Positions 1-64,000 of a stretch of 64,000 bases of DNA are shown piece after piece (within the stretch, counting starts at the first letter, position 1; every line of letters starts with the position of its first letter). Both the position numbers and the translations under genes were made by a program. The stretch spans positions 149,229 through 213,228 of the forward strand of contig CAYJOL010000002.1 of NCBI GenBank assembly GCA_964371785.1, in the 5' to 3' direction. The stretch comes from an uncultured Ignavibacteriales bacterium. GTDB taxonomy: Bacteria; Zixibacteria; MSB-5A5; GN15; FEB-12. The notes under the pieces are model-generated. The model was given only the letters and a program-made list of their open reading frames with translations, had not been told where the DNA came from and searched no databases.

Positions 1-410
1 TCAAGGAAGCGGGCTATGAAGAAGATATCATGGTGCTGGTTGATAGATATTTCGATCCCAAACATGTTGTGTTCACTTCGTTTCTCGATAGTGCCATCTT
101 GCACATAAAGCATCTGCGTCCCCAAGCCTTAACCGGTCTGCTCATTGGATTGCATGTGCCGGCGAGTTTCCTGACAAGGAGTCATCAACTGCTTTCTCTC
201 TCCCGGATTCGCCGCTCCCAGGCGGACTTCGTGGCCCCCAGTTGGAAACTGGTGCAACTTGGATACATAAGACGAATGAGAGCTGCTGGAATTCCCGTCG
301 TTGTGTGGACGGTTGACAGGGTTGCGGTAGCCGATAAACTTGCTGGGCTCGGCGTGGCCGGGATCATAAGCAATCAACCTGATGTCATCCGGGCCGGTTT
401 GGCTCCCTAA
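1..410 (+). CDS. glycerophosphodiester phosphodiesterase, 5'-truncated by the window edge (C-terminal fragment)
   Basis: Frame is open from nt 3 with no stop. C-terminal GDPD-like motifs are present (VVVWTVD ... GVAGIISNQPD). Confidence 0.55.
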   Translation, partial: KEAGYEEDIMVLVDRYFDPKHVVFTSFLDSAILHIKHLRPQALTGLLIGLHVPASFLTRSHQLLSLSRIRRSQADFVAPSWKLVQLGYIRRMRAAGIPVVVWTVDRVAVADKLAGLGVAGIISNQPDVIRAGLAP

Positions 411-597
411 TGTGGTCCCAATCACAACACATTTACACCTACAATAAGTAACCGTTCCCGTTCACTGGATTCAGTTCGGGCTCGCTCATCCTTGTTCGGG
501 TTGTCCGTAACACATTGATGCACAGCGTATTAGAATTTTTCTTCAAGAATGTGTTGCGGCCCTGAACTTTTTGAGTATCTTTGCCGTTATATTAACT

Positions 598-622
598 AAC
601 CAGTTGGTTTAACCACATGGTT
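598..622. promoter_or_regulatory. tandem palindromic operator candidates AACCAGTTGGTT (598-609) and AACCACATGGTT (611-622), overlapping a TATATT -10 element (588-593)
   Basis: Two perfect 5-bp inverted repeats (AACCA-NN-TGGTT) lie 1 nt apart, 14 nt upstream of the tetR-family start codon. This is the typical TetR autoregulatory geometry. Confidence 0.5.
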
Positions 623-635
623 AGACGAGGAGTTA

Positions 636-1256
636 TTGAGAATGAATAAGTTGGATGACAGTGGTTCTAAGCGAAAGATTCTCGAAGCGGCACTTGAGGA
701 ATTCGGCAATCAGGGGTTTGAAGGAGCCCGGGTCGACCGAATCGCCAGAGCCGCCGGAGTCAATAAAGCAATGATCTACTACCACTTTACTTCCAAGGAT
801 AACCTCTATCACGAGGTGGTTCGTGACCATTTCCTTCCCAAGATCAACCGTCTGGGGGAGGCAATCGACACTACCGACAACCTGGAGCAGATCCTTCTGC
901 AGGCGGCGGACACCTACCGAAATTTGTTTCACAACCAGACACATTTCCTTCGAATCGCTCTCCGCGAACTTGCCAATCCTCGTTCGCAGTTGCTCAATGA
1001 GATCGCCAATTCTATCGAGGGTTCTCAGGTTCCTCCGAAAATTGCGGCGGCTCTGCAGACTGGAATGGACGCTGGGGAGCTCAGGAACCTTGACCTGCGC
1101 CAGACCCTGATCAGTTTTCTCACAATGAACATAGGGTATTACCTATCCTCGCAGCTAATGAACCGGGTAAACAGCATTACCGATGCCGACGCGTTCACGG
1201 AAAAAAGAAAAGCCGCGGTGGTGGATCTCTTCTTATATGGAGTGAAGAAAAGATGA
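636..1256 (+). CDS. TetR/AcrR family transcriptional repressor
   Basis: N-terminal HTH signature (ILEAALEEFGNQGFEGARVDRIARAAGVNKAMIYYHFTSKDNLY). It is the first gene of the efflux operon. Confidence 0.85.
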   Translation: MRMNKLDDSGSKRKILEAALEEFGNQGFEGARVDRIARAAGVNKAMIYYHFTSKDNLYHEVVRDHFLPKINRLGEAIDTTDNLEQILLQAADTYRNLFHNQTHFLRIALRELANPRSQLLNEIANSIEGSQVPPKIAAALQTGMDAGELRNLDLRQTLISFLTMNIGYYLSSQLMNRVNSITDADAFTEKRKAAVVDLFLYGVKKR

Positions 1257-2563
1257 AAAAAATCCTTTTGATCCTATCGGCGCTGATGGTAGCGGGACCC
1301 GCCAGGTCGTATGCGCGGGAAATCAGTTTAGCGCAGGCGATGGAGCTTGCGCGGGAGCATTCGTTTGCTCTCAAGAAAGCGACCGCGCAGAGCTACGCAT
1401 ACGAACAGAATCTGAAGGCAGCGGTCGCTGAACGCTTCCCGACTCTGTCGCTGGCGAGCGCCGCCAGTTATAAGAACAAAGTGGCCCATCTGGAAATTCA
1501 GTTCCCCACCGGTCAGAGCTTGAGCCGGGAGATTGGCACCAAAGATGTGTATCAGGCCGATCTCAGGTTGAATCTTCCGCTGTTCACGGGGGGAAAGATT
1601 TCCAATGGCATCGGACTCGCCGGCGCTACACGTGATTACTACGATGCCCTCAAGAACGCGGACCTCAACCAACTTCTGCTGACTACACGCGTAGCTTATC
1701 TCTCGCTCTACAAGGCGGACAAGGAGATTGCAACTGCCCAGGCCGGACTCGACCGGGCCAGAGTAATGCGCACCGATGTTCAGTCCCTGTATGACGCCGG
1801 GTCGGCCGATTCGGTTGATATACTCGAAGCGACCTTCGCCGCGACCAGCGCGCAGATGAAGCTGACGACCGCCCAGAGCAATCGCCGCCAGAGGGAAATT
1901 GAATTGTCGACATTACTGGGGATCGATCCACAGGACCAGTTGACAGTCACCGACACACCTCAACCACCCGACACTTCATCGTACACATATTCCGGTATCA
2001 CCTCTGCCAAACCGGAATTAATGGTCGCAAAATCGTCTGTCGAGATGAGTAAGAAGCTGACGTCAATGAATAAGTCCGACTACTTCCCCACCCTCAGCGC
2101 TTTTGGCGGCTACTCATACGGCAAGCCGAACATCGATCAGTTCAATAACACCTTCAATGATTATTTCATTGTCGGAGCCAGTCTTAATTGGTCGTTCAAT
2201 GTCGGCGGGAAGTCGGTGCGTAAGGTAGCCATGGCTCGGCTTCAGTCGCGAGCGGCTGAGGATGCCTACGATGCCGTGCATGAGCAACTCGATGAACAGG
2301 CACGTGTGGCGCTGGAGAATCTCAGGCTCACGTACCAGCGGTACCAGACTTCGCTCGTCAACTTCAAAATTGCGTCGGATAATTATCGTCTGGCACATGA
2401 GAAGTACGCGCAGGGGGTGTTGCCGTCAAATCGTCTGCTTGAGATCGAGGCCTCGTTGAGCGAGGCCGAAGCTACGCTGGCATCGACACAGGTAGACTTC
2501 TATATCGTTGCCAGCCAATACTACTACATTATCGGATCAGACAAATTAGAGGAAGGTCTGTAA
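1253..2563 (+). CDS. outer-membrane efflux protein (TolC-like OMF)
   Basis: Signal peptide, two coiled-coil halves and OEP-like repeats. Start overlaps the tetR stop (ATGA). Confidence 0.75.
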   Translation: MKKILLILSALMVAGPARSYAREISLAQAMELAREHSFALKKATAQSYAYEQNLKAAVAERFPTLSLASAASYKNKVAHLEIQFPTGQSLSREIGTKDVYQADLRLNLPLFTGGKISNGIGLAGATRDYYDALKNADLNQLLLTTRVAYLSLYKADKEIATAQAGLDRARVMRTDVQSLYDAGSADSVDILEATFAATSAQMKLTTAQSNRRQREIELSTLLGIDPQDQLTVTDTPQPPDTSSYTYSGITSAKPELMVAKSSVEMSKKLTSMNKSDYFPTLSAFGGYSYGKPNIDQFNNTFNDYFIVGASLNWSFNVGGKSVRKVAMARLQSRAAEDAYDAVHEQLDEQARVALENLRLTYQRYQTSLVNFKIASDNYRLAHEKYAQGVLPSNRLLEIEASLSEAEATLASTQVDFYIVASQYYYIIGSDKLEEGL

Positions 2564-2564
2564 T

Positions 2565-3449
2565 ATGAAGCGAATTTACTTACTCTTGAGCGCGTTGACT
2601 GTTTTCGGCCTGGCGGGCTGCTCGCAGGAGGCTCAGAAGGCCGGCGGTTCAGGAATGTTGGAAGCGGATGAGTCGATTATCTCTGCCGAGGTTCAAGGAA
2701 GAGTGCTGTTGATGCGGTTCGACGAAGGGACCCAGTTTAAGACCGGAGATACATTGCTGGTCGTAGATACTACCAACCTGCGACTTCAACTTGCCGCCGC
2801 GCAGGCAAGCCGCGACGCCGCGTCGGCACAACTGGAAAGCTCAAAGCTCCAGTACAAGAAAGCGAGCGAGACCGAGAAATACGCCCAATCCGAACGCAAC
2901 CGTGTGGCGACCTTGTTGAAATCTGGGACATCGACCCAGCAGAAGCTCGACCAGTTGGATCATGATCTGGCGCAGGCGAAGCTGAGTCGTCAAACCGCTC
3001 AGGCGAATATTACGGCGCTTGAAGCCCAGCTCAGTAAGATCGACGCTGATATCAATCTGATACATCAGCATCTCGACGACTGTTTTCCGACCGCTCCCAT
3101 AACAGGTGTTGTGACGGATAAGTATATCGATAAGGGTGAACTCCTGGCCCCCGGTAAGGCAATTGCCAAGATCTCCCGGCTTGACTCCCTCTGGGTGAAG
3201 GTCTATCTGCCGGCAGGCCTCTTCGCGAATGTGAAACTGGGCGACTCTGCCACTGTCAACACGGAATCAGGCGGCAAAGAGTATCGGGGACGAGTAGTCT
3301 GGACATCGGACGAGGCCGAATTTACGCCCAAGAATGTCCAGACCGAGAAGTCGCGCGCAAATCTTGTGTACGCGGTAAAAGTCCGGATGGCGAACAGCGA
3401 TGGTACGCTGAAAATCGGAATGCCGGTGTTTGTAACGATTGGTGAGTGA
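2565..3449 (+). CDS. HlyD-family membrane-fusion (periplasmic adaptor) lipoprotein
   Basis: Lipobox LAGCS, a long coiled-coil (QLAAAQASRDAASAQLE...), and a C-terminal beta-barrel domain. Resembles YbhG. Confidence 0.75.
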   Translation: MKRIYLLLSALTVFGLAGCSQEAQKAGGSGMLEADESIISAEVQGRVLLMRFDEGTQFKTGDTLLVVDTTNLRLQLAAAQASRDAASAQLESSKLQYKKASETEKYAQSERNRVATLLKSGTSTQQKLDQLDHDLAQAKLSRQTAQANITALEAQLSKIDADINLIHQHLDDCFPTAPITGVVTDKYIDKGELLAPGKAIAKISRLDSLWVKVYLPAGLFANVKLGDSATVNTESGGKEYRGRVVWTSDEAEFTPKNVQTEKSRANLVYAVKVRMANSDGTLKIGMPVFVTIGE

Positions 3450-4366
3450 TGAGCTATCTCACAGTAGAAAACCTGACCAAATTCTACGGCAAGATTAAAG
3501 CCGTGGAGGATTTTTCGTTCGAAGTGAACAAGGGCGAGATTTATGCTCTGGTCGGTCCGGACGGCGCCGGAAAGACGTCTATAATAAGGACTATCTGCAA
3601 CCTGATCGGCTCCGATGCCGGCCGGATTCACATCAACGGCTTCGAAAGCGTCAAAGACTACAACAAAGTAAAACTTTTGCTTGGGTATATGCCTCAGATC
3701 TTCTCACTTTATCCGGACTTGTCGGTCGAAGAGAATCTGACCTTCTACGCCGGGATATACGATGTAACGGGTCAGGCATATCGTGAGAAGGCGGAGTACC
3801 TGTATCGGTTCTCGAATTTGAAACCGTTTGCCAACCGGCGGGCCCAGGCATTATCGGGCGGTATGAAGCAGAAGCTGGCGCTTTCCTGCGCCTTAATGCA
3901 TGAACCGGAGTTGCTGCTGTTAGACGAGCCGACCACCGGAGTGGATCCATTGTCCCGTCGGCAGTTCTGGGAAATTCTGCTGGAGCTCAAGAGTCAGGGG
4001 GTGACCATTCTGGTTTCCACCCCTTATATGGACGAGGTCGCTCGCGCTGACCGAGCAGGGTTCATCTTCAAAGGCCGAAAACTGGTTGAGGGATCGCCGT
4101 CCGAGCTTCCGAAACTGTTTGACAGACAAGTCTACTTCCTCGGAACTCAGGCCGCGCCCGGCACACTCGCGGAACTTAACAAGTTACCGGGGATCGCCGC
4201 TAATCGTTTCGGGTCCGGCGTGCACATTTACCTGGATAAAAATGACAGCCCGGAAAGTCATGCTCTTCAGTTCAATCACCTTGGATTCTACGCCTCCGAC
4301 CTGAATCCGATCGAACCAAACCTTGAGGATGTGTTCATCCAGATGATGGGAAGCAATAATGGATAA
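3446..4366 (+). CDS. ABC transporter ATP-binding protein (first half of YbhF-like)
   Basis: Walker A GPDGAGKTS, ABC signature LSGGMKQKL, Walker B LLLLDEPT. Confidence 0.85.
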   Translation: MMSYLTVENLTKFYGKIKAVEDFSFEVNKGEIYALVGPDGAGKTSIIRTICNLIGSDAGRIHINGFESVKDYNKVKLLLGYMPQIFSLYPDLSVEENLTFYAGIYDVTGQAYREKAEYLYRFSNLKPFANRRAQALSGGMKQKLALSCALMHEPELLLLDEPTTGVDPLSRRQFWEILLELKSQGVTILVSTPYMDEVARADRAGFIFKGRKLVEGSPSELPKLFDRQVYFLGTQAAPGTLAELNKLPGIAANRFGSGVHIYLDKNDSPESHALQFNHLGFYASDLNPIEPNLEDVFIQMMGSNNG

Positions 4367-5102
4367 CCCGGCAGTCTTGATCGAACATCTGTCGCGACAT
4401 TTCGGCGAATTCAAGGCTGTCGATGACATTTCGATGAGCGTGAGCACGGGCGAGATTTTTGGATTTCTCGGGGCCAATGGCGCGGGAAAGACAACCACGA
4501 TCCGCATGCTGTGCGGGCTCCTGCTGCCAACGTCCGGTAAAGGAACTGTTGCCGGGTTCGATGTCTTCCGGCAGTCAGAAGAGATCAAGCGGAGTATCGG
4601 ATACATGTCGCAGAAGTTTTCGCTGTATCCTGATCTGACCGGGCGGGAGAACCTGAATTTCTATGGCGCGGCATATAGTCTTAACCGAAAGACTCTCCGG
4701 GACCGCATAAAAGAATTGAGTGAACGCCTGAGTCTTGATGAATTTATTGACCGAAGAACAGCGTCGCTACCGGTCGGATGGCGCCAGCGTCTTGCGCTGG
4801 GAGCGGCGCTGCTTCACCGGCCTCGCATCCTGTTTTTGGACGAACCGACCAGCGGAGTCGATCCGGTGTACAGACGGAGATTCTGGGATCTTTTGTATGC
4901 GCTGGCGGAGGAAGGCGTGACCATCTTCGTGACCACTCATTACATGGATGAAGCTGAATTTTGCGGCCGGATATCGATCATGCACCAGGGGAAAATCGTC
5001 GAACTCGGACAACCCCGTGAACTCATAGAGAAACATCGCGCCAAGAATCTGGAAGAGCTTTTTATCCGGCTGATAAGCGGGAAGGAACCGGCACATGCGT
5101 AG
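4359..5102 (+). CDS. ABC transporter ATP-binding protein (second half of YbhF-like)
   Basis: Walker A GANGAGKTT, Walker B LFLDEPTSGVD, H-loop. Confidence 0.85.
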   Translation: MDNPAVLIEHLSRHFGEFKAVDDISMSVSTGEIFGFLGANGAGKTTTIRMLCGLLLPTSGKGTVAGFDVFRQSEEIKRSIGYMSQKFSLYPDLTGRENLNFYGAAYSLNRKTLRDRIKELSERLSLDEFIDRRTASLPVGWRQRLALGAALLHRPRILFLDEPTSGVDPVYRRRFWDLLYALAEEGVTIFVTTHYMDEAEFCGRISIMHQGKIVELGQPRELIEKHRAKNLEELFIRLISGKEPAHA

Positions 5103-6201
5103 GATTAAATTCATTGCCTTGAAGGAGCTGTATCACATCCTGCGCGATCCGAGGTCGTTGACCATTGTTATAGTCATGCCGATAATGATGACATTCCTCT
5201 ACGGTTACGCGACCAATCTGGACATCAAGAAGGTGGTCATCTCGGTTATTGACCAGGACCAGTCTGTTGAATCACACTCGCTTCAGGACGCCTTCTATCA
5301 GTCCACTTATTTTGAACGCCCGACGCGAGAGGTCGATCTGCTTGACCCCGAGGAACTGCTGAAAGAATCCGACGCCACGGCCGTGTTGATAATCAAGCCG
5401 GGGTTTTCCGACGCTCTCCGCACCGGACAGCATTTCTCGTTGGGGATGGTCGTCGACGGTTCGGATAACACGCTGAGTGCTGCGGTTCAAAATTATGCCA
5501 ATGTGATTGTCAACAGGTTTATGGCCGACCGGCTGCCACCCGGCGCCAAACTGCCCGGCGTCGAGATAGCGAGGCAGGTCCTGTATAATCCGGATCTGAA
5601 ATCGCCGAACTTCTTTGTACCGGGGTTGGTGGCGATAATCCTGCTCATGATTTCAGCTCTTCTGACTTCCATTACCATAGCCCGCGAAAAGGAAACCGGC
5701 ACGATGGAACAGCTGCTCACTACACCAGTGACGCCCTTTCAGATTCTTGTCGGAAAAGTCCTGCCCTATGTGGCGATAGCATTTCTTGACGGTCTGCTGG
5801 TACTGATATTGGCCAGGTTTTTGTTTCAGGTTCCGTTTGTCGGATCTCGCCTGCTGATGCTCGGTTTTGGATTCATCTACGTGGTGACTTCGCTCTCGCT
5901 GGGCATCCTGATTTCATCGCTGGTGAAGACCCAACAGGTCGCCATGATGTTCGCGCTGGTGACCACCCTATTACCGTCGGTAATGCTCACCGGGTTCGTC
6001 TTCCCGATTCGCAACATGCCCATCGTCCTGCAAGCCCTTACACACATCGTACCGGCCCGATATTTCGTTACCATCATCCGCGGCATCATGCTCAAGGGCG
6101 CGGGACTTCAGGAACTCGTGACGCAGGGTGTGTACCTGCTGATTCTCATGAGCATCATTATGCTGATAGCGTCGAAAACATTCAAGACGAGGGTCGAGTA
6201 G
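5095..6201 (+). CDS. ABC-2 type transporter permease (YbhS/YbhR-like)
   Basis: Six TM helices after a long periplasmic loop; ABC-2 family layout. Confidence 0.75.
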   Translation: MRRIKFIALKELYHILRDPRSLTIVIVMPIMMTFLYGYATNLDIKKVVISVIDQDQSVESHSLQDAFYQSTYFERPTREVDLLDPEELLKESDATAVLIIKPGFSDALRTGQHFSLGMVVDGSDNTLSAAVQNYANVIVNRFMADRLPPGAKLPGVEIARQVLYNPDLKSPNFFVPGLVAIILLMISALLTSITIAREKETGTMEQLLTTPVTPFQILVGKVLPYVAIAFLDGLLVLILARFLFQVPFVGSRLLMLGFGFIYVVTSLSLGILISSLVKTQQVAMMFALVTTLLPSVMLTGFVFPIRNMPIVLQALTHIVPARYFVTIIRGIMLKGAGLQELVTQGVYLLILMSIIMLIASKTFKTRVE

Positions 6202-6203
6202 CC

Positions 6204-7301
6204 ATGAACAGAGCATTCTGGGGACTGGTCCGAAAAGAATTCATCCAGGTCTTTCGCGACAAGAATATGCTTCGACTCATCTTTGCCGTGCCCATTATTC
6301 AGCTCCTGCTATTCGGCTACGTGGTGAACCTTGATGTAAAGAAAATTCGTTTGGATGTTTACGACTTTGACCGAACGCAGTTGTCCCGTGATTTCATAGC
6401 ATCGGCCGGCGCCGGCGGATATTTCCTTCCCGACCCGGCCAAACTTCCGATCATGGACCTGGAACAACGCTTCCAGAGTTCGTCCAGTGATATGGCTATC
6501 GTCATTCCGCACGGATTCTCGGACAAACTGTCCACGCGGGACCGCATTACGATTGGCCTGATTGCGGATGGTACCGACGCCAATCAGACGTCGATCGGTT
6601 CGGGCTACCTGGCAAGAATCATACAGCAGTACTCTTCGCGCGTGACTGGTTACCAATCGCCGGTCGATCTCAGGTTTCAGGTACTCTACAATCCCGAAGC
6701 GGAGTCGGTCTACTACATGGTACCGGGCATAGTCGCGACTTTGCTGACCATGATCACCGTCATGCTGACTTCAATGGCGATAGTGCGGGAGCTCGAAGGT
6801 GGTACTCTGGAGCAGTTGTTGGTGACACCGATGTCCGGCCGGACACTGCTGTTTGGCAAGCTCTTTCCTTTTGCGGTGCTGGGACTTATGGAAATGATTC
6901 TGGCCCTGGTGTTCGGTGTTTTATGGTTCAAAGTTCCGTTTGTAGGTTCACCCTTGCTTTTATTCTCGCTGTCCGGGCTCTACCTGCTTACGACATTGGG
7001 GCTTGGCTTGTTCTTTTCGACGGTGACATCTACCCAACAGCAGGCAATGTTCTTTGCCTGGTTTTTCTCGGTGTTCGCTATTATGACATCCGGGTTCTTT
7101 ACACCAATCGCAAATATGCCTGTCTGGATGCAATATGTCACCAGCATTAATCCCATGCGCTACTTTCTGGTGATCGCACGAGGCATTATGATGAAAGGGT
7201 CCGGCGTAGTCGAGTTACTTCCGCAAATCTATGCGTTGATTATCTTTGGAGCGGTAGTCTTCACCTTCTCGGCGTTGCGATTCCACAAACGGTCTGCCTG
7301 A
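6204..7301 (+). CDS. ABC-2 type transporter permease (paralogue of the previous gene)
   Basis: Same architecture as 5095-6201, recognisably paralogous (VVNLDVKKI / TNLDIKKV). Confidence 0.75.
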   Translation: MNRAFWGLVRKEFIQVFRDKNMLRLIFAVPIIQLLLFGYVVNLDVKKIRLDVYDFDRTQLSRDFIASAGAGGYFLPDPAKLPIMDLEQRFQSSSSDMAIVIPHGFSDKLSTRDRITIGLIADGTDANQTSIGSGYLARIIQQYSSRVTGYQSPVDLRFQVLYNPEAESVYYMVPGIVATLLTMITVMLTSMAIVRELEGGTLEQLLVTPMSGRTLLFGKLFPFAVLGLMEMILALVFGVLWFKVPFVGSPLLLFSLSGLYLLTTLGLGLFFSTVTSTQQQAMFFAWFFSVFAIMTSGFFTPIANMPVWMQYVTSINPMRYFLVIARGIMMKGSGVVELLPQIYALIIFGAVVFTFSALRFHKRSA

Positions 7302-7329
7302 TTGGTTTATCCGCACAGATCGAACCGGC

Positions 7330-7827
7330 TCAGTAGGTGGCTTGTATTTCGATATCGGACTTGGTGAGCCAGCATACGGTGTCTCCGGCGATGAGTCGCA
7401 CGGATGCTGTAAGGCTATCCCCCACCTCCCATTGTGGAGCATTTCGCACCGTCTGCTCAAACGTGTTTCCACGTATCACGTCATCGCGGGGGCTCAGTTT
7501 CGTTTCCCATACTGATTTCTGACTTACGAGCCTCAGGGAGTCAAGCCGGATACCCATCGGAAAGGCAAGGGAATCGGCCGCGACAAGTCTGACAGTTACC
7601 ATCATCGGTTTACCCTCGGGAGGTGTGATAGGCATGAAGTCCCGCCAGGCGTAAGCTTCCAGAACGAACTTACGTCCTCCGATTTCCACCCGATCAGTAA
7701 TGTTCGCTGCCGAGTCATCCATACTTTGCTTCCCATGGTGGCTGCCTGTATCGCCGGAGCATTGGCAAATGAAAAAGAATGTCAATCCGGGCAATACGAG
7801 TCGAGTCAATTTCCCCAACGGGGGCAT
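7330..7827 (-). CDS. hypothetical lipoprotein
   Basis: Signal peptide with lipobox-like FFFICQCSG. No recognisable domain. Confidence 0.4.
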   Translation of the reverse strand: MPPLGKLTRLVLPGLTFFFICQCSGDTGSHHGKQSMDDSAANITDRVEIGGRKFVLEAYAWRDFMPITPPEGKPMMVTVRLVAADSLAFPMGIRLDSLRLVSQKSVWETKLSPRDDVIRGNTFEQTVRNAPQWEVGDSLTASVRLIAGDTVCWLTKSDIEIQATY

Positions 7828-8192
7828 ACTTGATCCTGCCTAAGTTTAATGTTTTCAGTAGGAATATAATACCATATATATCTTGTCATAGGAATAAAAG
7901 AACGCCAGATAGCCCCGTGTCGTAATATACTTCGGGCAACGCGAGTCAGCGCTGCCTGACAATGGATAACCGGCAATCCATAAGCATGGGAATGGCGCAA
8001 TTCGTGAAACATAAGGACATGGTTCATCGATGTGCGCTCAGATTGATCACAAGGAGAAACATCCGTCACAGATCTTGAGACTGTGCGCCGATATCGCGGT
8101 GTTCACAATCTGCAGTCGACATCCGGGGGTACAATCATGGTCCGCATTTACCGGGTCGAAGGGTCGGCCCGATCCCGAGCACGGTTGAAAGC

Positions 8193-9773
8193 ATGGAAAG
8201 CATCGACAGTAAAACCTCACCCGGCGGATTACCCACCAGCGGTGGCCGATTCTCCAACCGGCTGCTTGCCAGGAATACCGCTTACAATCTGATCGGTCAG
8301 ATCTCGCCGTTTCTTGTCGCGCTGATATCCGTACCCATACTCATAAAAGGTATAGGGACCGAAAGGTTCGGCGTTCTCTCAATGGCCTGGATGGTTATGG
8401 GGTACTTCAACCTGTTTGATTTGGGGGTGGGCCGGGCTACCACGAAATTCGTGGCCGAGTTTATCGAGTTGGGTAAGCGAAAGGAGCTCGGGCCGCTGGT
8501 GCTGACATCGTTGCTCATCCTGCTCGGTTTTGGAGTGATAGGCGGCGGAATTGCCGCGGCCCTGTCCCCATGGTTGGTGCACCGGGTACTCAATATCACA
8601 CCGGGACTCCAGGCAGAAGCGCTTCCCTCATTTTTCCTCATGGCGCTCAGTGTGCCGGTTGTTATTCTCGCGGCGGGAGCACGGGGAATACTGGAGGCTG
8701 ACCAGCGTTTCGGGCTTATCAATGCCATTCGTATTCCATCCACCTCGACAACATTTTTGGCGCCGCTGGTGGTCATGTTCTTTTCGGGTACGCTGGTACA
8801 TATGATTGCCACCCTGGTAATCTGCCGAATCGTCTCGCTTACGCTTTACCTGATATTTGGATTCAGGGTGCTTGAGATACCCTGGCGGGGCACGACGCTT
8901 TCGCGACCGTATTTCCGTCGGCTTCTCAGTTTCGGCGGCTGGATAACGATCAGCAACCTCGTCGCACCCCTGATGGGCAACATGGACAGGTTCTTTATTG
9001 GATCAATTCTCACTCTGACCTCCGTCACTTATTATGTTACCCCGTTTGATGCGGCGACCAAGTTGTTCATTATTCCGATCGGCCTGGTCGGAGTGCTATT
9101 CCCCGCGTTCAGCGCCTACAGCGCGAGCGGCAGCGATCGATTGCCAAAACTGCATGACACCGCGATTCGATATATACTGCTGTTTATGTCGCCTGTTGTA
9201 GTAGTAATGATTGCACTGGCTCATCCGTTGCTCAAGCTCTGGCTCGGCCCGGACCTTGCCCAGCACTGCACCGTTATTCTGCAGATCCTTGGAGCCGGGA
9301 TTCTTTTTTCGTCGGTCGGACGTGTTCCTCAGAACGCGATACAAGCGGTAGGACGCCCCGATCTGACCGCAAAACTATTTTTGATTGAGCTTCCCCTGTA
9401 CATTCCAGCGCTACTTCTGGCTACCCGTGCCTATGGAATCGTCGGGGCCGCCGCCGTCTGGACTGCCCGGCTAATCGCGGAGTCGACCGTGCTGTTTCTG
9501 ATGGCCCAGCCCCTGGTAGGCTATTCAGAATCATCGCATCACATGAGTACCTGGAGTGTCCTGATCTGGTCATCGCTGGTCGCTGCCGGTGGGTTCGGCA
9601 TTTCCATGATACCCTCGCTTGCTGTAAGAATCCCCCTTACTATCGCGGCCATTGTATTTCTGGGGATCGTCAGTTACCGAATCATGATGCGAAAAAGCGA
9701 GCGGGAAAAGTTAACGCAAATTGTCAGACGGTTCTTACCCGGCAACAAGGAGTATTTATATCTCAATGAGTAA
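8193..9773 (+). CDS. wzx: polysaccharide biosynthesis flippase (Wzx/MOP family)
   Basis: About 14 TM helices and an N-terminal MOP/Wzx signature (NLIGQISPFLVALISVPILIKGIGTERFGV). Confidence 0.75.
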   Translation: MESIDSKTSPGGLPTSGGRFSNRLLARNTAYNLIGQISPFLVALISVPILIKGIGTERFGVLSMAWMVMGYFNLFDLGVGRATTKFVAEFIELGKRKELGPLVLTSLLILLGFGVIGGGIAAALSPWLVHRVLNITPGLQAEALPSFFLMALSVPVVILAAGARGILEADQRFGLINAIRIPSTSTTFLAPLVVMFFSGTLVHMIATLVICRIVSLTLYLIFGFRVLEIPWRGTTLSRPYFRRLLSFGGWITISNLVAPLMGNMDRFFIGSILTLTSVTYYVTPFDAATKLFIIPIGLVGVLFPAFSAYSASGSDRLPKLHDTAIRYILLFMSPVVVVMIALAHPLLKLWLGPDLAQHCTVILQILGAGILFSSVGRVPQNAIQAVGRPDLTAKLFLIELPLYIPALLLATRAYGIVGAAAVWTARLIAESTVLFLMAQPLVGYSESSHHMSTWSVLIWSSLVAAGGFGISMIPSLAVRIPLTIAAIVFLGIVSYRIMMRKSEREKLTQIVRRFLPGNKEYLYLNE

Positions 9774-10908
9774 AAAGATACTCCTGCTGACTTTCGAATT
9801 CCCGCCGTTCCGGGGAGGAATCGGAAGGTACGCTGCACAACTGGCCCTGGGAGCTCACCGATGTGGATGCGAAATTGTGGTCGTGGCGCCGGACTTCAGA
9901 CAAGATAATACTGAGGAGGATGCGGAGATATTTCCGTTTCAGGTTCGTCGATTCAAGGGCACCATCTACTCGGCGGGACAATTTCCCGGCATGGTCCAGC
10001 GGATCAGACATTTGATAGGCGCCGCAAGATACGACATCATCCATGCTATAGACTGGCCCAACAGCCTGGCGCTTACCCTGCTCAACCGGTTCGTTACCGT
10101 GAACTTCATCGCTACCGTGTATGGAACCGAAATCCTCGGCGTAGTCAGCTCCCGTCATGTCCGATATCTCTCCGGAGGAAAACTCTTTACCTGCCCGACT
10201 GAGCTACTCGCCATCAGCCAGTTCACCAAAAGCCTCCTGCTTGACAGACATCCCGAAGTGGATGCGAGTAGAGTCCGCGTGACGCCGCTCGGGGTTGACA
10301 TGGCCTTCTTTGAAAAGCCACGAAAGAACCATGCAATACGAGAAAAATACCTTATCCCGGACAACCGAAAGATACTTTTGACCGTCTCTCGAATAGATGA
10401 ACGCAAGGGGCATCGAGTAGTGCTTCAGGGACTGGCTAATCTTCCCGCCGAAATGCGCAAAGAAATTGCATATGTCATCACCGGGGAAACCCAGGATGAT
10501 GCCTACCTCAAGGAGCTTCGCACCCTCGCCTCCCGGATAGATGTGCCGGTAATTTTCACCGGCTCAGTAAGTGAAGACGAATTGCGCGCCCTATATGCGA
10601 GTGCATACCTATTCTGCATGCCGGGGGAACCACATCCGGCCAAAGTGGAAGGGTTTGGGTTGGTGTATCTGGAGGCGGCGGCCCAGGGGGTAGCTTCTAT
10701 CGCTTCTTCCATAGGCGCTATCCCGGAAGTAGTTGTGCACGAGCAGACGGGCCTATTGGTCGAACCGATGAACATTAATGCCATGAGCGAAGCGCTGGCC
10801 CGTCTCCTGTCGGATCCCGACCAGACCCGCCGCCTCGGTCAAAACGCCAGAGATCGCGCGGCCACCTTCACCTGGGAGAATTGTGCCCGCGAAAGCTATC
10901 GACTATAG
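9766..10908 (+). CDS. glycosyltransferase family 4
   Basis: GT-B fold with EGFGLVYLEAAAQGVASIAS (E-x7-E motif). Start trimmed to MSKKILLLTFEFPP. Confidence 0.75.
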   Translation: MSKKILLLTFEFPPFRGGIGRYAAQLALGAHRCGCEIVVVAPDFRQDNTEEDAEIFPFQVRRFKGTIYSAGQFPGMVQRIRHLIGAARYDIIHAIDWPNSLALTLLNRFVTVNFIATVYGTEILGVVSSRHVRYLSGGKLFTCPTELLAISQFTKSLLLDRHPEVDASRVRVTPLGVDMAFFEKPRKNHAIREKYLIPDNRKILLTVSRIDERKGHRVVLQGLANLPAEMRKEIAYVITGETQDDAYLKELRTLASRIDVPVIFTGSVSEDELRALYASAYLFCMPGEPHPAKVEGFGLVYLEAAAQGVASIASSIGAIPEVVVHEQTGLLVEPMNINAMSEALARLLSDPDQTRRLGQNARDRAATFTWENCARESYRL

Positions 10909-10913
10909 AGTGT

Positions 10914-12098
10914 ATGAAAGTTCTTCTCATCAATTCGCTTTACGACCCCAATCATGTCGGCGGCGCAGAACGTTCCACTCAGCTTCTTGCCGAAGGATTG
11001 GTAAAAGCCGGTGCCCACCCGATCGTCATATCAACGGCCCAGAAAGACTCGGAAGGGACAGTCAACGGCGTCAAGGTTCACTATGTAAAGATATTCAATC
11101 TCTACTGGGTACGAAACGCCAAGAGCGCGCCCGCAATCAAGAAGCCGCTATGGCACTTGCTTGACGCCGATAACCCTACCGTACCGGCCCGACTCCGCCC
11201 CATAATTGCCCGGGAAAAACCGGATCTGATTCACACGGGGAATCTTACCGGATTTTCACCGTCAGTGTGGAGAGTTGCCCGGCAGGCAGGGATTCCCATA
11301 GTACACACCATTCGGGATATGTATCTTGGGTGTGTCCGGTCGGCCATGTTTCGAAAGGGAAAGATATGTGAATCGCAGTGTCTATCCTGTCGATTTTATT
11401 CGTTGCCCAAACGACGGCTCTCCCGATATGTGGACGGAGTGGTGGGCATCAGCAACTACATCCTGAAATGGCATCTCGATAACGGATACTTCTCGCGTGC
11501 AAAAGTCGAACAGTGTATCTTCAATTCTGTGGCGACCGGCGGGACTCGGTTAAACGGAGCCGACCCGCACCGCCAGGTGACTTTTGGATTTGTCGGCGCC
11601 ATCGCGCCACATAAAGGGATTGAACTGCTCTTGAGAACAGTTGTCGATATGAAGGGTGCAGACCTACGCGTGAAGATTTTCGGCCGCCCCCTTCAGGCTG
11701 GCTATGACAGTTTCTTGCGGGAGAAGTACGGCGACAATCGCATTGAATTCTGCGGCCATAAGGATCCGGAGGAGATCTTTTCTGCCATTGATGTCAACGT
11801 GGTGCCTTCGCTTTGTCATGAGGCGTTCGGGCGGGTGGTGCCGGAAGGCTACTCCTATGGTGTCCCGGCTATCGTGTCGAACCGGGGCGGTCTTCCGGAA
11901 ACGGTGGACGAGAATGCTACCGGCACGGTGTTTGACCCGGACATACCGGGAGATTTACGGGACCGCATTAGCCGGTTTGCGCAGCATCCTGAATTGGTTG
12001 AGCAAATGCGGGGTGCGTGTTTGAATCGCGTTGAGCTATACTCTCAGCAGAACATTGTAGCCAAATATCTTGATTTGTATGAGAGGCTGCTGCCATGA
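10914..12098 (+). CDS. glycosyltransferase family 4
   Basis: MKVLLINSLYDPNHVGGAERST start; GT4 C-terminal motif EAFGRVVPEGYSYGVPAIVS. Confidence 0.75.
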   Translation: MKVLLINSLYDPNHVGGAERSTQLLAEGLVKAGAHPIVISTAQKDSEGTVNGVKVHYVKIFNLYWVRNAKSAPAIKKPLWHLLDADNPTVPARLRPIIAREKPDLIHTGNLTGFSPSVWRVARQAGIPIVHTIRDMYLGCVRSAMFRKGKICESQCLSCRFYSLPKRRLSRYVDGVVGISNYILKWHLDNGYFSRAKVEQCIFNSVATGGTRLNGADPHRQVTFGFVGAIAPHKGIELLLRTVVDMKGADLRVKIFGRPLQAGYDSFLREKYGDNRIEFCGHKDPEEIFSAIDVNVVPSLCHEAFGRVVPEGYSYGVPAIVSNRGGLPETVDENATGTVFDPDIPGDLRDRISRFAQHPELVEQMRGACLNRVELYSQQNIVAKYLDLYERLLP

Positions 12099-13366
12099 AA
12101 CGGCTGGCGGAGATATCATTGATAATCTGGTTCGCGCTGCAGGCCGCCGATGGCGCGCTCCGGTTCGTGTTTGTATCCGCCGGTGTCCCTACGCTGGTTT
12201 ATGCGAAAGACGCCATTCTGCTGGCGATATTCGCATACTTCGTTTTACTGACCGTCAGTCGGTTTGCCGCTAATCGCACATTAACAGTACTTTTCGCCCT
12301 CTTGTTATTCGGCTTTACTGTTGGCTTAGTGAACGGCCTGTCGTTTGGTCAGGTCATGTTTGGCGCCAAAATATACCTGCCTTTTCTGGTCGGCTTCATG
12401 GCACTTTCATGCTTTGATATTCGGGATTCGGTCTTTACCCGCCTGTACCACATTGTATTACCATTTGTCCTCGTCGGATTATTCCTTGACCTAGTCATTA
12501 CGCTCCCGTGGGGAGGATTTGAATACGAACTGGCGGGAACTTCAATCGAAGGATCGCGCCAGTGGGGAATGTACGGATTGTCGCGGCTCGCCGGGTTCGG
12601 GCGAAGCTCGTTCGCGACAGCCACCGAGTTGTATGTACTCGCGGTGCTGTACATGGCCGTGACCTTCAGAAGTAAAGTCGAACGGAGTCGACTGAAAAAG
12701 ATGTTCGATGCCATGCTCATGGTTTGTGCAATAGCCGGTATCGTCCTGACCACGTCGAAATCATCCATATTCGCCATGCTCTTAATATTATTTGTCTACG
12801 GACTCATCTGGCTGATGCGAAACAAATCGGGGCGTTTCGTGCGCATCGCTCTTAAATTGCTGCTGGTAATCCTGTTGGTGTACGGAGTCGTACCGCCGCT
12901 AATCTCGCTCATCTCACCATCTTTTATCACGGATCATCTTCACTCAGACAACCTGGTGGTTACGGCACTGTCGGCATCCTATGTCGACCGGATGGAGAAT
13001 ATGTGGCCCGCCGCATACGACCTGCTGCGTGGCGACATGATGTTTTTGACCGGTCGCGGGCTGGGAAGTATCGGGACCTCGCAACTCTATTTCGAACCGG
13101 ACAAGTATAATCCGGCCGATAACGTCTACTTGTACCTCCTTGTGCAATTCGGCTCGGTTATTCTGCTTCTATTTTTGATCTGGGTGGTTGGCAAGATTGG
13201 TCGAATCACCGTGAGCCGAGCAAGCCTGAGTACCAGGGTGTTCTTCCTTCTTACCTTGCTCGCCTTCGGCGCGACAATGAACGTGGTGGAATCCGCACCT
13301 CTGATGATACTGCTGGGGATGATGCTGGCCATGGAGGAGCGACTGGGATTGGGCGATGATAGTTAA
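12095..13366 (+). CDS. O-antigen ligase / Wzy-like polymerase membrane protein
   Basis: About 10-12 TM helices with a large periplasmic loop (RLAGFGRSSFATATELY), as in Wzy_C/O-antigen ligase family proteins. Confidence 0.55.
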   Translation: MKRLAEISLIIWFALQAADGALRFVFVSAGVPTLVYAKDAILLAIFAYFVLLTVSRFAANRTLTVLFALLLFGFTVGLVNGLSFGQVMFGAKIYLPFLVGFMALSCFDIRDSVFTRLYHIVLPFVLVGLFLDLVITLPWGGFEYELAGTSIEGSRQWGMYGLSRLAGFGRSSFATATELYVLAVLYMAVTFRSKVERSRLKKMFDAMLMVCAIAGIVLTTSKSSIFAMLLILFVYGLIWLMRNKSGRFVRIALKLLLVILLVYGVVPPLISLISPSFITDHLHSDNLVVTALSASYVDRMENMWPAAYDLLRGDMMFLTGRGLGSIGTSQLYFEPDKYNPADNVYLYLLVQFGSVILLLFLIWVVGKIGRITVSRASLSTRVFFLLTLLAFGATMNVVESAPLMILLGMMLAMEERLGLGDDS

Positions 13367-14423
13367 CGCTCGCTTCCTTTCCCAACCGGTCACCGGCGTG
13401 CAGCGGCATGCGATCGAAATCAGCCGGATGATTAAGGAGATTCGACCGGAGACGTTGTTTGTATCACCGAGGAGGATTATCAATCACGATGCCGCCGGGA
13501 TATTGAACCCGATCACCATCGGCCGCGGTGCCGGCTACTTCTGGGAGCAAATTGAACTCCCCTGGTATCTGAATAGACACCATCGGGGAGACTTGTTGAT
13601 CAATCTTGCCAACATGGCGCCTGTGTACTACCGCCCTAAATTGGTCACTATACATGACACTGCGCCGCTTCGACATCCGGAATGGTATTCAAAGCGCTTC
13701 GCTTTCGCCTACCGAACCTTACTTCCCAGGATTGCCCGCAAGTCGGAAGTCGTCGTGACAGACAGCGAGTTTTCCCGCTCCGAGATTTGTTCAATCATGC
13801 AGGTAAGTCCCGCGGCAGTCAAAGTCGTCTACTGCGCGGTGCCACAGACCCTAAACGCAGCTGATACCTTAAGTATGGAAGTCTTTCGCAGTCCATATAT
13901 CCTCTGTGTCGCGTCGCTTGATCCAAGAAAGAACCTTCGCAGATTGCTTGACGCCTTCTTTGCGCTCGAATCGCCCGATCTGAAGCTGGTGGTGGTGGGG
14001 GCGAGTAACTCAACGGTCTTTGCCGATCGGGGCATCAGCGATGCTATTGAGGGCCGGACCAATGTGGTTCTGGCGGGAGCGGTCGATGACGCAAGGCTTC
14101 GCAATCTGTACGCGAATGCGGAACTCTTTGTCTATCCGTCGCTTTACGAAGGATTCGGCCTGCCGCCGCTTGAAGCTATGGCATGCGGATGTCCTTGCCT
14201 GGTCGCGCGGGTCGCATCGCTGCCTGAGATTTGCGCCGATGCCGCCGAATACTGCGACCCTGAGGATTCAACCGATATTGAAGCTAAAATGCGATCACTC
14301 CTTGCCGATAGTAATAAAATGAACGATCTTCGCATTCGAGGCAGAGCGCGAGCCGCTGAATTCTCCTGGCGGAAATCGGCCGAGATACTGCTTGAACTTG
14401 CCGAAAGTGTAACGGGTAAATGA
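13356..14423 (+). CDS. glycosyltransferase family 4
   Basis: EGFGLPPLEAMACGCPCLVARVASLPE motif. Confidence 0.75.
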   Translation: MIVNARFLSQPVTGVQRHAIEISRMIKEIRPETLFVSPRRIINHDAAGILNPITIGRGAGYFWEQIELPWYLNRHHRGDLLINLANMAPVYYRPKLVTIHDTAPLRHPEWYSKRFAFAYRTLLPRIARKSEVVVTDSEFSRSEICSIMQVSPAAVKVVYCAVPQTLNAADTLSMEVFRSPYILCVASLDPRKNLRRLLDAFFALESPDLKLVVVGASNSTVFADRGISDAIEGRTNVVLAGAVDDARLRNLYANAELFVYPSLYEGFGLPPLEAMACGCPCLVARVASLPEICADAAEYCDPEDSTDIEAKMRSLLADSNKMNDLRIRGRARAAEFSWRKSAEILLELAESVTGK

Positions 14424-15616
14424 AAATAGCGATCGTCCATGACTGGCTGATTACTTTCGGCGGCGCCGAGCGCACGCTTGAGCAGATGCTGAAGGTCTAT
14501 CCGGAAGCGGACCTGTTCGCGCTGTATGATTTCGTACCGGAGCGGGACCGCGGATTTATTCAGCACAAACCGGTCACGACCTCCTTTCTTCAGCACTTCC
14601 CCTTCGCGAAAAGCAAATACCGGAGCTATCTGCCTTTCATGCCCATGGCCGTGGAACAACTCGATCTCTCCGGCTACGATGTGGTCATTTCAAGCTCCTA
14701 CGCCTGCGCCAAGGGTGTTATCACCGGGCCGGATCAATTGCACATCTCCTACGTCTACTCGCCGATTCGATACGCCTGGGATATGATGCATCAGTATCTT
14801 GACCAATCCCATCTCAAGCATGGCCTGAGGAGTTGGATTGTCAGATACATGCTCCACCGCATACGCCTCTGGGACTACCGGACGGCCGCCGGTGTCGATG
14901 AATTTGTGGCTATCTCGGAATACATTGCGCGACGGATTCAAAAGGTGTACCGGAGACACGCGTCGGTGATTTACCCACCGGTCGATGTTGACGCCTATCA
15001 GTTGTGTGAACAAAAGGAAGATTTCTACCTGACTGCATCGCGGATGGTCCCATACAAGAAGATGGATGTCATCGCTGAGGCGTTCTCGCATCTTCCGGAC
15101 AAACGACTGGTCATAATCGGTGATGGTCCGGAGTACAGACGGGTGAAGGCGAAGGCGGGGCCTAATGTCGCCCTATTGGGGTATCAACCTTACGATGTCC
15201 TGCTGGACCACATGCAGCGAGCGCGCGCGTTTGTATTCGCGGCCGAGGAAGATTTCGGTATTGTGCCTATCGAAGCGCAGGCATGCGGAACGCCCGTGAT
15301 CGCATTCGGTAAGGGCGGGTGCCTGGAAACAGTGACTGAGTTGGAAAGCGGAATATTCTTTGACAAGCAAGACGCAAAAACCATAGCCGATGCCATCTTG
15401 CGTTTCGAGACCCGACCTGACTGTTTCGAACCTGCCCAAATACGCCAACATGCTCTCAAATTCTCGAGCGAACGGTTCCGGAGTGAATTCAAACGGTTTG
15501 TCGACCGCGCTGTTCACACACACATGACTAATCTTGACGACACTGGCAAGCGCCGACCAACCGCACGAGTTGAACCGTTCACATCCACTCTATCAGACTC
15601 CTCTGCGACTGACTAA
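14420..15616 (+). CDS. glycosyltransferase family 4
   Basis: MKIAIVHDWLITFGGAERTLE start; C-terminal EDFGIVPIEAQACGTPVIA motif. Confidence 0.75.
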   Translation: MKIAIVHDWLITFGGAERTLEQMLKVYPEADLFALYDFVPERDRGFIQHKPVTTSFLQHFPFAKSKYRSYLPFMPMAVEQLDLSGYDVVISSSYACAKGVITGPDQLHISYVYSPIRYAWDMMHQYLDQSHLKHGLRSWIVRYMLHRIRLWDYRTAAGVDEFVAISEYIARRIQKVYRRHASVIYPPVDVDAYQLCEQKEDFYLTASRMVPYKKMDVIAEAFSHLPDKRLVIIGDGPEYRRVKAKAGPNVALLGYQPYDVLLDHMQRARAFVFAAEEDFGIVPIEAQACGTPVIAFGKGGCLETVTELESGIFFDKQDAKTIADAILRFETRPDCFEPAQIRQHALKFSSERFRSEFKRFVDRAVHTHMTNLDDTGKRRPTARVEPFTSTLSDSSATD

Positions 15617-15817
15617 CCAGATTCTCAAACAACCAGTCTTCAGGAATTTTTTTCCGAGTCATTCGGAAAGGAATGCGGTCTGTTCGGACGCGGCTTGATT
15701 CGGCCAGAATTCGCCGCCCGTAATTGACTGATTGCCTTTACGTTATCACATTCGATTTTGCGCCCCGTCAGGCACGCGATTTGTATGTCATTGTGTGGAT
15801 ACCTATAAGGAGATTGC

Positions 15818-16924
15818 ATGCGTAATCGATTCGCGTCTGAAAATAACGATACCCCGATGAGTTCAGAGTCCTCGACCGCGGGAGGGAAACGTTCGGGATA
15901 TGAACTTAATTTCTTTGAGCTCGGGTCATCGCTGCTACGATATAAGCGACCGATCAGCTATGCCGTCGGCATTGTAGTTGTCGTCACGGTGGCGATCTTG
16001 CTGCTTATGCCCAACCTGTACACTTCCCGGGCCTCGATCCTTCCCTCCGGCCCACAGGATAAGCTGGCCGACTTAAAATCGTTGGCCGGACTCGGCGCTA
16101 TTACCTCGGTAGATGAAAACTCCTCCGAACTATATCCAAGCATTCTTCGCTCGCGAGTCGTGGCAGATGCGATCCTGGATGCTCACTATACTTACCACGC
16201 AGGCAAATCTACTGTCGACACGACACTCGCCGACTATCTGGAGCAGCCCGATCGCGACAGACTGTATGCGGCCCTCGATGAATTGTTCAGTGTAGATATC
16301 GATAAGAAGACCGGAATCATCAAAGTAGCCGTTGAGACGCCATATCCTTCATTGTCTCAGGCCATCCTGACGAGATATTTGAACGAACTTGAGAACTTCA
16401 ATATGTACAAGCGGCGGTCTCAGGCTAAGGAAAATGCGAGATATCTCGCCGAACAACTGGAACAGAAGGCACAAGAGCTTGCAAAAGCGGAAAACGCGTT
16501 GCAGGAATTTCAGTCGCAGAACCAGAACTGGTTCGGCTCTACTAATGGCGGGATTGTCAAAGAACTCTCTCAATATCAGCGGGAAGTTGAAATTCGCACC
16601 CAGGCCTACGGATATCTTACCCAGCAGTACGAGATTGCCAAGCTCGACGCTCAAAAGGATGTGCCGATAGTGCGGACGCTTGATGACCCATCGCTGCCCG
16701 TTCGCAAATCAGGTCCCTTCCGTTCCCGGATTCTCCTGCTGGTTACGATGCTGGCTACGGTATTAACGAGCCTTTGCTGTCTCATAGCCGACAGCATTGA
16801 GCGTCGCCGGCACCGTCACATCGATCCGGCATTCAACAGATTCAGAAATGACCTCATCGATGCTTTTCCCCGCGTTCACAAATTCGTGGTCAAACGCAAG
16901 AGCGAACAAGTGACGGCGGTATAA
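15818..16924 (+). CDS. wzz: polysaccharide chain-length determinant (Wzz/GumC-like, no kinase domain)
   Basis: N-terminal TM helix, Wzz N-domain, long coiled-coil, C-terminal TM helix. Confidence 0.65.
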   Translation: MRNRFASENNDTPMSSESSTAGGKRSGYELNFFELGSSLLRYKRPISYAVGIVVVVTVAILLLMPNLYTSRASILPSGPQDKLADLKSLAGLGAITSVDENSSELYPSILRSRVVADAILDAHYTYHAGKSTVDTTLADYLEQPDRDRLYAALDELFSVDIDKKTGIIKVAVETPYPSLSQAILTRYLNELENFNMYKRRSQAKENARYLAEQLEQKAQELAKAENALQEFQSQNQNWFGSTNGGIVKELSQYQREVEIRTQAYGYLTQQYEIAKLDAQKDVPIVRTLDDPSLPVRKSGPFRSRILLLVTMLATVLTSLCCLIADSIERRRHRHIDPAFNRFRNDLIDAFPRVHKFVVKRKSEQVTAV

Positions 16925-16985
16925 AGTCCCTTCGAAATACTTATACTAATGCAGAAACATTAAATCGGCCAAATTGATGCATACG

Positions 16986-17027
16986 AAAACGGAACGACAC
17001 TTCCTATGTCGTTCCGTTTTTTTGTTG
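16986..17027. terminator. bidirectional rho-independent terminator
   Basis: AAAACGGAACGACA-loop-TGTCGTTCCGTTTTTTTTG: a perfect 10-bp stem flanked by an A-run upstream and a T-run downstream, so it works on both strands. Confidence 0.8.
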
Positions 17028-17059
17028 GGCGCTCTATGTCTCGAAAAGGAGCTTGTGGG

Positions 17060-17233
17060 GCTTAGTTGTTGTTCACCCGATAAATCTTCTTGGCATCGCC
17101 TTTATTCTTCTTGAACCGATCCACTATTGCCTTCGGACTGGTCAGAATACCGACGAGGATATTTCCGCTTGGTACAAACGCAAAGAAGGGCGATGATTTC
17201 TTGCTGCGTTTCTTGGGGTGCTTTATCTGGTAC
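17060..17233 (-). CDS. small Lys-rich hypothetical protein (57 aa), not in the ORF track (<60 aa)
   Basis: ATG at 17233 to TAA at 17060, reading MYQIKHPKKRSKKSSPFFAFVPSGNILVGILTSPKAIVDRFKKNKGDAKKIYRVNNN. It is convergent with wzz and ends just before the bidirectional terminator. Confidence 0.3.
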
Positions 17234-17738
17234 ATGCTTAGTTTCCTTTCTTACCTTTGTTTGCATATACCTATATCAAGCTCCGTGCCGGCTGTCGTGG
17301 CCGCCATGTATCTAATTGTTATTCTTGATGTTGCGCCAATAGACTAAGGTGTCAGGAGGTGCTGTTTCAATCTGAAACAGGAAAACTGTTCCGATCCTTA
17401 GGGAAAACAAAGATCAGGAGGATTTGACAAAGTTCTCGGGCACCGGTTTGGGCAAGGCAAATTTCGAATACCTCAAACCGGACAAAACGAGTCCGGAGTC
17501 AGCGAATGGAGTTCGCAGATTCTATCAGTGTGAAGACGGACTGAGGCTGAGCAGAAAAGCATGAGCAGACGCCGGTTGTACTCGCTGTTTGCGATATATA
17601 GGTCTATTTCACCTCTATTCGAAAGCCCAGGCAGACCCTCGGGCAGATACGATGTCGGGATAATTCACAAACGAGACGGGGAACAGTTGCAGAAAAACTA
17701 TTGTATAAGGATTTATTATTTAGCAAAACCCAAGGAGG

Positions 17739-19232
17739 TTGACGCAAGTGAATAAAGCAAATCTCAAACTCGTGATCCTGATGCTCGGATTGATTGCCAT
17801 TGCATACATATTACTCCCGAACATCCAATCGATCGAAAGGCAGACCTCGGCCGCGCATGCCTCGACAGCTATGAATGTCACAGCGTCGCAACGCCCGGTG
17901 AGCAGTCTTGCCGATCTCAACAATGCCTTTGTCGCAATAGCGGCTGAAGTTAAACCTACCGTTGTAACGGTGTTCACTGAAAAGACGTACGAAGTACAGC
18001 AGAGTCCGTTCATGAATCCTTTCTCTGACTTCTTTGGCGGTCAACAGGGACAATCGGGCGGACCGCCGCAACAGTATAAGCAGGAAGGGATGGGCTCCGG
18101 TGTAATCGTCAGCACCGATGGCCGGATTCTCACCAATTATCACGTCATCGCCGAGGCGGACAGCATCTACGTTCGCACATCGGATAAGAAGCAGTACACG
18201 GCCAAGATAATCGGCTCGGATGAAAAGACCGATGTCGCGGTAATCAAGATCGATGCCATGGATCTGCCGGTCATCAAGCTCGGTAACTCGGACAGTCTTC
18301 GGGTGGGGGAACTGGTGATGGCTATCGGCAGCCCGCTGAGCGAGGACCTCGCTCAGACCGTGACCCAGGGTATCGTGAGCGCTACCGGGCGTTCCAATAT
18401 CGGTCTCACCGACTCCGGGTATGAGGATTTTATCCAGACCGACGCCGCGATCAACCCGGGCAACTCCGGCGGCGCGCTTGTCAATATGAACGGTGAACTC
18501 GTTGGACTAAACAGCGCCATTGCTTCACGCAGCGGCGGATTCCAGGGAATAAGTTTTGCGGTTCCGTCTAATATGGCGGTCGCTATAATGAACTCGCTGC
18601 TTGCCAACGGTAAAGTCGTTCGTGGCTGGCTGGGCGTGAGCATTCAGGATATCAACGACAAAATCGCCAAGGCGATGGATCTGAAGGACCTCAATGGCGC
18701 GCTTGTCGGCGACGTGCTCAAGGACAGTCCGGCGGCCAAGGCAGGGTTGCAGGCCGGGGACGTCGTGGAGCAGCTCGATGGTAAGCCGGTCGACAATTCA
18801 TCGACCTTCCGAAGCGCGATAGCGTCCATGCTGCCGGGTGCGAGCGTCAGGCTGAGTATTATTCGCGATGGAAAAGCGATGGATATCACAGTGAAGCTTG
18901 GGGAAATGCCGTCGGACGGCACGTTGGCTGCCATCGGTGGCGATTTCAACCAGTTGCTTGGTTTCAATGTTAGCAATTCCTCCAGCGACCTGGCAAGAAA
19001 ATACGGACAGAACCCCAATCTGCTTGGGGTTATAGTCACTTCGGTTGACCAGAAAGGATCCGCCGCCCGCGCCGGACTCCAGGAAGGTGACTTGATTGTT
19101 GCGGTCAACAGACAGCGGACTCAAAATGTCGACGACTTCGCCGCCGCCTTGAAAGGTGTCAAAAAGGGAGATACTATTCTCATGCGCCTGCAACGCGGCG
19201 ACCAGGGATTTTTCCTCGCCTTTACCCTATAA
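17739..19232 (+). CDS. htrA: periplasmic serine endoprotease HtrA/DegP/DegQ family (trypsin domain plus two PDZ domains)
   Basis: Catalytic triad context (TNYHV ... DVAVIKI ... GNSGGALVN) and two PDZ domains. AGGAGG RBS at 17729; the true start may be GTG 17748 or ATG 17775. Confidence 0.85.
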   Translation: MTQVNKANLKLVILMLGLIAIAYILLPNIQSIERQTSAAHASTAMNVTASQRPVSSLADLNNAFVAIAAEVKPTVVTVFTEKTYEVQQSPFMNPFSDFFGGQQGQSGGPPQQYKQEGMGSGVIVSTDGRILTNYHVIAEADSIYVRTSDKKQYTAKIIGSDEKTDVAVIKIDAMDLPVIKLGNSDSLRVGELVMAIGSPLSEDLAQTVTQGIVSATGRSNIGLTDSGYEDFIQTDAAINPGNSGGALVNMNGELVGLNSAIASRSGGFQGISFAVPSNMAVAIMNSLLANGKVVRGWLGVSIQDINDKIAKAMDLKDLNGALVGDVLKDSPAAKAGLQAGDVVEQLDGKPVDNSSTFRSAIASMLPGASVRLSIIRDGKAMDITVKLGEMPSDGTLAAIGGDFNQLLGFNVSNSSSDLARKYGQNPNLLGVIVTSVDQKGSAARAGLQEGDLIVAVNRQRTQNVDDFAAALKGVKKGDTILMRLQRGDQGFFLAFTL

Positions 19233-19288
19233 ACTGACAGTAACCACTGCAGTCGACAAGCCCATCCATAACGGATGGGCTTGTCTTT

Positions 19289-20698
19289 TTATTTATCGCG
19301 AGGCGAGCTGTCCGTATGACCGTCGTCATAAACACCGACAAGTTCCGTCGCGTTGCCCTGACTATCAGTCACCACTTTCAATTTGAAATAGTCGAGATTA
19401 TCAAAACGAAACATGTCCTGCGCCATTGGGATCATAGCCATCCTTGACCTTCCCTCCCGTTGATAATAGAGCGTTCCGCTCTCGAAACTGATCGACCGAT
19501 CGCCGTACTTTCCCACGTAGCGCATAATAACAGTTGTATCGACCTGCACCGGGTGCAAAATTGACTCAAGCATCGAGATACTCCATTGGAGCGACAGTCC
19601 TCTGTCCGGCTCGGTTGATCTGTTTTCGATCCTCTTTAGAGCTTCGAGCCGGGCAGCATAGAGCGCTTGATCGGCTGTTACTTTGATGTCAGGCTCAACG
19701 CCCGTACCTTCCCAATTTGTGCCCGTGATCGGATTGATCGCTCTGCCAAAGGGTACTTTGAGCGCTACGTTCAGATTCCGGTATGCCTGGAACTGGACCG
19801 GATGAGCTCCACCGCCGGTCGTTTCTCCTATCACCGTGGCACGCTTGAGATTCTTGAGGTTGTAGGTGAATTCCTCCGCGGCCGAGAAGGTGTAGGAACT
19901 GGTTAGGATATACAGGTCGACATCAGGCATCCGCTTGCCCGGCACCCAGGCAAGACTCCAGTATTGTTCTGTCGAGTCGGTTTGGCGTATGTAGAAACTG
20001 TTCAGGTGTTTCGGTTCGCTCAGAAAATAGCTCGAGAGCAGCTGAATCATCGACGGTGAGCCGCCTCCGTTCTGGCGCAGGTCGATAATAACCGCATCGC
20101 TATTGCCAAGAAAATTCATTGCCGCCACGGCTGTCGGCCCGGCGTCAGAAGCTTCATAGAAATTCCGGAGGTCAAGATAGCCGATATTTCCCGGTATGAG
20201 TTCTACTTTGAAGAATCCGTAATTCTGCCGCGCCAATTCCAGATCAACTTTCTGTTTGTCTTCGGCCGACAGCGAATCCTGCCACATGCTGGCCATTTGT
20301 CCCGCTGGAATAAAGCGGGCCGCCAGGTGTTTGTCCTTGCTTATCGAGCGCATATCGACCGTAAGCTGCTGGGTGAACCGTTGCAGGTCGGTGAGTGAAT
20401 CATACGCGTGTGATTGGTACTGTTTCTTCATTAGCTGTACCATCTTCTTTGCGACCTCGGGAAACACATAGATCTGGTTCAGCGAGGCCGCGATGCTATC
20501 AATGATCTCTCCCTGCGTCTTGTGATCAACGGGCGCGGGAGAATTGTCCGCACCGGTTAACGTTTGCGCCCTTGCGACCGGAGAAAGCATGAGCAAGCCC
20601 AGAGCAATCGTCGCCGAGAGCACCCCGACTGTCAATCTGGTGATGAGTGACCTGTGTATTTGCTGTAGGCTTGATCTGTTTGAGGCTCTCTGGATCAT
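19289..20698 (-). CDS. S41 family peptidase (secreted)
   Basis: Signal peptide; S41 core LYILTSSYTFSAAEEFTYNLK ... IGETTGGG. Confidence 0.65.
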   Translation of the reverse strand: MIQRASNRSSLQQIHRSLITRLTVGVLSATIALGLLMLSPVARAQTLTGADNSPAPVDHKTQGEIIDSIAASLNQIYVFPEVAKKMVQLMKKQYQSHAYDSLTDLQRFTQQLTVDMRSISKDKHLAARFIPAGQMASMWQDSLSAEDKQKVDLELARQNYGFFKVELIPGNIGYLDLRNFYEASDAGPTAVAAMNFLGNSDAVIIDLRQNGGGSPSMIQLLSSYFLSEPKHLNSFYIRQTDSTEQYWSLAWVPGKRMPDVDLYILTSSYTFSAAEEFTYNLKNLKRATVIGETTGGGAHPVQFQAYRNLNVALKVPFGRAINPITGTNWEGTGVEPDIKVTADQALYAARLEALKRIENRSTEPDRGLSLQWSISMLESILHPVQVDTTVIMRYVGKYGDRSISFESGTLYYQREGRSRMAMIPMAQDMFRFDNLDYFKLKVVTDSQGNATELVGVYDDGHTDSSPRDK

Positions 20699-21225
20699 TT
20701 TGTCCTCCTGTATCTCGATGAATTGTGTGTTTTATTTTCCTTGCCGGTCCGACGTAATCGTTCGCGGACCCGGTCGTACATCTCATTGCCGTTAAGCGCT
20801 TGCTCAACCAGTATCAGTTGTTTCAGCAATCCCCCGCCGGTTTCTGTCAGCAGATCGTTATTGACTTCTTCTATGACGTCCCACACGGACTGCAGTCTGC
20901 GGGCAACCGCGCGGCCCCGAGGACTAAGGCTCAAGAGGCGTTTGCGCCCGTCGGAGCTGTCACCGGAAATCTTGAGCAATCCGTGCCGGCTCATCTGGCC
21001 GGCAATCTGATTGACCGACGGGTGGGTCATTCCCAGCTCGTCTGCAATTTGCGTGATAGCCAGGCGGGATTGGTGTGATAGCAAGTACATGAGCGGGAAC
21101 CAGCGGGCGTGAAAGTCTATTTCGTGTTCCGCGTAAATACGTGAGACATCGCGGCTGAGCCGTTCCGCCAGACGTTTCAGCCGGCTGGCCAGGGCGAGCG
21201 CGCCGAGCTGTTCGATTACACCCAT
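20695..21225 (-). CDS. MarR family transcriptional regulator
   Basis: Winged-HTH (LAITQIADELGMTHPSVNQIAGQMSRHGLLK). Confidence 0.8.
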   Translation of the reverse strand: MGVIEQLGALALASRLKRLAERLSRDVSRIYAEHEIDFHARWFPLMYLLSHQSRLAITQIADELGMTHPSVNQIAGQMSRHGLLKISGDSSDGRKRLLSLSPRGRAVARRLQSVWDVIEEVNNDLLTETGGGLLKQLILVEQALNGNEMYDRVRERLRRTGKENKTHNSSRYRRTK

Positions 21226-21312
21226 AGTAGCTCTCTCTAATTCAGGGTAATGCTGTCCGTACAGACAGATACGTAAGTGCTTACCTAAATGTTACATGAC
21301 CGTTGCCCCGCC

Positions 21313-21333
21313 ATTCAACGAATTCGATTGAAT
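21313..21333. promoter_or_regulatory. 21-bp near-perfect palindrome ATTCAACGAATTCGATTGAAT in the marR / TonB-receptor divergent intergenic region
   Basis: ATTCAA outer arms with an internal CGAATTCG palindrome. It lies between divergent promoters. Confidence 0.4.
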
Positions 21334-21409
21334 TACGTTACTAGTTTGGGTTACTTTCTTGAAGGAATCAGAACATGAAACCGGGTTGTCCCGCTATGAG
21401 ACGTACAGG

Positions 21410-23779
21410 ATGCGAGAATCGATCGGCAGCCATGAGAAACATTGCCAAGCCCGTCGTGCACAGTGGCTTTGGCTGTTGTTGTTGGTCTGTTTTCCGATAA
21501 CCGCGCTCACGGCTCAGCAAGCCTCGGTTCATGGCTATGTGTTCATCGACAGTTCAGGTGCACCACTGTCTTCCGCCAGTATATCGATAATCGGTCATCG
21601 ATTCGCAACTCGATCTGATTCAACCGGATTCTTCCGGCTTGACCATCTTCCGGCGGGAAAGTATCTCATTCAGTTCAGTCACATCGGCTTCGAAAGCCTG
21701 ACCATCGGACCGTTTGAACTTGCCTCCGGTACCGATACAGGCATCGTGGCTCAGCTTGGCACGAAGCCCGTCTCGGTTCGTGATATTGTCGTCACACCCG
21801 GCACATTCGCTATCATGGGAAATGAACCGGTGGTGAGTCAGACACTCACGCGCAATGACATCCAGAGCATCCCGCACTTTGGAGAGGATATCTATCGAGC
21901 TGTTTCCCGCCTGCCCGGTGTATCATCGAACGATTTTTCCGCCCGGTTCAGTGTTCGCGGTAGCGAACATGAACAGATTCTGGCCTTATTCGACGGTCTC
22001 CAATTATATGAACCGTTCCACCTGAGAGATGTCGATGGCGGGGCGCTCTCAATTGTCGATGTTGATCTGATCCAGGGAGTGGAGTTGATGACCGGCGGGT
22101 TTTCTGCCATGTACGGCGACCGTTTGGGTGGGGTTTTCAGCATCACGCCGCGTCCGCCGTTGGCTTCGCAGTATAGGGCCACAGCAGGACTTAGTTTCAC
22201 CGATGCACGAGTGTCAGCCGAAGGTCCCTTTGCCGACGGACGTGGGACCTGGTTGATCTCGGCCCGACGGGGATACGTCGACCTGGTCCTTAAGTTCATG
22301 GAACAGGATACGGCAGTCTCCCCCGTGTACTACGATACTTATACCAATCTGCGGTATCGCCTATCGTCGCGGCATCTGCTGTCGATAAGTACTCTCTATG
22401 CCAGTGATCGCCTCCGATATTTGGGGGAACAACAAGACAGCGCTGACACGCGATATGCCAACGCCAATCTCTGGATAAAACTCCAATCCGAAATAAACCA
22501 TCGTTTCGCCATTACTTCAGCCGCCCGAATTGGCGATCTGACACATCATCGAAATGGGATCTCGTATGACAGGTATAATGGCTTGCTTCGGTATGACGTC
22601 GCGGATTACCGTCGCTTCCGGTATGTTGAACTGAAACAGGATTATGAATTTGACGCCAGCCGATCACTGCTGTTCCAGACCGGATTTGAGATGCAGGAAT
22701 CGGGGGCTGACTATGACTACCGGAGTTATTATACCAACAACCTGGGAGAAAATCACTCCTACACCAGATCTCTGCAGATGTCTCCGCGCGGACGGCAATT
22801 CGGTGCCTACATTTCGGAAAGCGCCACGCCATACCAGTTTCTCACGATTCAGCTGGGTATCCGCTATGACAACGTCTCGTACACATCGGACCGGCTTTTC
22901 AGCCCAAGGAGCAGCGTTGCACTGCGGTTGAATTCGACCTCCTCCCTGCGATTCGCATGGGGACGATATACACAAAGTGAAGGCATGTTCAGCCTCGATG
23001 TGCCGGACGGCGACTCGACATTTTATCCGGCCGATATTGCGGAACACCGAGTCGTAGGATTTGAACATCGGTTCAATAACGGAATCCACACGAGAATTGA
23101 AGCATACTACCGGGGACTCGGGCGCATCCGGCCCCGCTACCGCAACCTGGCCCTTCCGCTCAACGCATTTGTTGAAGCGCAACCGGACAGGACAAAGCTT
23201 ATTATTTCCGAAGAGACTGCCAGAGGTGTCGAGATTTACTTCAGAACAGACCCGTCTCGTCCACTGTCTTTTTGGGCGAGTTATGCCTACGCTAAGATTA
23301 CCGACCATGTCGAGAGATACACTTACAACGGACTGACTATAGACTATAACAAAGATGCTCCCGGTTCGCTCGATCAGCGTCATACTATATATGTCGATGT
23401 AAGCTGCAAACTTGGTCGGCAATGGCGAGTCAATGCTGCATGGCAATTTCACACCGGCGTGCCATATACCAACTACTTGATTCGTTACGACACAACCAAT
23501 CTCGGAGTAATCTATCCGTACGCGGTCCTGGAAGAACCGTATTCTTCCCGATTCCCCGACTACCACAGACTGGACATGCGCATTAGCCGTGTGGTTGAAG
23601 CGGACTTTGGCACGCTTTCTTTCTTCTTAGAAATAGTAAACCTGTACAATCGCCGCAACCTGAGAGCATTTGAAAACTATTATTCCTGCGACGGCACGAC
23701 TTGTGTCCTCAAAAAGACGCCGTATTACTGGTTTCGCCTTTTGCCTTCGCTCGGACTGAGCTGGCGGCGCGAGTTCTGA
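21410..23779 (+). CDS. TonB-dependent outer-membrane receptor with N-terminal carboxypeptidase-regulatory-like domain
   Basis: Signal peptide (WLWLLLLVCFPITALTAQQ), CarbopepD_reg domain, plug (GVELMTGGFSAMYGDRLGGVFSI), and a 22-strand barrel ending in an aromatic residue. The ORF is open from 21359, but the first credible start is 21410. Confidence 0.75.
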   Translation: MRESIGSHEKHCQARRAQWLWLLLLVCFPITALTAQQASVHGYVFIDSSGAPLSSASISIIGHRFATRSDSTGFFRLDHLPAGKYLIQFSHIGFESLTIGPFELASGTDTGIVAQLGTKPVSVRDIVVTPGTFAIMGNEPVVSQTLTRNDIQSIPHFGEDIYRAVSRLPGVSSNDFSARFSVRGSEHEQILALFDGLQLYEPFHLRDVDGGALSIVDVDLIQGVELMTGGFSAMYGDRLGGVFSITPRPPLASQYRATAGLSFTDARVSAEGPFADGRGTWLISARRGYVDLVLKFMEQDTAVSPVYYDTYTNLRYRLSSRHLLSISTLYASDRLRYLGEQQDSADTRYANANLWIKLQSEINHRFAITSAARIGDLTHHRNGISYDRYNGLLRYDVADYRRFRYVELKQDYEFDASRSLLFQTGFEMQESGADYDYRSYYTNNLGENHSYTRSLQMSPRGRQFGAYISESATPYQFLTIQLGIRYDNVSYTSDRLFSPRSSVALRLNSTSSLRFAWGRYTQSEGMFSLDVPDGDSTFYPADIAEHRVVGFEHRFNNGIHTRIEAYYRGLGRIRPRYRNLALPLNAFVEAQPDRTKLIISEETARGVEIYFRTDPSRPLSFWASYAYAKITDHVERYTYNGLTIDYNKDAPGSLDQRHTIYVDVSCKLGRQWRVNAAWQFHTGVPYTNYLIRYDTTNLGVIYPYAVLEEPYSSRFPDYHRLDMRISRVVEADFGTLSFFLEIVNLYNRRNLRAFENYYSCDGTTCVLKKTPYYWFRLLPSLGLSWRREF

Positions 23780-23975
23780 GGCGAGGGACTACGCTCACTA
23801 AGCCACAAAGTAGACTAGTCCGGTCAGCTCAGTATGAATTCACCTCGAGTCGGTTATTATCTCCTGCTTTTACCGAGGAAACAAGATGTCGGCATTTTGG
23901 TTATAGGAAAACGTACGTTATTGCCGATATACTATAACGTCTTCAGAAATGAATAGCGTAAAGCAGAGGTTGAGC

Positions 23976-25178
23976 ATGACGAATATAAACAGTATCAAAG
24001 GCGTAATCGGCATCCTGACCGGAGGTGGCGATGTCCCCGGGTTGAATCCGGCAATCCGCGCCGTCACCGTGCGCGCACTTCGCGAAGGTTATCGCGTGAT
24101 TGGTATTCGGCGCGGTTGGGCCGGCCTGATGAGTGTCATCCGCGATAAGAATGCCGATAACAGCGAAAATTACCAGGACCTTACCGAAGAGATCGTGAAC
24201 AAAGCCGCCCGGACCGGCGGTACCTTTTTGCACAGCTCAAGAACGCATCCGGGAAAGGTGGCCAAGGCAAAGGTACCCGAACACCTGCAGGGCAAATACA
24301 ATAACGACATGAACGACCTTACCGATGAGGTCACGCAGAATCTCGACTTTCTTGGCATTGACCAACTCATCCCGATCGGCGGCGATGACACGCTCAGCTA
24401 TGCGGTGCGCCTGTACCGGGAAGGGGTCAAAGTCATCGCCATCCCCAAGACGATGGATAACGATGTCCCCGGCACCGATTACTGTATTGGGTTTAGTACC
24501 TGCGTGACCAGAACTATTCAAATGACCAACAGTCTTCGTACGTCCGCCGGATCGCATGAGCGGTTTTTGGTAGTGGAAGTCTTTGGACGTTATGCCGGAT
24601 TTACAGCGATGCTTCCGACCATGGCCGGAGCCGCCCACCGCTGTGTGATTCCCGAGTACAAATTCAACGTCGAGCTGTTGACCGAACTGCTTACCTATGA
24701 CCGCAACCACAACCCGAGTCACTATTCAGTGGTGCTGGTGTCCGAGGGTGCCATGTTTGACGGCGGGGAAATGGTATACGCGAACATGGAACGCGACGAC
24801 TACGGTCATGCCAAGTTGGGCGGGATAGGTGATCTGGTCTCGGCACAATTGAAGGAACTTTCACCTAAATACAATAACGGCAAACCCACCAATGTTATCA
24901 CGCAGAAGCTCGGCTATCTGGTGCGCGGAGGGGATCCGGATGCTATCGACGCTATCGTGCCGATGGCTTACGGCAACCTCGCCTTTGACCTGGTACTCAA
25001 GGGAATCCACGGCCGGTTGGTCGTTCTCAAAAATGGCCGATACGACAATATGCCTATCGACGTTGTGACCAGCAGGAAGAAGCTGGTCAATGTCCAGAAA
25101 CATTATAAGACCGATAGACTTCGGCCGATCTACAGTTCATTTGAGATGCAGCCGCTCTTTATCATGACGAGCGACTGA
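23976..25178 (+). CDS. pfp: pyrophosphate-dependent 6-phosphofructokinase (PPi-PFK)
   Basis: PFK fold (GILTGGGDVPGLNPAIRA). GGDDT (Asp instead of Gly104) and PKTMDND (Lys instead of Gly124) are the PPi-specific signatures. Confidence 0.7.
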   Translation: MTNINSIKGVIGILTGGGDVPGLNPAIRAVTVRALREGYRVIGIRRGWAGLMSVIRDKNADNSENYQDLTEEIVNKAARTGGTFLHSSRTHPGKVAKAKVPEHLQGKYNNDMNDLTDEVTQNLDFLGIDQLIPIGGDDTLSYAVRLYREGVKVIAIPKTMDNDVPGTDYCIGFSTCVTRTIQMTNSLRTSAGSHERFLVVEVFGRYAGFTAMLPTMAGAAHRCVIPEYKFNVELLTELLTYDRNHNPSHYSVVLVSEGAMFDGGEMVYANMERDDYGHAKLGGIGDLVSAQLKELSPKYNNGKPTNVITQKLGYLVRGGDPDAIDAIVPMAYGNLAFDLVLKGIHGRLVVLKNGRYDNMPIDVVTSRKKLVNVQKHYKTDRLRPIYSSFEMQPLFIMTSD

Positions 25179-25234
25179 GAATAATCGATGAGACGAGAAT
25201 ATGACCATGCACCGAGCCGTCGGGTAGACAGATA

Positions 25235-25537
25235 ATGACGCCAAATAATAACTGCTGGGAAATCAGGAAATGCGGACGAGAACCGGGCGGGAATCGGGTG
25301 GAGGAACTGGGCGTCTGTCCGGCCGCCGCCGATTCATCGTTTGACAGAATAAATCACGGCGTGAACGGCGGACGATTCTGCTGGGCCATTACCGGCACCT
25401 TCTGTGGCGGGCGTGTCCAGGGGTTGTTTGCGATGAAAATTGAGAATTGTGTTCTATGTCCCGTATTCAGCCTGGTCACCGATGAAGAGGGTGAGGCTTT
25501 TGTGATGCATCCTGAGGACGTAGCGGCCAGGCGGTAG
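25235..25537 (+). CDS. small Cys-rich protein resembling a stand-alone two-CW sensor domain
   Basis: NCWEIRKCGREPGG ... GVCPA ... GGRFCWAITGTFCGG ... CVLCP: two CW motifs and 8 Cys in 100 aa. Confidence 0.5.
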   Translation: MTPNNNCWEIRKCGREPGGNRVEELGVCPAAADSSFDRINHGVNGGRFCWAITGTFCGGRVQGLFAMKIENCVLCPVFSLVTDEEGEAFVMHPEDVAARR

Positions 25538-25684
25538 TAAGAACTTTTACACCCCCGCCTCCAACAGCCGCAATCTTTCACTTTTTCTTCTCCCCCACCC
25601 ATTGAGTACAAGCTTGACTGCGTGAACCTTGAGGTTATATTATAGCAGGAGTGGTTCACGCGCACCCTGATCGGGAGGTTCGGT

Positions 25685-27292
25685 ATGAAGATTCACCACC
25701 TGCTCGTCACGCTCGTCGCCGTCATAGGCGTTGTAGTCCAACAGACTTTCTGTCGAAGTGTTGACACCTACGCAAGCCGGTCCGCTGGTTCCGTAGTCTA
25801 CGATTTCCGGGAGTTTGTCGACGCCAACCGGATTCTCATGTTCATTGCCAACACCGGTTCCTTCGCTCGCGATATCGAATTGATTTTCGCCCCGGAAGCG
25901 GGTCTGTATTTCCCTTACACGAGTGTAGCCGATATCGAATCAGGAACGAATGTATCATCGCTGGTTTACTCGGCAGGTATCTGGATCGGTGGCCTTGTGC
26001 ACGACGAGATCAGGGTGTCGGTCGCCGAGTACTCCCAGGAATTCTATCCCGGTCCGATGTCAAATCACACCTTTCAGCCGGACGCAGAAACGAACCCGGC
26101 CTACCGGGTATACAAACTGTTTGCCGACAGCCTTGCCGATAATCCGAATTTTGATTACCTGAGTTGGCCGACCGATCAGGGTGCCCCGCAGGACGATTTC
26201 GGTCAACCTCTGATTATGGGCCGTCAGACCCTCTGGACCGTTTTCAACGACGCCAACGTGGCAGTCCATACTACCAACGCCGGTGGCACCGCTCCTCTGG
26301 GAGTCGAGATTCGCCAGCTCGTCTGGGCGACCGACCGACCGCCGGCGCACAGTTCGGTTTACATGCAGTACTGGATCTACAACCAGGGAGTTGACACGAT
26401 CACGGACTGCTATCTGTCTGTGTGGATAGACCCCGACCTGGGCGGATTCATCGATGATATTACCGGGTGTGACAGCTTGCACGACTTGTTCTACTGCTAC
26501 AATTCCGACAACAATGATGCAGTGTACGGATTACGCCCGCCCGCCCTGGGGTGTAAGATCCTCTACGGTCCGGTGGTCCCGTCCTCGCGTGACTCCGCAA
26601 AGTTCGGCTTTGGCTATCTTCAGGGATTTCGTAATCTGCCCATGTGCTCCTTTCAGGTCTATGGCAACGGGGGTGATATCCGCGATCCGGACACGGTCAC
26701 ACAGACCTACAATCTGATGAAGGGACTGATGCCCGACGGCAACGTACCGGCCAACGGAACACTCTTCAGATATCCGGGGGACCCGGTTACAGGCACCGGA
26801 GAACTCGATCTATGGCCGGGCGACAGGCGGATGATGGGTTCCTGCGGGCCGTTCACCATGAATCCCGGAGACAGCCAGGCGGTCACGGTAAAAATCTCAG
26901 CAGCTCAGGACAAAGACCGGCTCCGGTCGCTTGCCACGGTGCGCAATTATCTCGACGACACAACGGGACTATCGGGTGGTATAGACAGCAACCCGGCACC
27001 GCCGCTCGTGCCCGAGAAGTATGGCCTGTTTCAGAATTATCCGAACCCGTTTAATCCATCCACCACCATTCTTTATAATCTCCCGGCTTCATCGCATGTC
27101 ATGCTCGAAGTCATCAATTCGCTCGGCCAGCGCGTGAAGCTACTGGTCAATGAAATCAAGCCGGCTGGAGAATACGCGGTATCCTGGAACGGTACTGACA
27201 AGAACGGTGACAAGGTGGCCAGCGGCATATATTTCTACCGTCTGAAAGCCGGAGAGTATTCGGCCACTCGTAAAATGGTTCTTGTCCGCTAG
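25685..27292 (+). CDS. secreted protein with C-terminal T9SS (Por) sorting domain; N-terminal region of unknown function
   Basis: Signal peptide; the C-terminal ~80 aa match the type-A CTD (FQNYPNPFNPSTTI ... GQRVKLLVNE ... SGIYFYRLKAGEY). Confidence 0.7.
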   Translation: MKIHHLLVTLVAVIGVVVQQTFCRSVDTYASRSAGSVVYDFREFVDANRILMFIANTGSFARDIELIFAPEAGLYFPYTSVADIESGTNVSSLVYSAGIWIGGLVHDEIRVSVAEYSQEFYPGPMSNHTFQPDAETNPAYRVYKLFADSLADNPNFDYLSWPTDQGAPQDDFGQPLIMGRQTLWTVFNDANVAVHTTNAGGTAPLGVEIRQLVWATDRPPAHSSVYMQYWIYNQGVDTITDCYLSVWIDPDLGGFIDDITGCDSLHDLFYCYNSDNNDAVYGLRPPALGCKILYGPVVPSSRDSAKFGFGYLQGFRNLPMCSFQVYGNGGDIRDPDTVTQTYNLMKGLMPDGNVPANGTLFRYPGDPVTGTGELDLWPGDRRMMGSCGPFTMNPGDSQAVTVKISAAQDKDRLRSLATVRNYLDDTTGLSGGIDSNPAPPLVPEKYGLFQNYPNPFNPSTTILYNLPASSHVMLEVINSLGQRVKLLVNEIKPAGEYAVSWNGTDKNGDKVASGIYFYRLKAGEYSATRKMVLVR

Positions 27293-27551
27293 CAGAGCGT
27301 TCGGCCGGCCCTGCGCCTTCTCACTTTTCACTTTTCGCCATTCCGCGGCTCTTCCAAACATCTACTACTATAATTGTGCCGGCGATCGGCCGTTCCTCCT
27401 GGAAAGCGGCGTAACTCACTATAGATCAATATGATATGCGAAATTACAGAATCACATGATTGAAAAACTTAAGAACATGCAGAGAAATATGTAACTTTAT
27501 TAAAGATAGTGCGTAAACTAGTTAAGAAAATGAATTTGGAGATTCACAATA

Positions 27552-27929
27552 ATGAAAAGAAACTGGACTTACCTGAATCAACTTACCGGCGGTAAGCCGG
27601 TCACCATCGTAAAAGTGGCTGTGGACGAAGAGGATATCGCAATTGAAGGCCAGTTTGAACTCCCCCCGTTGGCTAAGCTGACGGCTGAGGATCAGGTGTT
27701 CGCGGCGGTGTTCATCAAATCTCATGGCTCAATCAAACAGATGGAGAAACACTTCGGCATCAGCTACCCGACCGTCAAAAACCGGCTGAATCGGATAGCA
27801 GAACAACTGGATTTCGTTGAGGTAGAGACCTCCGAGACTTCAAGCGGCGTGCTGGACCGTCTCGAGAACGGTGAAATCAATGTAGATGAAGCGATACGAC
27901 TACTAAAGGAAGGAGATCATCATGAGTGA
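27552..27929 (+). CDS. DUF2089 family protein with degenerate (Cys-less) N-terminal zinc-ribbon region
   Basis: GQFELPPL ... FIKSHGSIKQMEKHFGISYPTVKNRLNRI matches the DUF2089 HTH core. Confidence 0.55.
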   Translation: MKRNWTYLNQLTGGKPVTIVKVAVDEEDIAIEGQFELPPLAKLTAEDQVFAAVFIKSHGSIKQMEKHFGISYPTVKNRLNRIAEQLDFVEVETSETSSGVLDRLENGEINVDEAIRLLKEGDHHE

Positions 27930-28356
27930 ACAAAGAAGACAGATCCTGCAGATGCTTGCCGATGGCAAGATCAACGCTGACGAAGCCGAACGGCTCTTAT
28001 CCGCGTTGGAAAGTGGTGATTCACCTCGCCCCACCGGCCCGAGCCCAAGTGGCTGCTGCGATCCGAAGGCAAAGTACTTGTATGTGAATGTCAAGGCGGA
28101 GCCCGGAAGTCACCACCGGCATGAGAATGTTGACATTAAGATTCCAATTGTCCTGCTTAAGGCAGGCATGAAGCTGGGCTCGCTTATGCCTGAAGGCGCC
28201 AAAGGCAAAATATCCGAGCATCTGTCATCGCACGGAATAGATATCGACCTGGGCAAACTCGATTCGGAGAAGATCGATGTACTTGTCGCGGCGCTGTGCG
28301 AGAACTCCATAGATATCAGCAGCGAAAACGAAAAAGTCCGCATCTACTGCTGCTGA
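27922..28356 (+). CDS. SHOCT-like / YvlB-LiaG N-terminal-domain protein
   Basis: RRQILQMLADGKINADEAERLLSAL motif, a Pro/Gly linker, and a C-terminal CC tail. Overlaps DUF2089 by 8 nt. Confidence 0.5.
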   Translation: MSEQRRQILQMLADGKINADEAERLLSALESGDSPRPTGPSPSGCCDPKAKYLYVNVKAEPGSHHRHENVDIKIPIVLLKAGMKLGSLMPEGAKGKISEHLSSHGIDIDLGKLDSEKIDVLVAALCENSIDISSENEKVRIYCC

Positions 28357-28382
28357 GACTCAACTCTATCCTGATCATCGAC

Positions 28383-28416
28383 CGGGCGGCCGTGCGACCG
28401 CCCGTTGATGTTTCTG
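28383..28416 (+). terminator. GC-rich hairpin terminator (weak U-tract)
   Basis: CGGGCGG-ccgtgcga-CCGCCCG followed by TTGATGTTTCTGT. Confidence 0.4.
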
Positions 28417-28449
28417 TCCGCCAATCGCTTATTCGGCCTTTTGCCATAC

Positions 28450-28509
28450 TGCTAAAAAATTAGCATTTTCTTCTTGACTTCCCCGATAAATAATGCTAAT
28501 TTTTTAGCA
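28450..28509. promoter_or_regulatory. paired BlaI-type operators TGCTAAAAAATTAGCA (28450-28465) and TGCTAATTTTTTAGCA (28494-28509), flanking TTGACT (28474-28479)
   Basis: Two copies of a 16-bp palindrome, mutually inverted over a 19-bp exact match. One sits just upstream of the -35 element and one overlaps the -10 element. Confidence 0.6.
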
Positions 28510-28563
28510 GAAAGTATTGAATAACCCCGCTTCCCTTTTCGTCAATAGGCTAGAGGTGCGAAT

Positions 28564-28962
28564 ATGAGGCAGAAAAAATCGTTTCGACGGCTCAGCCGAC
28601 GCGAGAGCCAGATAATGGATATCCTTTACCGCGCCGGGGAAGCAAAAGCCGCCGAGGTCCATGAGTCGCTTGCCGACCGGCCCAGTTATTCGGCGGTGCG
28701 GGCATTGCTTGGGATTCTCGAAGATAAGGGACTGGTGAAACACCGGCGCGACGGCCGGGCTTATCTTTACTCTCCAACTATAAGTCACACTGAAGCCAGC
28801 CAGTCTGCGCTGAAGCATCTGGTGCAAACATTTTTTGAAGGGTCAGTGGAGCAGGTGGTAGCGACCTTATTCAGCCTGTCGTCCACCAAGATGTCGATGG
28901 AGGAGTATGACCGACTGAGCAAGCTGCTTAATTCAGTCCGCAACCGGGAGGACGACAAATGA
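28564..28962 (+). CDS. BlaI/MecI/CopY family transcriptional repressor
   Basis: Penicillinase-repressor winged helix (RESQIMDILYRAGEAKAAEVHESL ... SAVRALLGILEDKGLV). Confidence 0.85.
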   Translation: MRQKKSFRRLSRRESQIMDILYRAGEAKAAEVHESLADRPSYSAVRALLGILEDKGLVKHRRDGRAYLYSPTISHTEASQSALKHLVQTFFEGSVEQVVATLFSLSSTKMSMEEYDRLSKLLNSVRNREDDK

Positions 28963-30335
28963 CTTTGATCATACAACATCTGGTGGACAGCTTAGTCAGT
29001 ATCAGCACATTTACGGGAGTAGCCGGGTATGTAGTAAAATCGACCCTCCTGATGGCGCTGTTACTGCTACTTCAGCCATTACTTCGCGCTGCCTCGCCCG
29101 CCGTGCGGCATCTCACTCTGCGGATCGGGCTGGCCGGCGTGCTTCTGCTGACGTTGCTCGTTTTCGTGATGCCAACCTGGTTAGTTCCCTATCCTGATTT
29201 CGTTGGCAAAATCACTCTCGGCACACAGACGAGCGCAGCAAACGATGCAGCTGCTGTCTCTTCCACTACCCGACTCTCGTGGTCTGAGCTTCTTTTTGTC
29301 GGCTGGTTACTCGGGTGTGTCGCGTTCGGACTCAGATACGCTGTTGGCATGATTTACGTTCGGCGCACTATTCGGGATTCTATTTTCTGTACCGAAGAAA
29401 CGTTGCTCACCACTGCCTCGCAGGTGGAGACCGAAGCCGGAATACAAAGACGAGTGCGCTACTTTCTTTCGGATCGGATAGTAATTCCGATGGCATGGCG
29501 GGTAATTCGGCCAGTCGTGATACTTCCAAGAGTGCTGCTGCCCAACAGCTCGGCGCTTCGGATGGTTCTCAAGCATGAACTCGCCCATATTAAACGTAAT
29601 GATATAGTCTGGCTCAATTTCGCATCGATTGTCACCATCCTGCATTGGTTCAATCCGTTGGCCTGGATGGTTCGCCGGAAGATGCTCAAAGAGAGCGAAT
29701 ACGCATGTGATGACTTTGTTTTATCGGCGGGAACGGCTGCCCAGGAGTATGCCCGCCTTCTGCTTGAATCAACCCGCGACTTTGGCCTCCCGGGGTCAAT
29801 GGTGATGACGAGCACTGCATATACAACACAATTGGAGGGAAGGATTATGTCAATCCTGACACATCGAAAACGCGAGCCATTTACGAGCAATCGTCTGGCT
29901 GCAGTAACAATCACTTTGGCCGCCATGATCGTGCTTCCACTCTCAACGGTCACTTTTCAGGCCTGTCAGAGTGGCGATACCAACAAGACTGAGACGGCGG
30001 CGGTTGCCCCCTCGACTTCCGAGGCTCTACCGTCGCCGGATGAGTTCGTGGCTGTGGATTCGACACCAGTGATGACTTATCAAGCGCCGACTGTCTACCC
30101 GCCCGATGCCAAAAGTGAAGGCGCGCAGGGCGCTGTTTGGGTAAAGGCGCTTATCGACAAGACGGGAGCAGTTGCGGAGATCCAAGTGGCGAAGTCATCC
30201 GGCGATGCCCGATTGGACAACGCCGCACTTGAGGCTGGAAAAGCCAACAAATTCACTCCAGCCCTCAAGGATGGCTTGCCGGTAGCCTCGTGGATCTCCT
30301 ACAAAGTCGTTTTTGAACTATCGGACAAGAAGTAG
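28959..30335 (+). CDS. BlaR1/MecR1-like M56 metallopeptidase fused to a C-terminal TonB domain
   Basis: Four TM helices, HEXXH (HELAHIKRND), and a C-terminal TonB_C (YPPDAKSEGAQGAVWVKALIDKTGAV ... KFTPA). Overlaps the blaI stop. Confidence 0.75.
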   Translation: MTLIIQHLVDSLVSISTFTGVAGYVVKSTLLMALLLLLQPLLRAASPAVRHLTLRIGLAGVLLLTLLVFVMPTWLVPYPDFVGKITLGTQTSAANDAAAVSSTTRLSWSELLFVGWLLGCVAFGLRYAVGMIYVRRTIRDSIFCTEETLLTTASQVETEAGIQRRVRYFLSDRIVIPMAWRVIRPVVILPRVLLPNSSALRMVLKHELAHIKRNDIVWLNFASIVTILHWFNPLAWMVRRKMLKESEYACDDFVLSAGTAAQEYARLLLESTRDFGLPGSMVMTSTAYTTQLEGRIMSILTHRKREPFTSNRLAAVTITLAAMIVLPLSTVTFQACQSGDTNKTETAAVAPSTSEALPSPDEFVAVDSTPVMTYQAPTVYPPDAKSEGAQGAVWVKALIDKTGAVAEIQVAKSSGDARLDNAALEAGKANKFTPALKDGLPVASWISYKVVFELSDKK

Positions 30336-30401
30336 GTCTGACTGATTTCAGCACTATTCCATCGATCGTATTGATCCAATTCCTGCAAATAGTCTCATTT
30401 C

Positions 30402-30436
30402 ATCACAGGTCCGGGCGTTGAACCCGGATCTGTGAT
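30402..30436 (+). other. 14-bp imperfect inverted repeat hairpin (ATCACAGGTCCGGG / CCCGGATCTGTGAT) downstream of the blaR1-like gene
   Basis: One mismatch and a 7-nt loop. No U-tract. Confidence 0.35.
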
Positions 30437-30640
30437 CACATCGTAATTCCCACTAGATTAGTTTTGATTTCCTTTCGGTCCAATCGGACTGACGCTGCCG
30501 CACGGTGTTGTCAGACAATTCGATTCCGAGATCATACTTCCCTATGCCAAAAAAAATCGACAGCGAAAATTGAATACTCTATATTCAGAGCAGGTATACT
30601 CAATAGTCTCGAGCAGACGAAAACGAGAGGGTGTTAAACC

Positions 30641-31162
30641 GTGGTAATTTTCGCTACAATTTTCGGCGTGGGGTTCGTGGTGCTCCTGATCAGTCTCGTG
30701 TTCGGACATGACGGTGACGTTCATGTCGAGGCGGACACATCGGGCCTTGACACGCATGGCCCGGGAGTCGTGAGCGTCAAGATGATTGCACTGCTTATGG
30801 TCGGGTTCGGAGCGTTCGGGTTCGGCACTCGTGCTACCACCGACTGGTCAATGTTCAAGTCATCGATGGCGGGTCTGGTAGGTGCAGCCGCGGTCGGGCT
30901 GGCGGGATATCTGATACTCCGCATGTTCTATTCATCGCAGGAGTCCTCTACCATTTCCGACCAGGACATCATCGGACAGGACGCGAATCTGATCGATGCC
31001 ATTAAAGGCGCTGAATATGGTCAGGCGGCGTGCGTCATTCGAGGCAGAGAGATTACTTTTTTGGCCCGCTCTGCACACGGTGAATCGATTTCGAAAAACG
31101 CCCCTGTACGTATCATTCGAAAATCAGGCAACGTTGTAACGGTCGAGCCGATCGACCGATAG
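30641..31162 (+). CDS. NfeD-family membrane protein (YuaF-like short form)
   Basis: Three N-terminal TM helices plus a C-terminal OB-fold. Immediately precedes the flotillin gene. GTG start. Confidence 0.6.
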   Translation: MVIFATIFGVGFVVLLISLVFGHDGDVHVEADTSGLDTHGPGVVSVKMIALLMVGFGAFGFGTRATTDWSMFKSSMAGLVGAAAVGLAGYLILRMFYSSQESSTISDQDIIGQDANLIDAIKGAEYGQAACVIRGREITFLARSAHGESISKNAPVRIIRKSGNVVTVEPIDR

Positions 31163-31199
31163 TTAACACGCAATCCCGTTATCGAGGAGGGAACAGTTC

Positions 31200-32801
31200 A
31201 TGCCACAGGCATTTGAGTATTTGATATGGCCGTTCATAGGACTGGCCGTCGTTATCTCGCTTATGGTGCTGGTCAAAGCGCTGACCGCATTCTACGTCCG
31301 GGTTCCCCCGAATAAAGCAGCATACTTCTACGGCGCACGGAGCGGCAAGAAAGGGATCCAGCACGTTACTCAGTCGGATCTGCCGGGAGCCCCGGCAGTT
31401 ACGGTCCTTCCTCCGGGCACGATTGTCGTAACCGGCGGTGGACGGATCCGCAAACCTATTATAGAAGAAGTGCAATTTCTTGATCTAACGGAAATCACGC
31501 TTCCTCAACTCCGCGTGGAGAATATGCCTAATACCGACGGTGTGCTGGTGACGGTGGAAGCAGTGGCGAACATCAGATTTAAGGACGATGCTCAGTCATT
31601 GCTGGCGGCCGGCTCCCGATTTCTCGGTATGCAGCCGCAACAGGTGCAGAGCGTGGCTCGAGAGACGCTGGAAGCGAACCTCCGTGGTGTAGTCGGAACG
31701 CTGACGGTCGATCAGCTCATCAAGGACCGCGATGCGTTTCGGCAACAGGTGCTTCGCGAAGCGGCCGATGACCTCGCCAGGCTGGGGATGCAGATCGATG
31801 TATTCAACCCGCAGTCGATTACTGATATCCAGGGTTATATTGAGGCGCTCGGTAAGAAGAGGACTGCCGAAGTAAAACGTGATGCCACAATCGGTGAGGC
31901 GGAGGCTCTCGCTGAGGCAAAGAAGCGTTCGACCGACGCAGATAGAGCGGCCGAAGTAGTGGCGCAGGAAAACGAACGACTCATGCTTGAAGCTCAAAAG
32001 AACACAAAAGTAGCCGGCCAAACATATGCTGCGGAAATTGCCAAGCAGACCGCTATAACCGAACAGGCCGGACCGCTGGCAACCGCGAGCGAACGGCAGA
32101 AAGTCATTGTGGCCGAAGTAAAAATCGAAGAAGAGCGGTCACGGGCGCAGATTTCGGTCGAAGAACAGAATATTCTTCGCGAGCAAAAATCGCAGGAGGC
32201 TGAGGTAGTCGTCCCGGCCAAAGCGAAAGCCGATGCGCAGGTACGGGAGGCTGAAGGTTACAAAATGGCTGAGATCTCACGCGCCGACGGTGATAAGTAT
32301 GGTACGATCGCACGGGCCGATGCTGAGCAACATAAACGTTCCGCTGAAGGTCTTGGACAAGCCGAGGCGCTTAAGGCAACCGGTCTTGCGGAAGCAGACG
32401 TAATTGAAAGACAGGGTTTGGCCAGAGCCGTAACCGTCTCCGAATTGGCCAAGGCGTACCAACAGTTCAACCAGGCGGCATTAACTCTTGAGTTGCTGAA
32501 GGTTCTGCCCAACGTGGTCGAATCGCTTGGTACTGTATTCGGTGCTATTGCCGCGCCGATGGGCAATATCGACAAATTGGTAGTAGTCGACAGTGGTGGC
32601 GACGGCGAAGGAAAGGGCGCGTTGAATCGTTTCACCAAAACCGGCCCGTTGATGCTCTTCCAATTCCTGGAACAAGCCAAGGCCGCAGGAATTGATGTCT
32701 CCGGATTAATCGCCAAACTGGGTATAACGACCGACGACCTCGTTGCCGCGGCGCCAAAGTCGGAGCCGCCCCAGGCAACCAGAAAGCGCGGCGATATCTA
32801 A
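31200..32801 (+). CDS. floT: flotillin (SPFH/band-7 domain, FloT/YuaG-like)
   Basis: N-terminal TM helix, SPFH domain, and a long EA-rich coiled-coil (EAEALAEAKKR ... AEVVAQE ...). Confidence 0.75.
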   Translation: MPQAFEYLIWPFIGLAVVISLMVLVKALTAFYVRVPPNKAAYFYGARSGKKGIQHVTQSDLPGAPAVTVLPPGTIVVTGGGRIRKPIIEEVQFLDLTEITLPQLRVENMPNTDGVLVTVEAVANIRFKDDAQSLLAAGSRFLGMQPQQVQSVARETLEANLRGVVGTLTVDQLIKDRDAFRQQVLREAADDLARLGMQIDVFNPQSITDIQGYIEALGKKRTAEVKRDATIGEAEALAEAKKRSTDADRAAEVVAQENERLMLEAQKNTKVAGQTYAAEIAKQTAITEQAGPLATASERQKVIVAEVKIEEERSRAQISVEEQNILREQKSQEAEVVVPAKAKADAQVREAEGYKMAEISRADGDKYGTIARADAEQHKRSAEGLGQAEALKATGLAEADVIERQGLARAVTVSELAKAYQQFNQAALTLELLKVLPNVVESLGTVFGAIAAPMGNIDKLVVVDSGGDGEGKGALNRFTKTGPLMLFQFLEQAKAAGIDVSGLIAKLGITTDDLVAAAPKSEPPQATRKRGDI

Positions 32802-33359
32802 ATGAGATCATTTCGAGAATATCACACCGACGGGGGGAGCAATCCCCCCCGTCGCCCGGAACGCGACGACCGGCGAGTTCCGGTTGTCGAGGCGGATGCG
32901 GTCAGAGCCGACGGACGTATAATGTATCCGTTGGAGACGCATTCGCCCGAAGCAATCGTCATACATTGCGGCGACCCGCGATTTCAGACCGCATTCCGGC
33001 GTTTCATCACTGAAGAACTGGGGATTGCCAGTTACACACCGGTAGTCGTCGGTGGCGGTGTGCATGCGTTCGGCGCCCAAAGTTTTCTGCCAAAGAATTT
33101 CAAAATACTCTGGGAGCAGATAAAATTCGCCTTGCAGGACGGTAAACCCCGCCAGATAATCATCATCAATCACGAGGATTGCACCTGGTATGAAAAAATG
33201 AGCGGTTACCATCCGAAGTTTGAAACTCATCAGAAAGGGAAACTGGATTTGGGCGTTGCCACCCGCCTGTTGCTGAAGGATTTTGCCGGAGTAGATGTCC
33301 GCACGTACTGGGCTTCGATTGTCGATGGCCGGGTACTATTTACGCCTGTCGCCGTGTGA
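32802..33359 (+). CDS. hypothetical protein with beta-carbonic-anhydrase-like CxDxR and HxxC motifs
   Basis: IVIHCGDPRF (C-x-D-x-R) and IIIINHEDCTW (H-x-x-C), in the order and spacing of beta-CA zinc ligands. Abuts the flotillin stop codon. Confidence 0.35.
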   Translation: MRSFREYHTDGGSNPPRRPERDDRRVPVVEADAVRADGRIMYPLETHSPEAIVIHCGDPRFQTAFRRFITEELGIASYTPVVVGGGVHAFGAQSFLPKNFKILWEQIKFALQDGKPRQIIIINHEDCTWYEKMSGYHPKFETHQKGKLDLGVATRLLLKDFAGVDVRTYWASIVDGRVLFTPVAV

Positions 33360-33554
33360 CTCGAATGGTAGCGCGCCCGTGACTTCCTTGCTCCGAAACG
33401 CCTATCGCAGTCCGTTTCTCGAACAGAGACTTTTGTTTGCGGTTTCATTCGTCGATAATCCTTGACATGCTTCCGGCTAACATGGTATGATTTGTCTATG
33501 ACAAATCAGGCGATCGTGGGCGCTTGAGATCACCTTAATAGAACAGGAGACCCT

Positions 33555-34640
33555 ATGCGCGTACCTTTCGTTTTACTGTACCTGTCCCTCCTGCTGATTT
33601 CACCGTCGCAAGCTCAGGATCAGTCTGCGTCGGCTGCGATCACAACCGTGGATGTCCAGTCGCTGGGACCGGCGCGTATCGGAAATCTTCCTCCGGCTCC
33701 GATACCCCCTGACAATGTCCAGTCGGCCGCGAAAGTCCAGCTCGGGAAGAAACTGTATTTCGATACCCGACTTTCCAAGGACAATACGGTGAGCTGTGCG
33801 ACGTGTCATGATCCCGCAATGGGCTGGTCTGACGCCGGACCAACCAGCAAAGGGATAAACAGCCAGTTGGGCGGCCGCAGAGCCCCGCCGGTTTCCAATT
33901 CCGCTTACAACAAACTTCAGTTCTGGGATGGCCGCGCCGCAAGTTTGGAAGAGCAGGCCAAAGGCCCGATCGAGAATCCGATTGAAATGGGCAACACTCA
34001 CACGGCCATGCTTCAGACAATAAGCGGCCTGCCCGGCTATGACGAGGAATTTCTGGCCGTATTTGGTACCTCGCCGATTACTATTAATCAGGTTGCCGAT
34101 GCTATCGCCGCGTTTGAACGAACTGTCGTGACCACCGACTCACCGTTCGATCGATATGTAGCAGGCAATAACTTGGCCTTAACGCCTCAGGAAAAGAAAG
34201 GGCTGGAAATATTCAACGGCAAGGGCCACTGCACCGCCTGCCATTGGGGCGGGCATTTTAGCGACGGCCGGTTTCATAATCTGGGGGTAGCACCGACTGA
34301 CCCATCGAAACCTGACGACGGCAGATTTGCCATCACCAAGAATCCCGCCGACAAGGGGGCGTTCAAAACGCCGACCGTGCGGGACGCAGCCAGGCGCGCG
34401 CCCTATATGCATCATGGTGGAGAAAAGACCCTTGAAGACGTGGTCAGATTATATAACCGCGGTGGTGGGACCGACGACGCCAATCTGGATCCATTGATGG
34501 TTCCCCTTGGTCTGACTGAGAGCGAAATCCAGGCGCTGGTCGCTTTCATGACCCGGGCGATGAACAGCCTGAATCCGGAGGTCGCCGATGTAAAGCCGAT
34601 CCCGCAATCGGATCTGCCGGGACAGGGGGAGAACAAATGA
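33555..34640 (+). CDS. ccp: dihaem cytochrome c peroxidase (CCP/MauG family)
   Basis: Signal peptide; CATCH and CTACH haem motifs; conserved FWDGRA ... PIENPIEM. Confidence 0.85.
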   Translation: MRVPFVLLYLSLLLISPSQAQDQSASAAITTVDVQSLGPARIGNLPPAPIPPDNVQSAAKVQLGKKLYFDTRLSKDNTVSCATCHDPAMGWSDAGPTSKGINSQLGGRRAPPVSNSAYNKLQFWDGRAASLEEQAKGPIENPIEMGNTHTAMLQTISGLPGYDEEFLAVFGTSPITINQVADAIAAFERTVVTTDSPFDRYVAGNNLALTPQEKKGLEIFNGKGHCTACHWGGHFSDGRFHNLGVAPTDPSKPDDGRFAITKNPADKGAFKTPTVRDAARRAPYMHHGGEKTLEDVVRLYNRGGGTDDANLDPLMVPLGLTESEIQALVAFMTRAMNSLNPEVADVKPIPQSDLPGQGENK

Positions 34641-35902
34641 AGAAGCTCATCCTGATTCTTTGCATTGCTATCGGTGTCATTTCTTTCTTGCCGGATAGCA
34701 GTGGGGCCATTCCGGCTTTCGCACGGAAGTACGGCTTTAACTGCAACATGTGCCATACCTCCTTTACCAAGTTGAACGACTTCGGCCAGAGGTACCGTGA
34801 CAACGGCTACCAGATCCCCGGCCAGGAAGGCAAAGAAGAAACATCGTTCACCTCCGCGCCACCCATCTCCATGCGTACTTCCGCCGGGCTTATTCTCAGC
34901 CATGATTCCGATACCAGTCACACCACTTCAGGATTTCACCTGAATGGTCTGGACCTCCTGGCGGCAGGGGTGATGCACAAGAATGTCTCATTCCTGATCA
35001 TCTATACACCGCGCATCGATGAACCATCAGCCGACTACACCGGAAGCGACAACGGAGCTAATCCGAGTCAACCGGGCGCGCTCGAATCGGCCAATATTGT
35101 GTTTAGCAATCTCATACCTGGGGCGTTCAATCTCAGGGTTGGACGATTCGAACCGGCGTATCATCTTTTCAGTTCCAAGCGCACATACTATCTGATTCAA
35201 CCATACGAAGTGTACGGTTTCGCGACTCCAAACAACTCGTTTGTATTCGATGATAATCAGATCGGCGTGGAAGCTTCCGGTCATTTCAGGAGTGGTTTTA
35301 AATATGCCGGTGGTATTGTCAACGGTACGGGAGCCAGTCCGGACAATAACAACGCCAAAGATCTCTACGGCACTATATCGAGAACGATTGGTCGCGGTGA
35401 TGGTCAGTCGTCCGGTCAACGGGTAGCCGGGTTCGCGTATCTCGGCTGGCAACCGACAGTATTGACCGACCCCTATGTCGGAAGCGCAGGCGATGCCGAT
35501 GGCAAGGCGAACAAGTCTTTCTACCGGGTTGGCGGAAGCCTCAGCATGAACTACACTACATTTAACCTGATGGGGTACTTCATGTACGGCTCCGATAACA
35601 AAGCCCTTGCGAGTGACACGACTTCCCAGGACTATCAGTATTCCGGCGGATTTGTCAGACTCGACTACGCCGGACTGGCCAATAACCGTCTGATGACTTC
35701 GGCCCTGTTCAACTGGGTCACACCGCCAAGCGAAGATGACGCGCGGAAAATCAGCGCGTTTTCGCTGTTGGCGCGGTATTATCTCGGTGACTGGACCGCG
35801 GTCAATGTCGCCCTGCACGCTGAATATACCTACCGGCAGGTAGGCAGCGACGAAAAGACGAAGCAGCACGATTTTGCCGCTTTAGTAGATTTCGATTTCT
35901 GA
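34637..35902 (+). CDS. predicted outer-membrane beta-barrel protein carrying a single N-terminal CXXCH haem-c motif
   Basis: Signal peptide, FARKYGFNCNMCH, alternating amphipathic strands, C-terminal DFDF. Overlaps the ccp stop (ATGA). Confidence 0.5.
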   Translation: MKKLILILCIAIGVISFLPDSSGAIPAFARKYGFNCNMCHTSFTKLNDFGQRYRDNGYQIPGQEGKEETSFTSAPPISMRTSAGLILSHDSDTSHTTSGFHLNGLDLLAAGVMHKNVSFLIIYTPRIDEPSADYTGSDNGANPSQPGALESANIVFSNLIPGAFNLRVGRFEPAYHLFSSKRTYYLIQPYEVYGFATPNNSFVFDDNQIGVEASGHFRSGFKYAGGIVNGTGASPDNNNAKDLYGTISRTIGRGDGQSSGQRVAGFAYLGWQPTVLTDPYVGSAGDADGKANKSFYRVGGSLSMNYTTFNLMGYFMYGSDNKALASDTTSQDYQYSGGFVRLDYAGLANNRLMTSALFNWVTPPSEDDARKISAFSLLARYYLGDWTAVNVALHAEYTYRQVGSDEKTKQHDFAALVDFDF

Positions 35903-35933
35903 TTGATTTCATTCCTTTTGTTTGTATGGTTGG

Positions 35934-35964
35934 CGGCTGTCCGATGAGGACAGCCGTTTTTTTT
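35934..35964 (+). terminator. rho-independent terminator
   Basis: CGGCTGTCC-gatga-GGACAGCCG followed by TTTTTTTT. Confidence 0.85.
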
Positions 35965-36147
35965 ATGGCGTGCAGGGAAACCGATGCAATCGTATATTAA
36001 GTCTGACACATCGTTTTGCCAAGGAAGCGAGATGGGGATTTTCCCGGAATTTTTGCACTTCTCTGCCTCAATTTCGGATGCGTCCGTCCCCAGATGCTTC
36101 ATATTTGGACAGAGAGCAAAAAGAGTCGTAAGAAAGGACGCAAACAC

Positions 36148-37254
36148 ATGAGTCAGCAAATTATGGCAAGGGAAAAACAGCCAGAATCGGATAACCAGTC
36201 GATGACCAAGTTGCCTCCCAGTTCAATCATGTACCGTGCTCTGGTCGAACGGGATTCGACTTTTGAGGGAATCTTCTATGTCGGGGTGACCTCGACCGGC
36301 ATTTTCTGCCGCCCCACCTGCCCCGCCCGTAAACCGAGACCGGAAAATGTCGAGTTCTTTCCTTCCACGCAGGAAGCGCTCTATGCCGGATATCGGCCGT
36401 GTAATCGGTGTAACCCACTCGACCGGGATCGCAAACCCTCGGAAATAGTCAGCCGCCTGCTGGAGTTGGTCGAGCAATCGCCTTCGGGGCGAATTACCGG
36501 TGCGGACCTTCGGGCGCAGGGTATCGACCCATCGACTGCTCGCCGACAGTTCCAACGTCACTACGGTATGACTTTCCAGGCGTATCATCGCGCCCGACGT
36601 ATGGGACTCGCCTTGCACGAAATTCGAAAGGGAGAAAGTGTGATTGGAGCGCAAATCGAACATGGTTATGAATCAGCCAGCGGATTCTGGGACGCGTTCA
36701 AGCACCTTTTTGGGACGCCACCAAGCAAAGCGGGACAGGTTGACTGTCTATTCGCCCGATGGATTGACACTCCGCTGGGAGCGGTGCTTGCGCTGGCCAA
36801 TGACAACGGACTCTATCTGCTGGAGTTTGTCGATCGACGCGGCCTTGAAAACGAAATCGTGCGCCTTCGCAAACGGACGGGCTATATTGTTGTACCGGGA
36901 AATCACGAGCACCTTGACACGATTGCAGATGAAATCAAAGCGTATTTCGACGGCACATCATTCGAATTCAGTGTTCCCATCATTCTGACCGGTTCGGAGT
37001 TTGAGCAGTCGGTGTGGAAAGTGCTTCGTACAATCCCACCGGGCCGAACGCAATCTTATGCCTGGATGGCACAGCAGCTTGGCAATGCGAATGCGACCCG
37101 CGCGGTCGGCCGCGCCAACGGACGCAATACGCTTGCGATTATTGTGCCGTGTCACCGGGTCATTCGCGCCGACGGGAGCCTCTGCGGCTATGGTGGTGGT
37201 ATCTGGCGGAAACAATGGCTGCTGGAGCACGAGCGGAAAATCACAGGAAAGTGA
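36148..37254 (+). CDS. ada: bifunctional Ada: methylphosphotriester-DNA methyltransferase / AraC-type regulator / O6-methylguanine-DNA methyltransferase
   Basis: Ada Zn domain (FYVGVTSTGIFCRPTCPARKP), AraC HTH, and the Ogt active site (IIVPCHRVI). The ORF is open from 36016; start chosen at ATG 36148. Confidence 0.75.
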   Translation: MSQQIMAREKQPESDNQSMTKLPPSSIMYRALVERDSTFEGIFYVGVTSTGIFCRPTCPARKPRPENVEFFPSTQEALYAGYRPCNRCNPLDRDRKPSEIVSRLLELVEQSPSGRITGADLRAQGIDPSTARRQFQRHYGMTFQAYHRARRMGLALHEIRKGESVIGAQIEHGYESASGFWDAFKHLFGTPPSKAGQVDCLFARWIDTPLGAVLALANDNGLYLLEFVDRRGLENEIVRLRKRTGYIVVPGNHEHLDTIADEIKAYFDGTSFEFSVPIILTGSEFEQSVWKVLRTIPPGRTQSYAWMAQQLGNANATRAVGRANGRNTLAIIVPCHRVIRADGSLCGYGGGIWRKQWLLEHERKITGK

Positions 37255-37302
37255 TCGAATGCGGCGAATGTCCGCCAGCGGCGGATTTCGAGCGAGGGCG
37301 AA

Positions 37303-37974
37303 CTAGCCGGTCGGTTGGGCAAGGATATTCGGCGAGCCTGCTAATCTCTGGTGCGAGTAACCCATCGAGGCCACGGTTGCGATAACTTCATCCGAGCGCG
37401 TTTCTACAATCAGTACCGGACGATGATTCTCGATCATCTTTCGCATCCCGGCCAGCACCTGTGACTCATAACCCTCGGCATCGATCTTGACTAACGTAAT
37501 TCTCTGTTTGATCGGGAGCAAATCCAGGGCCACTGTAAGCACTGCCAGATTACTTTCCCGATCAGGGTCACAGTGAGCTTCGTAGTAATTGTAAAGGCCG
37601 GCCGTAGACTGCGGGATGGACATCCCGACAACATCGAGCTTATCCGACACCGCGGCGTTTATGAGGGTCACATTGGTATGGGCGAACGACTGGACATTGG
37701 AGGCAAGCAAGGAGAATGTGGTTGGCACCGGTTCTATCGCGATTACCCGTCCGGTCGCGCCGACCAGTTCGGAAAATCTTTTGGTGTAATGGCCGACATT
37801 CGCGCCGATATCAATTACCCAATCGCCGGAGGAGACAAACTTCGAGAGGATCCTGTAATCCGGTTCTGGGGACACAAAAGTGCCACGTCGAATCTGGCGG
37901 CGGTAGTAAATTCGTTTGAGCCCACATCGCCATCGGTGAGGCAAGTGAGCCGCTAAACGCTTGAGCAGCGTCAT
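37303..37974 (-). CDS. FkbM-family SAM-dependent methyltransferase
   Basis: VIDIGANVGHYT motif and the FkbM-domain pattern. Confidence 0.6.
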   Translation of the reverse strand: MTLLKRLAAHLPHRWRCGLKRIYYRRQIRRGTFVSPEPDYRILSKFVSSGDWVIDIGANVGHYTKRFSELVGATGRVIAIEPVPTTFSLLASNVQSFAHTNVTLINAAVSDKLDVVGMSIPQSTAGLYNYYEAHCDPDRESNLAVLTVALDLLPIKQRITLVKIDAEGYESQVLAGMRKMIENHRPVLIVETRSDEVIATVASMGYSHQRLAGSPNILAQPTG

Positions 37975-38087
37975 GAAAAGCTTGTCCTTCTGGTAGCCGG
38001 CGTTTCTGCGCAGCGGCGTTAGTGACGGTGATAGTACTGCCCGCCCGGTGTTTATTCGATTCAGCCAACTCCTTACTTAGTCGGCAT

Positions 38088-39047
38088 TTATACTCCGTAC
38101 TTGAGGTTGAGTTCCCGGGTCAGCCAGGGGAGGATTTTCCCATCCCTCATATGTGAGACAATACGTTGCCAACTGACTTTTCGTAGCATCCGCGGATTCA
38201 GCAGGGCTTCTCGCGTCCCAACCACGGCGGCATGTCCTTCTCCACCGAACTGAAAAGCCGGATTTCGGTCATCGTAGATGAGTACCACATGCCCACCATC
38301 TAGAGACACCGAATTGTCCGGACGCACTCCTATCGCCAGCACATTCCTGACCAGTTGATAGTTCTTGTAAACCGGACACGGATTCAGGTCCTGATCGTTT
38401 CGCCAATGGAAGAGCTTTGGCACATAGTCCCAATACAAAATTCCCACCTCGGACAATGAGCATCGACTCTTACGCCCTCTTTGAACCGAAAAGGTACCGT
38501 CGCACCAGTCGCTGCGATAGTTCGAGTCATCCGACCGTATCCGGGGACGGGAGCAGGTACCGATTTCCTGCTCGGTGAACTTGCATTCGATCGCTATCTG
38601 ATACTCGCCGGAAAAGAAACCATCAAGGCTGGTTGAACGGGATTCGCCAAGATGGGTAATCTCGTGCTCCATCTCAAAACTGTCTCGCGACACCCTCCTC
38701 TCGCCCAACAGAGCTTCGTCTTCGTCGTCTTTTAGTTCACTCAGAAGATGTATTGAGTCATGCACCACCAGGTTACCCAACACGCTCTGAGCCAGCGCCT
38801 GGGAGCTGTTCATACTGCCGAACCACCGGTGCCTGTCCTTGTCTGGTACTAGGTCAAGCAGACTTTTCCGTTCATTGGGTGTTGCCTCCGGATCGATAAT
38901 GACGTTCCGCCATGCTTCGCTTTTGACAAAGACAGGCGGGCGGTCATCTTGAGCATCCGCTTTCTCAAATAGATTTTGCCCATCTGGGAATATGCGTTTT
39001 ACGTAGTCCCAGTAACGGCGGTTGAGATCGGTTTGGAAATCTGACAT
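38088..39047 (-). CDS. hypothetical protein with possible PD-(D/E)xK nuclease-like core
   Basis: LDGFFSGEYQIAIECK (D ... E-x-K) within an alpha/beta-like region. No other recognisable domain. Confidence 0.3.
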   Translation of the reverse strand: MSDFQTDLNRRYWDYVKRIFPDGQNLFEKADAQDDRPPVFVKSEAWRNVIIDPEATPNERKSLLDLVPDKDRHRWFGSMNSSQALAQSVLGNLVVHDSIHLLSELKDDEDEALLGERRVSRDSFEMEHEITHLGESRSTSLDGFFSGEYQIAIECKFTEQEIGTCSRPRIRSDDSNYRSDWCDGTFSVQRGRKSRCSLSEVGILYWDYVPKLFHWRNDQDLNPCPVYKNYQLVRNVLAIGVRPDNSVSLDGGHVVLIYDDRNPAFQFGGEGHAAVVGTREALLNPRMLRKVSWQRIVSHMRDGKILPWLTRELNLKYGV

Positions 39048-39387
39048 GTTTCTCCCCTTGGTTTAAAGTAGTCTCCTGACCTGGATTGGCAGGCCCGACG
39101 TTGCAGGCGAACTGAGGTCTCCTGCTGAACTGCAATCATAGTCGACCTCACTTTGGAGGAAGAAATCTACTGCTGGACTAACTCCTTTACCCGCCTTGCC
39201 AACCTTGTGTGCGTTTGGCATTAGTCAGCTCATAATAGTTAATCTCCGTCAGGGGGGCAAGCAGGACTTCGCCTCCGATCCCTAACGCTTACATTTTCTC
39301 GCAATCCGGCAACCTATTGACACGCTGGGGCGTATATTGCCATATTGACTTAGCCCGAATCAAAACTGTGGAAAGGGAGAATCCGAA

Positions 39388-40833
39388 GTGATAAAGTGGT
39401 ATAGCTCGTTAGTGATCTGCCTGGTGCTGGCGGGTCCGGCATTCGCCGCCCCGCAGGACTCCTCGTTCGCTCCGCCCGATAAACCCAACGGCGCCTGCGT
39501 GAAGGCGTATTTCGATGCCTATACGGCAGGTACCGAAGCGATGCGCGAGTTTTCGCTGAATTACGTGGCCGATGAGTCACTGAACCGGCGCCCGATGAAT
39601 GAGCGGCTGGAAATGTACAACCAGATGAAACAACAGATGGGAAGCATCCGCCCTGACCATGTTATCAAGTCCGACAGCGCCTCCACCGCCGTGCTTGTTG
39701 AAGGGACTGAGGACCGATGGTTCACCTTCACATTCATGTTCGAGCCGGTTCCTGAACACAAGCTTCTGGGTATTCGAATCGACATGACGGATCCGACCAT
39801 CGCCGATCAGCCGACCACCCCCATGACTCAGCAGGAGTATATTGACTCCCTGAGCAACCGCCTCACTGAAATGGCGAACGTAGACTCTTTCTCGGGTGTA
39901 GTGCTGGTGGCGCGTAATGATATTATCATCTTCGAGAAGGCATACGGTCTGGCCAGCAAGGAATTCAAGGTACCGAACGCGCTGGATACCAAATTTAATC
40001 TGGGTTCGATCAACAAGGTTTTTACCAAGATCGCGATCGGTCAGTTGGTCCAGCAGGGGAAACTCAAGTTCACTGACACGCTGGGCAAATTCCTGCCGGA
40101 TTATCCGGATATTAATGCGCGAAGTCAGGTGATGGTTCGTCACCTCCTGGAAATGTCATCGGGGATCGGCGACTTTTTCGGCGAGAAGTTTGACCAGACG
40201 CCCAAGGATAAATTCCGGACCAATAACGATTTTCTGCCGATGTTTGACAGCATACCGCTGGCCTTTCAGCCGGGGACCAAACGGGAGTATTCCAACGGCG
40301 GATATATCGTGCTCGGGGCAATTATCGAGAAAGTATCCGGACAGCCATACTACGACTATGTCAGGCAAAACATCTATCTGCCGTCCGAAATGAAAAACAC
40401 CGACTGGTACGCGGCGGATGACCCGGTGGAGAATCTGGCCGAAGGTTATTCTCACCCCAATGACAGTTCCGATCTGTATGTCAACAACATCTACACTCGT
40501 CCGGCTCGGGGAAGCGCGGCCGGCGGCGGGTACTCGACAGTTGAGGACCTTCTGAAATTCACTATTTCGCTTCACAACAATCAACTTCTATCGCCGGAAT
40601 ACACGGACTGGTTTTTCTCCGGGATACCACCCGCGGATTCATCGCAGACCGGCCCTGGCCCGCAGATGCCCCGTTCAGTAGGTTTTGCCGGTGGCGCCCC
40701 TGGCATCAATGCGGATATAGAAGCTGATTTCGATGCCGGAACTACCGTAATTGTGCTAGGTAATTACGACCCGCCGAATGCCAGCCGGGTGGCGAACCTC
40801 GCCCGCCAGTGGCTGGAACGGGTGTCGGAATAA
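39388..40833 (+). CDS. beta-lactamase-fold serine hydrolase (class C / PBP4*-like esterase family)
   Basis: Signal peptide, SxxK motif (SINKVFT), and YSN-like motif (YSNGGY). GTG start. Confidence 0.65.
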   Translation: MIKWYSSLVICLVLAGPAFAAPQDSSFAPPDKPNGACVKAYFDAYTAGTEAMREFSLNYVADESLNRRPMNERLEMYNQMKQQMGSIRPDHVIKSDSASTAVLVEGTEDRWFTFTFMFEPVPEHKLLGIRIDMTDPTIADQPTTPMTQQEYIDSLSNRLTEMANVDSFSGVVLVARNDIIIFEKAYGLASKEFKVPNALDTKFNLGSINKVFTKIAIGQLVQQGKLKFTDTLGKFLPDYPDINARSQVMVRHLLEMSSGIGDFFGEKFDQTPKDKFRTNNDFLPMFDSIPLAFQPGTKREYSNGGYIVLGAIIEKVSGQPYYDYVRQNIYLPSEMKNTDWYAADDPVENLAEGYSHPNDSSDLYVNNIYTRPARGSAAGGGYSTVEDLLKFTISLHNNQLLSPEYTDWFFSGIPPADSSQTGPGPQMPRSVGFAGGAPGINADIEADFDAGTTVIVLGNYDPPNASRVANLARQWLERVSE

Positions 40834-40946
40834 TACATCACTTATATGAAATCAGCTCTTCCCGAACGGTGAGTTCAAGAACGCCTTGGTCGATACTCGC
40901 CGTACGAATTCTCTGAGAGCAAATGCATTTGAGATAGGAGGGTGAA

Positions 40947-42605
40947 ATGTCTCGTAGTGTGTGCCTTATGCTGCTCCTGTTGGTAAACTCAGTTGTTTAC
41001 GCTCAGGATGCCCTTGAAAGTGCTGATCTGGATGCCTATGCCCAGACCCGATCGGCCGATATAGCAAAGCTATGGCAGGAAGAGTCCTACAACCAGGCGC
41101 TGGTTATTCTGCGCGAGCTGTACAACACGCCAGGTATGGACAATACGGAATATGCCTGGACGTCGATTCTTTATAACATGGCTTGCGCCTACTCATTGTT
41201 AGGCAACAGCGACAGCGCTATGACATATCTTCAGCGGACTATCGACGCCGGTTTTCAGGATTATGATCATCTGCTTCAGGATAGCGATCTTGACCCTGTC
41301 AGAGCTGACGCTCGATTTCCGCGTTTGCTTGCCACGGCAAAGCGCGCGTCTGAATTCTGGGACAATCCGGCCATTGGAACAAAATACCGTGATGATCTCT
41401 CCGAGGACGAGAAGGTCGCCGGTCTGGCCAAACTCTGGATGGAAATCAAGCTTAACTTTGCTCATTTTGACCATGTGCCGGAGCTTAACTGGGATAGACT
41501 CTTTGTTGCGTTCATTCCCCGTGTTAAGCAGACAAACTCAACGCTCGAGTACGTTCGAATGCTTCAGGAGATGTGCGCCAAGTTGAAAGACGGCCATACC
41601 GGCATTACTCCGCCGCGTGAATTGTGGCCAACAATATGGGCATCGCCGGATATAAGCACACAGCTTATCGAAAAGAGAGTCATCGTAACAAAAGTAGACT
41701 CAGACAGCGCCAGGCAAAGGGGAGTACAAGTTGGTATGGAGGTTCTGGCGATTGATGGTTTGGACGTGAAGGACTACGCCGCAAGGTACGTCCAACCGTA
41801 CATAAGCGCTTCAACACCCCAGGCACTGGATGTCCAGACATATGCGTATTATCTGTTGCAAGGTCCGGTCGACAAACCGATCAACCTTTCTCTTGGCGAT
41901 ACCAATGGTCTAAGGAGCAACGTAACACTCCCGCGGAAAGTGGGATTCTCCTGGCCACCTGTGGTGGAGTACAATGTACTTCCCGGCAATATTTCCTATG
42001 TCGAGTTTACCACTTTCTCGACTGACTCGGCTGTCTTTATCTTCGACACTCTGTTCAACCGGATCTCACAATCCAAAGGGCTTATAATAGATCTGCGGAG
42101 AAACGGGGGTGGCAATTCAAGTGTTGGGTGGGATATCCTCGGATATTTGACAGACAGCGCTTTTGCGACTCTCAAAAGCGAGTCAGTTGATTATTCACCT
42201 CAGCGACGAATCGATGGACGCGCGCAAAGATATTTGGGCTCCGTGTGGACTTCAAACCCGAATGGCATGCACCTCTTCAAAGGTCCGGTGGTGGTGTTGT
42301 CGAGCGCCTTCACCGGCTCGGCGGCCGAAGACTTCCTTGTGGCATTCAGCGCGATGCACCGTGGCGCCATTATAGGCGAACCAAGCAGCGGGTCGACTGG
42401 TCAGCCGTTATTATTCCAATTGCCGGGCGGTATATCGGCCAGAGTATGCACCAAACGCTGCTATTATCCCGATGGTAAAGACTTTGTGGGGATTGGAGTA
42501 CAGCCGGATCTCGTGGTACAACGGACAATCGAAGACCTGCGGCAGAATACAGATGCTGCGCTTAACGCGGCGGTAAAATACATCGAAGCGCGTGTCGCAG
42601 AGTAG
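40947..42605 (+). CDS. S41 family peptidase with N-terminal TPR-like region (paralogue of 19289-20698)
   Basis: Signal peptide; S41 core (GLIIDLRRNGGGNSSVG ... VVVLSSAFTGSAAEDF). Confidence 0.6.
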   Translation: MSRSVCLMLLLLVNSVVYAQDALESADLDAYAQTRSADIAKLWQEESYNQALVILRELYNTPGMDNTEYAWTSILYNMACAYSLLGNSDSAMTYLQRTIDAGFQDYDHLLQDSDLDPVRADARFPRLLATAKRASEFWDNPAIGTKYRDDLSEDEKVAGLAKLWMEIKLNFAHFDHVPELNWDRLFVAFIPRVKQTNSTLEYVRMLQEMCAKLKDGHTGITPPRELWPTIWASPDISTQLIEKRVIVTKVDSDSARQRGVQVGMEVLAIDGLDVKDYAARYVQPYISASTPQALDVQTYAYYLLQGPVDKPINLSLGDTNGLRSNVTLPRKVGFSWPPVVEYNVLPGNISYVEFTTFSTDSAVFIFDTLFNRISQSKGLIIDLRRNGGGNSSVGWDILGYLTDSAFATLKSESVDYSPQRRIDGRAQRYLGSVWTSNPNGMHLFKGPVVVLSSAFTGSAAEDFLVAFSAMHRGAIIGEPSSGSTGQPLLFQLPGGISARVCTKRCYYPDGKDFVGIGVQPDLVVQRTIEDLRQNTDAALNAAVKYIEARVAE

Positions 42606-42701
42606 ACGGCTCCTGTCGCCTCACAAAATCGTCCGCTGAATTGTCTCTTGACAAGATTGTCGATTATCGTATTATTGCGATATTTGACCGGAGTTTTGAC
42701 C

Positions 42702-43028
42702 ATGCGAAAGACCATACCTACCATACCTCCACCCTGTTGCACGCTGGAGATTTCCGGAGTTCAGCAGAAACGGTTTGTCCGGATGGCCCGGGCGTTGGGG
42801 AATCCGATACGATTCGAGATTCTCAAGTTCCTCGTCACGCACCCGGGCTGCATTACCGGGGATGTCGTGGACTATTTGCCAATCGCACAGGCAACGGTGT
42901 CACAGCACTTGAAAGTACTCCGGGAGGCCGGGTGGATTCGCGGGACAATCGATGGTAAAGCTACTTGCTACTGTCTCGACCCGGAAAACGTCGTATGGTT
43001 CAAATCGATAGTCGGCGAGATATTTTGA
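42702..43028 (+). CDS. ArsR/SmtB family metalloregulator (orphan)
   Basis: HTH (NPIRFEILKFLVTHPGCITGDVVDYLPIAQATVSQHLKVL) and an N-terminal CC pair. Confidence 0.7.
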   Translation: MRKTIPTIPPPCCTLEISGVQQKRFVRMARALGNPIRFEILKFLVTHPGCITGDVVDYLPIAQATVSQHLKVLREAGWIRGTIDGKATCYCLDPENVVWFKSIVGEIF

Positions 43029-43079
43029 TATTCAAAGGTTCCGGTCAGCGGCCTGAGAACCGGTTGACGCCGTTCCCTG

Positions 43080-43553
43080 CTAGTGCTTAGCCACATGAAG
43101 GATCTGGCGAATTGAACCGAGATGGTAAGCAGTATGGACAATTGCCGCCTGGATGCCACCCAGATTTCTTTCCAATGACCAGTCCTTGATCGACTTCGTC
43201 AGGGCCACGAGTCGGTCGTGCTCAGCGTGCAGGTCGGTCAAGAGCCTTGCCCAGTCTTCAGGCGTAATTTCGTTTTTCCGCCAGCTTGTCCGCCACTCGA
43301 TTTTGCCTTGTTGCTTATCCTGAATGTAATCCTGGATTACTCGCAGGTAAAAGCGGACATGTTCCACTTGGGCCGCTATGCTTGTTCCGGTTTCAGTCAC
43401 CGGTCGCGAAGCTTCTTCTGCGGAGAGCGAGGCCAGAGTCTCATATAGTGACGTTCCCCTGTCGAGATAGATCCCCTGCACCTTCTCAAACGTTTCTTCG
43501 AGAAAGTCGTGCATCTGTTTTGCAATCAACTCACCTGAAACCTGTTCAGCCAA
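43080..43553 (-). CDS. DinB/YfiT-like (DinB_2) superfamily protein
   Basis: Four-helix-bundle pattern with conserved His (HTAYHLGSI). Confidence 0.5.
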   Translation of the reverse strand: MAEQVSGELIAKQMHDFLEETFEKVQGIYLDRGTSLYETLASLSAEEASRPVTETGTSIAAQVEHVRFYLRVIQDYIQDKQQGKIEWRTSWRKNEITPEDWARLLTDLHAEHDRLVALTKSIKDWSLERNLGGIQAAIVHTAYHLGSIRQILHVAKH

Positions 43554-43641
43554 CTTTGTCCCTTTCTATCGAAATCACTGTCAACAAGGGTGTCTACACC
43601 ACCCTCGATGGCTTCATTCCGCGCACGTGAGTTCAGCGAGC

Positions 43642-44040
43642 TTACTTTCGCGCCAGTGTACCCAGCGCCCACTGTTCCGCTTCATCGACAGCTTCGAAGA
43701 GTCTTACTACTATCGCATCTTCGAAAGCATCGTTCAGTGCAATGAATATCCGTGCAGTTGAGGTGTCCTTTCCTTTCGGAAAGACAATTGCCCACTTACA
43801 CTTTCCAGTCTGCTGTTTGATACGTGAGATGTAAGCTCTGAATCGATCGACGTCGGCCAATGTCCATCTGACCGATGCTCCGGAGAAGTCACACACCGCA
43901 TTCATGCCCATTCGGTAATTCGGATCGCCCAAGATCTTGTTGACCAACTCGATCTCATCATCCACAGTCACGATCCCCCTATGTGTCTTTCTGAAGAGGT
44001 TCTCGTTCGGGAGAACTACATATGTACTCTCCATACACAA
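43642..44040 (-). CDS. hypothetical protein
   Basis: Open frame with coding-like composition. No confident domain. Confidence 0.35.
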   Translation of the reverse strand: MCMESTYVVLPNENLFRKTHRGIVTVDDEIELVNKILGDPNYRMGMNAVCDFSGASVRWTLADVDRFRAYISRIKQQTGKCKWAIVFPKGKDTSTARIFIALNDAFEDAIVVRLFEAVDEAEQWALGTLARK

Positions 44041-44265
44041 CTCCCTGGCTTGGGGTTCACCTAAGCGATTATACGATAATTTTAGTGTATGGGCGTGATG
44101 ACTTTTTTTGTGATCGCATTTTACTTCAGCCGCTCTCGGCCGCGACAGCGCAGAGCGTTTTCGTGTTTTTTGCCGTAACAGATTGGCACACAGAGCATTT
44201 CGAGTAATCTACTTGGCCACGATCAGCCAAGTGGGCTCCCACCAAAAAATGTCTCTAGCCGGCCG

Positions 44266-45311
44266 TTAATGCCAGGAAGTCACATGCTCCTTCAGCCAGG
44301 CGATAATCGCCGGCGGGCCTTTTACCTGCTTGTACCAGTCGGGTCCGATTTTCTCAAGAGAGACAACGCGGCGAAGGATGGCCACTTCGTCGAGCGAATC
44401 GAAAGGCCGCGGAGCTTGATACTGCCGATCGAAAAGCATCGGATAGTTGTACCGGCCGGACAAGTCCTTCATTGCTTCCCTTCCCACTTTGTGCAGTATC
44501 GCGCCGGTGAGCACGTGCTGGTGTAAGAAGACCTGTCGAACCTCGCTGTTCTCGCACAGTCGTTGTACCAGAGGATCTTGATACGCGTGCGTAAATTCCT
44601 TTGCCCACTCCCGCATCACTCCCAGCGCTGGACGTACAGCCAGAAGTCCACAGTGAAAGTATGAGCGGATCCTCTGTTGATCAACCGGCGTAGTCATGGG
44701 AAACAGCATGCTGTCGTCGAGTCCCTGCAATTCATATATGCGCGCCCAAAGTTCATCCGGCTCATTGTCAAAAAGCGAGCCGGCGCGGTTATGCATCACC
44801 GGCGTGTAGGCAAGGTTCAGGTTGATTGGCAGACTAAGTTCATCCGGCTCTTTGATCACGACAGCGTCATTGTCGATCCAGACCATGGTCCCCCGATGGT
44901 CTTCAAGCATATCTCCGCCGTTGCCGCTGCGAACGGCTTGTCGCCGTAAAAGAGCAGACGAGCATCCGAAGGAGTTTCGCAACGGACTATCCGTACTCCA
45001 AGGGACTGCAATCTCCTGACATGACTCTCGGTAAACCAGGCCATGTGCGTCGGCACCACAGTGAGTACGTCGGAGCCTGAATACTTACCTGCAAACTCTC
45101 TAATGCTGGCAACCAGCGTGACCGCATTATTTAACGCCTCGTTGCATTCACAGAATGTGGCAAATGTGATGTTATCGTAACTCATCGGTCTTTCCGGCAA
45201 TGCGCATTGTTTCGGTACGAAGATACCATAGGATATGTTGCGCTGACAAGAGATTCCGGCAAACTGCCGTGGCTGGTCACATGCCGGCAGGAGTAGATTC
45301 AGGCGGCGCAT
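44266..45311 (-). pseudogene. frameshifted gene (two overlapping ORFs, 44856-45311 and 44266-44982), possibly a GT-A-like nucleotide-sugar transferase
   Basis: The two ORFs are in different frames, overlap by 127 nt, and read as N- and C-halves of one ~345-aa protein. A WIDNDAVV (DxD-like) motif is present. Confidence 0.4.
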
Positions 45312-48300
45312 TCAACGGCGCCCGCGGAGCCGCCGATGTCGCCCGCGAAAGAACTTCGCGAATAGTTTGCAGTAGTTGTTCGCGGCGATAAGGTTTCTGG
45401 ATGAGCGCTGCCGCTTCGGCTTCACCCAGGTTCATCTCAAATGCCTCCTTGCTGTAACCACTGGCGAACAAGGTCGGCACACCTGGTTTGATCTGCCGGG
45501 CTTCGAGATAGACTTCATGTCCCCCTACTTTCGGCATCATCAAATCCAGCAGGAGAAGGTCGATACACTCGTGCTTCTTGCGGAAGATCAGCAGGGCCTC
45601 TTCACCATCCTTGGCCAGAAGCACCGAGTATCCGGCTTTGGTCAATATGCGTTCCGTCAATTTTCGGAGGACTTCGTCATCCTCGGCCACCAGAATTGTC
45701 TCTCTACCACCGTCGCTCTGAGCCAGGCCATCGCTCGCTTGGTTCGTGACGTCTTTGTGGTTGATCGGAAAGAAGATTTCAAATCTTGACCCGACTCCGA
45801 CTTGACTATGCACTCTGATGAACCCATTGTGTTGCTTGACAGCTCCGAAAGCGGAGGACAGTCCAAGGCCGGTTCCTTTTCCCAATTCCTTGGTGGTAAA
45901 GAATGGTTCAAAGATATGTTTCCTGGTCTCCTCGTCCATTCCGCAGCCGGTGTCGCTGATGGTCATCCTGACATATTGTCCGGAGATTCCAGAATCCAGC
46001 GATTCATCGATTAACTGAGTGCATTCGGTTTCTATCATCAAAACGCCACCCTTTGCCATGGCGTCGCGGGCATTCACGCATAAATTGAGCACGATCTGTT
46101 CAATCAATCCGCGATCGGCTTGAATCATGCATTTTGCGGCATTAGGTTTGAAAACAAGTTCGATATGTTCACCAATTAGACGTCCCACCATCTTAAGCAA
46201 CTGGGTAAGCACGGTGTCGAGTTCAAGCCGTTCAGTGCTGAGTGTTTTCCGACGGCTGAACGTCAACAACTGGCTGACGAGCCCTTTGGCTCTTCCGATA
46301 GCGGTCGTGACATGAGCAAGTGACGATTGTAGTCGATTATCACCTTTGCTCTCTTCCACCGCGTATTCCGTGTAGCCTTGCATTATTTGCAGGAGGTTGT
46401 TGAAATCGTGAGCAACGCCGCCGGCCAGCTGGCCGATAGCTTCCATCTTCTGCGCCTGGAAGTACTGATCTCGAAGTAGCTCTCGCTCCTCCTCTGCCCG
46501 GACGCGGGAGGTCACGTCTCTGAAGCTCCATACTCGGCCGACAATTTCATTTTCAAGACGCTGTGGAGTCGAGTAGCGTTCATACACCCGGCCATCCTTG
46601 AAACGTAACACATCGAAACTCTCCGCGTCTGGATCTTCGTAAAGATGCTTCACTTTTGCCAGGAACTCCTCCGGCTGTTCAAGCTGACCGATGACATGAC
46701 CGAGGAGAAGGCGGTCATCGCCACCTTCGGCTATGTGGGGAGGTATCTGCCACATCTCGACAAATCGCCGGTTGAGAGAGGCTACATTTCCCTGCCTGTT
46801 GACCACGAGGATACCGTCGGCGGTTGATTCCAAGGTGGCGCGCAGAAGGGAGTGGGAGACGGCCAACTTTGCCTCGGCCTGCTTGCGCTTGCTGACGTCG
46901 CGACAGACACAGAACATGAGCTTCTTTCCGCCGCAGACGGCACCGTTGGTCTTGATCTCGACATCGAACTTTGTACCATCCTTTTGTCGGAATATCGTCT
47001 CAAAGTGATATCCGTTTGCGTCGACCGACTTCGTCATGGCGAGGACTTCATCTCGATTCTTGCCGACGTCCCAATCCCATGCGTGGAGAGCCAGTATTTC
47101 CGGTATCGAATACCCAAGCATCTCGGCGAAACTCGTGTTGGCCTCATAAACACCCGCCTCGGCATCGAGAATTACAATGCCATCTTTTGATTGCTCCAAA
47201 AGAATGCTGCGGCGAAACATTTCGTCAAGCAAGGCCTGCTCAGCTTCTTTTCTTTGCGTGATGTTCAGGTGTGTACCGCACGCGCGCAAGGGTTTTCCTT
47301 CAGCATCCCATTCGATCACTCTTCCCCGGTCGAGAATCCATACCCAATGACCGGATTTGTGACGAAGTCTGTGTTCGGTTTCATACTGCGGAGTAACGCC
47401 TTCAAGATGTGCCCGGACAGCTTCCATAACAGCCGCTAAGTCTTCGGGGTGAACCAGGCATTTCCATGCGGCGAGCGTCGGTTCCAATTCCGCGGTGGTG
47501 TACCCCAGCATTCCTGCCCAGCGCTCATCATATACAACTGTGCCGTTAGTAATATCCCAGTCCCAGATGCCAAGTTCGGCGCCGGAAAGGGCCAGTGACA
47601 AACGAAGTTCGCTCCGGGCTAGCGCTTTGAAATCTTCACGATTCCTGCGCTCGCGGGCGTCGATAGCACGATACGCCCAGAACAAGCCACCCAGGCCAAG
47701 TAACCATAAGATTACCCGCGCATAGATTGCCTCGAGACTGCTTTGCCGGGCGGCATCCAGAAACGGCTGCGCTGGAACGGCGACGCCGACACCTCCCAGC
47801 ACCTCATCGGCTCTCAATCCATCCCGTGCATGACAGTTCATGCACCCATCTGCCGGAGTAATCGGCCGCATCAGTCTAAGAACTTTTTGACCATTGACGT
47901 TGGCGTAGGTAACAATTTCGGTTGCCCCCGACTGAAGCGATTGAAGTGCGGATGTCTCCCAGCTGTCAGGAAGGTCAAGCTCGCCGGGCGGAAATACAAT
48001 CGAGTCAGGCAACGATTGCCATTCCCCAGGGGTTGACCCAGTACCTCTCAACATCGCATGATCGTTCACACGGTCCCGACCTGAAGGATCGATACCTCTC
48101 AGACCGATGAATTGTTTTGTCGGCAAAACTGTATCCGCGTTGAGCAAAGTGTCGCCATCGGGGAGGGTGAACATCCATGCTCTGGCGGTCTGGCCGGTAG
48201 CCAGATGGAAGCGGGCTTCGGCCAGGGCTAGGTACTTTGCTTCTGAATAATTCTGGTGTATCCTGAGGATCATCGAACCCAGTAGGATCAGGGACCAGAC

Positions 48301-48444
48301 TATTCCCGTGACTATAGCCAGACGAACCAGACGGGCATGCCAGTGGGTATCAACAGAACGCTCTCGTGAAGCGCCCCTGTTTCTCACTATGCTATTCTTA
48401 TCGAAATCAGCCTTTTCCGTCATGCTTTCGATTCCACAATCCAT
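45277..48444 (-). CDS. hybrid sensor histidine kinase / response regulator with periplasmic haem-c (CXXCH) sensor domain and multiple PAS domains
   Basis: Two TM helices flank a ~200-aa periplasmic domain with CMNCH (nt 47830-47844). Three or more PAS domains, HisKA (HDFNN), HATPase_c (GTGLGL), and a C-terminal receiver (ILVAEDDE ... LLLLDLMMP). Confidence 0.85.
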
Positions 48445-48638
48445 CCCGGTGGGTTCTTTTGTAACTTCATCGCTATTTGAATGTTATCGACAAAACGGGC
48501 TGTGTTTTCAATCACTCGCACCAGATATTTGTCTTGACTCGCTCGATTACATACCGGATACGGAAACACCGAATTAACTATTTACTGCTTAACGAATTAT
48601 GAGTGGGTCACAGATGAGCATGAGACATTTCGGATATG

Positions 48639-50030
48639 CTATTCAGGAGTGTCTGTAATGTCGTGGGGACCCTGGTCCAGATCACAAATGAAATACCGAA
48701 TCTTGCCCGATTCCTCCCGGGGAAGTTCATTGACCGATTCGATAGTAATCTCGATCTGGGGAGAAATCAGCCGATGCATTACACTTCGAATGTGTGCCCT
48801 GATTTCATCGGTGACCGGTGGGTCATTGGTGACCAGAAGATGGAAGTGAGTAAGCGATTTCTGTCGGTACTGGATCTGGCCGAGAACGGGGCCGGTTTCG
48901 GCAATTGTTGCTGACAAGGCAAGCGCCGAGTGCTTTGTTCCGTCGGGCGCCACATACCGATCGAGCATTCGACCGACACCGGCGCTCATCAGGGAAAGAC
49001 TGCGGCCGCACGAACAGGTTTCGGTCATTCGGCAACCATAATCTTCGACCGCATATCTTATCAAGGGGAAGCCATAATTGGTGAGATCGGTAATCAGGAT
49101 TTCACCTTCTGTTTCATCCGGCACCGGGACATTACTGTGAACGAACTCGACGAACGATGTCTCCATGGAAATGTGCAATCCTCGGCGACGGCCACATTCA
49201 CAAGCGGTGTTCCCAACTTCGCGCGAACCATACATATTGTAGGTTGGGGCCCCAAAGAGCCGCAGGAACTTCTCCTTGTGATAGGCGTGCAGGGTCTCGC
49301 CAGTGGACATCACCGCTTTTACTTGTGGTGGCTGGTATCTATGGGCATCGATAAACTCGGCAAATCGGTCGAGGGCATTGGGAAACACCTTGAGGTACTC
49401 GGGCCCGAAAGCAGTCGCTTTCCGATAGAACTGCTCCAACGTCTCTTCCGAAGCCGCGCCGGCATACAGCATAATTTCGCGGGTCAAATATCTGTTTTTG
49501 AAACGGGCGCGTGATGATTCATTCGGGTCCAGATCAATATGCACGGGCCAGACAAAGCACATCTTGTCGCATGGTCGGCGGCCGATGTACCCCTCGAAGC
49601 GCCAGGCCGCGCCCATTTTGATGTTGTGGCTCTCCTGGTCGCGAAAGAGGGCCATCCGGCGGCGCGTTGTACCACCGGTGGCAAACTCGATCAGCTCAGA
49701 ACGCTGAAATTGGGTGGAGAACAGCTCCTGCTGGTGATTTCGAATCAGGTCACGGGTGAGAGTCGGGAGTTTGCGAAGGTCATCGAAATCCTTGAATGAA
49801 TTCGGTGTTAGTCCCCGCTCGTCAAAGACGCGGCGGTAGTATGGGACAGTATTAAAGGCATGCGTCAGCAGCGAATTTAACTTTTGCCATTGATATTCCT
49901 GAAGTTGCCGGAGAGGCCAATATTGGCTTCTTTCGAAGAAGCGCCAGTGCTTGAGCGCCGAACCGCGGTGATCTCGTCGAAGCACCAGTGGTAATGCCAA
50001 ATGACGAAGAGCAAGTGACGAAAGTCCCAT
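48639..50030 (-). CDS. phenylacetate-CoA ligase-like adenylate-forming enzyme (CapK / F390 synthetase family)
   Basis: ATGGTTRRRMALF AMP-binding motif and the PaaK-like C-terminal domain. Confidence 0.55.
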   Translation of the reverse strand: MGLSSLALRHLALPLVLRRDHRGSALKHWRFFERSQYWPLRQLQEYQWQKLNSLLTHAFNTVPYYRRVFDERGLTPNSFKDFDDLRKLPTLTRDLIRNHQQELFSTQFQRSELIEFATGGTTRRRMALFRDQESHNIKMGAAWRFEGYIGRRPCDKMCFVWPVHIDLDPNESSRARFKNRYLTREIMLYAGAASEETLEQFYRKATAFGPEYLKVFPNALDRFAEFIDAHRYQPPQVKAVMSTGETLHAYHKEKFLRLFGAPTYNMYGSREVGNTACECGRRRGLHISMETSFVEFVHSNVPVPDETEGEILITDLTNYGFPLIRYAVEDYGCRMTETCSCGRSLSLMSAGVGRMLDRYVAPDGTKHSALALSATIAETGPVLGQIQYRQKSLTHFHLLVTNDPPVTDEIRAHIRSVMHRLISPQIEITIESVNELPREESGKIRYFICDLDQGPHDITDTPE

Positions 50031-50219
50031 CTACTGACCTTACCTGCTTGTTCTGGCAACCTCGCTTATCTGACTGTTCACCTTCAAGGGTGAACGCCAC
50101 AAACCATCGCCAGGGCCTGGTTCGAACTGTCTTCAGCCAAAATAGTGATTAATAGCTACAATCGCCATAAAACATAACCGGCTGACGGCGGACGGTCGGC
50201 GTCCACAGGATATTAGCCC

Positions 50220-50247
50220 TTGACAATGCAGATATATTTAGTATATT
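50220..50247 (+). promoter_or_regulatory. sigma-70-type promoter TTGACA-16-TATATT for the tyrosine-operon leader
   Basis: TTGACA at 50220-50225 and TATATT at 50242-50247 with a 16-nt spacer, about 25 nt upstream of the leader ATG. Confidence 0.55.
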
Positions 50248-50271
50248 TTCACATAGTTAGGCAATCAAACT

Positions 50272-50397
50272 ATGATCACAAGTCAGACCGATATACGTCG
50301 CCTTGACGACCATCTACGTTCGATGGTCAGTTACCAGTACTATTATTACGCCCGCTACACCGGTAGTGGGTGCGGCATGGTCGTGACGACACCATAA
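50272..50397 (+). CDS. Tyr-rich leader peptide (41 aa: MITSQTDIRRLDDHLRSMVSYQYYYYARYTGSGCGMVVTTP)
   Basis: Small ORF between the promoter and the terminator. Six Tyr in nine consecutive codons (UAC CAG UAC UAU UAU UAC GCC CGC UAC). Located 130 nt upstream of aroH-tyrA. Confidence 0.55.
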   Translation: MITSQTDIRRLDDHLRSMVSYQYYYYARYTGSGCGMVVTTP

Positions 50398-50419
50398 AGC
50401 AAGAGTCCATCGGATTTAC

Positions 50420-50458
50420 AGCCCACTATCGGATGATGATAGTGGGCTTTTTTGTTGT
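50420..50458 (+). terminator. intrinsic terminator / attenuator in the 5' leader of the tyrosine operon
   Basis: AGCCCACTATC-ggatgat-GATAGTGGGCT followed by TTTTTTGTTG, 69 nt upstream of the aroH start. An alternative pairing partner, GGTAGTGGG, sits at 50361-50369. Confidence 0.7.
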
Positions 50459-50526
50459 CGGAATTCGGCGGGCGGACCGCCAGACAGAAATCGAAAGCAG
50501 GAACATTTCACAGAGAGGAATAAATC

Positions 50527-50904
50527 ATGAGCAAAGTACGCGGGATCCGAGGCGCCATCAAAATCGAAGAAAACACCAGGGATGCCATCCTGAGTGGGAC
50601 GCGCGAGCTGGTGCTTGCTATGACCGAAGCCAACCATTTTGATCTGGACGATATCGCCGCCGCCTATTTTACGGTTACGGCTGATCTCGATCGTGAATTC
50701 CCCGCCCTGGCGGCGCGGCAGCTCGGCTGGCTGACGGTTCCGATGCTGTGTGCGAGGGAGATCGACGTTCCAGGTTCAATGAAGTCCGTCCTTCGCATTC
50801 TTGTATTGGTAAACACAGAGACTTCGCAAAAAGAAATGGTTCATCAGTTTCTTGGTGAAGCTGCCGGCCTTCGACCTGACCTTCACAACGGAGGCGCTGC
50901 ATGA
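50527..50904 (+). CDS. aroH: chorismate mutase, AroH class (monofunctional)
   Basis: VRGIRGAIKIEENTRDAIL ... is the AroH-type signature; ~125 aa. Confidence 0.75.
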   Translation: MSKVRGIRGAIKIEENTRDAILSGTRELVLAMTEANHFDLDDIAAAYFTVTADLDREFPALAARQLGWLTVPMLCAREIDVPGSMKSVLRILVLVNTETSQKEMVHQFLGEAAGLRPDLHNGGAA

Positions 50905-51794
50905 AGCGTCTTAAGGACATGGTGGTAACGGTAATCGGTCTTGGGCAAATCGGCGGGTCGATCGCCCTCCGGCTGAAACAAAATCGCGCAGCACGGGTGG
51001 TTATCGGTTGTGACAAACGGGCTGCGACCATGGCAAAAGCGATGCGAACCGGCGTTGTCGATGAAACGGTGAATTCTATTACCCGAGCAGTCGCCCGGGC
51101 TGATTTGGTTATCGTAGCCACGCCTATACGAGAGGTCATCAGACTGCTTCCATCGGTCGCAGCGCATATAAGGCCAGAGGCCGTTTGTATCGATGTCGCG
51201 AGCACCAAGACTGACATCGTCAGGATCGCGGAAAGCTTCCCGTGTTTGAACTTTGTGGGCGGACATCCTCTCGCCGGCAGCGAGCAGGAAGGCCTTGAAG
51301 GCGCCACCTTTGAGAAATTCGAGCTTAAGACGTTTGTACTATCCGCGACCTCAAACACCACCCTGAGCGCGACCAGGCTGGCCGGTGAACTGGTCAGGGC
51401 GCTCGGGGCCAAACCTATTCTTATGAGCGCCGAGGACCATGACAGCTGTATAGCTCTCACCAGTGCGGTTCCGCACGCGATAGCGCTGGCCCTCATTCAT
51501 CTTGCTGCCGCACAGTCAGCAACCAAGCACGATATCGAAAAGCTGATCGGCGGAAGCTTCCTTGGCGCTACGCGCGTCGCCCAATCCCCCGTCCACCTGG
51601 TCTCTGATCTCCTGTTGACGAATCGTAAGCCGGCCACCGAGGCCCTGAGACAATTTATCGCCGAGCTTCAAAATCTTAAGAAGCTCTTGAACTCAAGTGA
51701 CAAAGCAGATCTCCGCAACTACATCGCAACGGCCCATAAGACCTCCATGAAACTTCATACTGGTTCGAAACGACGGGAAAGGAGCGGGTCATGA
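50901..51794 (+). CDS. tyrA: prephenate (arogenate) dehydrogenase
   Basis: N-terminal Rossmann VIGLGQIGGSIALRL, the PDH domain, and conserved HPLAGSE. Confidence 0.8.
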   Translation: MKRLKDMVVTVIGLGQIGGSIALRLKQNRAARVVIGCDKRAATMAKAMRTGVVDETVNSITRAVARADLVIVATPIREVIRLLPSVAAHIRPEAVCIDVASTKTDIVRIAESFPCLNFVGGHPLAGSEQEGLEGATFEKFELKTFVLSATSNTTLSATRLAGELVRALGAKPILMSAEDHDSCIALTSAVPHAIALALIHLAAAQSATKHDIEKLIGGSFLGATRVAQSPVHLVSDLLLTNRKPATEALRQFIAELQNLKKLLNSSDKADLRNYIATAHKTSMKLHTGSKRRERSGS

Positions 51795-52915
51795 AGCCCT
51801 CCCAGCGAGTAACGAATCTCGAATTAAGTCCTATCCGTCGGTTCTCCGAGGGTGCGCCAGCGGATGCCATCCCGCTGGCGATCGGTCAGCCAACATGGGA
51901 TCTTCCGGTCGAAGGACAGGAAGCTTTGAGGCGATTCGCCGGAGTGTGTAGTTATGGACCGGGATCCGGCAGTCGGGAGCTTCGTGAAGAACTCGCCGCA
52001 ATGTACCATGCTACATACGATGAGGTCATGATTTCGTCCGGCTCGCAAGGATCTTTGTTTTCGCTCCTTCAGTCATTCGTAAATCCGGGTGAGCGTGTGT
52101 TAATTCCTGATCCGGGTTTCGTGACGTACAGAAACCTTGTGCTCTACTGTGAGGGAATTCCCTGCACATACCCGCTGTCCGCCGCAAATCACTATCGCTT
52201 GAACAAAGAATCAATATTCGAGGCTCTTGACCGGACGAATGCCCGCGTTGTTATTATCAATCACCCGGCAAATCCTACCGGTGGCGGAATGGTATCAGAT
52301 GAGCTCGTGGCAATTGCTGACGAGTGCTTTCGGCGCGATGTCCTTTTGATTTCCGATGAGGTGTACCGCGAGTTGTATCTGGGGGTCCGGCCACCGAGCC
52401 TTCGCGATGTCACTCGGTCCGGGGTGGTGGTAAGCTCGGTTAGCAAAGCATGGGGAGCGCCCGGCCTTCGGGTCGGATGGGCGATCGGCAGTCCCCGCTG
52501 GCTCGAACCCGCCCGTTTGGTGCATGCCTACACTGTCACAAGCGCATCATCTATTTCCCAGCTTGCAGCGACAGCCCTCATAAGGTCATCCGAGTCTATT
52601 CATGTCGCCGCCCGCGAGCAGGTCAAGATCCGATGGACTTCGTTGGCTGCGGCTTTGGACAAGCATCTGCAGATGAAGGCGAGTCCACCCGACGGGGCCT
52701 TCTACTACTGGTTGCCGATCCCCCGGAGTGCGCAGACAGACCCGATGGCCTTCTGTTTTCGTATACGTGATGAAGCCAGGGTGTTGTTAGTCCCCGGCGA
52801 AGCGTTTGGAGCAGGTGGGCGTACCTACGTCAGATTAAGTTATGCCGCGACGCCGGAGCAGATAACTGAGGGAGTGCGTCGAATAGTTCCGTATTGGATG
52901 ACCGACCGGGCCTGA
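51791..52915 (+). CDS. class I/II PLP-dependent aminotransferase (aromatic/aspartate type)
   Basis: PLP-lysine context SVSKAWGAPGLRVGW, the NHPANPTG motif, and operon context with aroH-tyrA. Confidence 0.75.
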   Translation: MKPSQRVTNLELSPIRRFSEGAPADAIPLAIGQPTWDLPVEGQEALRRFAGVCSYGPGSGSRELREELAAMYHATYDEVMISSGSQGSLFSLLQSFVNPGERVLIPDPGFVTYRNLVLYCEGIPCTYPLSAANHYRLNKESIFEALDRTNARVVIINHPANPTGGGMVSDELVAIADECFRRDVLLISDEVYRELYLGVRPPSLRDVTRSGVVVSSVSKAWGAPGLRVGWAIGSPRWLEPARLVHAYTVTSASSISQLAATALIRSSESIHVAAREQVKIRWTSLAAALDKHLQMKASPPDGAFYYWLPIPRSAQTDPMAFCFRIRDEARVLLVPGEAFGAGGRTYVRLSYAATPEQITEGVRRIVPYWMTDRA

Positions 52916-53009
52916 ACTTGACCGGCTGGACGGACAGGTTCGATTGCTCAGTGACTATTTCTGTCACTCGAGTCTGGACACATTTATCTCTTCTCCGTCT
53001 CGGCGTCGC

Positions 53010-54227
53010 CTAGCGGCGACCGAAAATGATACTGTATGTGACCGATGTGACAGGCTGTTCTTTATCGTCGGTTCTTACGGTAACACTGCCGGATAAATTC
53101 TTTTTGGCCCGGAGCGTTGCGGGTGTTGGAAGCATGGTTATCTCGTATTTCTTGCCCGCAAGCGAAGTGTCCACGTGGAGCGCAAGTCTTCCGTCGGCAT
53201 CATTGACATCCAAAAGTTGAAGCTGAACTCCGTTTTCGGTGCCGACAACTGTAACAACTTGTTTGTCCGGCGTCATTTCACCTTTCGACGTATCCACAAA
53301 GTAACGCACAAATTCCGGCGAAATGTCGTAATAGCCGACCACCGAACCTCGAATCTGCAAAGCAGCTTGCGAGCTGGAGCGGTCGCCTGCGCGAACTGTG
53401 ATTGTCGCATTGATGCGGCCTACCGGCATGCTCGATGTCCCCGTGATTTCAACCGTCAGCCGTCTCTTATCTGCGGCTGGTGAGTCAAGTATCTTCGCGG
53501 TTATGTTCGCTGATGACGAATTGATCTTTATAGTGTTAAGCAGGGTCGGATCTTTAACGATCAAAGTCGCCGTTTTGGTGATTGATTGGCCCTTGCGAAT
53601 CTTCCCAAAATCGATGCTATACTCGTCGAAACCGAAGACTACCTCAATCGTGCCGGAGACATATAATAACGCACCTGAACTTCGAGGATCATTGGATTCA
53701 ACCGTAATCGACTTTCTCTGCTGGCCTTTCTTGTTGCCGCTGTCAAAGGTGACTTCAATCTTTCCTTCCCCACCCGGGGGAATGTCCGTGTCGGTAAGCA
53801 CGGCCGCGGTGCATCCTCACGAACCCTTGGCCTTAATCAGGCGCAATGGGGCATCACCAATATTCCTGACGACAAATGTATGTGACACTTTCGTCCCCTG
53901 AGCAATCGTACCGAAATTGAACTCTGTTTCCGGGAAACTAATTCGGGGCCCACCGGTGGTTGCAGTTGTGTCGATAGCCGCCGGATTTTCGACAGACTGC
54001 GTGGTAGCCCGGGAGTTCACCGCGGCTGACTCGGATATGCTTGAAGGTGAGTTGTGAAGAATCATCCACACCGCTACCACAGTCGCTATAACCACCAGTC
54101 CACCGAGCAACCAGGCGGTATAGCGCCCGGACTTGATGCGGCTTGCCCGGCCCGATAATACCTGCCCGTCCTTCTTCACTGCAGTCCTGGCGGCCGGCTT
54201 AGTATTCCGTTGTTTTCGTTTTCCCAT
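53010..54227 (-). CDS. membrane-anchored DUF1573-domain protein interrupted by an in-frame TGA (53817-53819) at the conserved Cys of the S-C-G-C-T motif (pseudogene, or Sec/readthrough candidate)
   Basis: ORFs 53817-54227 and 53010-53801 are in the same frame. Reading through gives ... APLRLIKAKGS[TGA]GCTRAVLTDTDIPPGGEGKIEVTF, which matches the DUF1573 consensus G-S-C-G-C-T ... PG..G.I.V.F. N-terminal signal-anchor. Confidence 0.55.
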
Positions 54228-54237
54228 ATCTGTCTCT

Positions 54238-54903
54238 TCAGTCCTCTAGACGACCATCAATCAGACGAAGTCGCGTATTTCCAAATCTTGCTGCTTCCAA
54301 GCTATGCGTAACCATGATGACTGTCCGACCTTCTCTCTCGTTCAGTTCCTTGAGAATTCGTAAGACCTCAAGGGACAGATTTGGATCAAGGTTTCCCGTC
54401 GGTTCATCGGCAAGTATTACGTCTGGACTGTTCGCCAGAGCGCGAGCAATCGCAACCCGCTGCTGTTGACCGACAGACAACTCGCGTGGCAGGTGCTCTT
54501 TGCGGTCTTTTAGTCCGACTTTCTCGAGCAACTGTTCAGCAGACGCTCGGACAGTCCCGTCCTGCTCCTTACTGAATATCATCGGCAACATGACATTTTC
54601 CAACGCAGTCAGATATGGTATCAAATTGAAAGTTTGCAGCACAAATCCAACTTTACGATTACGGTATTCTGCCATTTCTGGTTCGGACATCGCATAAACG
54701 GCTTTCCCGGAGAACGCAACAGTACCTGCCGACGGCCGAATAAGACCACCAAGTGTCAGCAGGAGAGTAGTCTTCCCCGACCCCGACTGTCCCGTAACGG
54801 CCACAAAGCTTCCTCGCTCAACGGTCAAGGAAATGTTATCCAGCGCCCGCACCGTACCATGTTGCGAATCGTAGACTTTGCTCAGATTCTCTATGGTAAA
54901 CAT
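54238..54903 (-). CDS. ABC transporter ATP-binding protein (LolD/MacB/FtsE-like)
   Basis: Walker A GQSGSGKTT, signature LSVGQQQRVAIARAL, Walker B ILADEPTGNLD. Confidence 0.85.
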   Translation of the reverse strand: MFTIENLSKVYDSQHGTVRALDNISLTVERGSFVAVTGQSGSGKTTLLLTLGGLIRPSAGTVAFSGKAVYAMSEPEMAEYRNRKVGFVLQTFNLIPYLTALENVMLPMIFSKEQDGTVRASAEQLLEKVGLKDRKEHLPRELSVGQQQRVAIARALANSPDVILADEPTGNLDPNLSLEVLRILKELNEREGRTVIMVTHSLEAARFGNTRLRLIDGRLED

Positions 54904-54906
54904 GGC

Positions 54907-56127
54907 TCATGTCTCCTGCATGATAACTGCCGGATCAAACCGCGCCGCCCGGTAGACCGGAATGATGCTGCCCAGTAAGGCTATCAACACTGCCACCACT
55001 ACCGCAAACAGCAGATAGAGCGGCATTGGTGATACTTGAAGCCCGGCAAGTTGCGGTCCAAGGATCATGGCCGATCCGGTTCCAACGATGAAACCGCCAA
55101 TGCCGCCAACTACACCCAGGAACACTGCTTTTGACAAAAAGAGGCGGTAGATCGCTGAACGCTTCGTGCCAATGGTGATCAGAATGCCGATCTCCCGACG
55201 GCGCTCTTCGACATTCGCCCACATGTAGTTGCCAATTGTAATGGCACCTACTATGATGATGATCACCAGAAAGACCATGGATATCTTGCTCATGAGCTGA
55301 TTGGTCCGGATCTGCGTGCTGACAATCTGATTGATCGTCGTGATCCGCGTATCCGGCAAAATATTGCGGAGCTTGCCGAGGAGTCCATCCGAGATGGCCG
55401 AACAGCATCCCATGATCTCGATTGCGCTGACCTGCTGGCCAGTCCCCAAAAGCTGCTGAACCACGTGCAGGTGGGCATACACTCGACTGTCGTCAATGGT
55501 GCCGGTCTCCGGAATGACGCGGGCAACAGCAAAGGTCGATCCCTCTATTGTCACGGTCTGACCCTCGCGCAGGCTCAACCGCTGCGCAGCGCTGCTGCCG
55601 ACTAACACATCTGTGGTCGCTAGTGAGTCAACCGCCTTGCGTTGCAGCCTTTCGTCCTGATATCCAAAGGATTGATTAGCAGTGTTGCCAGGATCACACG
55701 CCGCGTTGAGGCCCGTTCCGACCAGTCCCGCTGTTTGCCAGATTGGTTTCGAGGCCAGCTCGTTAGCAGGTAGAATACCGGTGAGGATAATTGGCACATC
55801 GCCAACTTTCACCCGCCGGGTTAGCTTTGGGGAAAGGTTGTCAACCCCCGGCAACATCGATGTGGCCAGCCGTTCGACATAGTCTTCTGAAAACGTCGGG
55901 GCATCGACATCAGCCGAGTAGTAGTCATCGACCGACGCGGCCTGCGGTAGAATCAGGATATTCGCGCCCAGATTGTCGAGACTGACCTTGACAGCTTTCT
56001 CGGACACAGCAGAAACTGATTGAATTCCTACGATGACCGCGATGCCGAGCGTTATCCCTAGCAGAGCTGACACAAGTTGCGACTTCCGCAGCCACAACTC
56101 GCGCCAGAGTATAGTCTGAAGCTTCAT
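54907..56127 (-). CDS. FtsX-like ABC transporter permease (LolE/MacB-type)
   Basis: N-terminal TM helix, a large periplasmic domain, and three C-terminal TM helices (FtsX fold). Confidence 0.75.
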   Translation of the reverse strand: MKLQTILWRELWLRKSQLVSALLGITLGIAVIVGIQSVSAVSEKAVKVSLDNLGANILILPQAASVDDYYSADVDAPTFSEDYVERLATSMLPGVDNLSPKLTRRVKVGDVPIILTGILPANELASKPIWQTAGLVGTGLNAACDPGNTANQSFGYQDERLQRKAVDSLATTDVLVGSSAAQRLSLREGQTVTIEGSTFAVARVIPETGTIDDSRVYAHLHVVQQLLGTGQQVSAIEIMGCCSAISDGLLGKLRNILPDTRITTINQIVSTQIRTNQLMSKISMVFLVIIIIVGAITIGNYMWANVEERRREIGILITIGTKRSAIYRLFLSKAVFLGVVGGIGGFIVGTGSAMILGPQLAGLQVSPMPLYLLFAVVVAVLIALLGSIIPVYRAARFDPAVIMQET

Positions 56128-56138
56128 AACACGTGCTC

Positions 56139-56900
56139 TTACTTCTTTGGTGCGCAGGAAGCGTCAGGCTTCGCAACGGTAGAGGGACAGCAGCCGCCCA
56201 CTTTCTTGGTCGCGGTAGTAACGAGATCGGTAACTTGCATAGCTCCGGTATACATTCCGGCGATTTGACCCTGAGCATTGGCCACTAGCGTCACTGGTTC
56301 ATTCGACTGCAGATTCACTTTCATTTCCGTCAAGAAACCCGCTTCGACTGGGTCATCCATGTCGACAGTAACTTGCACCGATTTGCCGGCCATCTGCTGG
56401 CAAGCGGCGGCACAGGCACTATTGACGGACGCGGTCGAGACCATGCTCTTGCGACTGGCGGTGATGAATACAGCGTTCCCTTCAGAAAGAGCCTTAATGA
56501 CCTGCGCTTTCTTGGGAGATGGTACAAGCTTCACCAACTGATCAACCGTGGCCTGAGCAGCCACAACACCGCCGACAATGACGCCCGAGGACGAGCTCAC
56601 CAGTATGAGTGGCACCGGAGCGGTGGTCAGACCGTACTTTTTGATGAAGTCCACTTCAGCGGCGTCACCGCGATTGACTTCGATTAGTATCGAGCCGGGG
56701 ATCCGATCGACTGCCTGGACGGTCAGCTGGCGCGCTTGGTCAAGCTGCATCGCCCCGGCATCATAAACAAGAATTAAGGCGACTTTCCCGTTCTCCGCCG
56801 CCGTCTCCAGTTGTTGTTGTGCCACACCAAAGGCCGCTACCGCCATAAGCAGCACAGCAACGGTCAGGATGCTGATTTTCTTGAACATCTGGTCCTCCAT
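56139..56900 (-). CDS. secreted hypothetical protein, possibly tandem thioredoxin-fold-like, with Cys-rich C-terminal tail
   Basis: Signal peptide, two similar alpha/beta halves, and tail GGCCPSTVAKPDASCAPKK. No CxxC motif. Confidence 0.35.
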   Translation of the reverse strand: MEDQMFKKISILTVAVLLMAVAAFGVAQQQLETAAENGKVALILVYDAGAMQLDQARQLTVQAVDRIPGSILIEVNRGDAAEVDFIKKYGLTTAPVPLILVSSSSGVIVGGVVAAQATVDQLVKLVPSPKKAQVIKALSEGNAVFITASRKSMVSTASVNSACAAACQQMAGKSVQVTVDMDDPVEAGFLTEMKVNLQSNEPVTLVANAQGQIAGMYTGAMQVTDLVTTATKKVGGCCPSTVAKPDASCAPKK

Positions 56901-57059
56901 TCTGTGGTTACCATCTTATCGTGGACTCATATAGTCGATTATGTTGTCCATTTTATGAGCAGGCATCGCTCCTGCGGCCACCAAGTTCTTATACACTTTC
57001 CTATATTACTGGTCGAACCAAACACGCGCTATCGTTGGGTAATACATCCATTCGCCACG

Positions 57060-57530
57060 CTATCTAGCCATGATGCCACTTGACTCCAACCAGTCTTTTA
57101 CTTTTGAGCCTATTTCATCTCGTATGCGCCGGAAGACCGCCAGCACCTCTTCTTCGGTCCCTTTCGATTCCGCAGGATCTTCAAATGGCCAGTGCAGTTT
57201 ATTCCCCGTTCCGGGAAATACCGGACAGTTTGCGGCCGCGTTGTCGCAGACAGTAATGACATAGTCGAATGTCTGTCCAAGGTATTCGGACAAATGGTCC
57301 GAGGTGTGATTCGATATATCGATGCCAACTTCGCGCATGACCTGAATTGCGCGCGGATTCACTCCTTTTGGTTCAAGACCCGCCGAGGACACCTTTACCC
57401 TCTTACCTCCGTATTGCCGAAAGAACCCTTCGGCCATCTGCGATCGACAGGAGTTACCGGTACATATCATCAGAACGTGAAGTTGTTTCATTCGATTTGC
57501 CGTTGTGTAGAGTCTCCGGTCGAGCATCAT
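57060..57530 (-). CDS. arsC: arsenate reductase, LMW-PTP family (thioredoxin-coupled ArsC)
   Basis: CTGNSCRSQMAEG P-loop; Cys82 and Cys89 (CDNAAANCP). Confidence 0.85.
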   Translation of the reverse strand: MMLDRRLYTTANRMKQLHVLMICTGNSCRSQMAEGFFRQYGGKRVKVSSAGLEPKGVNPRAIQVMREVGIDISNHTSDHLSEYLGQTFDYVITVCDNAAANCPVFPGTGNKLHWPFEDPAESKGTEEEVLAVFRRIRDEIGSKVKDWLESSGIMAR

Positions 57531-57814
57531 TATTTATCCGCCGCGCAGCGCCCCGAGGCAACCAGGCTGTTCAGGCGTTCACGGTCTTGTGAGAACGGAT
57601 CGGTCTGGACGAGATGTTCACGAAGAAATACGCGCAGGTCGTTCATTACCGCGGTTCCCGAAAGGCGATAGTGCACCCACTTGCCGTCGCGGCGGTCCAG
57701 CACCAATCCGGCTGATTTCAATTTATTCAGATGCCGCGACACCGTCGATTGCGGCAAGCGGAGCGCCTCGAAAATGTCGCAGACACACAGTTCACGTTCC
57801 AGCAGGAGAATCAC
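57530..57814 (-). CDS. arsR: ArsR family arsenic-responsive repressor
   Basis: ELCVCDIFEAL As(III)-binding motif and HTH. Confidence 0.85.
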   Translation of the reverse strand: MILLLERELCVCDIFEALRLPQSTVSRHLNKLKSAGLVLDRRDGKWVHYRLSGTAVMNDLRVFLREHLVQTDPFSQDRERLNSLVASGRCAADK

Positions 57815-57864
57815 GATTCTCAGGCGAGTTGGATCTCCCAGGCCTTTGAAAATCTCGTGTGCTT

Positions 57865-58935
57865 TCAGGATGACACCCCCACCGCCGTATCCGGCATCTT
57901 AAAATACCTCCGCTGAAAATACAGGGCGACGTTTACGAGCGATATCAATACCGGAACTTCGACAAGCGGTCCGATAACGGCGGCAAAAGCCACCCCCGAG
58001 TTGATGCCGAACACCGCCACCGCAACAGCGATGGCCAGTTCGAAATTGTTGCTCGCGGCGGTAAACGAGAGTGTCGCCGTCTTCGAATAATCCGCGCCGA
58101 TCTTGCGGCCCATCCAGAAACTCACCAGAAACATCACTACGAAGTAGATCAGAAGTGGAATTGCTATGCGAAGCACATCCATGGGGATTTGTACAATCAG
58201 ATTCCCTTTCAGGCTGAACATGACAATTATCGTGAACAAGAGCGCCACCAGAGTTATCGGGCTGATTCGAGGGATGAACTTCTGCTCGTACCAGATCTTG
58301 CCTTTGGTCTTCAAGGCAATCAGACGGGTCAGCATGCCGGCAAGAAACGGAATTCCCAGATAGATGAAAACCGATTGAGCGATCTGCTTCATGCTGACGT
58401 CGACGACTGAACCGCTCAAACCGAAGAGCGGCGGAAGCACGGTTATGAAGACCCAGGCATAGAGCGAATAAAATAACACCTGAAAAATCGAATTGAATGC
58501 CACGAGACCGGCGGCATACTCGGTGTCTCCTTTGGCCAGCTCATTCCAAACGATCACCATGGCAATGCACCGCGCCAGCCCGATCATGATCAGACCGACC
58601 ATATACTCCGGGTACCCCCGCAGAAAAATAATCGCCAATGCAAACATGAGGATTGGCCCGATCACCCAGTTCTGTACGAGCGAGAGACCGAGAACCTTGG
58701 TGTTGCGAAATACATCGCTGAGTTCCTCGTACTTTACCTTGGCCAACGGCGGGTACATCATCAGGATGAGGCCGATCGCGATCGGGATATTAGTGGTGCC
58801 AACCTGGAAGTGGTTGATGAATCCTTCGACCGATGGCGCCAGGTACCCTAGGGCGACACCTGCCACCATGCCGAGAAATATCCAGAGAGTAAGGTAACGG
58901 TCGAGAAACGCAAGTCTTCGTATCACCGGCTGCAT
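57865..58935 (-). CDS. acr3: arsenite efflux permease ACR3 family
   Basis: Ten TM helices. ACR3-type sequence ([13 protein letters not shown] ... [14 protein letters not shown]). Confidence 0.85.
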
Positions 58936-59045
58936 AGCTTATCCGTTTGGCAGAGAATTATCATATCCGTTTATGTGAATATAATAATGCGAGCGCTGGC
59001 TGTCAAGAACTTCTTTGCGGGGGACAGCTTGACCGGTGCCTGAGA

Positions 59046-59804
59046 TTACATTCGGGATAATAAGTGAAGCAGTCCGTCGAGGATTGTAATAGGATGAGGC
59101 GGGCAGCCCGGTATATAGAGGTCAACCTTTAGTTTGCTGTCAGCGCCATTATGTACCTGGCGGTGATTGATGTAAGGTCCCCCTGATATCGCACAGGCAC
59201 CGACAGCGATCACGATTTTCGGGTCAGGAACCGCTTCGTACGTTTTTTCCAGCGCGAGTCTCATGTTCTCCGTAACCGGGCCGGTAATAAGCAAGCCGTC
59301 GGCGTGTCTCGGCGAAGCCACGAACTGGATACCGAACCTGCCCAGATCGAAAACGATCGTTCCCAGAACATTGATCTCGACTTCGCATCCGTTGCACCCC
59401 CCCGCGCTTACCTGCCGCAGGCGAAGTGATCGCTTGAACAAACGCATAGATTCATCGTTCAATTTCCGGACGAGCGCTTTTTCTGTATCATGTCGCACCA
59501 ACAGGTCTTCGCGTGTGCTGCCTGCGAGGCTGAAATCCCTGGTATACTGAATCAGATCATCGGGGCAGGCGCGTTCGCATTCGCCGCAGAACAGACACCG
59601 CCCCAGGTCAATTTCCGGATGACTGTTAATGACCTTTATGGCGGATGTCGGGCAGATATCGAGACAGGTCGCGCATCCATCCGGGCACGGCAGAGCGCTT
59701 ATGAGCGGGTATCCCCGAAAACGGTCCGGCAGAACAGGTGGTTCGTCGGGAAATCCTACGGTCCGGTTCCCGAAGTTCAAACGTGCAAGCAACGCCTTCA
59801 GCAT
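59046..59804 (-). CDS. fused 2x[4Fe-4S] ferredoxin (NuoI/HycF-like) plus small subunit (NuoB/HycG-like) of a group-4-hydrogenase-like complex
   Basis: CPDGCATCLDICP and CLFCGECERACP ferredoxin motifs, then CNGCE ... GACAISGG ... PGCPP (the four Cys of the proximal cluster). Confidence 0.7.
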   Translation of the reverse strand: MLKALLARLNFGNRTVGFPDEPPVLPDRFRGYPLISALPCPDGCATCLDICPTSAIKVINSHPEIDLGRCLFCGECERACPDDLIQYTRDFSLAGSTREDLLVRHDTEKALVRKLNDESMRLFKRSLRLRQVSAGGCNGCEVEINVLGTIVFDLGRFGIQFVASPRHADGLLITGPVTENMRLALEKTYEAVPDPKIVIAVGACAISGGPYINHRQVHNGADSKLKVDLYIPGCPPHPITILDGLLHLLSRM

Positions 59805-59813
59805 AATTTACTT

Positions 59814-61289
59814 CTAAAGATCATGTCCACAGTATGACAGGTTAAAACTCTTGTTGCATAAGGGGAAATCGGAAATCTGTTGATTGCGCATGGCCATAGC
59901 CAAACCCGCCCAGTTATGAAACGATGGATCTATCACCTTGTACCACTTGAATCGGCCGGCCTTATCGGTGCACGCGATATGGCAGATCTCTCCACGCCAA
60001 CCTTCCGTAAGCGCAATCGCTACGGAGTCCGGCTGCAGGGAACCGATAGACTGATGAGACGGCCCGTCGCGCAAGGCGGCAAGTTGCGCCCGGATGAATT
60101 CCACTGAACGTACTATTTCCAGCCAGCGTACGTAGGCGCGGCCAAAAACATCTCCGGTATTCCAGAGGGAGACCGGGATCTGGGCAAAACTGAAAACATC
60201 GGAGGGGTAATCCAGGCGGGCGTCCTGTTCGATACCTGCGGCGCGCGCTGGTACTCCCACCAGTCCCAATTCTTTGCATCGCGCGGCGGTCAACATCCCC
60301 GTACCTTCGAATCGATTAATTACAGACGGCGTCTCCCATAGCAGTTGAGATGTCTTACTGACGTCGCTGTACGCCTGATCCAGCTTTTGCCGGAACAATT
60401 TTAACTGATCGGACGTCAAGTCAAATTCTACTCCGCCAGGACGTGCGATACCCCGGCCCAGACGGCTGCCGCAGATGTATGCTGTCAAATTCAAGAAGTC
60501 TCCGCGTATGCGGCCGCAGTGTGCCGCGACAGGCAGATAACCAACATCGCCGGCCAACGCCCCCAGATCACCGGTGTGGTTAGCCAGACGCTCAAGCTCC
60601 AGCGCTATGCTCCGTATAATCATCCCCCGCAAGGGGACACGAGTGTGGGACAGCGACTCAATGTTCTGGCTATACGCAGTGACGTGACCGATAGTGGTGT
60701 CTCCGGCAAGTGTTTCCATGTAGGGGATCGTTCGAACCGAGGGTCCGCCGATCAGCGCTTCTTCGATTCCCCGGTGCTGGTAGCCGAGCGATATTTCCAG
60801 ATGGAGGACCTGCTCGCCGGCGCAGGAAAATCTGAAGTGACCGGGTTCGATAACGCCGGCGTGTACCGGTCCTACCGCCACCTCGTGAACATCGGAGCCG
60901 GCAACAGCGTAGAAGTTCGTGACGCCGATTGGCGTTTTCGTGAACCGAATCGGTTTGAGCCAGGGATGACCATGCGGAGTTATATTCCAGGTCTCAGCGA
61001 TCTCTCGTTCAAACCAGTGCGCCTGCGCACATCGCGCGGAAAGCGATGGATACTCACGGGCCACCAACGTCGAAACGAATTCTATACCTCCGCGATCCCG
61101 GGCTGTGGTAAGCGAAAAGAGTTGAAATTCTCTGGACTCTACCGGTTGAGCAAACAGCGCCACGAGGCGATCGTTGCGGCAAACGGCCGTCGTGATCACA
61201 TCGGCAAACTCATCATACGGCATGACCGGGATGCTCCCGAATGGTACAATCTCGCAATTGTGACACAAATGAGGGCGAGGGGCAGACAT
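59814..61289 (-). CDS. NuoC-NuoD-like large subunit of an energy-converting-hydrogenase-related complex; NiFe-ligating cysteines apparently absent
   Basis: NuoC-like N-domain; NuoD/HycE-like core (GPVHAGVIEPGHFRF ... LGYQHRG). At the position of the L1 motif RxCGxC the sequence reads ETLAGDTT. There is no C-terminal DPCxxC. Confidence 0.65.
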   Translation of the reverse strand: MSAPRPHLCHNCEIVPFGSIPVMPYDEFADVITTAVCRNDRLVALFAQPVESREFQLFSLTTARDRGGIEFVSTLVAREYPSLSARCAQAHWFEREIAETWNITPHGHPWLKPIRFTKTPIGVTNFYAVAGSDVHEVAVGPVHAGVIEPGHFRFSCAGEQVLHLEISLGYQHRGIEEALIGGPSVRTIPYMETLAGDTTIGHVTAYSQNIESLSHTRVPLRGMIIRSIALELERLANHTGDLGALAGDVGYLPVAAHCGRIRGDFLNLTAYICGSRLGRGIARPGGVEFDLTSDQLKLFRQKLDQAYSDVSKTSQLLWETPSVINRFEGTGMLTAARCKELGLVGVPARAAGIEQDARLDYPSDVFSFAQIPVSLWNTGDVFGRAYVRWLEIVRSVEFIRAQLAALRDGPSHQSIGSLQPDSVAIALTEGWRGEICHIACTDKAGRFKWYKVIDPSFHNWAGLAMAMRNQQISDFPLCNKSFNLSYCGHDL

Positions 61290-62767
61290 CAGTGACCTCC
61301 CAGTAAGCGAGCCGCCTCGGCCAGCAGTTCATTCAGGGCGGGCGGAATATATATGCCCAAGATCAGTACCATTACACAAAGCAACGCCGGCGACACAAGT
61401 GACAGACGTGGTTCTTCGCTGACGGTGGGCGGAGTCGTTGCCTGACTTGTCCCATAAGCCATGCCTATCACGATGCTGATCATGGCAATGAATATGATCC
61501 CGAGCGCAAGCAGCAGAAGCACGGCGATAAGTTCATGTCCTGAATCAAATGCCGCGCGCAGAATAGTCAATTCGCTCTGGAACAAGCCGAACGGAGGCGT
61601 CCCGGTTATGGCCAGCAGGCCGGCCATCCAGAGTACGCCCGAGCGAGGAAGCGTGCCGACCAGACCTTTGACGGCCGCGATTGACTTGGTCTTGTATCGC
61701 GCCAGGATATTTCCGGCCACCAGGAACAACATCCCCTTTGTCAGTGAATGATTGACCGCGTGCAGCATGGCGCCGAAAGCGCCGAGCCCGCCGAGCCCAA
61801 CACCCACCGCGAGGAGTCCCATATGCTCGATACTTGAGTACGCCAGCATGCGCTTGTAATCAAGCTGCGCGACGATGAAAACGGTGGCGAAAACAACCGA
61901 CAGCAGGCCGAAGATTAGCAGCAACTCTCGCGCAAACGCACCCGACCCTGCGGCATCTATTACCTGAGTGATTCGCAGGATACTCAGAAAGGCGCAATTT
62001 AACAGGGCGCCGGAAAGGAGCGCCGAGACAACCGACGGCGCTTCACTATGAGCATCGGGCAACCAGCTGTGCAAGGGCGCCAGGCCCATTTTCGTCCCAT
62101 AACCGACGAGCAAGAAGATAAATGACATCTTGAGCCAGGGAACTTGAAGCACATGGGCGTGCGCAATAAGGTCCTCGACCACCAATGGCAGGGCGGCGGC
62201 TTCGTTCCCGGAAGCTGCCAGGGCCAGAAAGAACGTACCGAGCAGAGCCAGAGCTATGCCGACGGAACAAATCAGTAAGTACTTCCAGGTAGCTTCCAGC
62301 GAGCGATGGTGCCGATGAAAATAAATGAGCGGAGCGCTGGTAAGTGTTGTTGCCTCCACCGCCACCCAGAGTAGGCCGAAGTTATGACTGACCGTGACGA
62401 GTGTCATCATCGATAAGAACAACAGAAGACAACCGACAAATACTGCCTCCGGTTCATTCACGAATAAGGCCGTCTCCTGGAAGTCAGGCCTGAATCCCGG
62501 CTGTTCATTCGCCAGATAGGATACTGCATATAGCGCGGCGGCCAGGAAGAGACCGCTGACTACAGAGAGAAAAAGTAAGCCAAGCGCGTCAACTTGAAGC
62601 CATCCATCCATAATCGGGTCAGGACGGGTAAACCACATCAGTCCCGTCAGCGTCGCGTGTACCACCGCGGTCACAACCAGGAGCAACCTACGCACATCGT
62701 TTCTTCTCGTGACAAACGAAGTGAGTCCGGCAAGTGCAGGAAGCATGACGAGCAGGAGAATTACCAT
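61289..62767 (-). CDS. antiporter-like membrane subunit (NuoL/M/N-MrpD-HyfB family)
   Basis: About 14 TM helices and a proton-conducting-transporter pattern (WLPDAHSEAPSVVSALLSG). Confidence 0.75.
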   Translation of the reverse strand: MVILLLVMLPALAGLTSFVTRRNDVRRLLLVVTAVVHATLTGLMWFTRPDPIMDGWLQVDALGLLFLSVVSGLFLAAALYAVSYLANEQPGFRPDFQETALFVNEPEAVFVGCLLLFLSMMTLVTVSHNFGLLWVAVEATTLTSAPLIYFHRHHRSLEATWKYLLICSVGIALALLGTFFLALAASGNEAAALPLVVEDLIAHAHVLQVPWLKMSFIFLLVGYGTKMGLAPLHSWLPDAHSEAPSVVSALLSGALLNCAFLSILRITQVIDAAGSGAFARELLLIFGLLSVVFATVFIVAQLDYKRMLAYSSIEHMGLLAVGVGLGGLGAFGAMLHAVNHSLTKGMLFLVAGNILARYKTKSIAAVKGLVGTLPRSGVLWMAGLLAITGTPPFGLFQSELTILRAAFDSGHELIAVLLLLALGIIFIAMISIVIGMAYGTSQATTPPTVSEEPRLSLVSPALLCVMVLILGIYIPPALNELLAEAARLLGGH

Positions 62768-63453
62768 GTGTCCGGCTCCTTGTCGAAGCCAGCCCTGCGG
62801 CTTTTGAACCAGTCTCTGAGCGTGCTCAACTGCCCCGATTCTATGTTATCGAACGTTCGATTAATCTGGAACACCATAATTCCCATGATGAATACGCCCA
62901 CGAATACATCGAGCAGTATGCCAATTTCAATCAGCATCGACTCGGACTGGGCAAAAAAGACACCGAAGGCATAGATCCCGTTCTCCAAGACGAGGTACCC
63001 CATTATTTGCATGAGAGCCTGCCTTCGACTCACGAGTAAAAACAATCCGGTAACGATAGTAAAGAAGACCATCGGGATAGCGAGACGGTACCCGGCATGA
63101 TCAGGCAATGGCAGTACATACCCCCACCACAACGAACTCCCCATCACGAGTATGCCGATCAACAGCGACGGCATCGGACCGACATAGTACGTAATATGCC
63201 GGACCGAGCTAAGCTCACGGAGACTTCGCATCAGCAGGCGGGGGAAAACAATACCCTTGAGAAGGATTACGAGAATAGCGATCACAGCAAGTCGAACGGT
63301 CAGTCCCCCCTGATGCACACACAGCGGCAGTACTCCGAGGGCGAATCCCTGAAGGGTGACCAGGCGGACGGAAGCCTTGAGCCACTCGGCGCCGAGGAGC
63401 AGGAAGTTCACGATTATAATCAGGACAATGACTGCATTTACCAGATCATACAT
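62761..63453 (-). CDS. HyfE-like small membrane subunit of hydrogenase-4-type complexes
   Basis: Six TM helices. The C-terminal region (RRQALMQIMGYLVLENG ... EIGILLDVFVGVFIMG) resembles HyfE. Confidence 0.5.
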   Translation of the reverse strand: MYDLVNAVIVLIIIVNFLLLGAEWLKASVRLVTLQGFALGVLPLCVHQGGLTVRLAVIAILVILLKGIVFPRLLMRSLRELSSVRHITYYVGPMPSLLIGILVMGSSLWWGYVLPLPDHAGYRLAIPMVFFTIVTGLFLLVSRRQALMQIMGYLVLENGIYAFGVFFAQSESMLIEIGILLDVFVGVFIMGIMVFQINRTFDNIESGQLSTLRDWFKSRRAGFDKEPDTW

Positions 63454-63456
63454 ATA

Positions 63457-64000
63457 TCACCCGAGAACCAGAATAGCTGCCAGCATTGAGATCGCCCCTG
63501 CTCCGACCAGAAGCTGGGGGACCTTGAGCAATCGCAAACGGGCCATCGACGACTCCACCACTCCAACGGTTATCGCAAGCAATACCATTCCACCAAGCGC
63601 GAATCCCTCACGCATCCAGATGCTGGAATCAACCAGATTGGGCGATGCAACTCCGACAAACAGCGACCCAAGCAGCCAGAGTTTCAGCGCGCTTCCGTAC
63701 GAGACGATTCCGAAATCCGGGCCGCCGTGATCCAGAACCATCACTTCATGGATCATGGTCAATTCAAGATGGGTCGCGGGATCATCGACCGGAATCCGAG
63801 AGTTTTCGGCGAGCAGTAGAATGAACAGTGATGTCGCCACAAGCGCCGGCGCCCCGATACTCCACCCGGTCACTCCGGAAGTATACAGGATCGTGCTTAA
63901 AGACAGGCTGTGACTCAGACGGGATAGCGAGAGCAAGCCGACCAGCAGGGCCGGCTCAATCAGCATGGCATACGTGATTTCTCGACTGGCTCCCATTCCC
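63457..64000 (-). CDS. NuoH/HycD-like membrane subunit, 5'-truncated by the window edge (C-terminal 180 aa present)
   Basis: LLAENSRIPVDDPATHLELTMIHEV matches the NuoH/HycD quinone-loop region (E-x-N-R-x-PFD). The frame is open to the window edge. Confidence 0.65.
   Translation of the reverse strand, partial: GMGASREITYAMLIEPALLVGLLSLSRLSHSLSLSTILYTSGVTGWSIGAPALVATSLFILLLAENSRIPVDDPATHLELTMIHEVMVLDHGGPDFGIVSYGSALKLWLLGSLFVGVASPNLVDSSIWMREGFALGGMVLLAITVGVVESSMARLRLLKVPQLLVGAGAISMLAAILVLG

Follow-up and report, generated by a model that had tools for sequence, protein, structure and literature searches.

Transcription attenuation by leader peptides is textbook knowledge for Trp, Phe, His, Leu, Thr and Ile/Val. 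Tyrosine biosynthesis in the bacteria studied is controlled by repressors (TyrR) or by T-boxes, and in Escherichia coli the tyrosine branch (aroF-tyrA) is under the TyrR repressor and not under attenuation.

DAHP synthase genes are repressed (PMC11802643), and the tyrosine genes of Firmicutes are regulated by T-boxes (PMC1262725). The nearest described case to a Tyr-keyed attenuator is the aroF leader of Corynebacterium glutamicum. This leader, aroR, is located upstream of aroF (DAHP synthase) and carries the regulatory triplet Phe-Tyr-Phe (PMC4046766, PMC11802643); it is reported to respond when Phe is limiting, whereas Tyr availability has no effect (PMC11802643). A leader-peptide attenuator keyed to Tyr was not found described in the searchable full-text literature, outside which most subscription journals lie. 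The wording of the first-pass annotation, which had called such attenuators rarely described, was cautious if anything.

The window analysed here (the whole stretch of DNA, 64,000 nucleotides) contains an element upstream of a tyrosine-branch operon. It is probably, with a likelihood estimated at about 80% from sequence analysis, a ribosome-mediated leader-peptide transcription attenuator that senses tRNA-Tyr charging and controls this operon. As in E. coli trpL, the leader ORF is close to the promoter and has adjacent codons for the product of the pathway. A putative 1:2 protector, a 2:3 antiterminator and a 3:4 terminator with its U-tract follow the same plan, in which a ribosome stalled over segment 1 would leave segment 2 free. 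In contrast to trpL, the window element would sense Tyr instead of Trp, its leader has 41 codons instead of 14, and its ORF reads across segment 2, with its end 22 nt short of the terminator. Moreover, it is found in uncultured lineages, one of them labelled Zixibacteria, whereas trpL belongs to Proteobacteria. The same logic applies to E. coli pheL, which serves the sister branch: pheL precedes a chorismate mutase/prephenate dehydratase, while the window element precedes a chorismate mutase and a prephenate dehydrogenase. Both pheL and the his leader differ from it in amino acid and operon.

The aroR leader and the window element are both leader-peptide attenuators of aromatic biosynthesis with a Tyr codon, the latter putatively so. 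However, aroR has a single Tyr codon between Phe codons and controls the DAHP synthase of the common pathway, not tyrA. The Tyr T-box leaders (RF00230) likewise respond to the charging of tRNA-Tyr by choosing between terminator and antiterminator, as the element would. The sensor is a different one, since a T-box relies on direct RNA-tRNA contact without translation, whereas the window has a run of Tyr codons in a putative translated ORF and carries neither specifier loop nor T-box sequence. As far as can be judged from sequence, comparative evidence supports the element well as a known mechanism, leader-peptide attenuation, in a new Tyr-keyed form.

The leader and the downstream operon

The features of the element and of the operon are listed in Table 1. 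The first-pass annotation had proposed a promoter, an ORF with six Tyr in nine codons, a strong terminator shortly after the ORF stop, and an operon of chorismate mutase, prephenate dehydrogenase and aminotransferase. All of these were found, and the translation and codon list of the ORF agreed. Some details had to be adjusted. The ORF had been called unannotated, and it is indeed nameless in public data, but more than 20 public contigs from this organism carry an identical 41-aa unnamed gene call. A gene does follow the T-tract, although the ATG at 50527 leaves a gap of 68 nt after 50458 and not 69 nt.

Table 1. Features of the putative tyrosine attenuator and its operon (positions in the window)
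Feature	Position	Strand	Details
Sigma-70-type promoter	50220-50247	+	-35 TTGACA (50220-50225), spacer 16 nt, -10 TATATT (50242-50247); 11/12 consensus matches
Leader ORF (proposed name tyrL)	50272-50397	+	41 codons; translation MITSQTDIRRLDDHLRSMVSYQYYYYARYTGSGCGMVVTTP
Regulatory Tyr codons	50332-50358	+	UAC(21) CAG UAC(23) UAU(24) UAU(25) UAC(26) GCC CGC UAC(29)
Segment 1 (anti-antiterminator 5' arm)	50349-50358	+	CGCCCGCUAC; 10 bp with 50363-50372, -16.9 kcal/mol
Segment 2	50361-50371	+	CGGUAGUGGGU; inside leader ORF, codons 30-34; partner is segment 1 or segment 3
Segment 3	50420-50431	+	AGCCCACUAUCG; terminator 5' arm, also used by the antiterminator
Segment 4	50437-50448	+	UGAUAGUGGGCU; terminator 3' arm; hairpin 12 bp, loop 5 nt, -19.5 kcal/mol
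Terminator U-tract	50449-50458	+	TTTTTTGTTG then T
Shine-Dalgarno sequence of first structural gene	50513-50519	+	GAGAGGA; GAGAGGAG kept in alignment
aroH, AroH-type (CM_1) monofunctional chorismate mutase	50527-50904	+	First operon gene; PF07736 5e-41; TIGR01796 114.9 bits (cutoff 82)
tyrA, prephenate (or arogenate) dehydrogenase	50901-51794	+	PDH_N + PDH_C; start overlaps aroH stop
Class I/II PLP aminotransferase	51791-52915	+	PF00155 1.8e-50; start overlaps tyrA stop

Transcription would start near 50254, about 18 nt 5' of the leader AUG. Tyr is encoded at codons 21, 23, 24, 25, 26 and 29 of the leader ORF, and codons 23-26 (50338-50349) are proposed as the stall sites. For comparison, Tyr accounts for 3.4% of the residues in the long ORFs of the window. 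When 1317 six-frame ORFs of 8-70 codons were scanned across the window, only the leader ORF combined at least four Tyr/Phe/Trp in seven codons (its own score was 5/7) with a T-tract within 120 nt. It was again the sole match when ORFs of up to 90 codons were included and the T-tract condition was dropped. Read in its two other frames, the Tyr run would give ACU-AUU-AUU (Thr-Ile-Ile) or CUA-UUA-UUA (Leu); both readings were rejected because the conserved AUG opens the Tyr frame only, at every locus.

The assignment of the second gene is based on its domains; the matches of TyrA to the NCBIfam prephenate dehydrogenase models were below their cutoffs. The aminotransferase is a candidate for the last step to tyrosine, and its association with the leader would mark it as tyrosine-related.

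Terminator and alternative helices

The intrinsic terminator at 50420-50448 was read as AGCCCACTATCG-GATGA-TGATAGTGGGCT, with 12 pairs, followed by TTTTTTGTTGT (U6). A near-copy of its 3' arm, GGTAGTGGG, had been reported at 50361-50369; the copy exists, but its coordinates are 50362-50370. The pairing of this region with the terminator 5' arm, proposed earlier as mutually exclusive with the terminator, was found to comprise 11 bp (50361-50371 with 50421-50431) and makes up the antiterminator formed by segments 2 and 3. The first base of segment 1 is the last base of Tyr-run codon 26. Folding of the leader gave -27.9 kcal/mol for the 2:3 region, to be set beside the 1:2 and 3:4 values in Table 1.

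The duplex between the leader ORF and the terminator 5' arm (-18.5 kcal/mol) was equalled by 1 of 2000 and by 2 of 1000 dinucleotide shuffles. A similar outcome was obtained in each of the eight loci described below, where this complementarity was equalled by at most 4 of 1000 shuffles.

Conservation of the leader among related loci

Seven other distinct loci, which belong to three lineages of uncultured bacteria (one labelled Zixibacteria), have the same layout. Contigs of these organisms derive from ENA ERZ13692935/ERZ13692937 and related runs. Together with the window, L001, L002 and L019 form one clade; L020 stands for a second lineage, and L114, L118 and L119 for a third. AroH identity between the three lineages is 55-67%. 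The first-pass annotation had suggested a search for conservation, and upstream of aroH...tyrA in the seven loci the promoter, the ORF with its Tyr run, the 2:3 pairing and the terminator all recur. The promoter reads TTGACA-16-TAT(A/C)(T/C/A)T in each of them, and in 8/8 loci the segment order is the same and a T6-T9 tract follows the stem. The leader ORF has 39-41 codons, except in L020 (31 codons). The distances are 7-13 nt from the last Tyr of the run to segment 2, 48-51 nt from segment 2 to segment 3, and 23-24 nt from the stop codon to segment 3 (36 nt in L020). The downstream operon includes tyrA at all eight loci, and a prephenate dehydratase was seen in none of the eight.

The seven related leader ORFs contain 5 to 9 Tyr codons, with up to seven in a row (L118), recalling hisL with its seven His codons. 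A run of 3-7 Tyr codons precedes segment 2 in all three lineages, while the other residues at this place vary. UAU and UAC swap between loci with Tyr retained, which indicates selection on the codons and not on the bases.

The signals for leader translation were found to differ among loci. In the window, only a weak AGG-like Shine-Dalgarno sequence is present, 9 nt 5' of the AUG, and none is obvious in L001 and L019. L114 and L119 carry GAGGA/GGAGA about 10 nt 5' of the AUG. In L020 the AUG lies 6 nt past the -10 hexamer, so that leaderless initiation would be needed. Weak or absent ribosome-binding sites in several loci speak for a real terminator/antiterminator switch that is set by a protein, by uncharged tRNA in T-box fashion or by a small-molecule riboswitch, the ORF being incidental. 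The unusually structured leader of the window (z = -4.76 against its shuffles) points in the same direction. A switch of this kind is nevertheless considered highly unlikely. All eight loci keep an AUG-started ORF of near-constant length with an in-frame Tyr run and a stop codon at a fixed distance to segment 3. The UAU/UAC interchange is what would be expected if codon meaning is selected and not an RNA motif, and the sequence between the segments is poorly conserved among loci, so it contains no obvious ligand pocket.

Searches against Rfam bear on the same alternative. No T-box, riboswitch or other family reached its gathering threshold in the whole window or in the seven related loci, and at E values up to 10 no T-box, riboswitch, Phe_leader or His_leader match was obtained for positions 49800-50800. 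Leu_leader and Thr_leader were likewise among the families whose thresholds were not reached. The best matches were PyrG_leader (25.8 bits, threshold 65) and Trp_leader RF00513 (14.2 bits, threshold 41), and both covered the terminator hairpin only.

Covariation of the paired segments

In order to read the following values, it has to be considered that the sample consists of eight sequences, several of them close relatives, and that statistical power is limited. For the 2:3 helix, 94.3% of the cells were paired and both sides had changed in 5 of 11 pairs. Its covariation score was 0.425 compared with 0.316 in shuffles, a value reached by 2 of 500, and when the helix was slid only 25-64% of the cells were paired. 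The 3:4 helix showed 91.7% paired cells and changes on both sides in 6 of 12 pairs, and its score was reached by none of 500 shuffles. The unpaired 2:3 and 3:4 cells were nearly all from L020, whose stems are one or two columns off register in the MAFFT alignment. A register-correct table of five loci, obtained by a hand-anchored motif search, gave 45/45 canonical 2:3 pairs.

The concerted change can be followed in individual loci. Segments 2/3/4 read GGUAGUGGG/CCCACUAUC/GAUAGUGGG in the window, GACAGCGGG/CCCGCUGUC/GACAGCGG in L020 and GAUGGUGGG/CCCGCCAUC/GAUGGCGGG in L114, and relative to the window they have changed in concert in both. The alternative pairings, whose loss in relatives would have spoken against the first-pass annotation, are thus kept, with segments 2, 3 and 4 changing together across lineages.

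No part is less conserved than the 1:2 helix, for which 74% of the cells were paired in the eight loci and covariation was not significant. RNAalifold predicted a 5-bp 1:2 core, CCGCN/NGUGG, in 8/8 loci. In the L114 clade a distal pairing replaces 1:2, the partner of segment 2 being codons 5-7 (GCC CAC CAC), which are conserved there.

The pattern of conservation also bears on the possibility that the 41-aa product is a functional small peptide, for example a modified-peptide precursor or a trans-acting leader. The hairpin would then be its own constitutive or leaky terminator, and aroH would be reached by residual read-through or from a second promoter. The ORF exceeds trpL and pheL threefold in length, and its gene call exists in public data. 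Within clades there is partial conservation at the N terminus, with xxQTDI/N in that of the window and MNMYAHHIGF in that of L114. Leader peptides with documented trans functions include peTrpL (PMC7298713). This explanation is still the least likely of those weighed. The peptide matched no Pfam family, and a profile search against 5.8 billion proteins returned the window's own peptide only, from which it also follows that the family is beyond the reach of such a search, small ORFs being gene-called too sparsely. RNA segments 1 and 2 account for the conservation of the C-terminal half, and the conserved N-terminal codons of the L114 clade are those that pair with segment 2. Furthermore, a plain terminator would not account for the covarying copy of its 3' arm, 11-13 bp long, that the ORF carries, and the stretch from the terminator to aroH showed no second promoter. 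A trans role of the peptide may exist alongside attenuation.

Proposed mechanism and folding with a placed ribosome

We infer that the leader is translated, that ribosomes stall on its Tyr codons, that ribosome and polymerase are coupled and that the switch responds in vivo, and the attenuator is proposed to work as follows. The 41-codon leader would be translated while RNA polymerase moves on. With plentiful Tyr-tRNA, the ribosome would cross the Tyr codons and segment 2 and reach the stop codon, and segment 1 would capture the adjacent segment 2 behind it. Segment 3 would thereby be free for segment 4, and the 12-bp hairpin with its U-tract would end the transcript near 50454. When Tyr-tRNA is scarce, the ribosome would stall with Tyr23-26 in the A site, its footprint lying over segment 1 and just short of segment 2. 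Segment 2 would then take segment 3 as the latter emerges, no terminator would form, and the polymerase would enter the aroH-tyrA-aminotransferase genes. Without translation, 1:2 and 3:4 would both form, leading to termination. One point against the model is that the ORF, unlike trpL, extends 8 codons beyond segment 2. This segment would therefore stay unmasked while a ribosome sits at the stop codon, and termination under Tyr sufficiency would depend on rapid re-formation of 1:2.

These states were compared with the predicted folds, RNA folding having been proposed as a check along with the original claim. The computational checks proposed there all gave results in its favour. Three alternative helices were obtained for the window. 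In a scan with the A site at every position, a footprint on Tyr24-26 alone flipped the minimum-energy fold of the full leader from terminator to antiterminator; without a ribosome, or with the ribosome at the stop codon, the terminator formed. In the five loci tested, segment 3 was predicted to pair with segment 2 before segment 4 is made. The equilibrium flip at the Tyr codons was obtained in three of the eight loci (window, L019 and L001). In the other five, the full-length minimum-energy fold stayed terminated despite a ribosome on the Tyr codons, and this counts in favour of a switch that operates without translation. The switch in these loci would rest on a kinetic, co-transcriptional argument, and since attenuation is a kinetic process they were not counted against the attenuator.

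The antiterminator fold was also obtained in L019 and L119 when the ribosome was set on one of the first 7-10 codons. This hints at a general attenuator of translation stress or growth rate, or at Rho-mediated polarity, in which any slowing of the leading ribosome raises read-through and Tyr has no special part. With a long leader, a lack of any other amino acid encoded 5' of segment 1 would have an effect as well, and in C. glutamicum the aroR codons mispredict the full response, which is to Phe only (PMC11802643). Despite these points, such a non-specific response is judged even less likely than the switch without translation discussed above. The run of 3-7 Tyr codons, placed 7-13 nt before segment 2, is the sole feature that the three lineages have in common in this region, and tyrA is always among the regulated genes. 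A leader of a common-pathway enzyme in Dehalococcoidia, moreover, carries mixed Tyr/Phe codons. Specific sensing of Tyr-tRNA is the preferred reading.

Related leaders and wider relevance

The Dehalococcoidia leader mixes Tyr and Phe codons, has a terminator/antiterminator pair and is located upstream of DAHP synthase, an enzyme of the common pathway. Its mixed composition fits the idea that codon content tracks the pathway product. It is an independent analogue of the window element, and aroR is functionally nearer to it than to the window element. We lean, with some reserve, towards regarding the window element as the founding example of an undescribed family, for which the name tyrL is proposed. 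The family would have near-fixed geometry upstream of aroH-(DAHP synthase)-tyrA in at least three uncultured lineages, with the Dehalococcoidia/SAR202 Tyr/Phe leader as an independent counterpart. If this is true, ribosome-mediated sensing of tRNA-Tyr would be a scattered strategy, missed because it is absent from model organisms.

A Tyr-keyed attenuator would add an amino acid to the list of those sensed in this manner and extend the mechanism to candidate phyla without genetics. The three lineages, with the same spacing and different stem sequences, offer a natural experiment on the roles of spacing and sequence in attenuator function. The element, of about 240 nt, could act as a compact and portable sensor of Tyr-tRNA charging in synthetic biology. 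The Dehalococcoidia case further suggests that more attenuators would come to light if uncultured phyla were searched systematically for codon-run ORFs with a terminator behind them.

Relatives whose aroH-tyrA genes form part of a trp supraoperon, behind trpA, served as negative controls. They have no gap and no Tyr leader at this position. Six of the seven contigs (P0004, P0007, P0132, P0157, P0129 and P0126) show the order trpCFBA-aroH-DAHPS-tyrA-aroA, and in P0167 the genes lie behind a trpA remnant; the Tyr leader was found in none.

A different arrangement was observed at L102 (contig P0010), which is outside the locus count. Here, aroH-PDH-DUF4159 is preceded by a TTGACA promoter, an ORF of 46 codons that contains Cys and Tyr but no Tyr run, and a hairpin resembling a terminator, in this order.

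Leader elements and gene organization

The region upstream of the aroH-tyrA-aminotransferase operon contains a promoter, a Tyr-rich leader ORF and an intrinsic terminator, as proposed in the first-pass annotation; the assignment of the three operon genes was confirmed by domain matches (Table). The promoter was the top promoter-like site in the scanned 4-kb region. The leader ORF holds six Tyr codons (codons 21, 23-26 and 29) and, having been described as unannotated, turned out to have an unnamed gene call in public databases. The near-copy of the terminator 3' arm, GGTAGTGGG, does exist; its position had to be corrected from 50361-50369 to 50362-50370.

Table. Features of the leader region and its surroundings (window positions unless a locus is named)
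Feature	Position	Strand	Details
AMP-dependent ligase gene (PaaK/CapK-like), divergent, upstream	48639-50030	-	top NCBIfam match DVU_1553 family, below cutoff
Sigma-70-type promoter	TTGACA 50220-50225; TATATT 50242-50247	+	16-nt spacer; 11 of 12 consensus matches
Leader ORF	50272-50397	+	product MITSQTDIRRLDDHLRSMVSYQYYYYARYTGSGCGMVVTTP
Helix 1:2 (anti-antiterminator)	50349-50358 (CGCCCGCUAC) with 50363-50372		10 bp; -16.9 kcal/mol
Helix 2:3 (antiterminator)	50361-50371 with 50421-50431		11 bp; -27.9 kcal/mol for the enclosed region
Helix 3:4 (terminator)	50420-50431 with 50437-50448		12 bp; -19.5 kcal/mol
Intrinsic terminator	50420-50448	+	12-bp hairpin AGCCCACUAUCG/UGAUAGUGGGCU, 5-nt loop, then UUUUUUGUUGU
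GC-rich hairpin	50467-50481		GGCGG-GCGGA-CCGCC
GC-rich hairpin, L019	about 2329-2345		CCCGAAGUNCGGG
GC-rich hairpin, L001	about 2966-2982		CCCGAAGUNCGGG
GC-rich hairpin, L002	about 2964-2977		CGCGGAACCCGCG
AroH-type chorismate mutase	50527-50904	+	CM_1; TIGR01796 exceeds cutoff
Prephenate dehydrogenase	50901-51794	+	PDH_N + PDH_C
Class I/II aminotransferase	51791-52915	+	last of the three operon genes

The leader features exceed chance expectation. When small ORFs of the window (up to 90 codons) were scanned in six frames, at least four Tyr/Phe/Trp codons per seven occurred in the leader ORF only, which scored 5/7; the same result was obtained with 1317 ORFs of 8-70 codons for which a nearby T-tract was required. 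Tyr accounts for 3.4% of residues in the long ORFs of the window. The leader folded better than its own shuffled versions by 4.8 standard deviations.

The start and stop codons of the three operon genes overlap. For the aminotransferase, NCBIfam ranked the guanitoxin GntC cyclodehydratase model first, at 224 bits where 415 would be required, and generic aspartate/aromatic aminotransferase models scored below it. Homology therefore does not fix the substrate; a role in prephenate, 4-hydroxyphenylpyruvate or arogenate chemistry is suggested by the gene's place in the operon.

Predicted RNA switch

Folding of the window leader yielded three overlapping helices, and the antiterminator (2:3) and terminator (3:4) share segment 3, in line with the mutually exclusive pairing claimed earlier. 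For each A-site position, a ribosome footprint from -15 to +13 nt was kept unpaired while the full leader was folded to its energy minimum. Only an A site on Tyr24, Tyr25 or Tyr26 gave the antiterminator fold; the terminator formed elsewhere, as with the ribosome on Tyr29 or at the stop codon, and also without a ribosome. The fold flips at Tyr24-26 because a ribosome there covers segment 1 and ends just before segment 2, which starts 11 nt past codon 26.

Since the antiterminator prevails when segment 2 is free, termination needs this segment to be occupied. By its predicted mechanism, the element falls among the classical leader-peptide attenuators such as trpL, pheL and hisL. It shares the switch logic of the trp attenuator but differs in that its ORF continues 8 codons beyond segment 2, so that termination would rely on re-formation of the 1:2 hairpin and not on masking of segment 2 by the ribosome. 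When Tyr is sufficient, this hairpin would re-form behind the ribosome and capture segment 2, leading to termination. At equilibrium, the footprint switch was clean in only 3 of the 8 loci compared.

Conservation and covariation

Relatives were gathered by scans with the chorismate mutase, and a third lineage was reached by a protein search seeded with L020, the single locus of the second lineage. Three close relatives (AroH identity 79-83%) were retrieved: L001 and L002, from MAGs deposited under Ignavibacteriales and Zixibacteria, respectively, and L019, a JGI metagenome contig. They carry 40-codon leader ORFs (MHLNQTDNRMVEPIDRSNYYRSYYYACSCGGGSGMDVMKP, MSLFQRKIVSRPVINRSNYYRYYYCTRFSGGGYAPGLCLT and MLLNQTDIKMVDRIDQSNYYRDYYYTRSCGSGYGLDVMKP), the same operon as the window and the divergent ligase gene upstream. 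Because this gene keeps its position, the 240-nt divergent region probably contains the ligase promoter too. The ribosome-binding site of the leader ORF is weak in this clade. Every locus of the clade also has a small GC-rich hairpin past the terminator and before the aroH Shine-Dalgarno sequence, varying in position and sequence.

In L020 (58% AroH identity), leader MNSPKALLSASVSNYWYRYYYSIADSGMRSY precedes aroH-DAHP synthase-tyrA-DUF4159. In the third lineage, L114 (to which L115 is identical), L118 and L119, leaders MNMYAHHIGFQPGYGSRYYRYYYYYNRQNDGGLAEFSSMR, MNMYAHHIGFQPGSGSGYSSYYYYYYYRQNDGGRTKLFAFR and MNMYARHIGFDSGYSSDYSRYYYYYRRNDGGQRRFLAYR precede aroH-DAHP synthase-tyrA. The promoter form TTGACA-16-TAT(A/C)(T/C/A)T and tyrA are common to all eight loci, and no prephenate dehydratase was seen in the eight operons. 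At L020 2719-2755, the leader AUG lies 6 nt past the -10 hexamer TATATT and translation would therefore start on an mRNA with almost no 5' UTR or none at all, whereas the 5' UTR of the other loci is about 17-27 nt. A leader peptide made without a ribosome-binding site has a precedent in the Corynebacterium glutamicum ilvB leader, as cited in PMC4046766.

The spacing of the parts is almost fixed. In all eight loci, the last Tyr of the run lies 7-13 nt before segment 2, segments 2 and 3 are 48-51 nt apart, the terminator loop has 3-7 nt and the T-tract is T6-T9. Leader ORFs have 39-41 codons and the stop codon lies 23-24 nt from segment 3, L020 being the exception in both (31 codons and 36 nt).

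The sequences of segments 2/3/4 vary by lineage yet alter in concert (window, GGUAGUGGG/CCCACUAUC/GAUAGUGGG; L001, GGUGGUGGG/CCCACUGCC/GGCAGUGGG; L020, GACAGCGGG/CCCGCUGUC/GACAGCGG; L114, GAUGGUGGG/CCCGCCAUC/GAUGGCGGG). When five loci were compared in the correct register, 45/45 cells of the 2:3 helix were canonical pairs. In the MAFFT alignment of all eight sequences, 94.3% of its cells were paired against 25-64% in slid controls, both sides had changed in 5 of 11 pairs, and the covariation score (0.425 vs 0.316 in shuffles) was matched by 2 of 500 shuffles. For the 3:4 helix, 91.7% of cells were paired, both sides had changed in 6 of 12 pairs and no shuffle out of 500 matched the score. Nearly all unpaired cells belong to L020, which MAFFT set out of register. 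The leader ORF and the 5' arm of the terminator form a predicted duplex whose strength was matched by at most 4 of 1000 dinucleotide shuffles in each locus.

Blind RNAalifold recovered the terminator as well as a 5-bp core of helix 1:2 (CCGCN/NGUGG) common to all eight loci. Taken in full, helix 1:2 is conserved less than any other part and the anti-antiterminator is not uniformly kept; segment 2 of the L114 clade pairs with ORF codons 5-7 instead. UAU and UAC swap freely among loci while Tyr is retained, which suggests that selection acts on decoding and not on an RNA motif.

The Tyr-run ORF and alternative pairings thus recur upstream of aroH/tyrA, as the attenuator proposal anticipated. On this comparative basis of eight sequences from three lineages, the finding is real, and its reading as an attenuator is well supported (probability roughly 0.8).

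Comparison with known systems

No Rfam family was found for the element. The leader scan gave sub-threshold matches to PyrG_leader (25.8 bits vs 65) and Trp_leader (14.2 vs 41), both aligned to the terminator only, and no T-box match. T-boxes are cited as RNA-level regulators of tyrosine genes in other species by an Actinobacteria comparative study (PMC1262725), which reports that no RNA element was found upstream of tyrosine operons in that group. The nearest published case found is C. glutamicum aroR, the aroF leader, with codons Phe-Tyr-Phe (PMC4046766) in contrast to the Tyr run here; it reportedly responds to Phe and not to Tyr (PMC11802643).

Tyr-keyed attenuation had been called rarely described; no description was found in the searchable full-text literature, a suggestive rather than conclusive result as most subscription journals lie outside that scope. 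The element would apply a well-known mechanism to an amino acid lacking such an attenuator in that literature, and would define a conserved family in uncultured bacteria. To a specialist, it is a neat, somewhat expected extension and not a surprise.

Related loci without the Tyr run

Seven relatives looked up served as negative controls, and the Tyr leader was absent from all of them. In six, aroH-DAHPS-tyrA immediately follows trpA as part of a trp-aro supraoperon; in the seventh, L109, it follows a trpA remnant. In L099, L101, L107, L108, L110-L113 and L116, aroH (at 2001-3001) belongs to an aroH-DAHP synthase-tyrA-aroA block behind trpC/F/B/A, with overlapping genes in one supraoperon. Supraoperon relatives include MAGs labelled Zixibacteriota. 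L109 is a complete genome (CP070796.1) in which only an 80-aa trpA remnant (2265-2508) precedes aroH, which suggests that the supraoperon was recently broken up.

In another relative, L102, the aroH-PDH-DUF4159 genes are preceded by a 46-codon ORF (MEPNLITDIYHQRRTEYVCQGRYCVGCCGYCRRDSGRSALTAPV, 2760-2900) with scattered Tyr and Cys codons and no Tyr run. This ORF, which may be a diverged attenuator, is flanked by a TTGACA-17-TATACT promoter and a hairpin resembling a terminator.

Tyr/Phe leaders in Dehalococcoidia/SAR202

The whole-locus scan revealed a distinct Tyr/Phe-rich ORF of 25-29 codons in nine Dehalococcoidia/SAR202 loci (L003, L005, L006, L007, L011, L013, L014, L016 and L017; for example MRVSNRYAYYYFYFTGPTAAGEGQVRGT, L003 152-238). 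It is preceded by a TTGACA promoter and directly followed by type I DAHP synthase. Its terminator, GACCUCAACCGG...CGGUUGGGGUCUUUU, lies at about 277-300 in L003, and the leader segment CCCAACGGCUGCCGG is complementary to the loop and the 3' arm of this terminator. The fold flips to the antiterminator when a footprint is placed on Tyr7 through Phe12 in L003, or on Tyr9 through Phe12 in L005. The leader, for which no Rfam match was found, looks like an independent aromatic-amino-acid attenuator. Codon content tracks the pathway, as codon-sensing attenuation predicts: runs upstream of the Tyr branch consist of Tyr alone, those upstream of the common-pathway enzyme of Tyr and Phe together.

Follow-up and report, generated by a model that had tools for sequence, protein, structure and literature searches.

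A UGA-containing OS_HP2/DUF1573 selenoprotein gene with a near-invariant downstream hairpin in a conserved arsenic-resistance neighbourhood

The 64-kb stretch of DNA analysed here (64,000 nucleotides, hereafter the window) carries an arsenic-resistance locus in which acr3, arsR, arsC, hyp253, ftsX, abc and a selenoprotein gene follow one another in this order, all on the minus strand, with the selenoprotein gene last. The genes that precede the selenoprotein gene are listed here in the direction of transcription.

57865..58935, minus strand: ACR3 arsenite efflux transporter (TIGR00832, 472 bits against an equivalog cut-off of 282.8)
57530..57814, minus strand: ArsR-family repressor with an ELCVCD motif (Pfam HTH_5)
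57060..57530, minus strand: arsenate reductase ArsC of the LMW-PTP type, thioredoxin-coupled (TIGR02691, 167.3 bits, just below the cut-off of 174.3; Pfam LMWPc)
56139..56900, minus strand: secreted partner "hyp253" (253 aa) with a signal peptide, two thioredoxin-fold domains and a conserved C-x3-C
54907..56127, minus strand: MacB-type ABC permease with FtsX and MacB periplasmic core domains (Pfam MacB_PCD and FtsX; weak MacB/LolCE matches)
54238..54903, minus strand: ABC ATPase, LolD/FtsE/MacB-like, directly upstream in the selenoprotein operon

Some Cys residues of hyp253 are invariant, and its C-terminus is a disordered tail with three Cys residues. The host is, tentatively, a Zixibacteria-like member of the FCB group: one 67% hit is named Candidatus Zixiibacteriota, the homologue P0039 is labelled Zixibacteria, and a T9SS tail domain was detected.

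The last gene is interrupted by an in-frame TGA. A preliminary description of this DNA had reported two same-frame open reading frames separated by a TGA that falls exactly at the first Cys codon of an S-C-G-C-T motif, and both observations are confirmed. The open reading frames 53817..54227 (136 aa) and 53010..53801 (263 aa) share a common frame on the minus strand and are joined by read-through into 405 codons, and the TGA at 53819..53817 lies in the minus-strand context AAG GGT TCG TGA GGA TGC ACC, that is, K-G-S-*-G-C-T. The features of the joined gene are as follows.

53010..54227, minus strand: whole coding sequence with read-through, 405 codons, Sec137 among them
53010..54227, minus strand: domain order of this coding sequence, namely N-in signal anchor, low-complexity linker, DUF1573 Ig-like domain with U-G-C, and two more beta-sandwich domains
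54057..54119, minus strand: signal-anchor helix spanning the membrane, residues 37-57, after a cytoplasmic tail rich in K/R (from hydropathy)
53649..53942, minus strand: DUF1573/OS_HP2 Ig-like domain, residues 96-193 (PF07610, NF041425)
53817..53819, minus strand: UGA as selenocysteine, residue 137, at position 1 of the U-G-C motif (from conservation of the TGA column)
53811..53819, minus strand: codons TGA GGA TGC of the U-G-C motif, a predicted selenol/thiol site in a beta-turn

The joined product had been described as signal-anchored and as matching DUF1573 throughout its N-terminal domain, and the sequence agrees on both points. Residues 1-36 include 12 K/R against a single D/E; after them, residues 37-57 form a hydrophobic helix of 21 residues, in which the hydropathy window reaches up to 2.49. 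This N-in signal anchor is predicted to place the DUF1573 domain outside the cytoplasmic membrane. With the stop read as Cys, the match to Pfam PF07610 covers residues 96-193 and positions 1-97 of the 98-position profile (E 7.3e-33; 112.9 bits, the cut-off being 26.1), and it spans the stop at residue 137 without a break. A window-wide scan of stop-to-stop junctions identified the DUF1573 gene as the sole case of an in-frame stop inside a recognised domain. The same scan found no other disrupted genes near it and, among the in-frame TGA junctions of the window, no second selenoprotein candidate.

The domain also scores 106.4 bits against NCBIfam NF041425, "OS_HP2 family (seleno)protein", for which the curated cut-off is 100 (residues 99-195, profile positions 2-98 of 98). 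The OS_HP2 family was first described in 2007-2008 and figures in reviews as "DUF1573, UGC". It was named in a metagenome study of the Olavius symbionts (PMC1976440), the GOS study lists it as pfam07610 with the motif UxC (PMC2398784), and the entry "DUF1573 ... UGC" is given in two further sources (PMC9312934; PMC13188914). The sequence K-G-S-TGA-G-C-T places the UGA at the first position of the UxC/UGC motif as published (PMC2398784; PMC9312934). The protein resembles the OS_HP2 family in having the same domain, Sec at the first U-G-C position and Cys-form homologues, and it shows no family-defining difference. The traits that set its orthologue group apart from the family at large are the signal anchor and the two extra C-terminal beta-sandwich domains. 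Published descriptions of OS_HP2 give neither a SECIS (Figure 5 of PMC1976440 concerns other families) nor an ars context, and our search of the available literature returned no experiment on Sec insertion for any member of the OS_HP2/DUF1573 family. Standard gene finders cut the gene in two in every assembly examined; this selenoprotein is therefore systematically mis-annotated in metagenomes.

Several lines of evidence bear on whether the UGA is decoded. Three ENA assemblies of the window locus, made independently from different samples (L004-L006), all have the same TGA and the same split into 136 and 263 aa. Among the fetched metagenome loci, the TGA stands at exactly the same column in 62, and TGC or TGT takes its place in 10. 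With looser matching, approximately 66 non-self loci, at protein identities of 26-63%, carry TGA, and 19 carry TGC/TGT. This Cys/Sec pair at a single alignment column, together with the NF041425 score above its cut-off, bears out the selenocysteine reading that the preliminary description had offered. A search of genome contigs with this protein alone found just three loci, all of them distant Cys forms (L001-L003). In a protein search, all of the approximately 40 closest homologues (38-63% identity) are about 262-265 aa long and start just past the UGA column; a few full-length homologues carry S-C-G-C-T, in which the Cys aligns with the UGA and the flanks are conserved.

To describe the Sec forms we used an ungapped alignment of 57 unique TGA sequences. 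On both flanks of the UGA the amino acids are conserved and the third codon positions vary freely, typically with 1.5-2.0 bits, so that both halves must be translated in one frame. The G and the C of the U-G-C motif are invariant in all 57 sequences. The start codon that gene callers choose downstream, a GTG in the window that lies 15 nt past the stop, is GTC in 33 of the 57, so that there is no conserved restart. UGA serves as an ordinary stop in 18 of the 43 other genes of the window; the code is therefore standard, and a reassigned genetic code is ruled out. These patterns of conservation show that the UGA at 53819..53817 is decoded and does not terminate translation.

The coding sequence that follows the UGA contains two conserved hairpins, which we call H1 and H2 (nucleotides counted from the U of the UGA).

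53786..53803, minus strand: H1, putative spacer hairpin, CCGUG / 8-nt loop / CACGG in the window, nt 17-34
53766..53782, minus strand: H2, distal hairpin UUCCCC-CGGGU-GGGGAA, proposed to be the SelB-binding apical SECIS hairpin; it encodes I-P-P-G-G-E, nt 38-54

The sequence of H1 varies, and 83.7% of its cells are paired across the 57 sequences, with compensatory changes in four of seven pairs. Its covariation score is 0.221 compared with at most 0.071 in slid controls (about 3-fold lower), a value that none of 500 shuffles reached, and the pair probability in the window RNA is 0.88. The H1 loop lies 18 nt after the UGA and has no conserved G. The second hairpin is conserved in another manner. 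Its consensus, UUCCCC-CGGGY-GGGGAA, is paired in 57 of 57 sequences, and the sole stem substitutions preserve pairing as a G-U wobble. The H2 codons ATT CCC CCG GGY GGG GAA have a third-position entropy of approximately 0 in the Sec forms save for the last loop base, as opposed to 1.5-2.0 bits elsewhere in the same sequences, whereas the codons are mixed in Cys forms with the same I-P-P-G-G-E-G peptide. Synonymous sites are thus frozen in the Sec forms only.

The distribution of H2 follows that of the UGA. With at most one substitution it is found in every Sec form inspected and in no Cys form, and the exact motif occurs once per locus, again in Sec forms only. Cys forms that are nested in the Sec clade of a short-domain NJ tree carry a decayed H2, a pattern that is suggestive of decay of the hairpin within that clade. 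Mean folding energies of the two regions are -9.1 (H1) and -8.0 (H2) kcal/mol in the Sec forms and -2.7 and -3.1 kcal/mol in sixteen Cys forms. When the window RNA is folded from the UGA onwards, the minimum free energy structure is essentially H1 plus H2, at -15.5 kcal/mol, and H2 alone contributes a hairpin of -7.9 kcal/mol. Taken together, the alignments and predicted folds indicate that the two hairpins past the UGA, H1 covarying and H2 near-invariant, are Sec-form-specific within the family.

The preliminary description had pointed to a different hairpin, GCAC-CGCGGCC-GUGC, which starts 4 nt downstream of the UGA, and had judged that it did not look like a canonical bacterial SECIS. That hairpin does exist in the window (53812..53798), but its 3' arm varies in relatives and it is not conserved among them. 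We rejected it as a signal, and the doubt about its canonical nature was well placed, the conserved element being further downstream. A first fold, begun 6 nt before the UGA, yielded another minimum free energy structure, one that contained this hairpin, with an unremarkable z-score of -0.79; it was likewise rejected, the structure being unconserved.

We compared H2 with the bacterial SECIS consensus. According to bSECISearch, this consensus consists of a loop of 3-9 nt, an upper stem of 4-16 bp, a spacing of 16-37 nt and a minimum free energy of -7.5 kcal/mol or lower, with a G at loop position 1 or 2 that is usually followed by G or U (PMC13188914). H2 has a loop of 5 nt and a stem of 6 bp, both inside these ranges, and its energy of -7.9 kcal/mol lies below the limit. 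The loop, C-G-G-G-Y, is invariant and has a G at position 2 followed by another G. The spacing alone departs from the consensus: the distance from the A of the UGA to the first base of the H2 loop is 40 nt, which is 3 nt over the 16-37 range. The downstream sequence thus scans as a bacterial SECIS in loop, stem, G and energy but not in spacing. In common with the E. coli fdhF type of element, it is located in the coding sequence right after the UGA and has a small apical loop with a G. It differs in that the H2 loop stands at 40 nt, with a separate, covarying H1 filling the interval in place of a lower stem, and in that H2 is invariant in sequence across very divergent hosts. No Rfam model, SECIS or other, matched at gathering or at permissive thresholds.

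We infer from this arrangement that SelB binds H2 and that H1 acts as a structural spacer, which brings H2 to a workable distance. When the UGA enters the A site, H2 would tether SelB-GTP-Sec-tRNA(Sec), and folding of H1 would cut the effective distance from 40 nt to approximately 16 single-stranded nt. Sec would then be inserted, and release factor 2 would not act. The coding of Pro-Pro-Gly-Gly (CCN CCN GGN GGN) is intrinsically self-complementary, and a SECIS may therefore have evolved easily at this place. If the proposal holds, this SECIS would be a clean natural case of a conserved peptide motif whose coding sequence doubles as an RNA signal, and the placement of H2 just past the distance rule of the predictors would make it useful for refining SECIS models.

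Three other accounts of the UGA have to be weighed against decoding as Sec. The preliminary description had named a single-base error and a recent nonsense mutation as alternatives, either of which would make the gene an artefact or a pseudogene. TGA does differ from TGC/TGT by a single base, and no Sec machinery was seen in the window, where a tRNA search found no tRNA of any kind, Rfam gave no hit and the open reading frames that were scanned had no SelA, SelB or AIRS domain; neither selA, selB or selD nor a tRNA-Sec was detected there. The recurrence of the identical TGA in independent assemblies of different samples and in approximately 66 loci down to 26% identity nevertheless runs against both alternatives. 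Moreover, the 268 codons downstream of the TGA are clearly conserved at the protein level and the nearby genes have no other disruptions, and the chance that error or pseudogene formation explains the locus is negligible. It is almost as improbable that the UGA is a true stop and that two polypeptides of 136 and 263 aa are made, the second restarted by translational coupling at the GTG 15 nt on. Gene callers do annotate the split everywhere, and the GTG is there in the window. On the other hand, such a split would bisect a single beta-sandwich domain, the 15-nt "gap" codes for an invariant G-C-T-A-A, and the putative start is the non-start codon GTC in the majority of sequences noted above (33 of 57). 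The full-length Cys forms are single polypeptides, and the hairpin specific to the Sec forms would be left without a role. We regard all three possibilities, an error, a recent nonsense mutation and two separate genes, as excluded.

A somewhat less improbable account, though still a very unlikely one, is that the UGA is read through by a route other than Sec, either by a near-cognate tRNA (Trp, Cys or Arg) or by read-through that an RNA structure stimulates. The want of any sel gene or tRNA-Sec in the 64-kb window would agree with this, as would the position of H2 beyond the canonical distance range and the missing Rfam SECIS match. However, homologues have a conserved Cys at the UGA position (the classic Cys/Sec pairing), curators class the family among the selenoproteins, and H2 has the small G-containing apical loop, the stem length and the stability of a bacterial SECIS. 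In addition, stop-codon read-through of useful efficiency is not known in bacteria to have persisted over such evolutionary depth. We conclude that the TGA is a genuine selenocysteine codon and that the gene adds a member to a selenoprotein family that had been catalogued before; the interpretation in the preliminary description was right, but it rediscovers a family already described. We are highly confident in the explanation that we consider best, namely that 54227..53010 is a single intact gene, which carries an H1 plus H2 signal and encodes an OS_HP2/DUF1573 selenoprotein of 405 residues, anchored in the membrane and facing outward, and to which a presumptive mode of decoding and a presumptive arsenic role are attached. 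What is new is the unusually placed, almost invariant hairpin signal, as well as a conserved arsenic-resistance neighbourhood that hints at a function.

As a proxy for the structure of the selenoprotein we used a model of the Cys-form homologue P0026, the closest full-length Cys form (40% identity). The model has three beta-sandwich domains at a pLDDT of 88.5 and places C95-G96-C97 in the turn between strands 86-93 and 98-102. By analogy, an extracytoplasmic Ig-like domain would carry the U-G-C selenol/thiol pair in one of its beta-turns. When the three-domain model was searched with Foldseek, the only matches were generic tandem Ig-like arrays, such as ciliary ASH/HYDIN proteins and cadherins, and a sequence search of the PDB returned nothing significant. 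The modelled Ig-like fold thus seems to give no catalytic clue.

The gene neighbourhood is more telling. The selenoprotein gene shares its locus and its orientation with arsR, arsC and a gene for arsenite efflux, and the arrangement is kept across taxa. Within the orthologue group, ars genes are found at most 4 kb away in approximately 20 of the 26 loci with enough flanking sequence. The block hyp253-permease-ATPase-selenoprotein recurs in at least 11 other loci, with arsR directly preceding it in nine, and the ABC ATPase is beside the selenoprotein gene in at least 13 loci. The MacB-type permease is conserved at 47-90% identity. In five loci that lack the ABC genes, arsR and arsC/acr3 directly flank the selenoprotein gene. 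No ars genes were found near the gene in L020, L022, L027 and L032, nor in a more distant Sec clade (e.g., L091). The locus L088 also has thioredoxin-like, DsbD-like and sulfur-transport genes. A search of the available literature returned no link of DUF1573 to arsenic or of FtsX/MacB to ars operons, and no description of the cassette.

Taking the gene neighbourhood as our only basis, we propose an extracytoplasmic arsenic-handling role. The selenoprotein is encoded by what would be the last gene of an ArsR-linked cassette beside arsC and acr3, and a periplasmic role with As(III) is therefore proposed: together with its cassette partners, the protein may act there by binding or redox-processing As(III) or another, related thiophilic metalloid. 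In its fullest form, the hypothesis states that the orthologue group is the selenol-bearing part, facing outward, of an undescribed ArsR-linked periplasmic As(III) cassette and that its Sec is inserted by means of a bipartite SECIS, H1 plus the invariant H2 at 40 nt, outside the current consensus. We put this full form forward tentatively, as a possibility that is rather unlikely to hold in all its parts. A contending view, to which we give a substantial chance that nonetheless falls a little short of even, is that the ars neighbourhood is coincidental or part of a general metal- or redox-stress island and that the protein is, for instance, a periplasmic thiol-disulfide (selenenylsulfide) oxidoreductase or a structural protein of the cell surface. 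C-X-C motifs can serve as redox centres, about 6 of the 26 orthologue loci and the distant Sec clade are without ars genes, DUF1573 domains are widespread in proteins that have no ars context, and the additional genes of L088 are of the kind that such a view would lead one to expect. Coincidence accounts less readily for the five loci in which arsR and arsC/acr3 are the direct neighbours of the gene on its two sides and the nine in which the cassette comes right after arsR; furthermore, the regulator has an ELCVCD site of the As(III) type and the partner hyp253 has a tri-Cys tail typical of trivalent metalloid sites.

The OS_HP2 family has been without a proposed function since 2007, and the conserved placement of this orthologue group in ars operons, beside a tri-Cys thioredoxin-fold protein and a MacB-type ABC system, gives a concrete, testable hypothesis. 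If true, the handling of arsenite by a selenol would link the use of selenium to arsenic detoxification, and a class of SECIS outside the consensus may explain why SECIS-based predictors handle the family poorly.

The cassette partners invite comparison with known systems. The metallochaperone ArsD has a thioredoxin-type fold, with a vicinal Cys pair and a third Cys that could bind As(III). By analogy only, hyp253 is similar to ArsD in its thioredoxin-type fold, in Cys residues that could likewise bind As(III) and in its ars context beside an ATPase-driven exporter; no sequence similarity between the two was detected, and Pfam ArsD did not match hyp253. Unlike ArsD, hyp253 is secreted and has two thioredoxin-fold domains, its Cys triad is in a C-terminal tail, and its neighbour is a MacB-type ABC system and not ArsAB. 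Systems of the MacB/LolCDE/FtsEX type (type VII) act on periplasmic partners or substrates. The transporter of the cassette resembles them in combining an FtsX permease that has a MacB periplasmic core with a LolD/FtsE-like ATPase, but its NCBIfam scores are all far under the equivalog cut-offs. It also differs in having no adjacent membrane-fusion or outer-membrane partner; its partners are instead the thioredoxin-fold tri-Cys protein and the selenoprotein.

The UGA-containing selenoprotein gene of the OS_HP2/DUF1573 family is embedded in an arsenic resistance (ars) cluster, an arrangement shared by approximately 20 of the 26 orthologue loci. We found no mention of this linkage in the searchable literature. 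These clusters contain acr3, arsR (with the ELCVCD motif) and an arsC of the LMW-PTP type, to which arsD and arsA are added at the metagenome locus L088. Within the same neighborhood lies the gene for the secreted partner protein, hyp253, and the two features are as follows.

53010-58935, minus strand: ars cluster including the selenoprotein gene; likewise in L087, L088, L010, L011, L014, L017, L024, L026 and L034
56139-56900, minus strand: hyp253 gene; homologues in L008, L010, L011, L015, L018, L019, L021, L031, L087 and L088

The hyp253 family comprises at least 200 members, matches neither Pfam nor NCBIfam models and is unannotated. Its members are secreted proteins of approximately 250 aa that contain two thioredoxin-fold domains each, an invariant C-x3-C motif and a disordered, Lys-rich, tri-Cys C-terminal tail (GGCCPSTVAKPDASCAPKK). 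A MacB-type ABC pair is always encoded directly downstream of the hyp253-family gene.

In L006, an independent assembly of this locus (ERZ13692939), the counterpart (7670-8895) of the FtsX permease gene at 54907-56127 is called in two pieces of 355 and 53 aa, as opposed to 406 aa undivided. The split call stems from strain variation, a frameshift or misassembly in that sample; the selenoprotein gene there is unchanged.

Cys-form loci (L089 10001-11206, L064 and L040) fall among Sec forms in the tree, and the Cys-form genes nested in this way still carry the distal hairpin H2 in partly decayed form, for example, ATT CCT TCG GGC GGG GAA. Such remnants fit a reversion from Sec to Cys followed by relaxed constraint on the RNA, a reading that is only suggestive because the nesting was taken from an NJ tree of a short domain.

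Other genes and clusters in the window include the following.

25685-27292, plus strand: 535-aa protein with a C-terminal FlgD-Ig/Por_Secre_tail (type IX secretion sorting) domain
28564-30335, plus strand: BlaI-like small repressor ORF and BlaR1 (peptidase M56) protein
38088-39047 and 37303-37974, minus strand: adjoining genes for a "restriction endonuclease associating with ARP" domain protein and an FkbM-type methyltransferase
59046-63996, minus strand: cluster resembling group 4 [NiFe]-hydrogenase or Mrp/complex I genes

The sorting domain of the 535-aa protein gives a taxonomic hint of the FCB group. The BlaI-like ORF overlaps the start of the BlaR1 gene, whose product is fused to a TonB C-terminal domain, an uncommon sensor architecture. 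Upstream of the ARP-domain and methyltransferase pair is an Ada-type methyltransferase/regulator fusion (36016-37254). The hydrogenase-like cluster encodes a NuoB-like protein that carries Fe-S domains, a large subunit of the fused 30-kDa/49-kDa type, and Proton_antipo_M, NuoK-like and NuoH-like proteins; homologues of the large subunit are labeled "Ni,Fe-hydrogenase III large subunit" by JGI, and the nearest named relative (67%) comes from Candidatus Zixiibacteriota.

Follow-up and report, generated by a model that had tools for sequence, protein, structure and literature searches.

An operon predicted to encode an Ehr complex without NiFe ligands, headed by an HTH–EIIA(Ntr)-like gene

Introduction

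What might a membrane complex built like an energy-converting hydrogenase do when its large subunit retains none of the cysteine ligands of the NiFe centre? The question is raised by five co-directional genes on the minus strand (59046–64000) at one end of the window, by which we mean the whole stretch of 64 000 nucleotides that was analysed. A sequence-only reading had proposed an energy-converting-hydrogenase-related (Ehr) or Mbx-like complex. According to the accounts in PMC6688271 and PMC6349859, Ehr was first described in Geobacter sulfurreducens, as GSU0739–0745 (Coppi, 2005; Marreiros et al., 2013). The module is named ehrABCDLS in PMC6688271 and PMC4704411, and a composition matching that of our operon is given in Supplementary Note 4 of PMC6349859. 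Judged from its sequence, the operon, which probably belongs to a Zixibacteria MAG, is an example of this module, of a kind already known and widespread; the subunit set, the gene order, the loss of cysteines and the absence of hyp genes nearby all agree with the Ehr identity first suggested.

Gene organization

All five open reading frames are present as the sequence-only reading had them, and domain matches assign each. In transcription order they are the 3' part of ehrB (63457–64000, the last 180 of 304 codons), ehrC (62761–63453, 230 residues), ehrD (61289–62767, 492 residues), ehrL (59814–61289, 491 residues) and ehrS (59046–59804, 252 residues). The start of ehrL overlaps the stop of ehrD as TGATG, with GGAGG placed 9 nt upstream, and the N-terminal residues of EhrL align with those of its homologues.

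The operon was expected to run past the window edge, and it does. Contig L002, which is identical to window positions 52001–64000 (0 mismatches in 12 000 nt), was used to extend it and supplied three further genes: the complete ehrB (L002 6853–7767, 304 residues, its 5' part lying beyond the window), ehrA (L002 4880–6856, 658 residues), which is upstream of ehrB, and a gene of 234 residues combining an HTH_17 domain with an EIIA(Ntr)-like domain (L002 4170–4874). The anticipated further subunits were thus recovered as the rest of the NuoH-like protein and a HyfB-like protein; the first gene of the operon, the HTH–EIIA gene, is no hydrogenase subunit. The complete order is HTH–EIIA, HyfB-like, NuoH-like, HyfE-like, HyfF-like, NuoC–NuoD fusion and NuoI–NuoB fusion. 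Hyp maturation genes directly upstream would have spoken for a true hydrogenase, but genes of hyp, hydrogenase or formate dehydrogenase type are absent from about 71 kb, comprising the window and 7.2 kb beyond it.

Subunit assignment

The E-values of the five window ORFs are low enough to exclude chance matches. EhrS matches Pfam Oxidored_q6 (5.5e-31) and Fer4; residues 1–110 form a NuoI/HycF-like part with two [4Fe–4S] clusters and residues 123–252 a NuoB/HycG-like small subunit with the proximal [4Fe–4S] cluster, the best PDB matches being HycG (1.4e-32), MbhJ (1.1e-31) and HycF (1.1e-13). EhrL, a fusion of NuoC-like and NuoD/HycE-like domains, matches Complex1_49kDa (3.2e-34) and Complex1_30kDa (1.9e-5). 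Its best sequence match by phmmer is HycE (7z0s_E, 2.5e-39), ahead of MbhL (6cfw_L, 4.7e-26), with MbsL the weakest among the solved relatives (2.3e-14). The predicted fold is likewise closest to HycE (AF2 pTM 0.84; Foldseek TM 0.80 to 7z0s_E), pLDDT being lowest, below 50, in the β1–β2 loop (136–149) and the C-terminal tail (478–491).

EhrD is an antiporter-like subunit of the HyfF/NuoM/N type (Proton_antipo_M, 1.3e-51; NCBIfam hydrogenase 4 subunit F, 4.8e-115; best PDB match MbhH, 3.3e-27). EhrC is a HyfE-like, NuoK-related membrane subunit (NCBIfam hydrogenase 4 membrane subunit, 7e-22; Oxidored_q2, 2.2e-5). The NuoH/HycD-like EhrB matches NADHdh with 7.5e-12 as the partial protein and 1.6e-30 at its full 304 residues, and EhrA matches hydrogenase 4 subunit B (4.5e-176) and HycC (2e-70). 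The best solved relatives of the subunits are therefore those of FHL and MBH: HycE, HycG, HycF, HycC and MbhH.

The former NiFe site

In EhrL the position of the hydrogenase L1 motif (RxCGxCxxxH; residues 192–202, 60684–60716 on the minus strand) reads ETLAGDTTIGH, free of cysteine as first noticed. In the phmmer alignment it lies opposite RVCGICGFAH of HycE, so that the two cysteines become Ala195 and Thr198, and C68-G-I-C71...H75 of MbhL aligns to the same stretch. The C-terminal motif (DPCxxCxxR) corresponds to residues 478–491 (59817–59858, minus strand; CNKSFNLSYCGHDL), where NLSYCG stands opposite DPCYSC of HycE (DPCYSCTDR) and the cysteines become Ser485 and Gly488; the reported absence of DPCxxC is borne out. 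None of the four NiFe ligands is kept. Both alignments are gap-free across the two motifs, and no shifted NiFe cysteines emerged. The only CxxC of EhrL, Cys9-x2-Cys12, lies in the NuoC-like domain and is not conserved among homologues, so a shifted alignment cannot rescue the site. EhrL has no C-terminal extension for an endopeptidase and ends where a matured hydrogenase ends.

The replacements are themselves conserved. We compared 200 homologues from Zixibacteria, Verrucomicrobia, Planctomycetes, Desulfobacterota, Acidobacteria, Lentisphaerae, Kiritimatiellae, Spirochaetes and others, in which 137 of the 491 positions show conservation of 97% or more. In the former L1 motif Gly196 and Asp197 are found in 200 of 200 and His202 in 199; position 195 is Ala in 173, Ser in 19 and Cys in eight, and position 198 is Thr in 176, Ser in 16 and Ala in seven. 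At the C-terminus Cys478, Asn479, Lys480, Ser481, Phe482 and Leu484 are invariant (200/200), Ser485, Tyr486 and Gly488 occur in 199 and Cys487 in 198.

The surroundings of the site have been retained. Glu21, His75, Arg320, His325 and Glu343-Pro-Thr345 of MbhL are given as proton donors or second-sphere residues (PMC11228991). In an ungapped alignment they correspond to Glu148, His202, Arg432, His437 and Asp454-Pro455-Ser456 of EhrL, and these are invariant. In EhrS all 12 Fe–S cysteines are present (Cys40/44/47/51, 70/73/76/80 and 137/140/204/234), each with 95% or higher conservation in a set of 72 homologues; the last four are the proximal-cluster cysteines that the sequence-only reading had picked out. 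The membrane subunits keep their charged residues: Glu140, Lys217, Lys248, His337, His341, Lys345 and Glu400 of EhrA in 61 of 61 sequences, Glu138, Lys226, His233 and Lys344 of EhrD in 71 homologues (position 399 is Glu or Lys), and, in 69 homologues each, Glu157, Glu176 and Asp182 of EhrC and nine acidic residues of EhrB. The central TM8 lysine of EhrD is replaced family-wide by Asn, Ser or Thr at position 257, with the possible consequence that one of the two antiporter-like channels operates differently or is inactive. With the cysteine replacements fixed, the second shell invariant and the pumping residues kept, these alignments indicate that Ehr is an enzyme under selection and not a decayed hydrogenase.

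Comparison with related enzymes

As far as its description allows comparison, the Geobacter Ehr has a matching subunit set in the order A, B, C, D, L, S, the same NuoC–NuoD and NuoI–NuoB fusions and a large subunit without NiFe cysteines. It and at least ten other Ehr loci carry two ehrA genes, whereas our operon has one.

The subunits have their best sequence and fold matches in the group 4a [NiFe] enzymes of E. coli, hydrogenase-4/FHL-2 (hyfABCDEFGHI) and FHL-1 (Hyc; PDB 7Z0S). Hydrogenase-4 has the gene order B-C-E-F-G-H-I in common with the Ehr operon, and both enzymes share with Ehr the CxxC proximal cluster and the conserved Glu and His proton donors. In contrast to them, Ehr lacks NiFe ligands, the C-terminal extension, maturation genes and the HyfA/HycB, HyfD and FdhF partners, and its H and I subunits are fused; EhrA keeps the TM7 lysine where HycC has leucine. 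MBH of Pyrococcus furiosus (PDB 6CFW) has a ferredoxin-fed three-cluster wire, and its MbhL, MbhJ, MbhN and MbhH are homologous to Ehr subunits. Its second-sphere Glu21, His75, Arg320 and His325 recur in Ehr, but MBH comprises 14 subunits with a complete Mrp module and retains its NiFe site, whereas Ehr has six subunits and no such site.

The sulfane-sulfur reductase MBS/Mbx (PDB 6U8Y) is, like Ehr, derived from a hydrogenase and no longer produces H2. In MBS two of the four NiFe cysteines survive, and a three-cysteine proximal cluster serves as the catalytic site (PMC8165549). With no NiFe cysteine and a four-cysteine cluster, our operon lends the Mbx-like alternative no support. As far as sequence can tell, the complex lacks the defining features of a NiFe hydrogenase, of MBS/Mbx and of a quinone-reducing complex I.

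Proposed mechanism and alternatives

From what is observed, namely the genes, their synteny and conservation, the cofactor-binding residues and the missing NiFe ligands, we lean towards a ferredoxin-linked, ion-translocating oxidoreductase with an acceptor other than H+, regulated by the HTH–EIIA protein. The donor, a soluble carrier of low potential and most probably ferredoxin, would dock at the NuoI-like half of EhrS; since no partner oxidoreductase is encoded near Ehr, its identity is a guess. Three [4Fe–4S] clusters would carry the electrons to the EhrL pocket, the NiFe site of the hydrogenase ancestor, where a small non-H+ acceptor may be reduced with proton uptake; there the hydrogenase-type proton donors Glu148 and His202 would be surrounded by Arg432, His437, Asp248 and Asp454. 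Changes in charge and conformation might then be relayed through the β1–β2 loop and EhrB to EhrC, EhrD and EhrA, which would pump H+ or Na+ through the membrane. Operation in reverse is possible as well.

Complex I/NDH-1/Fpo belongs to the same superfamily, with NuoB-, C-, D-, H-, I- and K-like and antiporter-like modules recurring in Ehr, and Ehr might be a trimmed version that reduces menaquinone in a chamber of EhrL, EhrS and EhrB. Menaquinone respiration is found in many of the host phyla, the NuoH-like EhrB is there with its nine invariant acidic residues, and Nqo4 Asp139 lies opposite the invariant Asp248. However, NuoA, NuoJ and NuoEFG are absent, as are the ligands of the quinone headgroup, Nqo4 Tyr87 being replaced by the invariant Gly196 and His38 by Glu148, the hydrogenase state; the proximal motif of EhrS, GGC137NGC140E, is of the hydrogenase CxxC type and not the tandem CC of the complex I N2 cluster. 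Treponemataceae and Lentisphaerae, both with Ehr loci, are generally held to be quinone-less. The same applies to Methanospirillum and, by report, to Riflemargulisbacteria (PMC6349859), which also have Ehr, and the tandem CC is tied to quinone reduction (PMC8165549). Although a quinone has been considered as a possible Ehr acceptor (PMC6349859), we regard this reading as unlikely. The intact charged residues of the Mrp-type subunits, the lack of a partner enzyme or acceptor module near Ehr loci and the PtsN-like operon partner would also suit a redox-gated cation/proton antiporter for pH or ion homeostasis, in which the Fe–S chain senses ferredoxin, EhrL does not turn over and the EIIA(Ntr)-like partner connects to the control of K+ or other ions. 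PtsN regulates K+ transporters in proteobacteria. Against this, the three-cluster wire and the second sphere (Glu148, His202, Arg432, His437) are conserved beyond what a sensor would seem to need, and a Q-module without turnover has, to our knowledge, no precedent in the superfamily. We think such an antiporter improbable, even though pH homeostasis has been suggested as the role of ehrABCDLS in the acidophile Methylacidiphilum (PMC6688271).

The kinship with FHL subunits brings formate to mind. Electrons could enter Ehr from a formate dehydrogenase encoded elsewhere in the genome, in analogy to formate hydrogenlyase: Margulisbacteria and Saganbacteria have been suggested to possess an FDH–Ehr (PMC6349859), the Ehr subunits of Geobacter reach their highest abundance during growth on formate (PMC7894505) and M. 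hungatei ehr (Mhun_1817–1822) adjoins fdh genes and a formate transporter (PMC4704411). Nevertheless, the 71 kb around our operon hold no formate dehydrogenase or molybdopterin gene, neither occurs among the recurrent neighbours of 80 Ehr loci, and the link would name a donor only, not the acceptor; we find it less probable still. Most improbable of all is a true hydrogenase whose metal site is unconventional, or else a pseudo-hydrogenase in decay. The hydrogenase-like fold and second sphere of EhrL would be in keeping with it, as would the invariant Cys478 and also Cys487, which lies one position ahead of the fourth ligand position, but both cysteines are missing from divergent Ehr-like paralogues, all four ligands are lost with conserved replacements in 200 sequences, hyp genes are absent from the window and the 7.2 kb beyond, and very strong cross-phylum purifying selection rules out decay.

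The HTH–EIIA gene and its neighbourhood

No flanking gene family is found in more than seven of 80 Ehr loci, the recurrent ones being housekeeping genes, so Ehr appears to be a self-contained module; no partner oxidoreductase or acceptor module was found nearby, either at this locus or among the recurrent neighbours of the 80. The HTH–EIIA gene adjoins some 80–90% of Ehr-family loci, lying directly upstream in 46 of the 58 that could be assessed, with a divergent copy in five more. We found no mention of it in the descriptions of Ehr cited here.

By sequence and fold its closest relative is PtsN/EIIA(Ntr) (PDB 1A6J, 3URR, 4GQX), with which it shares the EIIA-2 fold (TM 0.79 to 3URR) and the phospho-histidine motif GxAIPH, here an invariant GIAIPH. 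Unlike PtsN, it has an N-terminal HTH_17 domain of the excisionase/MerR type and shares an operon with a complex of respiratory type. Judged from this neighbourhood, the protein possibly regulates ehr. In the ferredoxin-linked oxidoreductase that we favour, it would set the expression, or possibly the activity, of the complex, and its conserved His136 might receive a phosphate from a nitrogen-type PTS relay. The protein is evolving slowly, at the pace of the catalytic subunits (median identity 55%, against 56%).

Operon structure

Five genes of a group-4-hydrogenase-like membrane complex had been proposed on the minus strand at 59046–64000, and that gene list is correct, since Pfam and NCBIfam identify all five ORFs accordingly. 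In the order of transcription they are a partial ehrB (NuoH/HycD-like; 63457 to beyond 64000), ehrC (HyfE-like, 230 aa; 62761–63453; HyfE, 7e-22), ehrD (HyfF-like antiporter type, 492 aa; 61289–62767; HyfF, 4.8e-115), ehrL (NuoC plus NuoD/HycE-like, 491 aa; 59814–61289; Complex1_49kDa, 3.2e-34) and ehrS (NuoI/HycF-like ferredoxin domain plus NuoB/HycG-like domain, 252 aa; 59046–59804; Oxidored_q6, 5.5e-31). The ORFs are tightly packed, with overlaps or 3–9 nt between neighbours. Public gene calls, including those on long public contigs, give EhrL 469 residues. The start at 61289, and with it a protein of 491 residues, is supported by a TGATG overlap with the ehrD stop codon, by GGAGG placed 9 nt upstream and by N-terminal homology, all of which favour it as the probable initiation site.

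The operon does continue past the window edge, as had been anticipated. A public contig, L002 (ENA ERZ13692937, NODE_24, 320 kb), matches window positions 52001–64000 with no mismatches in 12 000 nt and supplied the rest of EhrB (304 aa in full, NuoH-like), EhrA (658 aa, HyfB-like; 'hydrogenase 4 subunit B', 4.5e-176; HycC, 2e-70) and a gene encoding an HTH-EIIA(Ntr) protein. Pfam and NCBIfam thus cover all six Ehr proteins: the large, small, NuoH-like, HyfE-like and antiporter-like subunits. Their order (HyfB-like, NuoH/HyfC-like, HyfE-like, HyfF-like, HyfG-like and HyfH+I-like) is that of the hyf operon minus hyfA and hyfD.

Upstream of the HTH-EIIA gene there is a 690 bp spacer and then a divergent MgtE gene. 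No sigma-54-like site was seen by eye in the region upstream of the operon. The 64 kb window and 7.2 kb of L002 contain no hyp genes, no further hydrogenase and no formate dehydrogenase; adjacent Ni–Fe maturation genes, which would have spoken against a non-hydrogenase function, are therefore not found in the upstream extension. When the operon was scanned for promoters and terminators, the only result was a strong sigma70-like promoter, TTGACA-17-TATATT, belonging to the ars genes directly downstream of ehrS. These genes (ACR3 of the SBF family, ArsR and a low-molecular-weight-phosphatase-type ArsC; 57060–58935, minus strand) probably form a separate transcription unit because they have their own promoter (58978–59006) in the 110 nt gap that follows ehrS.

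Loss of the NiFe ligands from EhrL

When EhrL was compared with all PDB chains by phmmer, the best match was E. coli HycE (7z0s_E, 2.5e-39), followed by T. thermophilus Nqo4 (3.6e-31) and P. furiosus MbhL (4.7e-26), with MbsL far behind (2.3e-14). The alignments run ungapped through the L1 and L2 motifs. In L1, HycE RVCGICGFAH pairs with EhrL ETLAGDTTIGH, placing Ala195 and Thr198 at the positions of the two cysteines; in L2, DPCYSCTDR pairs with NLSYCGHDL, placing Ser485 and Gly488 there. None of the four NiFe ligands is kept in the alignments to HycE and MbhL, which confirms the cysteine loss noted by the sequence-only reading at both motifs. Nor can a shifted alignment rescue the site: the sole CxxC of the protein (Cys9 and Cys12) is found in the NuoC-like domain, where it is not conserved. 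The C-terminus of EhrL coincides with the end of a processed hydrogenase, so that nothing remains for an endopeptidase to cut off. An AF2 model has a confident NuoC–NuoD fold (pTM 0.84) whose closest structural match is HycE (TM 0.80), confidence being low in the beta1–beta2 loop and the C-terminal tail.

Among 200 aligned large subunits, conservation reaches at least 97% at 137 of the 491 EhrL positions. The ex-ligand positions are fixed in their own right: position 195 is Ala in 173 sequences, Ser in 19 and Cys in eight; position 198 is Thr in 176, Ser in 16 and Ala in seven; positions 485 and 488 are Ser and Gly, respectively, each in 199 of 200. Around them Gly196-Asp197, His202 and the C-terminal block C478-N-K-S-F-N-L-S-Y-C487-G are invariant.

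We combined the ungapped MbhL alignment with the residues listed for the MBH mechanism (PMC11228991), and by this mapping the second shell of the former NiFe site is kept in EhrL. Glu21L of MbhL, the primary proton donor, which occupies the same position as Nqo4 His38 (PMC11228991), corresponds to EhrL Glu148; His75L, Arg320L and His325L correspond to His202, Arg432 and His437, Glu343-Pro-Thr345 to Asp454-Pro455-Ser456, and Asp372 to Asn483. The first shell is thus lost and the second strictly selected, with a pocket predicted to be hydrogenase-like and not complex-I-like.

Five further cysteines, Cys156, Cys258, Cys273, Cys478 and Cys487, are invariant or nearly so in the subfamily and are unrelated to the NiFe ligands. 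A single new Fe–S or metal site built from all five is ruled out by their spacing, since Cys258 and Cys273 are 15 residues apart on a predicted helix (252–273). The set is not a general Ehr feature either: Cys156, Cys478 and Cys487 are each absent from at least one of the divergent Ehr-like paralogues on contigs L043, L082 and L083. A local site formed by Cys273, Cys478 and Cys487 is conceivable.

EhrS and the membrane subunits

The four cysteines of the proximal [4Fe–4S] cluster (Cys137, Cys140, Cys204 and Cys234) are present in EhrS, as had been claimed, together with the eight of two ferredoxin-type clusters; each of the 12 reaches at least 95% conservation across 72 homologues. The proximal cluster has a motif of the hydrogenase CxxC type, with GGC137NGC140 aligning with the complex-I 'GLACC'.

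The antiporter set of EhrA is complete (Glu140, Lys217, Lys248, His337, His341, Lys345 and Glu400 in 61 of 61 sequences) and includes the TM7 lysine, whereas HycC has leucine there. In EhrD the TM5 glutamate, TM7 lysine and TM11 lysine (Glu138, Lys226 and Lys344) are invariant in 71 of 71 sequences and position 399 is Glu or Lys; in every one of the 71 family members the central TM8 lysine gives way to Asn, Ser or Thr at residue 257. Two membrane glutamates are retained in EhrC, and nine acidic residues are invariant in EhrB. To judge from these residues, the subunits look as would be expected of an active redox-driven ion translocator and not of a relic.

Relationship to known enzyme classes

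The six-subunit Ehr composition with NuoC–D and NuoI–B fusions has been described (PMC6349859, Suppl. Note 4), and the name ehrABCDLS has been used for Methylacidiphilum (PMC6688271) and Methanospirillum hungatei (PMC4704411). The proposed Ehr assignment is supported: the gene set, the loss of the NiFe cysteines, the NuoC–NuoD and NuoI–NuoB fusions and the order A-B-C-D-L-S all fit. Methylacidiphilales isolates are annotated with ehrABCDLS (PMC6688271), and a Methylacidiphilales locus, L077, falls in the same EhrL family. The complex in the window is a further member of a kind already known and, taken alone, brings no new biology.

Group 4 [NiFe] hydrogenases carry the four cysteines of L1 (RxCGxCxxxH) and L2 (DPCxxCxxH/R), of which EhrL has none, and a four-cysteine CxxC-type proximal [4Fe–4S] cluster, which EhrS has. 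The alternative of an Mbx-like complex does not hold: MBS and Mbx retain two of the four NiFe cysteines and have a three-cysteine proximal cluster (PMC8165549), against none of four in EhrL and four cysteines in EhrS. Membership of complex I, NDH-1 or Fpo is likewise rejected. The tandem CC (N2) that marks quinone-reducing complex I and NDH (PMC8165549) is missing, and so are the residues at the quinone headgroup, Nqo4 Tyr87 and His38 (T. thermophilus numbering), which align with the invariant EhrL Gly196 and Glu148.

Distribution and genomic context

At least 8000 candidate relatives of EhrL, each scoring E ≤ 1e-10, were retrieved, a set that includes NuoD and hydrogenase relatives; identity is 55–74% in the best 120 of these. 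Many are annotated as 'Ni,Fe-hydrogenase III large subunit' or 'NADH-quinone oxidoreductase subunit C'. The nearest relative among one-genome-per-species contigs is from a Zixibacteria MAG (72%). The best 80 loci cover more than ten phyla, including Verrucomicrobia, Planctomycetes, Desulfobacterota, Acidobacteria, Lentisphaerae, Kiritimatiellae, Spirochaetes, Hydrogenedentota and KSB1. The order A-B-C-D-L-S is found in essentially all of them, with a pair of ehrA genes in some, as in Geobacter Ehr.

All-against-all clustering of 574 flanking ORFs from the 80 loci gave no flanking family in more than seven loci, and hyp, fdh and other oxidoreductases were not among the recurrent neighbours; therefore no conserved redox partner, hyp or fdh accompanies the Ehr module. 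The families that do recur (AspRS, GyrA, thiolase, G3P dehydrogenase, an ABC ATPase, a sigma54 response regulator and Rex) reflect housekeeping functions or synteny within lineages. The one neighbour that departs from this pattern is the HTH-EIIA gene described below. A Rex-type repressor gene (Put_DNA-bind_N plus CoA_binding) lies within a few kilobases of Ehr in five loci (for example 2552–3286 on contig L023), a proximity that may be lineage synteny only.

In some Lentisphaerae and Verrucomicrobia genomes a second, more divergent six-gene Ehr-like cluster adjoins the first (L043, 13199–20932, minus strand; L082, 9143–16845, plus strand; L083, 2187–9968, plus strand). These clusters also lack the NiFe cysteines and share the GD and NKSF[ND]LSY motifs with Ehr; their C-terminal motif differs, being SGTDR in L082 and L083 and AGHDL in L043.

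A conserved HTH-EIIA(Ntr) gene

The first gene of the operon, 5 nt upstream of ehrA, encodes a 234-residue protein with an excisionase/MerR-type HTH_17 domain and a PtsN-like PTS EIIA-2 domain (L002, 4170–4874, plus strand; about 2.35–3.05 kb beyond window position 64000 on the window minus strand). The EIIA-2 domain matches PF00359 at 2.1e-22, PtsN/EIIA(Ntr) is the best PDB match both by profile and by AF2 fold, and the phospho-histidine motif GIAIPH136, of the form GxAIPH, is invariant. Among the 58 loci with enough upstream sequence, a well conserved copy lies directly upstream of ehrA in 46, drawn from several phyla, and a divergent copy in five; in some of the other seven it sits between two ehrA genes. 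Median identity to the copy in the window genome is 55%, compared with 56% for the catalytic subunit. Homologues of the protein number more than 7000 and carry PTS IIA or nitrogen-regulatory IIA annotations. The gene is not mentioned in the Ehr papers that we consulted. What is added here is the family-wide residue map together with this conserved EIIA(Ntr)–HTH partner.

Possible function

The Ehr concept is traced to Coppi (2005) and Marreiros (2013), as these are cited in PMC6688271, and its function was still stated as unknown in 2023 (PMC10284858). Our searches for a biochemical or structural study of Ehr returned genomic or proteomic mentions only. The best-supported reading is of a ferredoxin-fed, ion-translocating complex that reduces a non-proton acceptor in a metal-free pocket. 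A ferredoxin-type donor would feed the three [4Fe–4S] clusters, the acceptor would undergo proton-coupled reduction in EhrL, and EhrB would couple this, possibly reversibly, to EhrC, EhrD and EhrA as the ion translocators, with the PtsN-like HTH protein exerting control.

The fixed residues at the former ligand positions all but rule out an aberrant or decaying hydrogenase. A quinone reductase is disfavoured: the tyrosine and histidine ligands are missing from EhrL, the EhrS cluster is of the CxxC type and Ehr is found in lineages that are reportedly quinone-free. A role in pH homeostasis has been suggested for the Methylacidiphilum complex (PMC6688271), and the intact pump residues would also suit a redox-gated antiporter serving ion or pH homeostasis, which we nevertheless regard as quite unlikely. 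In M. hungatei ehrABCDLS adjoins fdh (PMC4704411), and Geobacter Ehr subunits were highest on formate by proteomics (PMC7894505). Both observations would be consistent with a formate dehydrogenase-coupled module whose partner is encoded elsewhere; with fdh not a recurrent neighbour in the 80 loci, we consider this very unlikely.

The ferredoxin-fed reading can be extended, tentatively and with the expectation that it is unlikely to hold, to Ehr as a distinct respiratory enzyme class: a ferredoxin-driven ion pump with an unrecognised small acceptor and dedicated HTH-EIIA(Ntr) gating. The hydrogenase-derived pocket would be lined by the invariant Glu148, Asp197, His202, Arg432, His437, Lys480 and Tyr486, and in the subfamily additionally by Cys273, Cys478 and Cys487, while the HTH-EIIA(Ntr) protein would gate Ehr output by transcription or direct binding. 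Were this so, membrane energization would be tied to the phosphorylation state of the nitrogen PTS in many phyla without a sugar PTS.

Of the complex-I superfamily members that still lack an assigned substrate, Ehr is one of the most widespread. Metagenome reconstructions of H2 metabolism and respiration are distorted because Ehr genes are routinely mis-annotated as hydrogenase III or NADH-quinone oxidoreductase. The family-wide picture provides concrete handles for work in experimentally accessible hosts, among them Geobacter, Methylacidiphilum and Akkermansia relatives: lost first-shell ligands within an invariant second shell, a proximal cluster of the hydrogenase type, pump residues that remain intact, the lack of a conserved redox partner and a co-evolving PtsN-like HTH protein.

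Other features of the window

Beyond the ars genes, a MacB-type ABC exporter lies within 53010–56900 on the minus strand (FtsX permease, 54907–56127; ATPase, 54238–54903). On its flanks are two DUF1573 Ig-like proteins and a 253-residue protein (56139–56900) with a Cys-rich C-terminus and no Pfam match. The plus strand carries a TetR-OEP-HlyD-ABC-2 exporter operon (636–7301), a polysaccharide biosynthesis cluster with a flippase, four GT4 glycosyltransferases, Wzy and Wzz (8193–16924), a di-haem cytochrome c peroxidase (33555–34640) and an Ada-type methyltransferase/regulator (36016–37254). On the minus strand are an FkbM methyltransferase adjoining a REase-ARP nuclease (37303–39047) and a multi-PAS hybrid histidine kinase of 1055 residues (45277–48444).
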